Below are positions 1 through 29,292 of a stretch of DNA of 29,292 bases, one piece after another (within the stretch, counting starts at the first letter, position 1; each line of letters opens with the position of its first letter). Source of the stretch: Bifidobacterium breve. GTDB lineage: Bacteria; Actinomycetota; Actinomycetes; UBA12327. The notes under the pieces were generated by a model. It saw nothing but the letters and a program-made list of their open reading frames with translations. It ran no database searches and was not told where the DNA came from. Where the stretch lies: positions 1 through 29,292 of the forward strand of contig CAMCVY010000001.1 in NCBI GenBank assembly GCA_945881995.1, in the 5' to 3' direction. Position numbers and translations under genes: made by a program.

Positions 1-3
1 TAG

Positions 4-978
4 ATGACCGCGGTGAGTGATCGCAGTAATACCGCCAGCGAGCCCAGCGAATGGCAAAAGAAGATCGCAGGGGAATGGCATGGTCGTCCCGGTCTGTTTG
101 ATCCTGAGGGCAACCACGTGGGGTACGAGCGCATTGCGCGCGCCAGTGAGGTATTGCCTGACGGCACCACGGTCTACTGGATGAATGGCACCTTGGACGG
201 TTCTGGGCCGCTGCGCAACCGTTTCCAACTCGGCGCAGACTTCCGCTTTGAAGTCATCGACTCGGATGAGAACCGCGTGTACATGGGTCCCGACTTTTAT
301 GGCACGGGTCAGCCCTATGGCTTGTTCGTTGATGCGCACTACTACTCACCCGGATGGCAAGCAGACCTTCGTACGTGGAACCAAGTCCTGCCGGACGGTA
401 AGACGCAGGTCTACTCATCGGTCTTGCACGACGGTTGGAGCGTGTGCGCGGTATTCAACGGCTTGTACAAGGTTGTCGACGTCGGCGCGAATGACCAAGA
501 GACCCAAGGCTTTATTGATTCGTGGATCAGGGACGAAACAGATCGTGCTCCGCGCCCACATGTCTTGCCTACCAAGCAAAGAGGTGCCTGGACGGGGACT
601 CTTGAGGTGTATGACGCCGCTTCGCAAGAAAAGGTGGGCGACAACTTCGTCACTATTGACCATGAGCCCTTGTCGCTCGTACGTACCAAGCAGACGATCA
701 CCTGGGAAGGTGCGATCAACCGCAAGTACACCTTCGAGCGCTTGCGCCGAGATCAAAACACGACCTATGACGGCCCGGACATCATGGGAAATGCCCGCAA
801 CTACGGACGTGCCTTATTCACGAGTCAACACTTCACCGGTGGCGATGTGTGGAAGATTAAGGGACGCGAGTACCTGCTTGACGACTCGCAGTCTTTGAGC
901 ATTGTGTGGGAAGCATTTAAGGGCGACATGCTCACTAACGTTATTTTCGGACAGCTGGATTGGAAGGCACAAGCATGA
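4..978 (+). CDS. Hypothetical protein with two tandem calycin/lipocalin-like beta-barrel repeats (DUF3598-like)
   Basis: 324-aa ORF. ATG directly follows a TAG at 1-3, suggesting an upstream gene outside the window. The stop overlaps the next start (ATGA). Internal duplication: AGEWHG...YMGPDFYGTGQPYG vs RGAWTG...YDGPDIMGNARNYG. The N-terminal GxW motif is typical of calycins. The fold call is inference. Confidence 0.75.
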   Translation: MTAVSDRSNTASEPSEWQKKIAGEWHGRPGLFDPEGNHVGYERIARASEVLPDGTTVYWMNGTLDGSGPLRNRFQLGADFRFEVIDSDENRVYMGPDFYGTGQPYGLFVDAHYYSPGWQADLRTWNQVLPDGKTQVYSSVLHDGWSVCAVFNGLYKVVDVGANDQETQGFIDSWIRDETDRAPRPHVLPTKQRGAWTGTLEVYDAASQEKVGDNFVTIDHEPLSLVRTKQTITWEGAINRKYTFERLRRDQNTTYDGPDIMGNARNYGRALFTSQHFTGGDVWKIKGREYLLDDSQSLSIVWEAFKGDMLTNVIFGQLDWKAQA

Positions 979-1808
979 GCGAGAACCGTTCCGTCGTCGT
1001 CACTGGTGGAACCCGTGGCATTGGCCAAGGGCTAGTGCGCGAGTTCATCAAGGCCGGTTGCCGAGTCACGTTCACTGGATCCAGTGAAGCATCCACCGCC
1101 AAGGGCCTGGAGGCTCTGGGTGGAGCAAGCGCCAACCTGACTGCTGTCGCATGCGACATCACCGACCGCGAGCAAGTCCAGGCAGCATGGGATCACGCTG
1201 TTGCCACGTTCGGTCGTGTAGACATCTGGATTAACAACGCGGGTATTTCGTTGCCACGCAAGCCTTTCCAGGACCACGCGGTTGCGGACTTGCAGGGCAT
1301 CGTCGACACCAACATCGTGGGAATCTTCAACGGTGACGCGGTGGCGATGAAGGGCATGCTGGCCCAGGGCTCTGGTTACATCTGGAATATGGAGGGCTTC
1401 GGTTCGAACGGTCAGACTAGTTCAGGCCTGGGTCCTTATGGCGCGACTAAGCGTGCGCTGAACTACCTGACCAAGGTACTGATCAAGGAACTTAAGGGAA
1501 CCGGTGTCGGCATGGGTTACCTCAGCCCCGGCATTGTCGCCACTGACTTGTTGATCCAAGACTACGAAGACGACATGGAACAGTGGGAAAAGGTCAAGAA
1601 GACCTTCAACATCCTGGGCGACACCGTCGAGACGGTTACGCCTTACCTTGTTGATGGCGTCTTGAAGACCGAGAAGAGTGGAAAGCGCGTGGCATGGCTG
1701 ACGCCGGCAAAGGCCGGTGGCCGGTTCGCTACTGCGGGCTTCAAAAAGCGCAATCTCTTTGACCAGATTGACCCGCGCAAGACCATGGATCAGCAGGACG
1801 CTTCGTAG
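975..1808 (+). CDS. Short-chain dehydrogenase/reductase, chlorophyll b reductase NOL/NYC1-like subgroup
   Basis: TGGTRGIG cofactor motif, NNAG, catalytic YGATK. IWNMEGFGSNG, LSPGIVATDLL and FNILGDTVETVTPYLV resemble NOL-type SDRs as I recall them. Start set at ATG 975 (ATGA overlap) rather than the ORF-track 960. Confidence 0.9.
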   Translation: MSENRSVVVTGGTRGIGQGLVREFIKAGCRVTFTGSSEASTAKGLEALGGASANLTAVACDITDREQVQAAWDHAVATFGRVDIWINNAGISLPRKPFQDHAVADLQGIVDTNIVGIFNGDAVAMKGMLAQGSGYIWNMEGFGSNGQTSSGLGPYGATKRALNYLTKVLIKELKGTGVGMGYLSPGIVATDLLIQDYEDDMEQWEKVKKTFNILGDTVETVTPYLVDGVLKTEKSGKRVAWLTPAKAGGRFATAGFKKRNLFDQIDPRKTMDQQDAS

Positions 1809-2509
1809 TGGCCTTGACTGACTGCGTTACCTATCCATTGGTCTTAGCGGCCGAAGATATCGTTCCCATTGTTTTAGCTGGTGTGGGTTATTGGTACCTG
1901 TCCAAGCGGGTACTCAACGACTTTGAAGGGTCGCCAGCTGTTGCATTAGCCATGCGGATCGCCGCCGGGCTCTTGGTCGTTTGTTCGTTCTTGGCCGGAC
2001 CGGTGCGAAAGATCCTTGCTAACGTGGCCGCAGTACCCATTTGCGCGCCGGATTTCGAAGTTCCTTATTCGCAATTCCAGATTCCCTTTGTGAGCGCGCT
2101 AGCCCCAGGGTTTGCGATCTTGACCTGGGGTGTGATCTGCACACTCAAGGGCCGCAAGGTCGCCTTTTGGCCGGCGAGTGTGTTGCTCGCGCTCGGTGTG
2201 GTGGGTGCAGTCGCCGTGGGTGAGCGAACCATCTTGTTCGCAGTAGGTGGTCTGTGGGCCACAGCCCTGGCTGTTTCGGCCGGAATCCTTGCTTCTCGCC
2301 AACGTGATTTTGTGACAACGGGACTCTTTGCCCTCTACGCCTTGGGTACTTTGGCCCTACCGCCCATCAGTTCCAAAGGGAATGTTTCTGATGTAAATGT
2401 TCAGTGGTTGGCGCAAGGGATTAATTCGGTTACACAAGGCCTGTTTCTCTACGCCTGCTATCGACTGTTTTCACGTTACCAACGCCAGTCCACTACTACC
2501 GCTGCCTAG
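1808..2509 (+). CDS. Hypothetical integral membrane protein (~6-7 TM)
   Basis: 233 aa with alternating hydrophobic segments. GTG start overlaps the SDR stop (TAGTG). No catalytic motif recognised. Confidence 0.75.
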   Translation: MALTDCVTYPLVLAAEDIVPIVLAGVGYWYLSKRVLNDFEGSPAVALAMRIAAGLLVVCSFLAGPVRKILANVAAVPICAPDFEVPYSQFQIPFVSALAPGFAILTWGVICTLKGRKVAFWPASVLLALGVVGAVAVGERTILFAVGGLWATALAVSAGILASRQRDFVTTGLFALYALGTLALPPISSKGNVSDVNVQWLAQGINSVTQGLFLYACYRLFSRYQRQSTTTAA

Positions 2510-2520
2510 GGAGAACTCAC

Positions 2521-3267
2521 ATGGGTGATCAACTCGCTTTCCGCAAGAAGTTTGGTGTCTTGGCACCGAGTACGAACTCCATCGTCGAACCGGACTTCAA
2601 TCGCATGGGTGTTCCCGGTGTTACGCCGTTGTTTAGCCGCATTCACATCTATGACCAAGACCTCTCGACCGAGGCCCAGATGGAAAAGTTGCGCGTACAG
2701 CTCGATGAGTCCTTGGACTACGCCATTGATCTCGTCTGCACCGCCGAAGTTGACTACATGGTCATGGGGATGTCGGCTGAAACCTTCTGGGGTGGCGTTG
2801 CGGGCAACGACTACTTCAAGGCACGCGTCAAAGAACGTTCGGGCGGGCTTGAAGTCGCCACGGGTGCTGAAGGGTGTCAAAAGGTCCTCAACAGTTACAA
2901 CGTGAAGTCCATCTCTGTTGTCACGCCGTATCAAGAAAACGGAGACCGGGAGGTCATTAATTACTTTGAGGAGATTGGCTTTGAGGTGAAGAAGTTGATC
3001 GGCCTCAAGCGTCCAACCGCGGTTTCCATTGCGCACACCACGGAGGACGAACTTCGCGATGCCCTCATTGAACTCAACGAGAGCGGCGCTGAGGCGATCG
3101 TCCAGGTGGGCACGAACTTGTCTATGGTCCGCCTAGCCGCTGAGGCTGAGCGCTGGTTCCACAAGCCCGTTGTGGCGATTAATGCTGCGACCTGGTGGAT
3201 GGCCCTTCGAGAGAATGGCATCAACGACAAGCTTTACGGCTTTGGCCGCATGTTTGAGGACTTCTAA
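2521..3267 (+). CDS. Maleate isomerase / arylmalonate decarboxylase (Asp/Glu racemase superfamily) protein lacking the catalytic cysteines
   Basis: FGVLAPSTNSIVEPDF, ISVVTPY, VQVGTNL and KPVVAINAATWW motifs. RBS GGAGA upstream of the ATG. Confidence 0.88.
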   Translation: MGDQLAFRKKFGVLAPSTNSIVEPDFNRMGVPGVTPLFSRIHIYDQDLSTEAQMEKLRVQLDESLDYAIDLVCTAEVDYMVMGMSAETFWGGVAGNDYFKARVKERSGGLEVATGAEGCQKVLNSYNVKSISVVTPYQENGDREVINYFEEIGFEVKKLIGLKRPTAVSIAHTTEDELRDALIELNESGAEAIVQVGTNLSMVRLAAEAERWFHKPVVAINAATWWMALRENGINDKLYGFGRMFEDF

Positions 3268-3273
3268 TCGCTC

Positions 3274-4695
3274 TTAGTTAGTCAACAAAGGGGTGTCAAC
3301 GGGTGCAACCCGGTAGCACCCCTTTGTTGTGCGGTCCTTCAGTGTGCAGGTGTCGTCCCACGTGATCTGACGTAGTGCTGTCGCACCGGCGTATTGGCCT
3401 TGATTCCAGCTGGACCCGTAAGCAACAGCGGAACTGTAGGTAGTTCCCAACGACCACATGGCGTCTTTGAATGCATTGGGAGTCACGTTCTTAGGGGCCT
3501 TATCGAGGGCCGCCTTGAGCAAGAGAGTGGCATCGCAGAACTGCAAAATGATGCGGTAGTTTTCGCGGTTTCCTTCAGGCGGGTTAGCGCCAGCCGCATC
3601 AACAATTTGCTTGCACACACCTTCATTCGGTCGAGCCGGATCCGGGAATGGGAGGGTCGAGGAGTCGCTCCGGTTATCTGATGAGGGAGAGAATCCAAGC
3701 CCAAGCATCCCAATACGACTTTTCCCAACGATGGTTTCGGGGTTGTCGACGAAGAACGCAGGGTTGTCGTATGAGGAGATGGTGTACTTCGCTGTTAGTT
3801 CCTCAGCTTCAGTCGAGGACAAAGCCACTGCCTCAATGCGTTCGCCCCCAAGAGCGATCACTCGGTCTAAGCCCTGGTTTTTTGCACCGGCAAGGGCCGC
3901 TGAGGAGGTGGCACCGAGGGTGCCAATGTTGGAGACGTCAATAAAGAAGTTTGCGGACTTTGTTACGCCAATGCTCTGGAGATAAGGGGTCACGATCGTG
4001 TCGATGGCTCGTCGTGAGACGGCCGCATCGGGGGCAATGACGGCCACTCCTTGTGCGCCATCAAACCAACCGGCTGCCTTCAGATTCGGCAGTAGCGTCT
4101 TGACGTAGGAGTCGAATGGCGGAAGCGACGTGGACCACAGGTAGGGGCTGTAGGCCTGATACTCCTGCTGATCAAGGGGGAGATACGTCTGGTCCAACAT
4201 GATCGCCCGTGCAGATTGATAGCACGGGCGAGCGTTGTTTTGGAATTGGCCATCCATGGCGATGGCAAAGATTTCCGCATCCTGAGTGAAGGCTCGGCAC
4301 TGAGCTTCCGCGTATTCGGGGCTGTCAAGTTGTCCCGTGTAGGGCTTGATAATCGGGTTGAGCTTGCGCCCGCCGGCCCCACCATTGGTATTCACGTAAT
4401 TGACAACCGCCTGGATACCTTTGGTGGTGACATCAAAGCCGCCGTCTTCGACATTTTTAAAGCCTAAATTTTTGGCGATTTCGCCGATGTCAACGACCAG
4501 ATATCCAACATTGACCGTGTCAGCCGAAACACCAGGCGATGGTTGATCCGCAGGACCGCCAGCGGCGCTCGCGTCGCCGCCACTTCCGGCGGCACCGCTA
4601 CTGCTGTTGTTGGAACTACTACATCCCGCAACAAGGGCAGCGCAGGCCAACAAAGCGATGAGTGATCGAGCGATGGTCAAACGTGACGATTGCAC
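3274..4695 (-). CDS. ABC transporter substrate-binding lipoprotein (LivJ/K-like type I periplasmic binding fold), paralog 1
   Basis: Lipobox LVAGC, Ser/Gly linker, PGVSADTVNVG and VNTNGGAGGRKL motifs. RBS GGAGG before GTG 4695. Confidence 0.88.
   Translation of the reverse strand: MQSSRLTIARSLIALLACAALVAGCSSSNNSSSGAAGSGGDASAAGGPADQPSPGVSADTVNVGYLVVDIGEIAKNLGFKNVEDGGFDVTTKGIQAVVNYVNTNGGAGGRKLNPIIKPYTGQLDSPEYAEAQCRAFTQDAEIFAIAMDGQFQNNARPCYQSARAIMLDQTYLPLDQQEYQAYSPYLWSTSLPPFDSYVKTLLPNLKAAGWFDGAQGVAVIAPDAAVSRRAIDTIVTPYLQSIGVTKSANFFIDVSNIGTLGATSSAALAGAKNQGLDRVIALGGERIEAVALSSTEAEELTAKYTISSYDNPAFFVDNPETIVGKSRIGMLGLGFSPSSDNRSDSSTLPFPDPARPNEGVCKQIVDAAGANPPEGNRENYRIILQFCDATLLLKAALDKAPKNVTPNAFKDAMWSLGTTYSSAVAYGSSWNQGQYAGATALRQITWDDTCTLKDRTTKGCYRVAPVDTPLLTN
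3283..3329 (+). terminator. Long hairpin, probable terminator of the plus-strand operon, embedded in the 3' coding end of the convergent SBP gene
   Basis: Perfect 13-bp inverted repeat CAACAAAGGGGTG (3283-3295) / CACCCCTTTGTTG (3317-3329), with inner stem CGGGT-GCA-ACCCG, starting 16 nt after stop 3267. Confidence 0.6.
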
Positions 4696-4716
4696 GGCGT
4701 ACCTCCGCCGCTTACA

Positions 4717-7569
4717 TTACGACACTGTGGCGGTAAATGGACCCGATCTTTCAACTGCGGTCATATCTGCGCCCAAGTACGAGCGCACCACATCGGGGTG
4801 ATTTCGCACGGCATCGGGGGAACCTTCGGCGATGACCGCTCCAAGCTCCATGGCGACCACGCGCTGGGCTAGACGAAAGAGCAGGGGTAGGTCGTGTTCA
4901 ACCACCACCAGGGTGGTTCCCAGATCGCGGTTGACTCCAGTCAGGAGTTGAACCAAACTCTCGCCCTCAGATTGAGCAATTCCACCGGCAGGTTCGTCCA
5001 GCAAGAGAACTTGCGGATCCAGCGCCAGCATGCAGGTGATTTCCACCATGCGACGAGTTCCGGTAGAGAGCTCACCCACGGGCTTGGCTTGCAAATAATC
5101 AAGCCCCATCACTTCCAGGTATTGCATGGCGCGCGCCTTCTTGGCGCGATCAGCCATGGGCAAGCCCAGCAGCGAGCTGGTGACTCCGGTAGGAGCGGTG
5201 CGCTCCATGGCAACCATCACGGTTTCCAGAACGCTCATCGTTGGGTACAACCGAGCGGCTTGGAACGAACGTACGAGACCGAGTTTGGCCCGCGCCTCCG
5301 GCGACAGCTTGGTGATGTCGCGACCGTTGAACACGATGGAACCACTGTCAGGAGCGGTGAAGCCTGCAATAATTTCAAACAACGTGGTTTTGCCGGCGCC
5401 ATTCGGTCCGATGATTCCCAAGATCTCACCAGGCTGGACGGCCAAGTCCACGCCGGCAACGGCCTTGATGCCTCCGAATGAACGCGCTGCGCCCGTGACT
5501 TGAAGGATCGGCGGCAACGCCTGTGGATCAATTCCGACAAACGGGTCGCGGCCAGAGTTTTGCTTCAGTGGCGTCACGTCGATCACGGCTATGCGACGAT
5601 CCTCACCATCGATTTCACCTTCATCAAAGCGAATAGCTGCTTGTGGATCTACACCTTGCAGCCGGGCCAGACCAAAGGCTGCGGAATTGCGCACGCGAAC
5701 GAGGACTCCACCCAGACCGCGCGGAATCAGAACAATGATGATGACGGAGAGCAGGATTAACAAGGGTGGGATGAATGCATTCAGTGTCACTAATTGTGGG
5801 ATGCGGCTGTAGAGCGCACCGATCGCTGGTCCGGGAAGGACACCCAAGCCTCCCAGCACGCTCTGTGAAACCACATCAACGCTGAAGCCACCCTTGAAGT
5901 AATCGGGCGTCAGGGTCGTGACCGAGTTAGCGATGATGACGCCGCCAAGTCCAGCAATTCCACCCGCAATCGCAAAGGTTTGAAGTTTGCGGTACGGCGC
6001 AGCGATCGTGAATGCTCTCGCTGCGTCCTCATTGTCACGCAGTGCACGAAGGACTCGACCCAAACCGGTACGACGGATGTTGGCCGCTATCAAGAAAGCA
6101 ATCACGAGGAACACCAAAGAGAATAGGTAGTAGTTCTTCGGCAAACCGAAGTTGATGTTGAGACCTGAAATTTGCAGTGGGTTAACGCGAATTCCAGAGG
6201 CGGTGGGGCCGATGAGAATCTCTTGGCGCAGCAACCACGATGAGGTAGCAAACGAGAAGGCAAGGGTGCTCACAGCTAGGGCAAGCCCGCGCAGTCGAAG
6301 GGCGGGAATTCCGACCAACGCCGAGACGATGGCGCCAACAACTACACCAGCCAGTAGCCCAAGAAAGAATTGTCCTGTCGCGGCTGACACCTTGACGGCA
6401 ACGGTGCCCGCGATGGCGGCAAAGGCGAATTGACCCAAGGAGAGTTGACCAGCAACTCCGGTTAGCACGCCTACGGACAAGCCCACGATGGTGAAGCCAA
6501 CGGCGAACGTCAAAATCGTGGCCGTCTTATTGGTTACGGTCAGGCCGATATACACCGCAAAGGCCAAAGCGATGACCGAGATGAGCGGAGTAATCAGGCG
6601 AACAGTGAAGAGCCGGCGAATTTGGGTGGGCAACTGGGGTGGATACAACTTGTTCCATTCACCGCGGTCTTCGTCACGACGCGAAGAAAGTTTTGGCTGG
6701 AGGAGCAAACCAGCAAAGACCACGATGACCAAGGCAAGTTGGGGCAAGCCGGGCAAGTTTTGATTGCTGGCCAAGACCTGGGCCGCGACTCCAATCCCAA
6801 CTGACGAGAAGAAGGCGATGGGCAAACTTTGGAAGCGGCCAAGGACAGCGCCCGCTAGCGGCAGTACCAGAAGCGATGGGCCGAGGAAATCCTTGTCTGG
6901 CAAGTTGATCGTCGGGTAGACCAAGATCACAGAGAACGCCGCGATAGCACCAGCGATTCCCCAGGACAAGGTGACCATGCGGCTTGCCGACACTCCAGCC
7001 AAGGAAGCCGCATCGGGGTTATCCGCAGCCGCTCGAATTGCTAGTCCGTAACGCGATCGGCGAAGGAACAGTGTCAGCGCGAGCAGAACGAATGGGGCGA
7101 GCAAAACGATGGCGACAAAAGAGGGTTGGATGGTCGTCGCGCCTAGTTTCAGGCCAGTGAGGAACTCCGGTAGCGCTGGCTTGGGGAACAAGCGACCGGA
7201 TGCGTTGCTTTGGTTAATCACCAAGCCAAAAATGATCAGGAATTGGGCTAGACCCAGAGTGACAACGGTTCCAAGCACGCGGGGGGCGTCTGAAATTCGG
7301 CGCACAAATCCCCATTCGACACCGGCGGCGATGAGCGCTCCGGCCAAGATGCCGACCGGGAACATCAGCCAGTAGGGCAGTCCCTGTTTAGCAACGATGG
7401 CACCGAAGATGGAAGCGGCGAAAATTCCGATAGCCACGTGGGCGAAGTTGATGAACCGGCTAGCGCGGTACACCAGTACGAGTCCGATAGACAAGAGCCC
7501 GTAGAGGAACCCCGTGAAGAGTCCACTCAAAATGTTGGGGAACGAAAGGTCGAATCCACCGAGGTTCAT
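4717..7569 (-). CDS. Fused branched-chain-amino-acid-type ABC permease-permease-ATPase (LivH-LivM-LivG)
   Basis: LivH motifs (GLVLVYRASRFINFAH, YGLAIRAAADNPDAASLAGV). LivM motifs (GQLSLGQFAF, LRLRGLALAVSTL, RALRDNEDAA). ATPase motifs GPNGAGKT, LSTGTRR, LLLDEP, VEHD. Confidence 0.93.
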   Translation of the reverse strand: MNLGGFDLSFPNILSGLFTGFLYGLLSIGLVLVYRASRFINFAHVAIGIFAASIFGAIVAKQGLPYWLMFPVGILAGALIAAGVEWGFVRRISDAPRVLGTVVTLGLAQFLIIFGLVINQSNASGRLFPKPALPEFLTGLKLGATTIQPSFVAIVLLAPFVLLALTLFLRRSRYGLAIRAAADNPDAASLAGVSASRMVTLSWGIAGAIAAFSVILVYPTINLPDKDFLGPSLLVLPLAGAVLGRFQSLPIAFFSSVGIGVAAQVLASNQNLPGLPQLALVIVVFAGLLLQPKLSSRRDEDRGEWNKLYPPQLPTQIRRLFTVRLITPLISVIALAFAVYIGLTVTNKTATILTFAVGFTIVGLSVGVLTGVAGQLSLGQFAFAAIAGTVAVKVSAATGQFFLGLLAGVVVGAIVSALVGIPALRLRGLALAVSTLAFSFATSSWLLRQEILIGPTASGIRVNPLQISGLNINFGLPKNYYLFSLVFLVIAFLIAANIRRTGLGRVLRALRDNEDAARAFTIAAPYRKLQTFAIAGGIAGLGGVIIANSVTTLTPDYFKGGFSVDVVSQSVLGGLGVLPGPAIGALYSRIPQLVTLNAFIPPLLILLSVIIIVLIPRGLGGVLVRVRNSAAFGLARLQGVDPQAAIRFDEGEIDGEDRRIAVIDVTPLKQNSGRDPFVGIDPQALPPILQVTGAARSFGGIKAVAGVDLAVQPGEILGIIGPNGAGKTTLFEIIAGFTAPDSGSIVFNGRDITKLSPEARAKLGLVRSFQAARLYPTMSVLETVMVAMERTAPTGVTSSLLGLPMADRAKKARAMQYLEVMGLDYLQAKPVGELSTGTRRMVEITCMLALDPQVLLLDEPAGGIAQSEGESLVQLLTGVNRDLGTTLVVVEHDLPLLFRLAQRVVAMELGAVIAEGSPDAVRNHPDVVRSYLGADMTAVERSGPFTATVS

Positions 7570-9791
7570 GCGGGGCTCCCAGACTCATCAAGGGTGACGG
7601 GATTGGCGTCGGCGGTAGTTGGATGGCCACCCAGGCTCAAGGCTTGCACGAGTTCCGGCTGGGCGAGGAGGTCCTTGGCGTTTCCTTCGTAGACGATCTC
7701 GCCCTTTTCCATGAAGTAACAGCGGTCCACCAAGTTGAGGGCGACGTTGACTGATTGCTCAACAACCAGGACGGCAGTGCCTCGTGCGTTGAGTTGACGC
7801 ACCATTTCCAAAAGCTCGCCCACCACAATGGGGGCCAGTCCGAGGGAAAACTCATCAACAACCAAGACTTTCGGCTTGGTTATCAGCGCCTTGGACAGAC
7901 CGAGCATCTGTTGCTCGCCACCACTGAGGGTCGAGCCCAATTGATTGCGACGGTCGGCAATCTTGGGAAAGACTTGGAAGGCTTCGTCGATGCCTTCTTT
8001 AATGCTGGCTCGATCGCGCCCCAAACTAAAGCCGTACATCAGGAGGTTTTCGTAGACCGTCATCGAGCCGAACACTGCGTTGCCACCCACAATTTGGGAC
8101 AAGCCAAGGGCCACTCGCTTGCTGGCGTTAATGTCCGTGACGTTGTCACCGGCAAGGCGAACGACTCCAGCTTGGGGGGATTCCAATCCGGAAAGTACTC
8201 GAAGCAAGGTGGTCTTACCCACTCCGTTAGGGCCAAGGAGCGCAACCATCTCGCCTTCGTTAACCCGCATGGATACATCAAAGAGAACCTGCACAGATCC
8301 GTAGGCGAAATCAATGTTGCGGGCCGAAAGTACGGGAACCGCGCCGGATTCAGCTACGGCTTCATCAAAGTCTTGAGTTTCATCTTCGACGCCAAGACGA
8401 GCATCAAGGTCAGGCCCCACGGCACGAATGAGCTTCTTGGACCGACGCCAAAACAAAATCATCGGCAAACTTGCTACAGTGAAGGCGACTGCGTAGGCAG
8501 CGCTGCCACCGATGATCGCACTCACGGCGCTGATCACCAGAAGTGCAAGGAGTGAACCGCCGATCGTTGAAAACAGAGATATTCCTACTGCCGTGGGCCG
8601 GTCCTCGGGCTGAATAACCGAGAGCATCGTGATGTCGAGAGCAACCCAGGCGAGGAATCCACCGATCGTTGCCAAGGCGAGTTGCGGCGAGATAACAGGG
8701 CGTACGAGTCCGATCAGTAACAGTCCGGCAAACCCGATTATCAGGCCAACGGGGATGACGGCTGCTAGTGCTTCAGGTGAGCGGCGAACAGACTTTTCTA
8801 AGCCACGCGCTACGAGGTAGAGCGTAAGGAATGCAACAGCGCTGGCGATGGTGATGACGAGCGCTGCGGTGCCCTCTTTGAGTTCGCGTGCTTGCGCAAG
8901 ACGAATGACGGGAACGATCAAAGCTGCCCCTGCACACCAGCCAACGGCCACGTAAGAGGTGAGGGCAAATTTTACGGTCGGGATTGATCGCACGCGCAGC
9001 GTGGATTCGGACCACGAGGGGCGCAAGCCGGCGACGGGATCATCAACTTGACCCATAGCGCGACGCAGACGATCTGGTTCTGCTCCGCCTACCTTTGTCT
9101 CGGTCAGGAGCAACGAGCCCAAGGACAGGACGACTGCCAAGATTCCGGAGAGGAGCAGTGCCTGGCTAGCGCCAATATCGATGCCAGCAATCGCGATCCA
9201 AGCGCACGCACCACCTAATGCGCTCCCGATCAGGGTGCCCATGTGCGTGCGGGCAATGGCTCGGGCGCGGGCTTCAGGCACGGTCGAGTCGAAGGCCAGA
9301 GTGCGCCAGATAGGAGCGCCGAGTCCAAATAAAACGCCACGAGCCAGCGCCACCAACAGGAACCAGCCAAATGCCGGGATGAGGTTCATTAATAGCGCAA
9401 AGACGGCTGAGTTCACCGCGAAGATCACGGAGGCCGCGGTACGACGATTGAAGGGAACGCGGTCGCTAAGCGGCGCACCGACAAGTCCGGCCAAGATGGC
9501 CGCTGCGATGACAGTTCCGCCCACGGTGGTGGTGGTCCAGTTGTTATCGCGTGCGATTTCAGGGGAAAGTAAGAGCAAGGTAGTCAGAGGGAGCGCGACC
9601 GAAGCATTGATGAGAGAGAGCCCGAGAACTCGTCGTCGCGCGCTAGTAGGTACCGCAACTTTCCACTTGGGGATGGTGATGTCCCCGCTAATACCCACGG
9701 CAGTCCGCGCCGCGTCACGTACCGACGCTTCCAGGGTTGGAACCTCGTCTACCCCAACATCTGTTGGGCTAGTTGGTAGCGAACGGGACAT
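7566..9791 (-). CDS. MFS-like membrane domain fused to LivF-type ABC ATPase
   Basis: N-terminal ~440 aa multi-TM region with motif-A-like GAPLSDRVPFNRR. C-terminal GPNGVGKT, LSGGEQQM, VVDEFSLGLAP, VEQ. Start uncertain (ATG 9791 with GAGG upstream, or GTG 9797). Stop overlaps the next start (ATGA). Confidence 0.88.
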   Translation of the reverse strand: MSRSLPTSPTDVGVDEVPTLEASVRDAARTAVGISGDITIPKWKVAVPTSARRRVLGLSLINASVALPLTTLLLLSPEIARDNNWTTTTVGGTVIAAAILAGLVGAPLSDRVPFNRRTAASVIFAVNSAVFALLMNLIPAFGWFLLVALARGVLFGLGAPIWRTLAFDSTVPEARARAIARTHMGTLIGSALGGACAWIAIAGIDIGASQALLLSGILAVVLSLGSLLLTETKVGGAEPDRLRRAMGQVDDPVAGLRPSWSESTLRVRSIPTVKFALTSYVAVGWCAGAALIVPVIRLAQARELKEGTAALVITIASAVAFLTLYLVARGLEKSVRRSPEALAAVIPVGLIIGFAGLLLIGLVRPVISPQLALATIGGFLAWVALDITMLSVIQPEDRPTAVGISLFSTIGGSLLALLVISAVSAIIGGSAAYAVAFTVASLPMILFWRRSKKLIRAVGPDLDARLGVEDETQDFDEAVAESGAVPVLSARNIDFAYGSVQVLFDVSMRVNEGEMVALLGPNGVGKTTLLRVLSGLESPQAGVVRLAGDNVTDINASKRVALGLSQIVGGNAVFGSMTVYENLLMYGFSLGRDRASIKEGIDEAFQVFPKIADRRNQLGSTLSGGEQQMLGLSKALITKPKVLVVDEFSLGLAPIVVGELLEMVRQLNARGTAVLVVEQSVNVALNLVDRCYFMEKGEIVYEGNAKDLLAQPELVQALSLGGHPTTADANPVTLDESGSPA

Positions 9792-11208
9792 TCCCACCTC
9801 GGTATAAGAAGCACCCGGGCTTGCCGGATACGGGGTTTAGGCAGGTCGTTGATTCGTAAACAAGGACTCGACCAGTGTTGCTAGCCGCGTACTGCCCGTT
9901 ACCGATTGACCCGCCGAACGTAACAGCAGAACTGTATCCGTTCCCGACCTGCCATGCCGCATCGCGGAAGGCGTTAGCCGTGAGGTCCTTCGGGGCCTTG
10001 TCGATGACGGCCTTGAGGAACAAGTTGGCATCGCAGTACTGCAAGCCTTCCTTGTAATTGGGGCGCACACCGTCGGGCGGGGTAGCTCCGGCTGAATCGA
10101 TAATTTGCTTGCAGAGCCCCTGATTGGGGGTGGCCGGGTCTGGGAACGGAATAGCTGGATCTAGGCGGATGTCACCAGCAGGCAAGACGCCAAAGCCGAT
10201 CATGCCGGTCAGTGTGGTGTCGACGATGGTCGCCGGGTTGTCTTGTAAGAACAGCGGACTGTCATAGGAGGAAATCGCAAACTTTGCCTTCGACGTAGTG
10301 GCTTCTTGGCTGGACAACATGATGGGCAAGATCCGCGCACCACCAACGACGATGACGCGGTCCAGGCCGGAGTTAGCTGCACCCGTGAGCGCGGCAGATG
10401 AACCAGCGCCAAGGGTTCCTATATTGGCGGTATCAACAAAGAAGTTTTCAGACTTGGTGATGCCGTTGGCAGCGAAGAAGGGCTGCACGACCTCCGTGAT
10501 GTTGCGTCGAGCAATTTCGTTGTCCACTCCAACAACGGCAACGCCCGCTGAGCCGTTGAACCACCCCTGGTCCTTGAGCGCGTTCAATTCCGTACGCAGG
10601 TAGGCGCCATATTCAGGCCAGCTAGGCGACCATAGGTAGGGGGAAAACTTCTCGAATTCCTTTTGATCTTGGGCGAAAAGGGACTCATCCAACATGATCG
10701 TCTTGCGTGCGAAATAGCACGGGCGCGCGTTGTTTTGGAACTGTCCTTCAAGGACAACCGCGAAAACTTGATCATCCTGGGTGAAAGCGTTGCAAAACGA
10801 TTCAGCGTATTCGGGGTTGTCAAGACCGCCGCCGTACTTCTTAATGATGGGGACGATCTTGCGTCCATTGAGGCCACCGTTGGCATTGACTGCATTAACG
10901 GAGGCTTGAATTTGCTTGATCACTCCATCGGCGCCACCGTAGTTCGCGGTCTTGAAGCCTAAGGATTCTTGGAGTTCGCCCAAGTCAGGGACGATGTAGC
11001 CGATTTTGATCGAGTCCGCGGTTACACCAGGGGACGCATCATCTGCACCTGCTGCCGCGCCCGATCCCGAGCTTCCTGATCCGGCAGGAGAGTCAGCCTC
11101 CGACCCGCATCCAGCCGAGAGCGTGGCGATGAGTGCCAGGGCGGCCAGAGCAGCGACCGCTCGAGTCCAGCTACCGCGAGAAGTCACGACTGAGGATGCC
11201 GGAGACAT
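9769..11208 (-). CDS. ABC transporter substrate-binding lipoprotein, paralog 2
   Basis: Lipobox LSAGC and PGVTADSIKIG. Collinear with 3274-4695 over its whole length (shared GQFQNNARPCY, NIGTLGA, PFPDPA). Confidence 0.88.
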   Translation of the reverse strand: MSPASSVVTSRGSWTRAVAALAALALIATLSAGCGSEADSPAGSGSSGSGAAAGADDASPGVTADSIKIGYIVPDLGELQESLGFKTANYGGADGVIKQIQASVNAVNANGGLNGRKIVPIIKKYGGGLDNPEYAESFCNAFTQDDQVFAVVLEGQFQNNARPCYFARKTIMLDESLFAQDQKEFEKFSPYLWSPSWPEYGAYLRTELNALKDQGWFNGSAGVAVVGVDNEIARRNITEVVQPFFAANGITKSENFFVDTANIGTLGAGSSAALTGAANSGLDRVIVVGGARILPIMLSSQEATTSKAKFAISSYDSPLFLQDNPATIVDTTLTGMIGFGVLPAGDIRLDPAIPFPDPATPNQGLCKQIIDSAGATPPDGVRPNYKEGLQYCDANLFLKAVIDKAPKDLTANAFRDAAWQVGNGYSSAVTFGGSIGNGQYAASNTGRVLVYESTTCLNPVSGKPGCFLYRGGNVPFATN

Positions 11209-11311
11209 AGGGAGTGAGCGTCCTTTGTGGGGCAGTAGGGAAGTGGCCGAGCGCAGTAGAGAGCGTCGTCGTTGTCACGGCGTCTCGTGGTCCGTCTGAT
11301 GTGCTCTTCTT

Positions 11312-11340
11312 AGACTAAGCCGGGCAGGCGCAAGCGTCAA
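11312..11340 (-). promoter_or_regulatory. Sigma70/HrdB-type promoter of the ABC operon
   Basis: Minus strand TTGACG (11340-11335), 17 nt, TAGTCT (11317-11312). The -10 lies within the palindrome CTTAG-A-CTAAG (11309-11319). Confidence 0.65.
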
Positions 11341-11402
11341 CGACGTTGGTCGACACCGATTTCGCACAATCCCTTATCGGTGAAAGGTAAACGGCCTATG
11401 GG

Positions 11403-11432
11403 TTGACGCTGAACGATGCCTGAATCTATTGT
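11403..11432 (+). promoter_or_regulatory. Sigma70/HrdB-type promoter of the DUF916 operon
   Basis: TTGACG (11403-11408), 18 nt, TATTGT (11427-11432), back-to-back with the minus-strand promoter. Confidence 0.55.
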
Positions 11433-11576
11433 TCACATGCCGGAACGTTAGGCGTTGCCTGATGCTTCACATTGCAGTGTTTCTTCCCCTCATCTGGTGT
11501 TGTGGTGTGGTGGGCGGAAACGCGACAATGGCCTTGCCCACCTCGTTCCTGACGAGCCGTTGAATGGATACACAGC

Positions 11577-12593
11577 GTGACGCGTGGTTCAGTTTTGCGA
11601 TTGACATCTTCAATTGCTGCAGTTGCGTTTGTCACTACAGGTTTGTTACCGATGGCACAAGCGGCTGACAACGGAGCATGGTCTGCGGCCCCCACGAAGC
11701 AAGGCACATTTACCGCTCGCCAATATTTCTTTCTCGAATTATCTCCCGGTGCCACGGTTAAAGATTCGGTAACCGTGAAGAATGCTGGCCAAGTCGCGCA
11801 GGTACTCGATCTTTATCCAGCTGATGCATTCAACGTGGAAAGCGGCGCAGGCTTTGCGCTGCGCAAGCGAGGCGATAAGAACACTGACGTCGGTTCCTGG
11901 ATCACTCTGGATAAAACACGCGTTGAGGTTCCCCCGGGTGGAAGCGTGAGTGTTCCGTTTACCCTCACGGTCCCTAAGGGTGTGACGCCCGGCGACCATG
12001 CCGGTGGTGTGGTCACGATTGAGCCGGCTCCAGCCCCCAGTGGTGATAACAGCCAGATTCAAATCCAGCGAGCGTTGGGCGTACGCACCTATGTGCGTAT
12101 TGCTGGCCCCCTGACACCTGCTCTATCCATCACCAAGGTGGACCTTAAGGTGCGCCCCGCCCGGCTTCCATTTATTGGTCAGCAAGGTGGCGCCACGGTC
12201 ACCTATTCGGTGCGCAACAGCGGCAACGTTCGATTGACGGCGGATCGCATCATCACACTTGATGGACTATTCGGTCGAACTTTGCGCAACACCGGGCGAG
12301 GCCCGATTCCTGAAATCCTGCCCGGGTCAACGGTTGTTCTCACCGAGAGTTTCACCAAGATGCCGGTGCTCAATCAAGTGACAGCAAATGTGCGCTTGAT
12401 TGCAGCGGACGGCAAGGTCGATACGTCGGGATCAGCTACTGCGCTTGCTGTGTCATGGGTCTTCTTGTTCTTGTTGCTGCTAATTATTGTGGGCATTGTG
12501 TTGGCGGTCTTGTGGTCACGACGTGAATCAAACTTGGTGAGCCAGATGGCCGCCGATGCGGGTCCGTTGTCACCCACAGGAGACCAACTGTGA
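11577..12593 (+). CDS. DUF916 / WxL-interacting-protein-like surface protein with C-terminal TM anchor
   Basis: Signal peptide ending AQA. RQYFFLELSPGATVKDSVTVKN, LDLYPADAFN, DVGSWITL, VPFTLTVP..PGDHAGGVV and VRNSGNVRL motifs. Hydrophobic C-terminal helix followed by SRR. Confidence 0.82.
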   Translation: MTRGSVLRLTSSIAAVAFVTTGLLPMAQAADNGAWSAAPTKQGTFTARQYFFLELSPGATVKDSVTVKNAGQVAQVLDLYPADAFNVESGAGFALRKRGDKNTDVGSWITLDKTRVEVPPGGSVSVPFTLTVPKGVTPGDHAGGVVTIEPAPAPSGDNSQIQIQRALGVRTYVRIAGPLTPALSITKVDLKVRPARLPFIGQQGGATVTYSVRNSGNVRLTADRIITLDGLFGRTLRNTGRGPIPEILPGSTVVLTESFTKMPVLNQVTANVRLIAADGKVDTSGSATALAVSWVFLFLLLLIIVGIVLAVLWSRRESNLVSQMAADAGPLSPTGDQL

Positions 12594-13885
12594 ACCGTCG
12601 CACCACAGCAGTCGCAGGATCGCTGGCCGCCGGGTTCGTTGCCTTGATGCTGGCCGGGCTGTCGACGGTGGCCCAGGCCGCCGATCCAATTCCCGGTGCG
12701 GGCACCACGGTGGGAACTGTTACTGATCCAGCAAATCCTTTCGCCCAACCAGGTCCGACCGGTCGTACAGCTACTGTCTCCCCACCTATCGCGAAGATCG
12801 GCGATTCGGTCATTGTGACCGGATCTGCTTGGCCAGCAGGCTCCTTGGTCTCTGTCGCGGTGTGTGGCAATAACTATCTGAATGGTTCTTCTGATTGCGA
12901 ACCCACTGGTCAGGGCCAGACCAGCGCAAATGCAAACGGTGAGATTGCCGTTCAGGTTGCACTGCCGGCCTTGCCTCCATCACCGTGTCCTTGTGTTGTT
13001 CACCTTGCGACGCTGGCGGACACCAACACGGTGGACGTTCCGTTCACCATCACGGGTGCACCCACTGCAGTTCCATCGCAGACGGTTAACCGTCGTTCGG
13101 TCGATGTGTCGGCACGCCTTACCGGCAGTGGCCCATTTGCCGCTTACCTCGGTGGAGCAGCAAAGCGTGAACTTGTCGTCTCTGTAACAAATACTGGCTC
13201 GTCGAACTTGATTAATCCTGCCCTGAACCTGACAGTGGGCCGCGGTGAAAATCCCGCTACCCCGCTCACCAGCCCCAACGGTCAACAACCGGCGTTAGGA
13301 ACGATTGCGCCGGGCCAGACGGTGGAGTATCGCCAAAGCGTCACTCTCGGCCCGCCGGCTTTTGGCCAGTACCGGGTCAAGGGCGAGTTCATTGGTCTGG
13401 ACTTGATCACTGTTGATCAACAAAACGTGAACGCGGGAGTTCTTAGTTTCTCTGTCGCGACCTCTAGTTACCCCTGGCTCTTGATTTTGATTGCGTGGCT
13501 CTTGCTACAGATTCCGCTCTTAGGTCTGTACAAGCGCCGCCCAGTGGAGAAACCGTTGAGTGAAGACCCACTCATTGAGCAACTTCCCGTTGCCTCGGGT
13601 GCTCCAGGCTTTGGTGTGAGCGCGTTTGATCCCACACCTGCCATGGCAGGTGCCCCGGTAGCGCTGGCTGCTGCAGTGGCTCGACCAGTGGTTGACACTC
13701 CCGCTCCGCCGCCGCCACCCGGTTACCGAGCCATTCAGCCAGCTTCTGCCACACCTCCGCCAGCGCCGTTGCCACCGATGCCAGCGGCACCAGGCGAAGC
13801 GCCAAGTGCGGTTCCTGCACCTTCCACGCCGGCTCCCGCGGGTGTGGAAGCTCTGCGTGCGTTGTTGCAGCCACCCGCGCAGTAA
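12590..13885 (+). CDS. Membrane-anchored protein with neocarzinostatin-apoprotein-like domain, Ig-like domain and Pro-rich tail
   Basis: Signal peptide ending AQA. ATVSP..GDSVIVTGSAWPAGSLVSVAVC...DCEP...ANANG...CPCVV follows the chromoprotein apoprotein pattern. TM WLLILIAWLLLQIPLLGLY followed by KRR. GTGA overlap with the upstream gene. Confidence 0.75.
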   Translation: MNRRTTAVAGSLAAGFVALMLAGLSTVAQAADPIPGAGTTVGTVTDPANPFAQPGPTGRTATVSPPIAKIGDSVIVTGSAWPAGSLVSVAVCGNNYLNGSSDCEPTGQGQTSANANGEIAVQVALPALPPSPCPCVVHLATLADTNTVDVPFTITGAPTAVPSQTVNRRSVDVSARLTGSGPFAAYLGGAAKRELVVSVTNTGSSNLINPALNLTVGRGENPATPLTSPNGQQPALGTIAPGQTVEYRQSVTLGPPAFGQYRVKGEFIGLDLITVDQQNVNAGVLSFSVATSSYPWLLILIAWLLLQIPLLGLYKRRPVEKPLSEDPLIEQLPVASGAPGFGVSAFDPTPAMAGAPVALAAAVARPVVDTPAPPPPPGYRAIQPASATPPPAPLPPMPAAPGEAPSAVPAPSTPAPAGVEALRALLQPPAQ

Positions 13886-13889
13886 CGCG

Positions 13890-14588
13890 CTAGACGCTCT
13901 GCAGCAGGAGTTCCGCAACGTTTGTTGCGTTAGTTAGCGCACTGTCATGCGGTCCAACCATGACCTCGTAAGGAAGACCACTTTCGTCCAGTCGAATCCG
14001 CGTGAGTTGACACGGAAATGTAGGGGGAGTGTCAGAGAAAAACACGTAGCGGGCCGCAACGTCATTCGCGGCAGGATTTTCCAACATGACGGGTTCGAGT
14101 GACGGACCAAGTGGTGTGGGAACGAGGCGGGTGTTCACAAAGTCCGCGAGGGATGGATCAAGGAAACCTTGTTCGGTGCCTACGGGCCTGGCTGGGATGC
14201 TCATGGCCGGGTCCAGGTTCTCTGGTGGCGCCGGCGAGCCGGGCGGATTGAGGTCCACACCTCGCTCCCCATTGCGCGGCACTACCGCATCAAGATACAC
14301 AACGGCCGAGACTTTCTCTGCACGCACCTCAAGAACACATCGGCACACCAAGCCAGCCTGACTATGCGCGACGAGGATCACTGATTCGTCCTGTGCGTCA
14401 ATGGCCGCGACCACGTCCGCAACCCACTCGCCGAGCCCAATTGCGGTACCGACTCGGTCTGAGTGTGGTTCGCAACCAGTCAACGTCGGGGCAATGACCG
14501 TGTGGCCGGCTGATGTAAGTAAAGGCGCCAACTGATCCCACGCCCAACCACCACGAAATGCACCATGGACTAAGACGAAAGTCGCCAT
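13890..14588 (-). CDS. Alpha/beta hydrolase, methylesterase/salicylate-esterase-like
   Basis: FVLVHGAFRGGWAW, nucleophile elbow AHSQAG, VYLDA, C-terminal GPHD (catalytic His). Confidence 0.9.
   Translation of the reverse strand: MATFVLVHGAFRGGWAWDQLAPLLTSAGHTVIAPTLTGCEPHSDRVGTAIGLGEWVADVVAAIDAQDESVILVAHSQAGLVCRCVLEVRAEKVSAVVYLDAVVPRNGERGVDLNPPGSPAPPENLDPAMSIPARPVGTEQGFLDPSLADFVNTRLVPTPLGPSLEPVMLENPAANDVAARYVFFSDTPPTFPCQLTRIRLDESGLPYEVMVGPHDSALTNATNVAELLLQSV
13914..13935 (+). terminator. Possible terminator inside the 3' end of the convergent hydrolase gene
   Basis: CGCAAC-GTTT-GTTGCG followed by TTAGTT, ~30 nt after stop 13885. The stem is short. Confidence 0.3.
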
Positions 14589-14927
14589 TTAGTTCAGCGC
14601 ATCCGCAACGTCGTTGCTGGGCCCAGTGTCAAGTACCACGTCAACGAATTCACGAGGGTAGGACTCGTAGGGCTTCATGTGTTCGTACATCTTTTCCGTG
14701 TAAGCCACATACCCTTCGCGCTGCGTGCATTCGAGGTAAGAGTCAACCTTGTCGAAAAAGCGCATGTTCATAAAGTGGGTGCGATCTTCTTGGCCGCGTA
14801 CGAGCACTCGACGAATAAAGCCAGGGTGGTCGTCAAAGAATTGTGCGAAGCCTTCAGAGAAATTGATGTACGCGTCCGCGTGCTCCTCAGCGTCGATAGT
14901 CCACGCATGCGAGATCACAATAACCAT
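14589..14927 (-). CDS. Antibiotic biosynthesis monooxygenase (ABM/Dabb-fold) family protein
   Basis: 112 aa with HPGFIRRVLVRG..D...F pattern. Stop directly abuts the hydrolase ATG (TAAATG). Confidence 0.75.
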   Translation of the reverse strand: MVIVISHAWTIDAEEHADAYINFSEGFAQFFDDHPGFIRRVLVRGQEDRTHFMNMRFFDKVDSYLECTQREGYVAYTEKMYEHMKPYESYPREFVDVVLDTGPSNDVADALN

Positions 14928-14934
14928 GCAATGG

Positions 14935-14940
14935 ATAGTA
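14935..14940 (-). promoter_or_regulatory. -10 element implying a leaderless ABM-hydrolase mRNA
   Basis: Minus-strand TACTAT lies 7 nt upstream of ATG 14927. No Shine-Dalgarno sequence is present. Confidence 0.5.
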
Positions 14941-14964
14941 CGCGAGTAAATCGTTGGCGGGAGG

Positions 14965-16263
14965 TTATGCCAACGTGATGGTCATGATGGCGGTGTAGCG
15001 GTCGGCCGACTGGAAGGCGGGAACGGTCAAAGTCAGGGCTGAGGTGACGTTGTACACCCCGCCAGTTGTTCCGGTGGTGAGGTTTTCATCGGTGTTCTTC
15101 GTGCACAGACTTACCGTGCCCGAGAAGCTCTGGGCGCTGCTTCCGGCCGATTGACCAGGAGCGACCAAACTGGAATCAAAGCCGGAAATGGCGGTCTTGC
15201 TCGACGCGGAGTAATCCCATGCGGTGCCGTTGGTGGCCGCGGCACAACCAGGAGTTGCCGCCAAGGTGGATTTAGCCATGGACTTTCCGGTTGCGCTCGT
15301 GAAGTTAGTCAAAGTAGCCGTGAGTGACCAGCCGTAGCTACCACCGCGTGTGTCAGAAACGGTGATGTCGTTCAGTGTTCCGCTGATTGGCGCGGGAGCA
15401 AGCGGAGAGGTAATGGTTCCCAGGTTGACACTGGTCGCATTGCTATTCGCGTTTGATGTTCCCAGCACCGGTGTGGTCGTTCCCGATCCATCCGCGGACC
15501 CACTGGTTGACGTGGTGTTGGTGTAGGTGCGCTGAGTGAGTTGGCCCTGGAGCACGCTCAATCGAACGATTTGATCGGTAGTGCACCCGGCCCCACCGGT
15601 GGTGTCACCCGTCTGTGCGATGCAGTTGCTGCTGGGTGAAGCCGGCACGACACCGGCAATCGTGGTGCGTGCTCCGTAAGCGGTTGATGTTTGTGGGGTG
15701 CAGGCGACTTGCGCTCCCACCAAGTTGGCGTCATCTGCGGCCACGAAGGTGTACTTAAACAACGCGGGTACAAATTCGAGCTTGTCACCAGCAACAAATG
15801 TGGTGGGCGCTCCAGTTCCCGTTGTGGTTGGCACACTGATGGTTACCGGGATGGGTGCGCTGACCGAGCCGCCGATGGAGATCGTTGTGGAGGAACCAGT
15901 GGCTCCGGTACCAGTCGCGTTGAACAGGGCTGAGCCACTTTGTTTGCGAATATCAATGGTGGGTTCGGCACGAACTTGTGCACCGGTGATCGCAAACGGC
16001 AAACTGGCATTCACGCTGGGGAAGTCGTAGGTCACTGAGATCGCTGATCCTGCGTCGGACATTTCCGGCGCGGTCATGGTGACTGAGTAATTAGTGATAC
16101 CCAAGTCGTAGGAAGCGGCCAGTGATGGTGCGTTAAAAGCGCAGACGAACGGCACCGAAATAGTGGCCGCTCCAGCCTGCTGTGCAGAACTAATGCTGAG
16201 TCCTGTGGCTGCAAGGAGGCCTACAAGGGCTGCGGCGATTCGGCGAGATAGGGAGCGCTTCAT
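14965..16263 (-). CDS. Secreted protein with C-terminal WxL-like domain
   Basis: Signal peptide ending AGA. ITVSDTRGGSYGWSLTATLTNF and terminal LTLTVPAFQSADRYTAIMTITLA match the WxL pattern (D-x-R-G...GW-x-L; L-x-VP...Y...LTWTL), with WTL replaced by ITL. Confidence 0.78.
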   Translation of the reverse strand: MKRSLSRRIAAALVGLLAATGLSISSAQQAGAATISVPFVCAFNAPSLAASYDLGITNYSVTMTAPEMSDAGSAISVTYDFPSVNASLPFAITGAQVRAEPTIDIRKQSGSALFNATGTGATGSSTTISIGGSVSAPIPVTISVPTTTGTGAPTTFVAGDKLEFVPALFKYTFVAADDANLVGAQVACTPQTSTAYGARTTIAGVVPASPSSNCIAQTGDTTGGAGCTTDQIVRLSVLQGQLTQRTYTNTTSTSGSADGSGTTTPVLGTSNANSNATSVNLGTITSPLAPAPISGTLNDITVSDTRGGSYGWSLTATLTNFTSATGKSMAKSTLAATPGCAAATNGTAWDYSASSKTAISGFDSSLVAPGQSAGSSAQSFSGTVSLCTKNTDENLTTGTTGGVYNVTSALTLTVPAFQSADRYTAIMTITLA

Positions 16264-17084
16264 CAGCTCGGGCCCACCTCCCCTAGGAGCACGCGCTTGA
16301 GGAATTCAGGGGCCACGGTGGTGCAATAGTGCGCGCCCTCGAAGTAGGGGGCTGTTGATGAATTGCTGTTGGCAACCAGCGCACGCGAGCCGATTTCCGC
16401 CACCGCACCATTGGTGTTGATAGCAGCCACTGGGGGAGTCCACGACGGGCCTACACCCACGACGGTGTCGGCGACGGTCACCAAGGTGTTGGCACTGGCG
16501 CCGGGCAGATTGGACGCGGTGGGGTTGTACGGAGCGGCGTTCTTTTGCGTGTTGGTGAGCGATCCCCACACGCTGTCGATGGTGTTTTGGTTGATCGCTT
16601 GGCAGGTGCCGTCGGTGGAAGGCGACGTACTGAGTCCGTCACCGGCGCTACCAAATCCCCATGCTGGTTCAACAATGAAGCGACCATTGCCGAAGGTGGT
16701 TCCGGCGGGCCAGTTGCCCTTGTTCAAGCTCTCACCGGTGCGCATCTTGCAGCGGATCAATTTGGGCTTGGTTAGATCATTGTTTTCGTATTGCACATAC
16801 GCGGTGGTGGAAATTTTCTTCGCTGACGTTACGACCGCAGATTTGGAGAAAACAAAGTCAGATTCGTCCTTGTACACGGTTCCGGTGATGGTGAAGTCAC
16901 CACCGTTTTCCACCAATTTCGATGTATCAATGTTGGCGATGCCGATCTGGCCCTCAGCACAAAATCGGAAAAAGCCCGTTGACGTGATAATCGTCCCAGG
17001 GATAGGAGCCGCACCAGAGAGCGCAGGCACGGCGAGGATCGCCGTGATGCCCAAAAGCACGATCGTGAGTCGGCGGCGGCGCAC
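16263..17084 (-). CDS. Secreted hypothetical protein with four Cys
   Basis: MRRRR plus hydrophobic signal peptide. RBS AGGGGA. Stop overlaps the WxL-like start (TGATG). Confidence 0.75.
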   Translation of the reverse strand: MRRRRLTIVLLGITAILAVPALSGAAPIPGTIITSTGFFRFCAEGQIGIANIDTSKLVENGGDFTITGTVYKDESDFVFSKSAVVTSAKKISTTAYVQYENNDLTKPKLIRCKMRTGESLNKGNWPAGTTFGNGRFIVEPAWGFGSAGDGLSTSPSTDGTCQAINQNTIDSVWGSLTNTQKNAAPYNPTASNLPGASANTLVTVADTVVGVGPSWTPPVAAINTNGAVAEIGSRALVANSNSSTAPYFEGAHYCTTVAPEFLKRVLLGEVGPS

Positions 17085-17226
17085 GTGGTTCCCCTATCAG
17101 GAAATCGATGAACACTTAACCTTTCCAAACGGATACAGGTGCAACAAGGGGTTTGGATTACATTCCGGCAACAGATTGGCCAGCCCAAATCACGCCTGGG
17201 GGCTGTGGGTGCGAGAAGATGACCAG

Positions 17227-18234
17227 ATGAACAGCCTCCACGCCCAGATCCAGCGCGCCGACCAAGCCGGGATTGACGCTGCCGTAGCCGTTCTTCGACA
17301 GGGCGGGCTGGTCGTTCTACCCACAGAGACGGTGTACGGACTGGGCGCTGATGCCACGTCGGAACTTGCGGTGGCACGGATTTTTCAAGTCAAGGGTCGC
17401 CCTGCGGATCACCCGGTGATCGTTCATGTTCTGGGTGTGGACGATCTTGATGTGTGGGCTGTCGATGTTCCGTCGTATGCGCGTGAGTTAGCCCAAAGGT
17501 GGTGGCCTGGTCCCATGACCTTGGTGTTGACCCGTCGCCCAGGGGTGGGTGAAATCGCAGCCGGTGGGGCACCCACGATTGCCCTGCGTAGCCCGTCACA
17601 TCCGGTCGCGCGCGCTGTCATTGAACGATTGGGTTCGGGAGTTGCAGCGCCTTCGGCGAACCGATTTGGTCGCGTGAGCCCGACAACTGCGCACCATGTT
17701 GTTGAGGAATTGGGCGATGTACTGACGGCCTCTGACTTAATCCTTGATGGTGGCGAGTGCACCATTGGCGTGGAATCCACCATCATCGACTGCACCGGAG
17801 CAGGGCCCATTGTTTTGCGTCCCGGTGGAGTGACCAATGCTGATATTGCGCAGGTAGTCGAGCTTTCGAGTCACACCGTCAGTGATCTTGAACGAGATAT
17901 TCGGGCGCCGGGAACCTTGGCCGCTCACTACGCGCCGACGGCGCGAGTGTTGCTGGCTGAAGAAGCAGAAGCCGATGCTGTCATTAACGCGGCCCCAGCT
18001 GGTGAAGTCGGCCTGCTCTCCATGGTGACCTTTGAGCCGTCCACGGACCGTGCAATCCACCGCCTCGTGGCGCCCGGCAATGTTGACGAGTACGCGCAGG
18101 ACCTCTATGCGGCGCTGCGCAGGGCAGACCAACTCGGACTGGTCGCGGTCGTCGCCGTTTTGCCACCGGCCGAGGGAATTGGTGTGGCAGTGCGCGATCG
18201 ATTGCAGCGAGCATCGACCGGATCTGCCCTGTAA
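17227..18234 (+). CDS. sua5: L-threonylcarbamoyladenylate synthase, Sua5 type (YrdC domain plus Sua5 C-terminal domain)
   Basis: PTETVYGLGADA, KGRPADHP, WPGPMTLVL, APSANRFG, STIIDCT and PGTLAAHYAP motifs. Start set at ATG 17227, not the ORF-track 16363. Confidence 0.93.
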   Translation: MNSLHAQIQRADQAGIDAAVAVLRQGGLVVLPTETVYGLGADATSELAVARIFQVKGRPADHPVIVHVLGVDDLDVWAVDVPSYARELAQRWWPGPMTLVLTRRPGVGEIAAGGAPTIALRSPSHPVARAVIERLGSGVAAPSANRFGRVSPTTAHHVVEELGDVLTASDLILDGGECTIGVESTIIDCTGAGPIVLRPGGVTNADIAQVVELSSHTVSDLERDIRAPGTLAAHYAPTARVLLAEEAEADAVINAAPAGEVGLLSMVTFEPSTDRAIHRLVAPGNVDEYAQDLYAALRRADQLGLVAVVAVLPPAEGIGVAVRDRLQRASTGSAL

Positions 18235-18262
18235 CAAGAGGCAGGCTCCAGCCAACATCACG

Positions 18263-18338
18263 TGGTGGGCCGCCCGGGGCTTGAACCCGGAACCCACGGA
18301 TTAAAAGTCCGTTGCTCTACCAATTGAGCTAACAGCCC
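18263..18338 (-). tRNA. tRNA-Lys(UUU)
   Basis: GGGCTGTTAGCTCAATTGGTAGAGCAACGGACTTTTAATCCGTGGGTTCCGGGTTCAAGCCCCGGGCGGCCCACCA. 76 nt, anticodon TTT, CCA encoded. Confidence 0.97.
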
Positions 18339-18426
18339 GCCTCCGAAATCGGAGTGCCCTAAGCCTAGGGGGCTGGTTTGTGACCTTGGTGATCAGCGTC
18401 CCAGACCAATCCGCCAAGATGTCGTT

Positions 18427-19059
18427 ATGCGTCTAGATCATGTCTCTTATGCGGTCCCTGCTTCTCATCTCGCTGACGAGGTTCAACGCCTTGGTGCGAG
18501 CGCGGGTGGGATCTTTCGCGATGGCGGTCGCCACCCTCGGTTTGGTACGCGCAACTTTGTTTTGCCATTGGCCGGCGGTTCGTACCTCGAGGTCGTAGCG
18601 ACGCTGGATCACCCAGCCGCAGACGGCGCACCTTTTGGTCAAGCCGTGAAGCATCGTGCAGAACGCGGTGGCGGATGGATGGCCTGGGTATTGGCCGTTG
18701 ATGATGTCGAGCCAATGGAACAGCGCTTGGGTCGTCCTGCCGTTGACGGCATGCGTCACCGACCTGATGGCGTTGACCTGACGTGGAAGCAACTGGGAAT
18801 CAAAGACGTGATGGAAGATCCACAAGTCCCGTTCTTTGTCCAATGGCTCAGTGACGCAGCTGATCACCCCAGCGCAGGCGCTGGTGAGCTTCCTCGCATT
18901 GAGCGTTTGGAAATTGGTGGTGATGCGGCTTCGGTCACCGAGTTCCTTGGTTCATCAGTGGACGCGATTGATGGTGTGACCATTGATTTTGTTGACGACG
19001 AGCCTGGATTGGTTGCGGTTCACTTGGCTACCCACCGAGGATCGGTGCGGCTCGACTGA
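18427..19059 (+). CDS. VOC family protein (Glyoxalase_3-like)
   Basis: MRLDHVSYAV, GGRHPRFGTRNFVLPL...YLEVV, GLTWKQLG-like and PFFVQW motifs. Confidence 0.9.
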   Translation: MRLDHVSYAVPASHLADEVQRLGASAGGIFRDGGRHPRFGTRNFVLPLAGGSYLEVVATLDHPAADGAPFGQAVKHRAERGGGWMAWVLAVDDVEPMEQRLGRPAVDGMRHRPDGVDLTWKQLGIKDVMEDPQVPFFVQWLSDAADHPSAGAGELPRIERLEIGGDAASVTEFLGSSVDAIDGVTIDFVDDEPGLVAVHLATHRGSVRLD

Positions 19060-19302
19060 TGTCCAGCCCTGGCGATCAGGCGGCTGAACAACAAGCAATC
19101 CTTGATGCACCCCCAGCCGTTTGCCGCCTTCAGCGAATGCATTGGTGCGATCGTTGCCTTCACATGGCTCCCGCCCAAGCGTCCGTAACGAAGCAAAACC
19201 GGTGGAAGCAACCCACTGATCGGACCAGCCTGCGGTGCCTGCAGGTGCCTCGCGTATGCTTTCGTGGGTTCCCAACGGACCTGTGCAAACAGGATTTCGT
19301 GA

Positions 19303-19375
19303 GCCCCCATCGTCTAGTGGTCTAGGACGCCGCCCTTTCAAGGCGGTAACACGGGTTCGAACCCCGTTGGGGGTA
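19303..19375 (+). tRNA. tRNA-Glu(UUC)
   Basis: Cloverleaf with CCGCC-CTTTCAA-GGCGG anticodon arm. CCA not encoded. Confidence 0.96.
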
Positions 19376-19441
19376 CGCAAGTACCTGTTCGACCAGCACT
19401 TTGGTGCTGGAGTAGTAAGCCTCACGGATTCGTCCGTGTTT

Positions 19442-19518
19442 GGCCCCGTAGCGCAGTTGGTTAGCGCGCCGCCCTGTCACGGCGGAGGTCGCCGGTTCGA
19501 GCCCGGTCGGGGTCGCCA
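19442..19518 (+). tRNA. tRNA-Asp(GUC)
   Basis: CCGCC-CTGTCAC-GGCGG anticodon arm, GGTTCGAGCC T-arm, CCA end. Confidence 0.97.
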
Positions 19519-19542
19519 GGACACCCATTGGGTGACCTGTTC

Positions 19543-19618
19543 GGTCAGGTAGCTCAGTTGGGAGAGCGACCGCCTGAAAAGCGGTAGGTCGGCGGATCGA
19601 ACCCGCCCCTGACCACCA
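19543..19618 (+). tRNA. tRNA-Phe(GAA)
   Basis: ACCGC-CTGAAAA-GCGGT anticodon arm, acceptor GGTCAGG/CCTGACC, CCA end. T-loop reads ATCGAAC. Confidence 0.95.
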
Positions 19619-19645
19619 GTTGTGCGCAATGTGGAATTAGCCGTT

Positions 19646-19666
19646 CGGTTGATATTGGATCAACCG
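19646..19666. promoter_or_regulatory. Perfect inverted repeat after tRNA-Phe (terminator or operator)
   Basis: CGGTTGAT-ATTGG-ATCAACCG. No U-tract follows. Confidence 0.4.
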
Positions 19667-19748
19667 GTAAGCCCTACACACGACGAATCCCCTGTGTTGA
19701 AGTTGGAGGTAATAGTTATTCGCTTCTAATGCATTGAGGGATCTTGAC

Positions 19749-22700
19749 ATGGGTATGAACCGACGAATCGTTGGAATTGTTGCTGTCACTGCTGTCATGG
19801 CGGCGACGCTCGTGCCGCTGGGGGCGAGTACCGCACAGGCGGCACCGGTTGGTAATGGCTTCACCCTCACCGTCCCCGACCTGCAATTCATCCTTGACCA
19901 AATTGAGATTGCAGAAGCACATAAGGCAGCCGACAAGCCAGCGACGTGCACAACCGTCGAAGGGCTCACGGTCGCAAACTGCGCCGTCCCTGGCACGAAC
20001 CCCTACGTCCGTGGATCCTTAGTCACCACAGACCTCGCTGACCCTCGCCTCGTGGACGGGTTGCGTCAAACCGATGGTCGCAACAACAACTTGGTAAACG
20101 GTTTTTCGCCCTGGAATGGTGTGCGCTACACATCCAGCCCAGGTCAGTCCGCCTGGGGATCAGCAGACTCAGCCTTCCCCCGTGATACGCCCGAAACCTG
20201 GCGCTTGACCGACACCACCAACAATTCCTTCGGCCCCGTTGGTTCGACCTACAACCCTTCGTCGCGACCAAAGAACTTGGTTGACCCACAACCTCGAGTG
20301 ATTAGCAACTTGATCTCTGATCAATCTGCCTACAACCCAGCCGCCGTTGCTGCCGCTGGTGCTGACATCAGTGGCCTGACCACTGACCAGCAAAAGCAGG
20401 ACACCCAGCTTTTGATTGAAAACATTGCTCCCGACGCCGGACAGTCGGCTCCGTATAACGGAATGTTCACTATCTTTGGTCAATTCTTTGACCACGGCTT
20501 GGACTTGGTCGGCAAGACCAGTGCTGAAGCTGTCTTCATTCCGTTGAAGTCAGATGACCCGTTGTATCGTGAAGGTGCACGCAACAACTTCATGGTTTTG
20601 AACCGCACGGTTTTGGACGCGAATAATGCTGGCACCAACACCACGACTCCGTGGGTTGATCAAAACCAGACATACACCTCTGCTCCATCCCACCAAGTGT
20701 TCTTGCGCGGTTATGGCTGTGGTGATGCTTCTTCGACGACGGCAAATTGCGCCCCGGGGTCAGCCCCCGTTGCGACCGGTGATTTCCTTGACGGTGCCAT
20801 CACACACAACTTGGCGAACTGGAGCGAGATCAAAGCGCAAGCTGCCAACAAGTTGGGTATTGCACTGACTGATTATGACGTCACGAATGTTCCGCTTCTT
20901 GCAACCGACGAGTTTGGTCGCTTCCTTCGCGGCCCCAATGGATTCCCACTTGTCGTTTTGAAGAACGGCACGTTGCTGGAAGGAAATCCTGCCTCGCCCA
21001 TCGAGACCGTCAACTTCGCCAATGTGGCTAAGCCCGAGGACCTTATTCAACGCACGGACCATGCGTTCCTTGATGACATCGCTCATGGAGCCGGACCGAA
21101 GTGGGCCTGGAATGGCTCAGCGTGGGCTGCTACCCATAACGCAGCCTTGCTCAACAGGCACTTCGTCACCGGCGATGGTCGAGGTAACGAAAACATCGCG
21201 CTAACCGCGATTCACACGGTCTTCCACAATGAGCACAACCGCCTGGTCGATGACATCAAGTCGGTCGTCACCGCCAATCAGGGTGCCGTTGCTGGTGCAG
21301 GCAAATTCGCGTTTGAGGACTGGCGAGTGGGCAACTCCGCTGGTGCGGAGTTCAATGGTGAGCGTTTGTTCCAAGCAGCGCGCTTCATCAACGAAATGGA
21401 ATACCAGCACTTGGTGTTTGAGGAATTCGTTCGCAAGGTGCAGCCAGAAACCCGTTTATTCGGTAGCTATGACCCATCCTTGAACCCCAACATTGTTGCG
21501 GAATTTGCTAACGCAACGTATCGCTACGGGCACTCGCAGTTGAATGAGACGGTTGACCGAATTGCGGCTGACGGTACGGACACTTCTATCTCCCTCATCG
21601 ATGCATTCCTGGATCCGGATGACTTCAACAATGTCGATGGGCAAGTGCTCACCGGTGACCAAGCGGTCGGACAAATTGCGCGTGGAATGACCAATCAGCG
21701 TGGTAACGAAATAGATGAGTTCGTCACAGGGGCATTGAAAAACAGCTTGCTCGGTTTGCCGCTCGACTTGGGTGCCTTGAACATGTCGCGAGGTCGCGAC
21801 ACCGGCATGCCCTCGCTAAATGGTGCTCGCCGCTCGTATTACGACACGACCGCAGACGCTTCAATGACTCCTTATGGCTCGTGGCTCGAATTTGGGCAAG
21901 CATTGCGCCACCCCGCTTCGTTGATCAACTTTGTGGCTGCCTACGGGACCCACCCATCTGTTACTGCGGCCACAACGGTTGCGGACAAGCGTGCAGCCGC
22001 AACCTTGTTGGTCAAGGGTGGTCTTGGAGAGCCTGCTGATAGTGCCGAGTTCATGACCAGCCAAGGTGCGTGGATTCCGGTCAACGACCTAGCGACCACG
22101 GGCTTAGAAGACATTGACTTGTGGATCGGTGGACTGGCTGAGCAGCGCACGCCGGCTGGCGGAATGCTCGGAGCCACTAATGACTTCATCTTCCGCACAC
22201 AGATGGAAAAGCTCCAAGAGAGTGACCGTTTTTACTACCTCGCTCGCATTCCTGGCATCGGGCTGCTCAACCAAATTGAAGGCAACTCACTTGCTGAAAT
22301 CATTCAGCGCAACTCCGATGCTGAAGATTTGCCATTCAACATCTTCGATGTACCTTCAAAAACCTTTAATATGTCGAAGTCCTCGCTGACTTACCCCGAT
22401 ATCAGTGTGAAGCCCGACGGCACTTGGGCGTACTCCGGCTCAGATCACGTGGTGTTTAACGGAACTGCCGGCAACGACGGCGTCTCATCGGGTTCGGGTA
22501 ACGACACGATTCGCGGCAACGACGGCGATGACACGATCAACGGTGGATACGGGGATGACAGCATCATCGGTGGATTGGGTGATGACACGTTGACCGACCC
22601 ATCGGGCATTGACGTGGTGATGTCAGGCGATGGCAGCGACTTCATTAACACTGGAGGACCTGGGCTGGATGTTTACCTTGCAGGTGCAGGATCGGACTTC

Positions 22701-25700
22701 ACCATGGGTGGTGGCTATGGCACCGAACAGCTGGGTGGACCGGGCAACGACTTTATGTACGGCGGCACCTCCGCTGACGCGCTCAGCGGCGATGAAGACT
22801 CTGACTGGCTTGAAGGTGGAGTGGGTGACGACTCTTTGTCAGGTGATCTTGCGGCGATCTTTGGTGTGGACATTGCTCCACCAGGTGACGACGTGATGAT
22901 TGGTGACAGCGGAAGCAACCGGATCAATGGTGAGGGTGGCGTTGACATCATGGTTGGAGGAACCCAAGGAACTAACCGAGTTCTCGGCGGCCTTGGCTTT
23001 GACTTCTCGACGTATTACAACCCACGATCCATGGCGGCCCACGATGCTGCTTTGGACAATTTTGCACCACCACTAGGCGCCCCAGACTTGGGTATGCAAG
23101 ATCGGTATAAAGACGTCGAGGCGTTGTCCGGGGGTGACTTGGATGACATTTTGTCCGGTGATAACCGCACCACGATGGATGTGTTGGACACGGTGGGTGA
23201 CACCTTGAACGCGTCCGACATTGCCAAGATCTCTGGTTTGAACACTTTGCTTGGTGGAGACGCTGCCTTCAACACGGGTAACATCCTCATCGGTGGTGGC
23301 GGTTCGGACACTTTGCAGGGACGTCAAGGCGATGAAGTCATTGATGGCGACGCCTACTTACAGGTGCAAATTTCAGCTCCTGCTTCGCCAGCTATTACCG
23401 GAACGACGTCGGTCGACCCATCAGATGCAACGCGAGTACTCGTCAACAGCATGACGCAACTCACCACTGCTGTGCGGAAGAAGAACTTCGCCATCTCGCA
23501 ATTGCGCATCGTTCGCTCGATCAAGTGGGCCGCACACAGCACCGAGCTCGATGTCGCTGTGTACAACAGCCCACGTGCGAACTTCACTCTTGCTGCGGGA
23601 CCCAACGGCACTCTGCGCGTTACTGACAACACGGTTGGAAACGGTAATGAGGGCGTGGACACCCTGCGCAACATGGAGCGCATTCAGTTCACGGATGAGA
23701 CGGTCGAGCTCGTCGCTCCCAGTGCACCACAAGACGTGACGGCGACCTTTGATCGGGTCAACCAACGTGTTCGCGTCTCGTGGACTCCGCCAGTGGCCAA
23801 CTCTGTGTTGCCTGTGACGGGCTACACGGCTCGGGTTCGCGAGGCTGGAACCGATGTGTTGGTGGCTAGTTGTAGCACCGAAGGAGCGGGCCGCAACTGC
23901 GACATCTCGGCGAATGGCAGCGTAGCCTACGACGTTGATGTGGTGGCGATTAATGTTGTAGGAACTGGTGTTGCTGGACCGAATCCACCGATCACCCTGC
24001 CGGCTTTCGTGGTCAGAGTACCTAGTCAGCCGCTGAATGTTACGGGTGTCGTTGGCAACGGGTCGGTGGCGTTGAGCTGGACTGCTCCAACCGATGACGG
24101 CGGAGCTGATGTTGACCGCTATGTCGTGACATCAACACCAGGTGGAACGGTGTGCACCGTCAACGTTGTGGCGCCGGCTGTTGCACCCGCGACAACGTGC
24201 AATGCAACCGGTCTCACCAATTTCAGGTCCTACAGATTCACCGTGACTGCGCACAATGTTGTTGGTGATTCTTTGCCCTCCGCTCAATCCTCAATCTTGG
24301 TCCCGCTCCCCCAAAGGCCGGCTGCACCAGGAGTCATCAGCGGAACCGTTGGAGATAAATCAGTGCGGCTGAACTGGACTGCCCCTAGTAATAATGGTGG
24401 TTCACGCGTCTTCCAGTACGAAGTCTTCCAGAGCCCAGGTGGCGCAAGGGTTTGTAACATCGTATCGGTCTTCGGTACGCCTTCAACGACTTGCACTGTC
24501 TCTGGTTTGACGAATGGTTCGAACTACACCTTTACGGTCAAGGCGTCGAACATTGCTGGTACCTCGGCTGCCTCGAGTCCATCAGTGACGTTCACGCCGC
24601 GGGCAGCAACCACTCAACCGCTGAATGTGGTGGGTACCCCTGCTGATCAGTCCATCACCGTTTCGTGGGATCGCCCCGCCAACGATGGTGGGTCCGCGAT
24701 CACCAGTTATACGGTCGACCAAGCCGGCGCTGGTCAGGTGTGCACTGTGGTTCCTGCAGCGCCCGCTGCCGAACCCGTAACCAGTTGCGTTGTCTCCGGA
24801 CTGACCAATGGCACAAATTACGCCTTCACGGTTCGTGCGGTGAACGGCGCTGGGACGTCACCAAGTTCTGGCCTGTCCACCCCGGTAGCTCCTCGGACAG
24901 TCGTGCTTGCCCCAACAGTTGTTACTACTACAGCGCGCAACGCAGGAGCAGCGATTTCTTGGAACGCCCCAGCATCCGATGGTGGATCAGCGGTGACCGG
25001 TTACAAGGTGTTCGCTAGTCCTGGCGATCTCGAGGTCTGCACCGTGAACATCACGCCACCATTCCTCGAACCTGCTACTAACTGCATTGCTAGTGGACTG
25101 GTTAACGGCACGCCCTATACCTTCACTGTCAAGGCAGTCAATGCTGCAGGCGACTCGTCGCCATCTGATCCATCAGCAGCCATCACTCCTGACGGTGTAG
25201 CGCCGACCGCGGCGATGGTCGATCCTTCCGATGAGTTCCAACTGGGTCAAACCATTGGGTTGACCTGGAGCGCATCGGATGCTGACACCGGTGTACGAAA
25301 CACCGATGTGCGGTACTTCCGAGTTCCCGTCGGTGGCGGAACACCTGATTCATGGGAGTTCCTGGTTCAGGGAACTACTGATCGCAGTGCAACGTTGACC
25401 GAGGCGGCGTGGGGTTATAGCTACTGCTTCCAAGCCCGCGGTCACGATGAGGCTGGAAATGATGGCGACTGGTCGGCATCTAAGTGCACGAATGTGGTGG
25501 CCGACTCACGCTCGTTTGCCCGATCTAAGTTTGCCCTGAAGACCGCCTCTGGTTATATCGGCAACACCTACGAGACCACCACCACCAAGGGCGCCTACCT
25601 GCTCTCCAGGAGCTCCCAGACGGTGCGTCAGGTGGGCGTGGTTGCTATGACGTGCTCCAGTTGTGGTGTGGTCAAGGTCTACGTCGGTGCCACCTATGTG

Positions 25701-25850
25701 GGGCAGATATCTCTCAAGAAGTCCGGTGCATCAAGCCGTTCCCTGCTCCTGCTGCCTCGTTTCACCAATACCAAGGTGGGCAAGATCAAGATCGTGGCTT
25801 CGAATGGCAAGACGGTCCGTCTCGACGGAATCGCAATCTCGGGCTCCTAG
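19749..25850 (+). CDS. Secreted animal-type heme peroxidase (peroxidase-cyclooxygenase superfamily, MopA/PepA-like) with RTX repeats and FN3 domains
   Basis: Signal peptide ending AQA. DLQFILDQIEIAEAH, FGQFFDHGLD (distal His), TPWVDQNQTY, GDGRGNEN, EFANATYRYGHS (proximal His), RGRDTG, DLWIGGLAE and DRFYY motifs. RBS GAGGG before ATG 19749. Confidence 0.93.
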   Translation: MGMNRRIVGIVAVTAVMAATLVPLGASTAQAAPVGNGFTLTVPDLQFILDQIEIAEAHKAADKPATCTTVEGLTVANCAVPGTNPYVRGSLVTTDLADPRLVDGLRQTDGRNNNLVNGFSPWNGVRYTSSPGQSAWGSADSAFPRDTPETWRLTDTTNNSFGPVGSTYNPSSRPKNLVDPQPRVISNLISDQSAYNPAAVAAAGADISGLTTDQQKQDTQLLIENIAPDAGQSAPYNGMFTIFGQFFDHGLDLVGKTSAEAVFIPLKSDDPLYREGARNNFMVLNRTVLDANNAGTNTTTPWVDQNQTYTSAPSHQVFLRGYGCGDASSTTANCAPGSAPVATGDFLDGAITHNLANWSEIKAQAANKLGIALTDYDVTNVPLLATDEFGRFLRGPNGFPLVVLKNGTLLEGNPASPIETVNFANVAKPEDLIQRTDHAFLDDIAHGAGPKWAWNGSAWAATHNAALLNRHFVTGDGRGNENIALTAIHTVFHNEHNRLVDDIKSVVTANQGAVAGAGKFAFEDWRVGNSAGAEFNGERLFQAARFINEMEYQHLVFEEFVRKVQPETRLFGSYDPSLNPNIVAEFANATYRYGHSQLNETVDRIAADGTDTSISLIDAFLDPDDFNNVDGQVLTGDQAVGQIARGMTNQRGNEIDEFVTGALKNSLLGLPLDLGALNMSRGRDTGMPSLNGARRSYYDTTADASMTPYGSWLEFGQALRHPASLINFVAAYGTHPSVTAATTVADKRAAATLLVKGGLGEPADSAEFMTSQGAWIPVNDLATTGLEDIDLWIGGLAEQRTPAGGMLGATNDFIFRTQMEKLQESDRFYYLARIPGIGLLNQIEGNSLAEIIQRNSDAEDLPFNIFDVPSKTFNMSKSSLTYPDISVKPDGTWAYSGSDHVVFNGTAGNDGVSSGSGNDTIRGNDGDDTINGGYGDDSIIGGLGDDTLTDPSGIDVVMSGDGSDFINTGGPGLDVYLAGAGSDFTMGGGYGTEQLGGPGNDFMYGGTSADALSGDEDSDWLEGGVGDDSLSGDLAAIFGVDIAPPGDDVMIGDSGSNRINGEGGVDIMVGGTQGTNRVLGGLGFDFSTYYNPRSMAAHDAALDNFAPPLGAPDLGMQDRYKDVEALSGGDLDDILSGDNRTTMDVLDTVGDTLNASDIAKISGLNTLLGGDAAFNTGNILIGGGGSDTLQGRQGDEVIDGDAYLQVQISAPASPAITGTTSVDPSDATRVLVNSMTQLTTAVRKKNFAISQLRIVRSIKWAAHSTELDVAVYNSPRANFTLAAGPNGTLRVTDNTVGNGNEGVDTLRNMERIQFTDETVELVAPSAPQDVTATFDRVNQRVRVSWTPPVANSVLPVTGYTARVREAGTDVLVASCSTEGAGRNCDISANGSVAYDVDVVAINVVGTGVAGPNPPITLPAFVVRVPSQPLNVTGVVGNGSVALSWTAPTDDGGADVDRYVVTSTPGGTVCTVNVVAPAVAPATTCNATGLTNFRSYRFTVTAHNVVGDSLPSAQSSILVPLPQRPAAPGVISGTVGDKSVRLNWTAPSNNGGSRVFQYEVFQSPGGARVCNIVSVFGTPSTTCTVSGLTNGSNYTFTVKASNIAGTSAASSPSVTFTPRAATTQPLNVVGTPADQSITVSWDRPANDGGSAITSYTVDQAGAGQVCTVVPAAPAAEPVTSCVVSGLTNGTNYAFTVRAVNGAGTSPSSGLSTPVAPRTVVLAPTVVTTTARNAGAAISWNAPASDGGSAVTGYKVFASPGDLEVCTVNITPPFLEPATNCIASGLVNGTPYTFTVKAVNAAGDSSPSDPSAAITPDGVAPTAAMVDPSDEFQLGQTIGLTWSASDADTGVRNTDVRYFRVPVGGGTPDSWEFLVQGTTDRSATLTEAAWGYSYCFQARGHDEAGNDGDWSASKCTNVVADSRSFARSKFALKTASGYIGNTYETTTTKGAYLLSRSSQTVRQVGVVAMTCSSCGVVKVYVGATYVGQISLKKSGASSRSLLLLPRFTNTKVGKIKIVASNGKTVRLDGIAISGS
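22461..23352 (+). repeat. RTX / hemolysin-type Ca2+-binding nonapeptide repeats within the peroxidase
   Basis: GSGNDTIRG, NDGDDTING, GYGDDSIIG, GLGDDTLTD, GPGNDFMYG, GVGDDSLSG, GGGSDTLQG and others (GGxGxDxUx). Confidence 0.9.
23715..25190 (+). repeat. Five tandem fibronectin type III domains within the peroxidase
   Basis: Repeated P..V......SW.(A/P)P..(D/N)GG....Y.V...C....C...GL.NG..Y.F.V.A.N..G.S pattern. Each unit has a Cys pair. The first unit is more divergent. Confidence 0.88.
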
Positions 25851-25853
25851 GAC

Positions 25854-25880
25854 CCTCAGGCCGTTGCTGGCCTGAGGTTT
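25854..25880 (+). terminator. Intrinsic terminator of the peroxidase gene
   Basis: CCTCAGGCC-GTTGCT-GGCCTGAGG followed by TTT, 3 nt after the stop. Confidence 0.7.
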
Positions 25881-25907
25881 GCCCGAAGACTTACCGAGGG
25901 GGGGTCC

Positions 25908-25936
25908 CTGCCTAGTCAGGGACTACCCCCTAGGGT
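25908..25936 (+). promoter_or_regulatory. Probable hup promoter
   Basis: CTGCCT, 17 nt, TAGGGT. It lies within the inverted repeat at 25897-25931. Confidence 0.4.
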
Positions 25937-25984
25937 TCTAGGTAGGCACGCAGCCGTGCCACACCCGTACTCAAGGAGAAGTCT

Positions 25985-26272
25985 GTGAACCGCAGTGAAT
26001 TGGTGGCCGCTGTTGCCGCAAAGACCGGTCAGAGCGCCAAGGACGTTGACGCTGTCCTCAAGGGTTTTGCCGATGTAGTCGCATCCGAACTGGGCTCGAG
26101 CAAGAGCGCCAAGGTGAGTCTGCCTGGCTTCTTGACCTTCGAGACCGGCTTCCGCAACGCCCGTACCGCCCGTAACCCTCAGACCGGTGCTGAGATCCAG
26201 GTTGCCGCCACGCACACCGCCAAGGTGTCCGCTGGCTCAAACCTCAAGGCTGCGGCACAAAAGAACAACTAA
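25985..26272 (+). CDS. hup: HU family DNA-binding protein (short, HupA-like)
   Basis: MNRSELV, LPGFLTF and RTARNPQTG motifs. RBS AAGGAG. No Lys-rich tail. Confidence 0.95.
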   Translation: MNRSELVAAVAAKTGQSAKDVDAVLKGFADVVASELGSSKSAKVSLPGFLTFETGFRNARTARNPQTGAEIQVAATHTAKVSAGSNLKAAAQKNN

Positions 26273-26315
26273 GTTCCACCCAGCACTTCTACGCGCCGTC
26301 GAGGGCGCTCATCGC

Positions 26316-26537
26316 TTAGGCGGTGGGGTCGTCCTTGGCGGCGCGTTGCTGTGGAATCCCCTCGAGCAATTCCCGCACCTCGGATTCGCGATAGCGGCGA
26401 TGCCCACCCAGCGTGCGAATGGCCGAAATCTTTCCCGCCTTGGCCCAGCGGGTGACCGTCTTGGGGTCGACTCGGAACATCGCTGCCACTTCGGCAGGCG
26501 TGAGCAGGTTTTCTGCCTCGGACGAGTCGTGGACCAT
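26316..26537 (-). CDS. bldC: BldC family MerR-like transcriptional regulator
   Basis: LLTPAEVAAMFRVDPKTVTRWAKAGKISAIRTLGGHRRYRESEVRELL. Confidence 0.95.
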   Translation of the reverse strand: MVHDSSEAENLLTPAEVAAMFRVDPKTVTRWAKAGKISAIRTLGGHRRYRESEVRELLEGIPQQRAAKDDPTA

Positions 26538-26740
26538 TGTGTAAATCCCCCTGTAATTGATTGCTGATGCCCATCCTGCCTTACGGGCCGCGAAACTTAG
26601 GTGCTTTTGGGCGAAAGTTCCGATCCCGACCGAATTGTCTCGCCTGCCCTGAATGCGTAAAGGCGCCCTTTGAGGGTAGCCTTAGGAATGTTCCCGTAGC
26701 GGCCCATGAGGGCCACCTGAGCACATGAGGGGGTCGAGCC

Positions 26741-26929
26741 ATGGGGCGCGGCCGAGCCAAAGCCAAGCAGACCAAGGTCGCTCGCGAGTTGAAGTATGCC
26801 TCCAGCGGGACCGATTTGGACGCCCTGCAGGCGGAACTTGCTCAGTCTTCATCGCAATCGAGTGCGCCGTCTAGCGATAGCGAATCTGATGACGACACTA
26901 CCTACGAGTACGACAAGGACAACGACTAA
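26741..26929 (+). CDS. DUF3073 family protein (Rv0810c-like)
   Basis: MGRGRAKAKQTKVARELKY plus acidic tail. Conserved position next to purM. Confidence 0.95.
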   Translation: MGRGRAKAKQTKVARELKYASSGTDLDALQAELAQSSSQSSAPSSDSESDDDTTYEYDKDND

Positions 26930-26930
26930 A

Positions 26931-28025
26931 TCAGTTCGTGTAGTCGCCTTGTAGTTGAGCTGAACCGCCGCCGCCGCCCTTTGCGGGAGCATCCCCGAGT
27001 TCGCCGTCTTGGCGGTCGCGAATTTCACCGGTTACCCAGGCGCTAATTCCACGCTGGGCCAGGAGCGACAAGGCAGAATCCACACTGTCAGGCGCGGCGA
27101 TCGCCATCATGCCGATGCCCATGTTGAGCGTCTTTTCCAACTCGACGCGGTCAACATTTCCGAGGTCGCCGATGGTGGTGAATACCGCAGGTGGCGTCCA
27201 CGTACCGCGACGAAGATCGGCGTGTAGGTGGGTGGGCAAAACGCGAGCCACGTTGGCAGCGATTCCGCCACCGGTGATGTGGGTAAAGGCGCGCAGTTCA
27301 ATCGAGGCGTCGCGGGCTAGAGCCAAGCAGTCCAGTGCGTAGATTGCGGTGGGCTCGAGGAGTTCGGCACCTAGTGTTCGACCAAACTCTGGAACTTCGC
27401 GGTCAAGTTTCCAACCAGCGACAGTGAAAAAGACGTGGCGGGCCAGCGAGTAGCCATTCGAGTGCAGGCCGCTTGACGCCATAGAGATCACCACGTCGCC
27501 AGCACGAACGCGGTCTAGTCCCAAGAGCTGGTCGGCGTCGACAACCCCGGTGCCCGCTCCGGCCAGGTCGTATTCATCAGGCTCAAGCAAGCCAGGATGC
27601 TCGGCGGTTTCGCCGCCAATGAGTGCGCAACCAGCCTTTTCGCAACCGGCAGCGATTCCACTGACAATGGCCGCAATGCGTTCGGGCACGACCTTGCCAG
27701 TGGCGATGTAGTCGGTCATGAATAACGGTTCAGCGCCACACACCACGAGGTCATCAACGACCATCGCCACAAGGTCGAGCCCAATCGTGTGGTGAATATC
27801 CATGGCCTGGGCGATGGCCACTTTGGTGCCGACGCCGTCCGTCGAAGTCGCTAGTAGTGGCTTGGCATAGTTCTTTACCGCTGAGATATCAAACAAACCA
27901 GCAAAGCCACCGAAGTCGCCGACCACTTCGGGGCGCCCGGCGGCCTTGATCGAAGCCTTCATTAAGGCAACGGCGCGCTCGCCAGCTTCTACGTCAACGC
28001 CGGCTGCGGCGTACGAGGAGGTCAT
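26931..28025 (-). CDS. purM: Phosphoribosylformylglycinamidine cyclo-ligase
   Basis: YAAAGVD, TDGVGTK, GGETAEHPG, SGLHSNGYSL, HITGGG and NMGIG motifs. Confidence 0.98.
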   Translation of the reverse strand: MTSSYAAAGVDVEAGERAVALMKASIKAAGRPEVVGDFGGFAGLFDISAVKNYAKPLLATSTDGVGTKVAIAQAMDIHHTIGLDLVAMVVDDLVVCGAEPLFMTDYIATGKVVPERIAAIVSGIAAGCEKAGCALIGGETAEHPGLLEPDEYDLAGAGTGVVDADQLLGLDRVRAGDVVISMASSGLHSNGYSLARHVFFTVAGWKLDREVPEFGRTLGAELLEPTAIYALDCLALARDASIELRAFTHITGGGIAANVARVLPTHLHADLRRGTWTPPAVFTTIGDLGNVDRVELEKTLNMGIGMMAIAAPDSVDSALSLLAQRGISAWVTGEIRDRQDGELGDAPAKGGGGGSAQLQGDYTN

Positions 28026-29292
28026 GGGCGACTCAGCGCATCGCTGGCACCGCCACCTACGAGGTCAATATCAACCAACGTGGTGGTTTCGGGGGTGTTT
28101 TTGGCCGTCAGTGCTGGTTCGGGGATTTCCACGGGGTAGACACCATCGAAGCAGGCTCGACACAGATGGTCCTTCTTGATCGTCGTGGCATCAACGAGTT
28201 CCTCAAGAGAGACATACGACAGCGAATCGGCTCCGATAGAGGCCCGAATGTCATCCACCGTCAAACCGTTGGCAATCAGTTCCGCGCGGCTAGCAAAGTC
28301 GATGCCGTAAAAACAGGGCCACTTGACGGGGGGAGACGAGATCCGCACATGGACTTCGGCAGCCCCGGCTTCGCGCAGCATGCGCACGAGCGCACGTTGG
28401 GTGTTGCCACGCACGATGGAGTCGTCAACAACGACGAGGCGTTTGCCTTCGATGACATCGCGCAACGGATTGAGCTTGAGACGAATACCCAGTTGCCTAA
28501 TCGTTTGGCTGGGTTGAATAAAGGTGCGACCAACGTAGGCGTTCTTGACCAACCCTTGAGCGTAGACGATGCCGCTTTCTTGCGAGTAGCCAATGGCGGC
28601 CGGGGTGCCAGACTCGGGAACGGGAATAACTAGGTCTGCTTCGACCGGTGCTTCACGTGCGAGCCTGCGTCCGACTTCGACGCGCACTTCGTTGACGCTG
28701 ACACCGGCGATGGTGGTATCTGGTCGAGCCAGATACACGTATTCAAACAGGCATCCCTTGGGTTCAGGTTTGGCAAAGCGTTGCGAACGCAAACCATTTT
28801 CGTCAATAGCGATCAGTTCGCCGGCTTCAATCTCGCGCACGAAGCTCGCGCCGACGATGTCCAAGGCCGCTGTCTCACTAGCCACCACCCAGCCGCGCTC
28901 AAGGCGACCGAGAACCATGGGGCGAATTCCCTGTGGGTCCCGGGCCGCGTACAGGGTGTTTTCATCCATAAAGACCAAGCAGAAGGCACCGCGCAGTTGG
29001 GGCAGCACCTCCATCGCAGACGATTCCATGGAGCGTTCTGGGTGAGCGGCCATCAAGGCCGCGATCAGGTCGGTGTCGTTGGTAGCTTTGGGAGTAGTGG
29101 AAAAACTCCCAGGGAAATTTAATTCACCGGTGTTACGCAAGTTATCGAGAATTTGTGCCAGGTCACCGGTGTTGGTCAAGTTGCCGTTATGGCCAAGAGC
29201 GATACTTCCGGTTGCTGTTGCGCGGAAGGTGGGTTGTGCGTTTTCCCACACCGATGCACCGGTCGTGGAGTAGCGCGTATGGCCGATCGCTA
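28022..29292 (-). CDS. purF: Amidophosphoribosyltransferase (5' part outside the window)
   Basis: IGHTRYSTTG, HNGNLTN, CLFEYVYLARPD, VVVDDSIVRGNT and CFYGIDF motifs. The frame is open to the window edge. Confidence 0.98.
   Translation of the reverse strand, partial: AIGHTRYSTTGASVWENAQPTFRATATGSIALGHNGNLTNTGDLAQILDNLRNTGELNFPGSFSTTPKATNDTDLIAALMAAHPERSMESSAMEVLPQLRGAFCLVFMDENTLYAARDPQGIRPMVLGRLERGWVVASETAALDIVGASFVREIEAGELIAIDENGLRSQRFAKPEPKGCLFEYVYLARPDTTIAGVSVNEVRVEVGRRLAREAPVEADLVIPVPESGTPAAIGYSQESGIVYAQGLVKNAYVGRTFIQPSQTIRQLGIRLKLNPLRDVIEGKRLVVVDDSIVRGNTQRALVRMLREAGAAEVHVRISSPPVKWPCFYGIDFASRAELIANGLTVDDIRASIGADSLSYVSLEELVDATTIKKDHLCRACFDGVYPVEIPEPALTAKNTPETTTLVDIDLVGGGASDALSRP

Follow-up and report, generated by a model that had tools for sequence, protein, structure and literature searches.

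The window analysed here, a stretch of DNA 29,292 nucleotides in length, contains a tight four-gene operon encoding, in order, a substrate-binding protein (SBP 1), an MFS-LivF fusion, a LivH-LivM-LivG fusion and a second substrate-binding protein (SBP 2) (Table 1). The end of the SBP 1 gene extends 23 nt into the start of the MFS-LivF gene, the MFS-LivF and LivH-LivM-LivG genes share an ATGA start/stop overlap of 4 nt, and the SBP 2 gene begins with a GTG that follows GGAGG 7 nt upstream. Lipoboxes are present on both SBPs, and their matches to Peripla_BP_6 are weak, at 29.2 and 26.7 bits (the latter for SBP 1) against a cut-off of 31.7. The neighbours of SBP 1 in a protein atlas are Peripla_BP_6 clusters from Actinomycetota, and no relative of the SBP was found by sequence in the PDB. 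The 950-aa protein comprises two BPD_transp_2 domains (PF02653; 181.7 bits over two stretches), ABC_tran and BCA_ABC_TP_C, in keeping with the preliminary description of this DNA, which had LivG fused to LivH-LivM. LivG is the top NCBIfam model for its last part (212 bits), where the PF12399 tail is present, and a sequence search for solved-structure relatives of LivH-LivM returned none.

Table 1. Features of the importer locus and its surroundings (positions in the window)
Feature	Position	Strand	Basis or remark
Divergent neighbours: calycin-like 324-aa, SDR, unknown 233-aa and Amdase-family proteins	4..3267	+	Pfam, synteny
Substrate-binding lipoprotein 2 (473 aa)	3274..4695	-	52% identical to SBP 1
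LivH-LivM-LivG triple fusion (950 aa)	4717..7569	-	Pfam, NCBIfam
LivG part	~4750-5511	-	
LivM part	~5710-6606	-	
LivH part	~6691-7548	-	
MFS-LivF fusion gene	7566..9791	-	741 aa counted from ATG
LivF-type ATP-binding cassette (residues 489-724)	7626..8333	-	Pfam, NCBIfam, family alignment
Linker, flexible (residues 468-488)	8334..8396	-	pLDDT <50 at residues 471-484
12-helix MFS-fold domain (residues 51-467)	8397..9647	-	AlphaFold model, Foldseek, motifs
Conserved cytoplasmic N-terminal segment (residues 26-47), family-specific	9657..9722	-	consensus A.R.A.G..GD...P.W
Substrate-binding lipoprotein 1 (479 aa), first operon gene	9769..11208	-	lipobox LSAGC
Upstream conserved neighbours	11577..16263	.	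WxLIP-like, neocarzinostatin-like surface proteins, alpha/beta hydrolase, ABM-like, WxL protein

The divergently oriented neighbour genes accompany the importer across Actinomycetota, as seen by synteny at loci L001, L003, L026, L027, L029 and L030. No solved structure is related by sequence to the 233-aa or the 324-aa neighbour protein. The host of the fusion is a freshwater actinobacterium, and one metatranscriptome includes three 151-nt contigs, a small share, that lie on the MFS-LivF gene, which is a hint of transcription only.

The fusion gene occupies a single open frame on the minus strand, running from 9797 to 7566 with GTG as its first codon, and the ATG at 9791 is its likely start because GAGGTG lies immediately upstream; the limits originally assigned to the gene are thus correct. 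The Pfam model MFS_1 (PF07690) matches residues 61-416 with 53.8 bits (cut-off 33.4) and ABC_tran matches residues 506-649 with 94.7 bits, while LivF is the top NCBIfam model for residues 489-724 (190 bits). The Walker A motif, the LSGGEQQ signature, the Walker B residues D648-E649 and the LivF-typical E680-Q681 are invariant in the 14 family members, and the nearest solved chain to this cassette is 1ji0. This domain scan, along with the invariant ATPase motifs, bears out the proposal of an MFS-fold domain joined to an intact LivF. The linker between the two domains contains no in-frame ATG, GTG or TTG and is approximately 20 residues long here, with Pro-rich inserts of up to approximately 100 residues in the relatives P0125 and P0126.

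That the N-terminal domain adopts an MFS fold was confirmed by the above-threshold PF07690 match, by an AlphaFold model of the domain alone (pLDDT 85.6, pTM 0.88) and by a Foldseek search of the PDB, which returned 466 matches at E<=1e-3 with TM-scores of up to 0.75-0.77; the best 50 of these 466 are all MFS transporters. None of the NCBIfam MFS subfamily models match the domain. Motif A (G-x-x-x-D-R/K-x-G-R-R/K), situated in the TM2-TM3 loop, is usually the best-conserved motif of MFS proteins. The TM2-TM3 cytoplasmic loop of the fusion, where this motif is expected, holds GAPLSDRVPFNRR, and the motif A site reads LSDRVPFNRR, with only P109 and R119 conserved at a level of at least 80% across the family. 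The motif-A-like string of the preliminary description is therefore in the correct loop, but it does not hold as a feature of the family. The most conserved elements are instead the generic MFS loop motifs PEARAR at TM4-5 and PEDRP at TM10-11, which align to a canonical MFS protein from the same genome, and the central loop displays a GG.E..R motif (residues 237-243) specific to the fusion family. Conserved positions cluster on the domain's cytoplasmic face and include the family-specific segment 26-47, the GG.E..R motif and L464-D465. The central helices TM1, TM7 and TM10 are slightly the best conserved among the helices, and the TM4 arginine R153 occurs in 12 of the 14 members; as groups, cavity helices and lipid-facing helices are alike in conservation, in a comparison confined to this family.

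Such an unusual joining of domains might be ascribed to an assembly artefact or a pseudogene, in which two genes have been joined through sequencing or binning error, but nothing was found in favour of this explanation and it can practically be dismissed. Contigs from three DNA sequencing runs belonging to three studies show the frame without a single indel over positions 7400-9900, and one gap-free contig covering 7714-9900 crosses the domain junction. Another five genomes of the family have the same open frame (730-766 aa), which is also seen in independent MAGs of separate lakes, and P0007 is carried by 13 contigs. A dN/dS of approximately 0.04 likewise speaks against a pseudogene. Within the genus, the MFS part has a dN/dS of 0.03-0.055 and is thus under strong purifying selection; the NBD has values of 0.023-0.09. 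The MFS part nevertheless diverges faster than LivH and LivM, with 36% versus 54-64% identity in the comparison with P0012 and its operon partner.

The MFS-LivF fusion is widespread in Actinomycetota. A profile search recovered it from approximately 10% of the sampled genomes of the class Actinomycetes and from other classes of the phylum. In this fusion clade, a divergent MFS domain is followed in-frame by a LivF cassette and the gene adjoins one for LivH-LivM-LivG; the earlier expectation that similar fusions exist in other actinobacteria has thus been realized. A search of 1.84 billion representative proteins with the MFS part gave only 17 matches. All of these that were checked and are long enough for an ATPase domain carry one, and the representatives yielded no stand-alone relatives of this MFS clade. 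Short LivF relatives of 240-450 aa were considered as plain forms and rejected, as the N-terminal ends correspond to the final MFS helices and identify them as fragments; derived mostly from contigs of 1-3 kb, they were left out as evidence for plain forms, and the P0268 locus, where the gene calls are fragmented, was not counted as one either. The statement that no characterized example is known also held, in that a search of the literature other than subscription journals and TCDB turned up no publication about fusions of the MFS-ABC or MFS-LivF kind.

Plain and decayed forms do occur among orthologues. In Nocardioides, an orthologous operon in the same neighbourhood encodes a plain LivF of 251 aa, the gene of which likewise overlaps the SBP gene by 23 nt and the NBD of which is 57% identical; a profile search of the whole 4.2-Mb Nocardioides genome found no such MFS domain. 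A 703-aa neighbour in Nocardioides was considered as a split-off MFS protein and rejected. Dactylosporangium also has a plain LivF, and in the 697-aa orthologue of Micromonospora, which lies in the same conserved neighbourhood, the MFS part has decayed: it has no Pfam match and has lost the PEARAR region, with an hhalign probability of 89%. A paralogous system in the same genome as the fusion provides a further variation, its LivF bearing a 4-TM domain at the same position. This form recurs in other genomes, and hhalign revealed no relation between the 4-TM domain and the MFS profile. The backbone of the NBD tree is an unresolved polytomy, and loss of the MFS domain would be favoured over gain only through the grouping of the decayed and plain forms. 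These orthologues and the 4-TM paralogue, together with a faster-evolving MFS part under purifying selection, are new to the present analysis. The MFS module is dispensable for an importer of this type, since Nocardioides lacks it, Micromonospora has it in decayed form and the paralogue bears a 4-TM domain in its place, and the further presence of purifying selection indicates a domain that is functional but dispensable and not rigidly linked to the ATPase. Very probably, then, the module is an optional add-on that is joined to LivF through a short flexible linker and lies outside the import engine.

The gene would encode the LivF subunit of a binding-protein-dependent ABC importer of the HAAT type, assembled from two lipoprotein SBPs, LivH-LivM-LivG and MFS-LivF. 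As inferred from family membership, ATP hydrolysis by the LivF/LivG pair would drive import through LivH-LivM, and it follows from the architecture that the MFS module is predicted to be tied to the importer via the LivF/LivG dimer. The module is quite possibly, if still tentatively, a carrier, energized on its own by the proton gradient and acting on a solute of the same pathway. It would then either give the substrate a second route, of lower affinity, or release substrate or product present in surplus, and the fusion would ensure 1:1 co-assembly and co-localization with no mechanical coupling to ATP. Purifying selection, the retained TM4-5 and TM10-11 motifs, R153 and the conservation of TM1, TM7 and TM10 all argue for such a carrier, as does the analogy of a canonical symporter-like MFS domain joined to LivF-LivG beside a CoA-ligase-type gene. 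Against it stand the poorly conserved motif A, the similar conservation of cavity and lipid-facing helices when compared as groups, the faster divergence relative to LivH and LivM, the lack of stand-alone relatives among the 1.84 billion representatives, and the 4-TM domain of the paralogue, which suggests a generic role for a membrane domain at this position.

Taken together, these opposing points make a scaffold without transport activity an almost equally good fit. By this credible but doubtful alternative, the MFS fold would serve, in the manner of a TMD0, as a tether or hub that keeps LivF, the sole free subunit, beside LivH-LivM-LivG and stabilizes or tunes the complex. The degenerate motif A, the rapid divergence, the unremarkable cavity helices, the unrelated 4-TM domain at the same site and the loss or decay of the module from otherwise intact systems are all consistent with this role, as is the ATPase domain found on every long-enough member of the clade that was checked among the 1.84 billion representatives, and the conserved family-specific N-terminal segment and central-loop motif could mark a docking surface. 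A tether, however, needs neither 12 helices, nor generic MFS loop motifs, nor purifying selection of the strength seen in the ATPase; a separate clade has an MFS domain of the ordinary carrier type on its LivF; and since the plain LivF works in Nocardioides and Dactylosporangium, no anchor is required.

A link between the MFS module and the ATPase cycle, whereby NBD dimerization gates the rocker switch or a ligand in the MFS cavity gates ATP hydrolysis, is improbable. If true, the linked cycles would make this system a primary/secondary hybrid with coordinated pathways, such as nutrient import coupled to the release of a product. The form in which the module is a transceptor or regulator, relaying its ligand occupancy or conformation to LivF and so switching the ATPase on or off, is distinctly unlikely. 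MalK, MetN and ModC have C-terminal regulatory domains, to which this would be the membrane-side counterpart; the conserved cytoplasmic face places its family-specific elements (26-47, GG.E..R, L464-D465) next to the ATPase, and regulators are often dispensable, as this module is. Yet a disordered linker of approximately 20 to more than 100 residues is a poor relay of conformational change, and the pTM of 0.64 for the full-length MFS-LivF model, versus 0.88 for the MFS domain alone, indicates no confident docking of the two domains. Complex prediction of the MFS domain with LivH and LivM scored 0.00, which is neither for nor against a contact. The form in which the LivF/LivG cycle mechanically drives the rocker switch of the MFS module as a primary/secondary hybrid pump is very improbable: all that speaks for it is the covalent link together with the conservation of the cytoplasmic loops, whereas the linker is flexible and variable in length, the module is absent from working orthologues, and the coupling groove of LivF would, by analogy, be needed for LivH or LivM.

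No transporter classes are larger than the ATP-driven ABC and the gradient-driven MFS transporters, which textbooks present as separate machines. Here a whole family, present in about one-tenth of the sampled Actinomycetes genomes, combines both in one complex. Orthologues with an intact, a decayed or no MFS module provide natural controls, making the role of the module directly testable, and since sequence comparison linked no HAAT permease to a solved structure, a structure of the compact two-chain form would be the first view of this family. The conserved neighbourhood, with its WxL-type surface complex and unknown enzymes, points to an undescribed uptake pathway of actinobacteria.

The closest known system we take to be LivJ/LivK-LivHMGF of E. 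coli, a member of the HAAT family of ABC importers (TC 3.A.1.4) that also includes UrtABCDE and BraDEFG. Shared with these importers are a pair of BPD_transp_2 permease domains, an ATPase of the LivG type that ends in a BCA_ABC_TP_C tail, and a LivF-type ATPase in which the family-typical VEQ replaces the H-loop histidine; the SBPs, with Peripla_BP_6 matches below the cut-off, are putative type I binding proteins like those of the family. Unlike in E. coli LivHMGF, LivH, LivM and LivG form one chain, LivF bears a 12-helix MFS domain, and the two lipoprotein SBPs are large (473-479 aa) and divergent. As the LivF and LivG parts score far below their NCBIfam equivalog cut-offs (190 versus 441 and 212 versus 362 bits, respectively), they are family relatives and not equivalogs, and specificity for branched-chain amino acids cannot be assumed. 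With the solved MFS carriers Spns2, DgoT, VGLUT2, FLVCR2 and SV2A, the MFS domain of the fusion has in common the 12-helix fold (TM-score 0.65-0.77) and the TM4-5 and TM10-11 loop motifs, but it is only 12-21% identical to them, its motif A is not conserved, and no confirmed stand-alone protein with this domain was found. A second type of fusion, P0013-P0015 (MFS-LivF-LivG; ~1020 aa), likewise places an MFS domain N-terminal to a LivF-type cassette in an actinobacterial HAAT system and adjoins genes for LivH-LivM and an AMP-binding (CoA-ligase-type) protein. The LivF parts of the two types are 47-50% identical; in P0013-P0015, however, LivG is fused after LivF, the neighbourhood is another, and the MFS part is a canonical organic-anion or aromatic-acid symporter type by NCBIfam. 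Kinship between the MFS domains of the two types was not apparent, with no match by BLASTP and an hhalign result no better than that against generic MFS. The TMD0 of ABCC transporters and TAP is a bundle of 4-5 helices on an exporter permease. It too is an additional membrane domain at the N-terminus of an ABC subunit, differs from one paralogue to another, evolves rapidly and is not needed for core transport, an analogy of function only, and unlike TMD0, the module described here is a complete MFS fold borne on the ATPase of an importer.

The importer is encoded on the minus strand by four tightly packed genes, of which the first binding protein gene overlaps the MFS-LivF frame by 23 nt, with GAGGTG directly 5' of the ATG. 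The stop of MFS-LivF overlaps the start of the LivH-LivM-LivG gene (ATGA), and a 21-nt gap with GGAGG inside separates the latter from the second binding protein gene. Domain scans bear out both fusions proposed in the preliminary description: in the MFS-LivF product, Pfam places ABC_tran behind an MFS_1 domain at residues 61-416, which scores 53.8 bits against a cut-off of 33.4, LivF is the top NCBIfam model over residues 489-724, and the partner LivG is joined to LivH and LivM.

Features of the importer region and other parts of the window
Feature	Positions	Strand	Details
Lipoprotein binding protein (SBP)	9769-11208	-	
MFS-LivF ORF	7566-9791	-	from ATG; open frame extends to GTG at 9797
LivH-LivM-LivG	4717-7569	-	950 aa
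Second binding protein	3274-4695	-	
Conserved importer neighbourhood	4-3267 and 11577-17084		
Large ORF	19734-25850	+	2038 aa

An equivalent open frame of 730-766 aa is present in five further family genomes and in lake MAGs of different sites, one labelled acAMD-2 (96-98% identical), and the family member P0007 (71% identical) occurs on 13 contigs with unchanged gene order. Contigs from three DNA runs of three studies display substitutions and no indels over 7400-9900, and one contig is gap-free across 7714-9900, spanning the junction (8334-8396). This recurrence, together with the indel-free independent contigs, rules out an assembly artefact. The linker contains no in-frame start codon, and a separate LivF from an internal start is therefore impossible.

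Searched with phmmer, a set of 1.84 billion representative proteins yielded only 17 matches to the MFS part at E<=1e-3, 11 of them 700-920 aa long (counting the query's own cluster and P0012, another family member); all 8 of these 11 that were scanned contain MFS_1 and ABC_tran. The best of the shorter matches may derive from genes cut off at contig ends; P0139, the weakest match of all, is an ordinary MFS protein. Among 401 sampled genomes of the class, 40 match a profile of the domain at 1e-8, most of them through open frames 700-1100 aa long; the profile also matches 17 of 400 further genomes sampled throughout the phylum at 1e-15, and 7 of the only 8 genomes in the order to which this genome belongs, as had been anticipated for other actinobacteria. 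AlphaFold DB holds full-length look-alikes with uninformative names. The LivH-LivM-LivG fusion is frequent among cultured genera, for example Micromonospora, Nocardioides, Mumia and Dactylosporangium. Full-text searches of the literature returned no paper on the MFS-LivF fusion, in agreement with the earlier statement that no characterised example was known; this addition to a Liv-type (HAAT) importer is a real and widespread, uncharacterised variant.

The full-length protein is modelled with a pLDDT of 81, falling under 50 in the linker (471-484), and the MFS part alone, predicted to form 12 long helices and a central loop that is itself helical, reaches a pLDDT of 85.6 and a pTM of 0.88. Foldseek returned 466 PDB matches to this model at E<=1e-3, of which the best 50 are 12-helix MFS transporters throughout (TM-score 0.65-0.77; identity 12-21%); Spns2, SV2A, VGLUT2, DgoT and FLVCR2 are among the matches listed. 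Judged from the predicted structure, the MFS fold assigned to the N-terminal domain is real, and none of the NCBIfam MFS subfamilies matches it. The Arg-rich stretch SARRRV precedes TM1, which places the N-terminus, and hence the ATPase, on the cytoplasmic side.

Fourteen family members were aligned. The most strongly conserved stretches of the MFS part are D..PEAR.R between TM4 and TM5 and LD...P.DR between TM10 and TM11, and both loop motifs match their generic counterparts in an ordinary MFS protein of the same genome. Two more conserved blocks, an N-terminal A.R.A.G..GD...P.W and a central-loop GG.E..R, are family-specific and cytoplasmic. Motif A, highlighted in the preliminary description, is not conserved across the family. 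TM1, TM7 and TM10 are the most conserved helices; taken together, the helices lining the cavity show no higher conservation than those facing lipid. In comparisons with four close species, the MFS part has a dN/dS of 0.03-0.055 and the ATPase one of 0.023-0.09; this lineage is therefore keeping the module rather than letting it decay. Among more distant relatives, the sequence of the module changes faster than that of the true permease domains: compared with the orthologous systems of P0007, P0012 and Micromonospora, respectively, identity is 63%, 36% and 26% for the MFS domain, 86%, 64% and 53% for LivH, and 88%, 54% and 46% for LivM.

Traced with HMMs built from the window's own proteins, the importer neighbourhood is conserved across distant Actinomycetes, including related loci L001, L003, L012, L013, L026, L027, L029 and L030. 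One flank bears WxL-type, WxLIP-like and neocarzinostatin-like surface proteins and the other an Amdase-family protein, an unknown 233-aa protein, an SDR and a calycin-like protein, with an ABM-like protein and an alpha/beta hydrolase as frequent members; the whole has the appearance of a single, as yet undescribed pathway for uptake or processing. Within this neighbourhood, Nocardioides (CP061768) has a plain LivF of 251 aa, 57% identical to the present ATPase domain, its gene overlapping the SBP gene by 23 nt as in the window, and the profile detected no such MFS domain across that whole genome. The corresponding Micromonospora LivF is 697 aa long, and its N-terminal part has no Pfam match, lacks the PEARAR region and aligns only weakly to the family profile (hhalign 89%). 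In the ATPase-domain tree, whose backbone is unresolved, the plain forms of Nocardioides and Dactylosporangium group with the decayed form of Micromonospora in a single clade (support 92/98) that lies among MFS-fused branches, a clustering that suggests decay and loss of the module. The system is very probably a binding-protein-dependent HAAT importer whose LivF bears a dispensable membrane module.

The same genome (1.44 Mb) encodes a second HAAT importer on contig C50 (L024 1308-8981), composed of two SBP-like lipoproteins, a 912-aa LivH-LivM-LivG and a 431-aa LivF, in which the ATPase domain is 51% identical to that of MFS-LivF and an unrelated N-terminal 4-helix membrane domain replaces the MFS. 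LivF forms of this size recur in other genomes. A DUF4118-like membrane protein is encoded between the two SBP genes. Another fusion type, at loci L004 and L005 (5011-13841), comprises an AMP-binding (CoA-ligase-like) gene, LivH-LivM (730 aa), MFS-LivF-LivG (1024 aa) and a 589-aa protein; its MFS part resembles organic-anion and aromatic-acid symporters. At L013 (6279-13427), a single stop-free frame of 2383 codons runs through MFS, LivF, LivH, LivM and LivG, a spacer of ~180 residues following LivF; it may encode the entire transporter as one chain. At L030 (4533-8822; genome G015), SBP, MFS domain and LivF share a stop-free frame of 1430 codons, which, read from the frame alone, is one protein or same-frame overlapping genes. 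Among the related proteins P0125, P0126 and P0127 (family alignment A1, columns 515-625 and 880-1045), some have long Pro-rich inserts in the MFS-LivF linker, and P0127 carries a repetitive Pro-rich tail of ~170 residues C-terminal to the ATPase.

We tentatively prefer to view the MFS module as a self-energised carrier that would serve the same pathway as the importer, because the fold is complete, the loop motifs generic to MFS proteins persist and constraint is strong, and because the separate MFS-LivF-LivG type, with its adjoining CoA-ligase-type gene, uses a canonical symporter-like MFS. A scaffold analogous to TMD0, the extra N-terminal membrane domain of the ABCC/TAP proteins, is a possible but somewhat less probable role, to which the 4-helix domain of the paralogue, the loss of the module in some relatives, the speed at which it diverges, the degeneration of motif A and the absence of stand-alone relatives among the proteins searched all point; in favour of the carrier, other organisms manage with a plain LivF, which makes a mere anchor unnecessary. 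A ligand-sensing regulator is unlikely, and an MFS driven by ATP very improbable, since the linker is disordered and varies from ~20 to >100 residues across the family, which disfavours mechanical coupling to ATP.

As LivF and LivG score far under the NCBIfam equivalog cut-offs, branched-chain amino acids are not to be assumed as substrate. The enzymes encoded nearby would fit a hydrophobic or aromatic carboxylate. The permease matched none of the solved structures by sequence; its domain content assigns the importer core to the HAAT family.

Follow-up and report, generated by a model that had tools for sequence, protein, structure and literature searches.

Clusters of WxL genes have so far been regarded as characteristic of lactic acid bacteria and related organisms, and the WxL operon has been reported only in Bacillota, with WxL clusters shown to build pili (bioRxiv 10.64898/2026.10.17.759780). 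The question raised by the locus described here is whether a bacterium of another phylum carries such a system and, if so, whether it makes a fibre from it. The host is a tiny, free-living planktonic actinobacterium of fresh water, with a genome of 1.4 Mb (93.7% complete) that contains three DUF916 genes and six WxL genes. A sequence-only reading of the window, by which we mean the whole stretch of 29,292 nt that was analysed, had proposed a sortase-independent, chaperone-assisted fibre. On balance, we lean towards an actinobacterial WxL/WxLIP envelope system that works by strand complementation and yields a membrane-tethered complex, not a polymer.

Gene layout and family assignments

All six genes of the locus were confirmed at the coordinates given here. 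The plus-strand unit consists of P0001 (11577..12593), encoding the WxLIP (DUF916) homologue of 338 aa, and P0002 (12590..13885), encoding a single-pass membrane protein of 431 aa, the start of which overlaps the P0001 stop (GTGA). The minus-strand unit opens with P0006 (16263..17084), the gene for a secreted four-Cys protein of 273 aa, whose stop overlaps the start of the WxL gene P0005 (14965-16263, 432 aa) by 1 nt (TGATG). P0004 (14589..14927) follows after a 37-nt gap, and P0003 (13890..14588), the last gene of the unit, has its start directly against the P0004 stop (0-nt gap). P0003 encodes a cytoplasmic alpha/beta hydrolase without a hydrophobic segment (PF12697, E 5e-16), and P0004 a small ABM-like protein, likewise without a hydrophobic segment, whose match to PF03992 is weak (16.5 bits, under the cut-off of 23.1). 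Both are lineage-specific, and P0003 has no counterpart in the corresponding locus of a second family (genome G015). Thus, the ABM and esterase genes described earlier as lying between two halves are indeed present, but they belong to the minus-strand unit of P0006 and the WxL gene and do not form a unit of their own. The stop codons of the convergent units are 4 nt apart, and the DUF916 and WxL genes lie on one replicon, on opposite strands, with their ends separated by 2.4 kb (limit applied, <=10 kb).

Upstream of P0001, a divergent intergenic region (11209..11576) separates the DUF916 gene on the plus strand from a LIV-type ABC importer operon on the minus strand. A promoter and terminator scan found fewer sigma-70-like sites in this region than in shuffled sequence, and the single site present (11403-11432, plus strand) is a consensus match only. 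Evidence for expression is thin, consisting of short lake contigs from one metatranscriptome study that cover the P0001 and P0002 genes only. A sorting signal was looked for in P0001, P0002, P0005 and P0006; neither an LPxTG signal nor a sortase is found in the locus, as had been noted before, and the genome has two sortase-like genes elsewhere, on contigs C60 and C33 only, the copy on C33 having no Cys.

P0001 has a signal-like N-terminus, two Ig-like domains, a C-terminal membrane helix and a short cytoplasmic tail. The helix (12456..12530, plus strand) spans residues 294-327 in the AF2 model (pLDDT 90.5) and coincides with a hydrophobic stretch at 283-318 that is followed by basic residues. 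Residues 46-146 match PF06030 (WxLIP_PGBD/DUF916; 33.9 bits against a cut-off of 27.3, E 3.7e-8), as do 51 of 53 P0001 homologues; R170, Y172, R174 and G177 are invariant in all 53. The best solved structural match is the E. faecium WxLIP (9i25_C, Z 19.1, rmsd 4.7 over 235 residues), which is matched over both domains, and a second solved WxLIP, 9i1y_A, gives Z 18.0. Foldseek also returned WxLIP (E 6e-13), and a P0001 profile run against PDB sequences returned 9i25_C (E 8e-4); sequence identity to the solved E. faecium WxLIP is 13-15%. Chaperone-usher chaperones rank next (Z 10.8-12.2), so that the likeness to them that had been put forward for checking is present, but well below that to WxLIP (Z ~12 against 19). 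PF11797 (DUF3324/WxLIP_HBD) was found neither in P0001 nor in any of the 53 homologues, nor in the genome at E up to 1. Its position in P0001 is filled by the second Ig-like domain, which aligns with the solved WxLIP, so the DUF3324 feature is present in structure only. Judged from its modelled fold, P0001 looks like a membrane-bound, chaperone-like partner; the earlier proposal of a DUF916 chaperone or anchor in the membrane draws support from the fold match to WxLIP and, less well, from that to the chaperone-usher chaperones.

In P0005, residues 298-431 match the WxL family PF13731 at 29.6 bits (cut-off 25, E 8.6e-7), and the genome search gave 33 bits. Both HMM matches expected of a WxL/DUF916 system, PF13731 and PF06030, are therefore above their cut-offs in an actinobacterium, outside Bacillota. 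The complete WxL domain (residues ~232-432; 14968..15570, minus strand) is placed by PF13731, an alignment of 12 domains and the P0001 interface described below. The first Trp-x-Leu motif is present as GWSL (residues 311-314), its Trp being invariant in the 12 actinobacterial WxL domains. The second, C-terminal motif is missing: the last strand (residues 421-432; 14968-15003, minus strand) reads Y-T-A-I-M-T-I-T-L-A. No Trp occurs in this strand in 11 of the 11 aligned actinobacterial domains that keep it, the twelfth ending earlier, and its general pattern is Y-x-x-x-[ILM]-T-[ILF]-T-[LI]. The resemblance of YTAIMTITL to the C-terminal motif of CS1 and spore-coat-U pilins, which had attracted attention before, did not stand as a family relationship, as no Pfam match was obtained. 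Since actinobacterial WxL domains end in this strand throughout the family, the likeness concerns mechanism and not ancestry. The N-terminal cargo domain of P0005 (residues 33-217; 15613..16167, minus strand) contains C41 and C188, conserved in 5 orthologues, and their disulfide probably staples the domain, to judge from the sequence; the remaining four Cys pair within the WxL region. This domain is possibly DUF6801-like, an Atlas lead only (score 0.88) that we did not adopt as an assignment, there being no Pfam match at E up to 1. A comparison of P0005 with PDB sequences gave no meaningful match.

P0002 combines a neocarzinostatin-like Ig head, in which four Cys are conserved, with a second Ig domain, one membrane helix and a proline-rich cytoplasmic tail that has a conserved end motif. 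Its description as a neocarzinostatin-fold TM protein is right for the helix and the NCS-like Ig domain, but the family match of residues 70-125 stays below the cut-off (PF00960, 18.7 bits against 25; NCBIfam, 19.1 against 86). By hhalign, residues 176-313 align with P0001 189-311 (probability 94.9%, E 4e-8), and this comparison makes P0002, which carries a different head, paralogous to WxLIP domain 2 and the membrane helix. A role for P0002 as an ElrB-like, membrane-anchored terminator donating its N-terminal T-V-G-T-V-T was rejected, because homologues do not keep this stretch; the conserved sequence that comes next forms the first strand of the NCS-like domain. P0006 has four invariant Cys and a globular alpha/beta fold (AF2 pLDDT 89.8), without a Pfam family match. 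Searches for a solved fold gave nothing at E <0.29 with Foldseek against PDB, a best Z of 3.7 in a wide VIA search and nothing usable in an Atlas feature search; in AFDB, P0006 matches the C-terminal domain of alpha/beta-hydrolase fold-5 proteins. Its stretch S-T-G-F-F-R-F fits the published donor-strand consensus, but this candidate was also rejected, as the stretch is modelled as a helix inside the globular fold; it holds one of the invariant Cys. P0002 and P0006 are best regarded as putative accessory subunits, restricted to some lineages. Taken as a whole, the original gene description, with a DUF916-like protein and a TM partner facing a four-Cys and a WxL-like protein, is borne out by Pfam, the membrane helices and the invariant Cys.

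Predicted contact between P0001 and P0005

The complex of the P0001 ectodomain and the P0005 WxL domain was modelled in three runs, together with three controls. The model scored 0.83 (runs 0.80, 0.84 and 0.83) against 0.01 for the best control, and, since a homologous complex has already been solved (9i25, released January 2026), this pass may reflect likeness to, or memory of, that structure. Of 80 solved complexes, 58 attain the pass mark, compared with 2 of 110 mismatched pairs. At least 81% of contacts are common to the runs, and the partner pLDDT is at least 76. The WxL-DUF916 pairing, an earlier suggestion, is thus predicted with its controls passed, and it places P0001 strand 159-169 in parallel against P0005 421-432, the terminal strand YTAIMTITL. 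Residues 161, 163, 165 and 166 of P0001 pair with 425, 427, 429 and 430 of P0005, with I161 and I163 buried in the WxL domain. The predicted donor strand (residues 157-170; 12045..12086, plus strand), as defined by this interface, lies at the domain junction of P0001. The chaperone-bound WxL protein in the E. faecalis ElrE-ElrD complex is reported to have the same parallel topology (bioRxiv 10.64898/2026.10.17.759780). In silico, a WxLIP strand completes the WxL fold, and from this interface we infer actual binding of the two proteins.

In the reading that we prefer, the P0001 junction strand (~159-169) would slot into the C-terminal WxL domain of P0005, whose beta-sandwich is incomplete, and run parallel to the last strand of that domain, which amounts to donor-strand complementation. 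P0005 would carry its disulfide-stapled N-terminal domain as cargo, and the end state would be one cargo protein on its membrane anchor, a "tip without a shaft".

Distribution and possible role of the predicted complex

Roughly one in five of the 301 sampled Actinomycetota genomes contains the P0001 family, mostly accompanied by a WxL gene immediately upstream. In 19 surveyed loci of the phylum the WxL gene stands directly upstream of the DUF916 gene on the same strand, and in 7 surveyed actinobacterial loci a P0002-like gene follows the DUF916 gene; outside the families discussed here WxL-DUF916(-P0002-like) on a single strand is the common arrangement. A search for related loci with the full-length WxL alignment returned 13. 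P0001, P0002, P0005 and P0006 occur together in three further genomes of the host family (G002, G004 and G006, two of the host genus and one of a second genus) and in G015, and the convergent split is conserved in the host family and this one other family. The gene-neighbourhood survey called for earlier therefore shows that the two halves co-occur in relatives and belong together. Actinobacteria go unmentioned in the WxL papers of 2022 and 2023, and among publications retrieved with "WxL domain" and "Actinobacteria" no title or abstract opening on such a locus was found. The preprint screen that required both PF06030 and PF11797 above their cut-offs (bioRxiv 10.64898/2026.10.17.759780) would miss this family, as none of its 53 homologues matches PF11797.

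The fibre proposed in the sequence-only reading was not supported. The six WxL-domain ORFs of the genome are all large, at least 432 aa, or 446-1198 aa when the open frames of the genome search are taken, and this search found among them no small WxL pilin in which an N-terminal donor strand is free. No other subunit was found to offer such a strand: that of P0005 has the conserved Cys41, P0006 is globular, and the P0002 N-terminus is not conserved. Since a small WxL pilin is missing from both locus and genome and a free donor strand is not apparent, we infer that a tethered complex is the most likely end state; as the genome is 93.7% complete, a pilin could lie on unassembled DNA, and P0005 might yet polymerise through its own N-terminal strand. 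An anchor of only two domains is perhaps too short to cross the cell wall, which makes "surface display" an uncertain term for the tether. We nevertheless weighed a donor-strand-exchange pilus, in which P0001 would prime P0005 or another WxL protein for a sortase-independent fibre, and think it unlikely. The homologous E. faecalis Elr system builds a pilus, the strands at the predicted P0001-P0005 interface run parallel, in the chaperone-type topology, one large E. faecium WxL adhesin has been modelled as built into a fibre (bioRxiv 10.64898/2026.10.17.759780), hydrophobic residues alternate at the mature N-terminus of P0005, and small WxL ORFs of 166-195 aa adjoin DUF916 genes in other Actinomycetota. 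However, the host genome has no small WxL protein, the P0005 N-terminal strand departs from the published donor-strand consensus and its Cys41 is conserved together with Cys188 of the same domain, and an anchor or terminator subunit was not found.

Another explanation, to which we give little weight, is that the WxL/DUF916/P0002 module is not an adhesin and serves as an envelope accessory of the adjoining LIV-type ABC importer, in substrate capture or as a scaffold. This importer is unusual in having two binding proteins and a fused permease-ATPase, and a DUF916 gene with a P0002-like gene adjoins the same importer in the host family, in G015 and in Nocardioides cavernae. In Nocardioides, the genes for WxL, DUF916, the P0002 homologue, the binding protein and the ABC proteins follow one another on one strand with overlaps or short gaps, and contig C33 of the host genome groups a DUF916-like gene with the Cys-less sortase-like gene and an ABC ATPase gene. 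On the other hand, the importer is absent near most surveyed actinobacterial WxL-DUF916 loci, e.g. that of Streptomyces avermitilis, and the adjacency in three related lineages may be inherited gene order. A broader conjecture, also improbable in our judgement, is that strand-complementation WxL systems are ancient and widespread in Actinomycetota and are here pilin-less and sortase-free, joined to an importer for nutrient capture or signalling; in that scheme WxLIP and its paralogue P0002, with the conserved cytoplasmic tail, would hold cargo proteins in the envelope. It is very unlikely that two unrelated operons simply face each other and that the WxL and DUF916 proteins do no joint work. 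In favour of this reading, the halves are on opposite strands, and one genome of the host family (G007) has its P0005-like and P0006-like genes on a contig other than that of its DUF916 gene, which has a WxL neighbour of its own. Against this stand the co-occurrence of the halves in the two families, the WxL-DUF916 adjacency almost everywhere else in the phylum, and a complex model that passed its controls.

On the tethered reading, the locus is a stripped-down form of the system, with an anchor and a cargo, no pilin and no sortase signal. That a planktonic 1.4-Mb genome keeps three DUF916 and six WxL genes suggests a role unrelated to animal hosts. The locus also provides a simple test case for whether the WxLIP-WxL contact is a transient chaperone step or a permanent tether.

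Relation to known systems

The chaperone-usher chaperones CsuC, CfaA, FimC and Caf1M share with P0001 two Ig-like domains and a donated strand. The present system differs in having no usher and no outer membrane, in the membrane anchor of its chaperone and in its client, which has the WxL fold and not the Ig fold of a pilin. PapD-like, spore-coat-U/fimbrial-subunit and usher families of Pfam had no match in the six proteins at E up to 1, and the likeness lies in mechanism and not in family membership. The Pam pili of CPR bacteria are described as another donor-strand system without an outer membrane and with operon-encoded chaperone-like proteins; Pam pilins are reported as CPR-specific (bioRxiv 10.64898/2026.03.03.709456).

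Closer in fold is the E. faecium complex of WxLIP with a long WxL protein (9i25, 9i1y), the nearest solved relative of P0001. The csc/WxL clusters of L. plantarum, Listeria and E. faecium (PMC10599100, PMC1534035) likewise pair one WxLIP with a large WxL protein bearing its cargo domain at the N-terminus, the arrangement of the static "platform" model. For the PGBD of Firmicutes, a conserved motif of the NQIDK type has been described. The low sequence identity sets the actinobacterial proteins apart from these, as does their occurrence in free-living freshwater bacteria, with no host-associated setting.

The Elr pilus of E. faecalis (elrABCDE) is similar in having a membrane-anchored two-Ig DUF916 protein and a protein with a C-terminal WxL domain encoded within 10 kb, and in a predicted chaperone strand at the domain junction that lies parallel to the WxL last strand. 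Unlike Elr, an operon type reported in Bacillota only, the present locus belongs to Actinomycetota, has neither a small WxL pilin of the ElrC/D type nor an LPxTG terminator (ElrB) nor a sortase, and is divided into two convergent units with P0002 and P0006 as extra subunits; the second domain of P0001 does not match PF11797, and the second Trp-x-Leu motif is replaced. The WxL system itself is known, and what is new is a diverged, pilin-less actinobacterial copy of it that comes with P0002 and P0006.

The locus and its surroundings

The locus consists of two convergent units whose ends lie 4 nt apart. On the plus strand, the DUF916/WxLIP (WxL-interacting protein) homologue P0001 (11577-12593, 338 aa) is followed by the single-pass membrane protein P0002 (12590-13885, 431 aa), whose start is overlapped by the P0001 stop (GTGA). 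In the minus-strand unit, the secreted four-Cys protein P0006 (16263-17084, 273 aa) has a stop codon overlapping the start of the WxL protein P0005 (14965-16263, 432 aa; TGATG), with P0004, a weak ABM match (14589-14927), after a gap of 37 nt and the alpha/beta hydrolase P0003 (13890-14588) after a gap of 0 nt. With this spacing, the minus-strand unit includes the ABM and esterase genes as its last members, and they are no separate insert; the sequence-only reading had the two facing units right, but not these two genes as a set of their own between the halves.

Pfam assigns P0001 to WxLIP_PGBD/DUF916 (33.9 bits against a cut-off of 27.3) and P0005 to WxL (29.6 bits against 25), which confirms that facing WxL and DUF916 genes are present. 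Both plus-strand proteins combine a signal-like N-terminus with one membrane helix near the C-terminus; in P0005 and P0006 the only hydrophobic segment is N-terminal, and P0003 and P0004 have none. As first noticed, a sorting signal is missing: no LPxTG occurs in P0001, P0002, P0005 or P0006.

The sole Pfam match of P0002 is a sub-threshold one to neocarzinostatin. Its residues 176-313 were aligned by hhalign with P0001 189-311 (probability 94.9%, E 4e-8), so P0002 is paralogous to WxLIP in domain 2 and the membrane helix, while its head is NCS-like. The membrane helix and C-terminal cytoplasmic motif are strongly conserved. P0006 had no match in the Pfam search. Its family, for which a search of 1.8 billion proteins gave 210 representatives at E up to 0.001, is small and has neither a Pfam model nor a fold match among solved structures. 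Its confidently predicted fold is found in AFDB as the C-terminal domain of bacterial and eukaryotic alpha/beta-hydrolase fold-5 proteins, and also as the C-terminal domain of alpha/beta hydrolases in two metagenomic proteins. Standalone distant relatives in Nocardia and Actinomadura adjoin alpha/beta-hydrolase genes; the P0006 operon likewise closes with one (P0003).

In two lake metatranscriptomes, both from a single study, short contigs partly cover the genes for P0001 and P0002, and two of these contigs cross the P0001/P0002 junction; DNA carry-over is possible. The source assembly is 1.44 Mb in size, and record titles describe its close relatives as uncultured freshwater Actinomycetota, 'actinobacterium acAMD-2' among them. 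One record titled as a 'Bifidobacterium breve' MAG (CALQPL010000014.1) encodes proteins 94% identical to the locus and was probably binned under the wrong name.

The genes upstream (3274-11208) form a LIV-type ABC importer with two paralogous binding proteins and two fusions, permease-ATPase (950 aa) and MFS-ATPase (743 aa). Downstream come Sua5, a gene resembling glyoxalase and, at 19734-25850, a haem peroxidase of 2038 aa in which the animal haem peroxidase domain is combined with RTX repeats and fibronectin type III. The block at 4-3267 has four products: a protein of 324 aa, an SDR, one of ~230 aa without a known relative and one similar to arylmalonate decarboxylase. This block is conserved (L032, 1841-5065; L033, 202-3421), adjoining WxL/ABC genes in Nocardioides and, in Nocardia, a P0006-like gene and hydrolase, which hints at a larger conserved neighbourhood.

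WxL and DUF916 genes in the source genome and the phylum

Two further DUF916-like genes and six WxL-domain ORFs, all large, were found in the source genome. Contig C30 carries a canonical, same-strand WxL/DUF916 locus (5996-11912) encoding a 280-aa Ig-like protein, a 691-aa Big_3_5 plus WxL protein, a 362-aa DUF916-like protein and a 536-aa Big_3_5 protein whose end is weakly WxL-like. On contig C33 (7016-11755, one strand), a 357-aa DUF916-like gene at the contig end accompanies genes for secreted proteins of 245 and 356 aa, an ABC ATPase and a 323-aa sortase-like protein, which is without any cysteine and so predicted to be catalytically dead. Contig C35 encodes a 1196-aa RCC1 beta-propeller protein with a C-terminal WxL domain (6174-9764, minus strand) and has no DUF916 match along its 11.7 kb; the protein looks like a large cargo served in trans.

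A nine-gene block is shared with three genomes of the family, two from the same genus and one from a second genus (57-98% identity). In G015, from another family, a WxL gene preceded by two P0006 genes faces a unit of transporter, P0002 homologue and DUF916, and neither ABM nor esterase is present. The two halves thus co-occur in three relatives and G015. A second cluster in G015 (L024, 4674-14928) has four WxL-domain ORFs and, over the 18 kb covered, no match to DUF916; two of these ORFs, of 98 and 171 aa, resemble fragments of a single disrupted gene. In the same-family genome G007, P0005-like and P0006-like genes are on a different contig from a canonical WxL-DUF916 pair, so WxL proteins may be served in trans.

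Of 301 Actinomycetota genomes sampled, 28 matched PF06030 (23 above cut-off) and 58 (48/204 genera) matched our actinobacterial DUF916 profile at E up to 1e-10, a floor in which about six matches span domain 2 alone; without two unpublished genomes (G041, G086), which enter no other result here, the tallies are 26/299 and 56/299. Pfam WxL matched 7/25 of these genomes, none above cut-off, and an actinobacterial WxL profile 14/25, with a DUF916 match mostly no more than about 2 kb away. In an own-profile search, WxL immediately preceded DUF916 on the same strand at 19 of 28 loci, and a P0002-like gene followed DUF916 at seven of the 28. In other lineages, WxL ORFs of just 166-195 aa, singly or in pairs, directly adjoin the DUF916 gene (L064, 1130-3494; L062, 1427-3072; L053, 8519-11245; L063, 8462-12513) and are candidates for true pilins.

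Our literature search found no paper on such an actinobacterial WxL-DUF916 locus. Streptomyces homologues are already named 'WxL protein peptidoglycan domain-containing protein' in databases. A preprint screen that demanded PF06030 and PF11797 together reported the operon in Bacillota only and noted a small Actinomycetota 'satellite' of chaperones (10.64898/2026.10.17.759780). PF11797 had no match on domain 2 in P0001, in the source genome or in any of 53 homologues.

Tether, fibre or importer partner

The P0001 ectodomain modelled with the P0005 WxL domain scored 0.83 (runs 0.80, 0.84, 0.83) against 0.01 for the best control, with contact agreement of at least 81% and partner pLDDT of at least 76; the pass mark was reached by 58/80 solved complexes and 2/110 mismatched pairs. 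Since a homologous complex (9i25) is already solved, this pass reflects likeness and is no proof of binding. In the model, P0001 157-170 packs on P0005 421-432; P0001 161/163/165/166 contact P0005 425/427/429/430, with the strands parallel, and I161 additionally contacts residues across the WxL core. YTAIMTITL, the strand that the sequence-only reading had singled out, is thus the last strand of the acceptor in this model. Its pattern recurs in the 11 actinobacterial WxL domains of an alignment in which this strand is retained (a twelfth ends earlier), none of which has Trp at the second WxL motif position.

A pilus-like fibre, in which WxL subunits polymerise by strand exchange, had been proposed and now appears improbable. 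In the E. faecalis shaft, the free N-terminal strand of a small WxL protein fills the next subunit's groove (10.64898/2026.10.17.759780); no such donor was found in P0002, P0005 or P0006, and the source assembly (93.7% complete) has no small WxL ORF. P0006 fits the donor consensus on paper, but in its model the stretch is helical and part of a globular alpha/beta fold; the four Cys of P0006 are all invariant. The P0002 N-terminal extension is variable among homologues. The N-terminal strand of P0005 holds Cys41, conserved together with Cys188, and the other four Cys pair inside the WxL region, including in proteins with different N-domains, so that this strand is, from conservation, probably locked into its own domain. 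A link of the WxL/DUF916/P0002 module to the importer, whether as a rival or an addition, is likewise unlikely: the source family, G015 and Nocardioides cavernae all have this LIV-type importer next to DUF916 and P0002 genes, with the same architecture (two binding proteins, ATPase fusions) in G015 and Nocardioides and, in the latter, all module and importer genes on one strand with overlaps or short gaps, but the importer is missing at most other surveyed loci.

The locus is a diverged, pilin-less, sortase-free WxL/WxLIP variant in Actinomycetota. Its end product is most likely a strand-complemented tether, in which one cargo protein (P0005) would be held on a membrane anchor (P0001). Of the original interpretation, the WxL/DUF916 system, its co-occurring halves and the predicted contact are supported; the fibre is not supported.

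Comparison with known systems

P0001 was modelled with AlphaFold2 from an alignment of 53 homologues (pLDDT 90.5) as two beta-sandwich domains and a C-terminal helix. Foldseek ranked E. faecium WxLIP first (9i1y, 9i25_C; E about 1e-12), and 9i25_C was also found by sequence with the P0001 family profile (E 8e-4). WxLIP is the closest solved structure by VIA-align as well, with Z 19.1 for 9i25_C (235 residues, rmsd 4.7) and 18.0 for 9i1y_A, whereas chaperone-usher chaperones, also matched by Foldseek but ranked lower, reach 12.2 (CsuC), 11.8 (CfaA), about 11 (FimC) and 10.8 (Caf1M). The predicted P0001-P0005 contact agrees with the description of ElrE-bound ElrD (10.64898/2026.10.17.759780) and with an AlphaFold prediction in PMC10599100.

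What the first reader, a model, noticed from the sequence alone, without database searches (positions are those of the whole stretch)
19749..25850. MopA/PepA-like giant heme peroxidase in an actinobacterium: candidate Mn(II) oxidase
Established: bacterial animal-type heme peroxidases with Ca-binding repeats include the Mn(II)-oxidising MopA of Aurantimonas, Erythrobacter and Pseudomonas putida, and P. putida PepA, all proteobacterial. Seen here: one complete peroxidase domain with distal (DHGLD, ~20490) and proximal (YGHS, ~21531) His, in a Gram-positive-type host, between a tRNA cluster and core genes. Inference: extracellular Mn oxidation, halide oxidation or surface cross-linking.
Basis: partly seen in the sequence, partly recalled or inferred. 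Interest (0 to 1): 0.72.

Follow-up and report, generated by a model that had tools for sequence, protein, structure and literature searches.

The report
Secreted giant haem peroxidase, actinobacterial form
This is a real, intact gene for a 2033-residue exported, calcium-binding haem peroxidase of a known bacterial family (long peroxicins, which include MopA/PepA), in the form that many actinobacteria already carry. Nothing here shows that it oxidises manganese.

Summary
Window 19749-25850 (+) is one open gene of 2033 codons. It encodes an N-terminal signal peptide, one complete animal-type haem peroxidase domain, RTX calcium repeats, five FN3 domains and a 209-residue C-terminal module with no Pfam family. 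The distal His codon is at 20493 and the proximal His codon at 21531.

The protein is a long peroxicin, 42-47% identical to the Pseudomonas two-domain MopA/PepA type, and it keeps every catalytic residue.

- The premise that such enzymes are all proteobacterial is wrong. Arthrobacter members were listed in 2012, and 47 actinobacterial MopA homologues were counted in a 2022 preprint. Here I found it in 14 of 301 sampled genomes of the same class.
- On the tree the protein sits in an actinobacterial single-domain clade. An AU test rejects grouping it with the P. putida-type clade.
- It has no PERCAL motifs and carries an N-terminal signal peptide instead of type I secretion.
- No sequence feature is known that predicts Mn(II) oxidation.

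Local points of interest: it is the largest intact ORF of a 1.44-Mb freshwater MAG. It is present in four of six genus genomes and cleanly absent from two, next to tRNA-Phe. Matching contigs occur in lake metatranscriptome libraries. Its tail module also ends a secreted pentapeptide-repeat protein.

This scan has already noted Sec-exported actinobacterial peroxicins on other DNA. Verdict: new member of a known kind.

The parts
19624..19748 (+). Left part of the variable segment: 5' leader with an RBS-like GAGGGA at 19737-19742. No sigma-70-like promoter was scored here.
   Evidence: Sequence. One search found no promoter-like site upstream. Homology to genus-mate G005, which lacks the gene, stops at about 19623.
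19749..25850 (+). Coding sequence of the 2033-aa peroxidase. The mature protein is about 2002 aa, 209 kDa, pI 4.5.
   Evidence: It is the largest intact ORF in the 1.44-Mb assembly.
19749..19841 (+). N-terminal signal peptide (MGMNRR..., hydrophobic core, AQA|AP). It contains a twin arginine, so Sec versus Tat is not decided.
   Evidence: Sequence. Actinobacterial homologues have the same kind of N-terminus and proteobacterial ones none. No Tat-signal HMM hit. TatC is present in the genome.
19857..22382 (+). Conserved N-terminal extension plus animal-type haem peroxidase domain (residues 42-883 of P0001).
   Evidence: The family HMM covers positions 2-789 of 790. Pfam PF03098. AF2 model pLDDT 88, pTM 0.91. 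Foldseek: 8s6c E 9e-29, TM 0.82 by target, then DdPoxA, MPO and LPO.
20481..20498 (+). Distal site Q250-F-F-D253-H254-G255. Asp253 is the candidate haem ester link and His254 the distal His. Gly255 replaces the calcium-ligand Asp of mammalian enzymes.
   Evidence: Aligned to GQFLDHDLD of 8s6c. Q, D, H and G are invariant in 118 of 118 domains.
20706..21143 (+). Beta-rich insertion inside the peroxidase domain (about residues 325-470). It is absent from short peroxidases.
   Evidence: The query segment between the distal and Arg/Glu motifs is about 110 residues longer than in 8s6c. Beta strands appear in the AF2 model at model residues 286-427. Conserved in alignment A1.
21180..21194 (+). R483-G-N-E486-N487: distal Arg and the second candidate haem ester Glu. 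There is no Met at the MPO sulfonium position.
   Evidence: Aligned to RSNE of 8s6c. R, E and N are invariant in 118 of 118 domains.
21531..21533 (+). Proximal haem ligand His600 (in YRYGHS). Its H-bond partner Asn683 is encoded at 21780-21782.
   Evidence: alignment. H and N are invariant in 118 of 118 domains. The motif scheme is from PMC4420034.
22446..23354 (+). RTX (haemolysin-type) calcium-binding nonapeptide block. GGxGxD occurs at residues 937, 946, 974, 1001, 1028, 1085 and 1187.
   Evidence: Pfam PF00353, E 3.1e-19 with 5 stretches, plus one more at 1182-1207. Regex.
23355..23720 (+). Linker or cap region between the RTX block and the first FN3. No family assigned.
   Evidence: No Pfam hit above threshold.
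23721..25211 (+). Five FN3 domains (residues 1330-1826), each with one close Cys pair. Copies 2-5 are 41-46% identical to each other.
   Evidence: Pfam fn3, E 1.8e-6 to 3.8e-15 per unit. Cys positions. Pairwise identities.
25221..25847 (+). C-terminal 209-residue module: an FN3/Ig-like domain plus a beta-sandwich with a CSSCG motif. It has no Pfam family. I infer it is a surface-attachment or targeting module.
   Evidence: No Pfam hit. AF2 pLDDT 68.6, two beta-sandwiches. Only weak FN3+CBM-like fold hits. The same module ends the secreted pentapeptide-repeat protein G000:C62. It also ends other ORFs in the genus and class.
25851..25875 (+). Right end of the variable segment. The segment 19624-25875 (6.25 kb) is replaced by about 115 bp in G005 and about 66 bp in G004.

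Best explanation
The gene encodes a functional, exported, calcium-stabilised haem peroxidase of the long-peroxicin family (Family 5 of the peroxidase-cyclooxygenase superfamily), in its actinobacterial layout. Shown: the protein has an N-terminal signal peptide. It has one peroxidase domain with the full catalytic set: distal Gln/Asp/His, Arg and Glu, and proximal His with its Asn partner. It has an RTX block, five FN3 domains and a C-terminal beta-sandwich module. All 18 cysteines lie in nine close pairs, as expected for an extracytoplasmic protein. Inferred: after export, calcium folds the RTX beta-roll and haem is bound, possibly ester-linked through Asp253 and Glu486 as in lactoperoxidase. 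The FN3 chain then holds the catalytic head away from the cell, and the tail module holds the protein on the envelope. Arthrobacter homologues have SLH or LGFP wall-binding modules at the same position. The enzyme would use H2O2 to oxidise small donors or halides outside the cell. The most likely role is managing extracellular reactive oxygen, as shown for PehA of P. putida. The natural substrate is unknown. Mn(II) oxidation is possible as a side or indirect reaction but is not indicated by any feature tested.
For: Domains. Fold: AF2 pLDDT 88 with Foldseek 8s6c E 9e-29, TM 0.82 by target. Catalytic residues Q250, D253, H254, R483, E486, H600 and N683 are invariant in 118 of 118 related domains, following the motif scheme of PMC4420034. 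Homology: 42-47% identity to Pseudomonas two-domain proteins and 50-59% to single-domain 1500-2100-aa proteins, with 999 clusters at E<1e-30. Signal peptides occur in actinobacterial members only. FN3 occurs in actinobacterial members only (and the Pfam column). SLH (E 7e-10) and six LGFP repeats (E 3e-82) form the tails of Arthrobacter homologues. The tail module is shared with another secreted protein. The gene is conserved at 80-88% DNA identity in three genus-mates with open frames. Contigs at 95% identity or more occur in four lake metatranscriptome libraries from three studies. The haem-reconstituted PepA domain has peroxidase activity (PMC3396595), and PehA aids survival under oxidative stress (PMC9518985).
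Against: No biochemical data exist for any actinobacterial member, and Zamocky et al. call the role of Family 5 'completely unknown' (PMC4420034). How a protein exported unfolded obtains haem outside a planktonic cell is unexplained. Ferrochelatase and uroporphyrinogen decarboxylase were not found in this 93.7%-complete assembly, although ferrochelatase is present in three genus-mates. The calcium-ligand Asp next to the distal His is Gly in the whole family. The attachment role of the tail rests on analogy and a mediocre model (pLDDT 68.6). The genome already has KatG, and the gene is dispensable in two genus-mates. Contigs from RNA libraries cannot exclude DNA carry-over.
Confidence: 0.8

Rival explanations
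1. Physiological Mn(II) oxidase. The enzyme would oxidise Mn(II) to Mn(III) at the cell surface, directly or through superoxide, as reported for MopA of Aurantimonas, Erythrobacter SD-21, Roseobacter AzwK-3b and P. putida GB-1.
For: It belongs to the same family and has the same catalytic residues as the P. putida-type proteins. It has RTX calcium repeats, and MopA-hp needs haem and calcium (PMC6247904). No multicopper oxidase (PF07732) was found in this genome, so this would be the only known candidate. One genus-mate MAG is named after a Lake Pavin water-column sample. From memory, that lake has a Mn/Fe-rich chemocline; I did not check this here.
Against: It sits in a separate actinobacterial clade, and an AU test rejects joining it to the P. 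putida-type clade, p 1.7e-72 (the group was named after a first tree was seen). It has no PERCAL motif, against 7-14 in Pseudomonas proteins. No residue or motif specific for Mn oxidation is known. P. putida MopA activity is seen only in a triple mutant (PMC13689576). In Arthrobacter the Mn oxidase studied is the boxA gene product, not the haem peroxidase (bioRxiv 10.1101/2025.05.09.653071). The verified alphaproteobacterial MopA sequences could not be fetched by name, so they were not in the tree.
Confidence: 0.12
2. Surface weapon or shield. The peroxidase would make hypohalous acid or hypothiocyanite at the envelope against grazers, phages or competitors. That role would fit its strain-variable presence.
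For: The Asp and Glu for lactoperoxidase-like ester links are conserved. The gene shows presence/absence polymorphism at one locus within a genus, next to a tRNA gene. It is a giant surface-exposed protein in a streamlined genome.
Against: Halide levels in fresh water are low. No halide-binding residues were tested. No immunity or partner gene lies nearby: the neighbours are tRNAs and core genes.
Confidence: 0.1
3. Mainly a structural adhesin or matrix cross-linker. The peroxidase head would cross-link envelope or particle polymers, analogous to peroxidasin, and the FN3 and tail domains would bind surfaces.
For: The architecture of a catalytic head, an FN3 chain and a beta-sandwich tail resembles adhesins. 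The tail has weak CBM-like and amidase-tail fold and feature hits.
Against: Catalytic residues are under strict conservation in all 118 domains, so catalysis matters. No substrate polymer is known. The fold hits of the tail are weak (TM below 0.5).
Confidence: 0.08

Closest known systems
MopA of Pseudomonas putida GB-1 (PputGB1_3353) = PepA/PehA of KT2440 (PP_2561). Represented here by P0091 [Pseudomonas putida], 3543 aa, and by P0123.
   Same: The same peroxidase domain type, including the N-terminal extension and the internal beta-rich insertion. Identity is 43% over 98% of residues 40-900. The catalytic residues are identical. RTX repeats lie downstream, and the protein is extracellular.
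   Different: The Pseudomonas protein has two peroxidase domains against one here. It has 7-14 PERCAL motifs against none. It has no signal peptide and a type-I-like C-terminus, against an N-terminal signal peptide here. It has no FN3 domains. It falls in a separate clade.
Actinobacterial single-domain long peroxicins, e.g. Arthrobacter chlorophenolicus B8HDW8 (1712 aa) and Arthrobacter sp. FB24 A0JUB7 (1625 aa), listed in PMC3396595. Here: L024, L046, L028, L036, Cryobacterium L032/L086, Actinoplanes L014 and Nocardioides L084.
   Same: The same layout: signal peptide, one peroxidase domain, a short RTX block, FN3 domains and a C-terminal module. They fall in the same half of the tree.
   Different: Identity is 44-55%. 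Many carry 1-2 PERCAL motifs where this one has none. Their tails are SLH, LGFP, Big_5 or plain FN3, whereas this genus uses an unclassified 209-residue module. None has been studied biochemically, as far as my literature searches show.
MopA of Erythrobacter sp. SD-21 (A5PER4, 2138 aa, one domain) and the haem peroxidases of Aurantimonas manganoxydans and Roseobacter sp. AzwK-3b.
   Same: According to the papers, they share a single or double animal-haem-peroxidase domain plus a haemolysin-type calcium domain, and they need haem and calcium (PMC6247904).
   Different: They are proteobacterial and contain PERCAL (1-3 motifs, PMC3396595). They have shown Mn(II) oxidation. I could not fetch their sequences by name, so identity and tree position relative to them were not measured.
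Cyanobacterium TDX16 peroxidase (PDB 8s6c), Dictyostelium DdPoxA (6erc) and mammalian lactoperoxidase and myeloperoxidase.
   Same: The same core fold (TM 0.7-0.82 by target) and the same distal and proximal motifs.
   Different: Identity is only 16-22%. They lack the roughly 200-residue N-terminal extension, the roughly 110-residue internal insertion, and the RTX, FN3 and tail domains. The calcium-ligand Asp after the distal His is Gly here.

Membership tests
Peroxidase-cyclooxygenase superfamily (animal haem peroxidase, PF03098) | Profile match above the curated cut-off | tested here: met
   204.8 bits against a cut-off of 25, E 2.8e-60.
Peroxidase-cyclooxygenase superfamily (animal haem peroxidase, PF03098) | Mainly helical peroxidase fold | tested here: met
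   AF2 pLDDT 88. Foldseek 8s6c E 9e-29, TM 0.82 by target; also MPO, LPO and DUOX.
Peroxidase-cyclooxygenase superfamily (animal haem peroxidase, PF03098) | Distal Q-x-x-D-H, X-R-X-X-E-X, and a proximal His H-bonded to Asn (PMC4420034) | tested here: met
   Q250, D253, H254, R483, E486, H600 and N683 are present and invariant in 118 relatives.
Peroxidase-cyclooxygenase superfamily (animal haem peroxidase, PF03098) | Haem binding and peroxidase activity | not testable with these tools
   Needs purified protein.
Long peroxicins (Family 5, Zamocky et al. 2015) | Very long ORF (1600 aa or more) joining peroxidase domain(s) to haemolysin-type calcium repeats | tested here: met
   2033 aa. PF03098 plus PF00353.
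Long peroxicins (Family 5, Zamocky et al. 2015) | PERCAL calcium motif G-x-D-G-x-x-[GN]-[TN]-x-D-D inside the peroxidase domain | tested here: not met
   No match, even to the looser G-x-D-G-x(5)-D-D. The motif is also absent from the nearest clade and from several accepted members, so it is frequent rather than strictly defining.
Long peroxicins (Family 5, Zamocky et al. 2015) | Close sequence relationship to accepted members | tested here: met
   42-47% identity over 96-100% of residues 40-900 to Pseudomonas 'peroxidase family proteins'.
MopA-type Mn(II) oxidases | Demonstrated Mn(II) to Mn(III) oxidation dependent on haem and calcium | not testable with these tools
   Biochemical. No predictive motif is known (PMC6247904, PMC13689576).
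MopA-type Mn(II) oxidases | Placement in the clade of a verified MopA | tested here: not met
   It is separate from the P. putida-type two-domain clade (FastTree support 100; AU p 1.7e-72). Placement relative to the Erythrobacter, Aurantimonas and Roseobacter enzymes was not tested.
MopA-type Mn(II) oxidases | No signal peptide; export as an RTX protein by type I secretion | tested here: not met
   An N-terminal signal peptide is present and the C-terminus is not type-I-like. The host is a monoderm actinobacterium.
RTX proteins | Tandem GGxGxD nonapeptides | tested here: met
   Seven GGxGxD matches and six Pfam stretches.

The most novel reading that the evidence does not exclude
The enzyme could be the main extracellular redox catalyst of a streamlined freshwater planktonic actinobacterium. 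It would be a wall-tethered peroxidase/oxidase that makes or consumes superoxide and H2O2 and thereby oxidises Mn(II) in lake water columns. Its 209-residue tail would define an undescribed actinobacterial surface-attachment module shared by several giant secreted proteins.
Probability: 0.1. Interest if true: 0.6.

Novelty: new member of a known kind. Interest (0 to 1): 0.3.

Why it matters
If the enzyme is active, abundant small-genome lake actinobacteria would carry a large surface peroxidase that could affect H2O2, superoxide and possibly Mn cycling in fresh water. The cell spends its largest gene on it, about 0.4% of a 1.44-Mb genome, yet some strains do without it. For the enzyme family, the actinobacterial layout (signal peptide, FN3 stalk, interchangeable wall-binding tails) has not been studied biochemically and raises the question of how haem is loaded outside a monoderm cell. 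As a candidate Mn oxidase it adds nothing beyond homology that was already catalogued.

Tried and rejected
- **PERCAL motif search:** none found.
- **Sortase signal or membrane anchor:** LPVTG at residue 1364 is internal to FN3-1 and no hydrophobic tail follows it, so I rejected it.
- **Tat signal:** the twin arginine is present, but no Tat HMM hit came from Pfam or NCBIfam. The question stays open.
- **Promoter and terminator scan of 19200-27000:** no convincing promoter upstream of the gene, and fewer hits than in shuffles.
- **Attachment-site repeats at the edges of the variable segment:** none seen by eye.
- **Horizontal transfer by composition:** GC of the gene (0.55-0.58) equals that of the genome (0.575), so there is no signal.
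- **Fold of the tail module:** the model is mediocre (pLDDT 68.6), and Foldseek gives only generic FN3+CBM-like matches with TM below 0.5. ESM Atlas leads point to an amidase fragment and CE2_N. I treat all of these only as leads.
- **Verified MopA sequences:** those of Erythrobacter, Aurantimonas and Roseobacter could not be retrieved by name with these tools, so they are missing from the tree.
- **Model coordinates:** these are not available to scripts, so pocket geometry was not measured.
- **Lake RNA runs:** they are contigs only, so they give no strand, level or transcript ends. Parts of the gene without cover in those runs are not evidence.
- **Haem synthesis genes:** ferrochelatase and UROD were not found in G000. 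I read this as a probable assembly gap, not absence.


Full report
**Observation**

The window holds one long open frame on the plus strand, from 19734 to 25850. The likely start is ATG 19749. It lies seven bases after GAGGGA and matches the start of the 84%-identical orthologue P0003. The product has 2033 residues.

Pfam finds An_peroxidase (E 2.8e-60), RTX nonapeptides (E 3e-19 on the cut-out block) and five FN3 domains. D253-H254-G-L-D begins at nt 20490. The His codon of Y-G-H600-S is at 21531.

Upstream lie a glyoxalase-like gene and tRNA-Glu, tRNA-Asp and tRNA-Phe. Downstream lie HU, a 72-residue MerR/HTH_17 protein, DUF3073, purM and purF.

**Anatomy**

- **Residues 1-31 (from M6 of P0001):** a signal peptide ending AQA|AP. 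It contains a twin arginine. No Tat-signal profile matches and TatC exists in the genome, so Sec versus Tat stays open.
- **Residues 42-883:** these match a family profile end to end. This covers a conserved extension of about 200 residues, the peroxidase core and a beta-rich internal insertion that short peroxidases lack.
- **Fold:** an AlphaFold model built on a 34-sequence alignment has pLDDT 88 and pTM 0.91. Its best solved look-alikes are the Cyanobacterium TDX16 peroxidase 8s6c (E 9e-29, TM 0.82 by target), Dictyostelium DdPoxA, myeloperoxidase and lactoperoxidase.
- **Catalytic residues:** the set defined for the superfamily (PMC4420034) is complete. It comprises Q250, D253, H254, R483, E486, H600 and N683, and all are invariant in 118 related domains. 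The Asp that binds calcium next to the distal His in mammalian enzymes is Gly in the whole family.
- **Later domains:** an RTX block follows (seven GGxGxD). Then come a linker, five FN3 domains that are 26-46% identical to each other, and a 209-residue tail with no Pfam family.
- **Cysteines and anchors:** all 18 cysteines form nine close pairs, which fits an extracytoplasmic protein. There is no sortase signal or membrane anchor.

**Relatives**

The family is very large, with 6128 clusters at E<1e-3 and 999 at E<1e-30 among 50%-identity representatives. Only three clusters share the full layout at 63-98% identity, all from metagenomes. Next come single-domain proteins of 1500-2100 residues at 50-59% identity. 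After those come the 3400-3500-residue two-domain Pseudomonas and Metapseudomonas proteins at 42-47%.

A scan of one genome per species returned more than 589 loci. Named actinobacterial carriers include Arthrobacter, Pseudarthrobacter, Cryobacterium, Nocardioides, Actinoplanes, Kineosporia, Acidimicrobiales and Thermoleophilia. In an even sample of the window's class, 14 of 301 genomes (11 of 150 genera) have it.

The premise that such enzymes are all proteobacterial is therefore wrong, and the literature already said so. PMC3396595 lists two Arthrobacter proteins, and bioRxiv 10.1101/2022.11.10.515945 counts 47 actinobacterial MopA homologues.

**Architecture by lineage**

Actinobacterial members carry N-terminal signal peptides, 6-16 RTX motifs, FN3 domains and variable tails. 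Proteobacterial members have no signal peptide, no FN3, many RTX motifs and type-I-like C-termini (Pfam column).

Pfam confirms FN3 in five actinobacterial tails. It also finds SLH (E 7e-10) in Arthrobacter oryzae and six LGFP repeats (E 3e-82) in Arthrobacter sp. Leaf69, both wall-binding modules. By position, the window's tail is therefore most likely an attachment module (inference).

The same tail ends a secreted pentapeptide-repeat protein of about 950 residues elsewhere in this genome. It also ends that protein's orthologues in all five genus-mates searched, and other ORFs in four or more other families of the class. Its structure model is mediocre (pLDDT 68.6). It shows two beta-sandwiches with only generic FN3+CBM-like matches.

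**Phylogeny**

In a FastTree of 118 domains the window groups with genus-mate G001 and P0003 (support 100), then with P0117 (99). This group sits inside a 13-row actinobacterial and metagenomic clade (100).

Both domains of the P. putida protein P0091, and of P0123, lie in a separate 48-row proteobacterial clade (100). An IQ-TREE run on 52 rows gives the same picture. An AU test rejects holding the window clade together with the P. putida-type proteins (p 1.7e-72). One caveat applies: the group was defined after the first tree was seen.

MopA of GB-1 and PepA/PehA of KT2440 are 95% identical orthologues (PMC13689576), so they are one reference, not two. The verified MopA proteins of Erythrobacter, Aurantimonas and Roseobacter could not be fetched by name and are missing from the tree.

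**Function**

Nothing in the sequence can show Mn(II) oxidation, because no specific determinant is known.

- MopA-hp of Erythrobacter needs haem, NAD+ and calcium, and does not use H2O2 (PMC6247904).
- P. putida MopA oxidises Mn only in an mnxG mcoA fleQ triple mutant (PMC13689576).
- PehA acts as a haem-dependent peroxidase that helps cells under oxidative stress (PMC9518985).
- In Arthrobacter the Mn oxidase gene studied is boxA, not the haem peroxidase (bioRxiv 10.1101/2025.05.09.653071).
- Zamocky et al. call the role of Family 5 completely unknown (PMC4420034).

The best-supported statement is therefore a functional, exported, surface-held haem peroxidase with an unknown natural substrate. 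Mn oxidation remains a minority possibility.

**Genome context**

The assembly has 1.44 Mb in 169 contigs, is 93.7% complete and has GC 0.575. The gene is its largest intact ORF. KatG is present. No catalase, multicopper oxidase, ferrochelatase or UROD was found. Ferrochelatase is present in three genus-mates, so an assembly gap is likely.

The gene is at the same locus in G001, G002 and G003, but is cleanly absent in G004 (100% complete) and G005. In those two genomes tRNA-Phe is followed after 66-115 bp by the HU upstream region. G005's flanks are closer to the window (93%) than G001's (88%), so gain or loss was recent.

Near-identical DNA occurs in lake and freshwater metagenomes of at least seven studies. 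Short contigs at 95% identity or more occur in four metatranscriptome libraries from three studies. This is a hint of expression, not proof.

**Verdict**

This is a real and well-built gene and a new member of a known kind. Earlier notes of this scan on other genomes reached the same reading for Sec-exported actinobacterial peroxicins.

Noticed in passing
G000:C67:6631-8070 (L104:1632-3071), continued on G000:C152:3068-3343: There is a second, short animal-haem-peroxidase gene of about 615-626 aa with no signal peptide. It has FGQFLNHD, a RASENIG-type Arg/Glu motif and RFGHS. It matches Pfam better than the giant does (227 bits). Weak matches of 27-31% identity in ORFs of 615-850 aa suggest it is present in genus-mates G001-G004 and in G007.
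   Followed up: partly
G000:C62:2451-5480 (L103; P0271): This is a secreted pentapeptide-repeat protein of about 950-1000 aa (Pfam Pentapeptide, E 1e-69). It ends in the same 209-residue tail module as the peroxidase (48% identity). Orthologues occur in all five genus-mates searched.
   Followed up: partly
window 24888-25186: One contig of RNA run X16 joins 24888 to 25186, skipping 297 nt, which is exactly one FN3 unit. It could be a strain with four FN3 domains or an assembly collapse between repeats.
   Followed up: no
window 19624-25875: The gene is the whole content of a 6.25-kb presence/absence segment directly after tRNA-Phe. It is replaced by 66-115 bp of unrelated sequence in G004 and G005. 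No flanking direct repeats or integrase were seen.
   Followed up: partly
window 25889-25935: A G-rich inverted repeat lies between the peroxidase stop and the HU gene. It is kept in G005, which lacks the peroxidase, so it belongs to the HU upstream region rather than to the inserted gene.
   Followed up: no
window 26316-26537 (-) and 26741-26929 (+): A 72-aa MerR/HTH_17 protein and a DUF3073 protein sit between HU and purM. They look like part of the core neighbourhood.
   Followed up: no
window 16363-18234: The listed 623-aa ORF is over-extended. Only its last 315 or so residues are Sua5/TsaC (Pfam positions 310-618), so the true start is far downstream.
   Followed up: no
G199:C1:478925-481630: Another small actinobacterial genome of the same class but a different family (1.4 Mb, one contig, 100% complete) carries a 1789-aa homologue at 55% identity. 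Giant peroxicins therefore recur in streamlined genomes.
   Followed up: no
G000 whole assembly: Ferrochelatase (PF00762) and uroporphyrinogen decarboxylase (PF01208) were not found, although KatG and two haem peroxidases are encoded. Ferrochelatase is present in G002, G004 and G005, so an assembly gap is the likely cause.
   Followed up: partly
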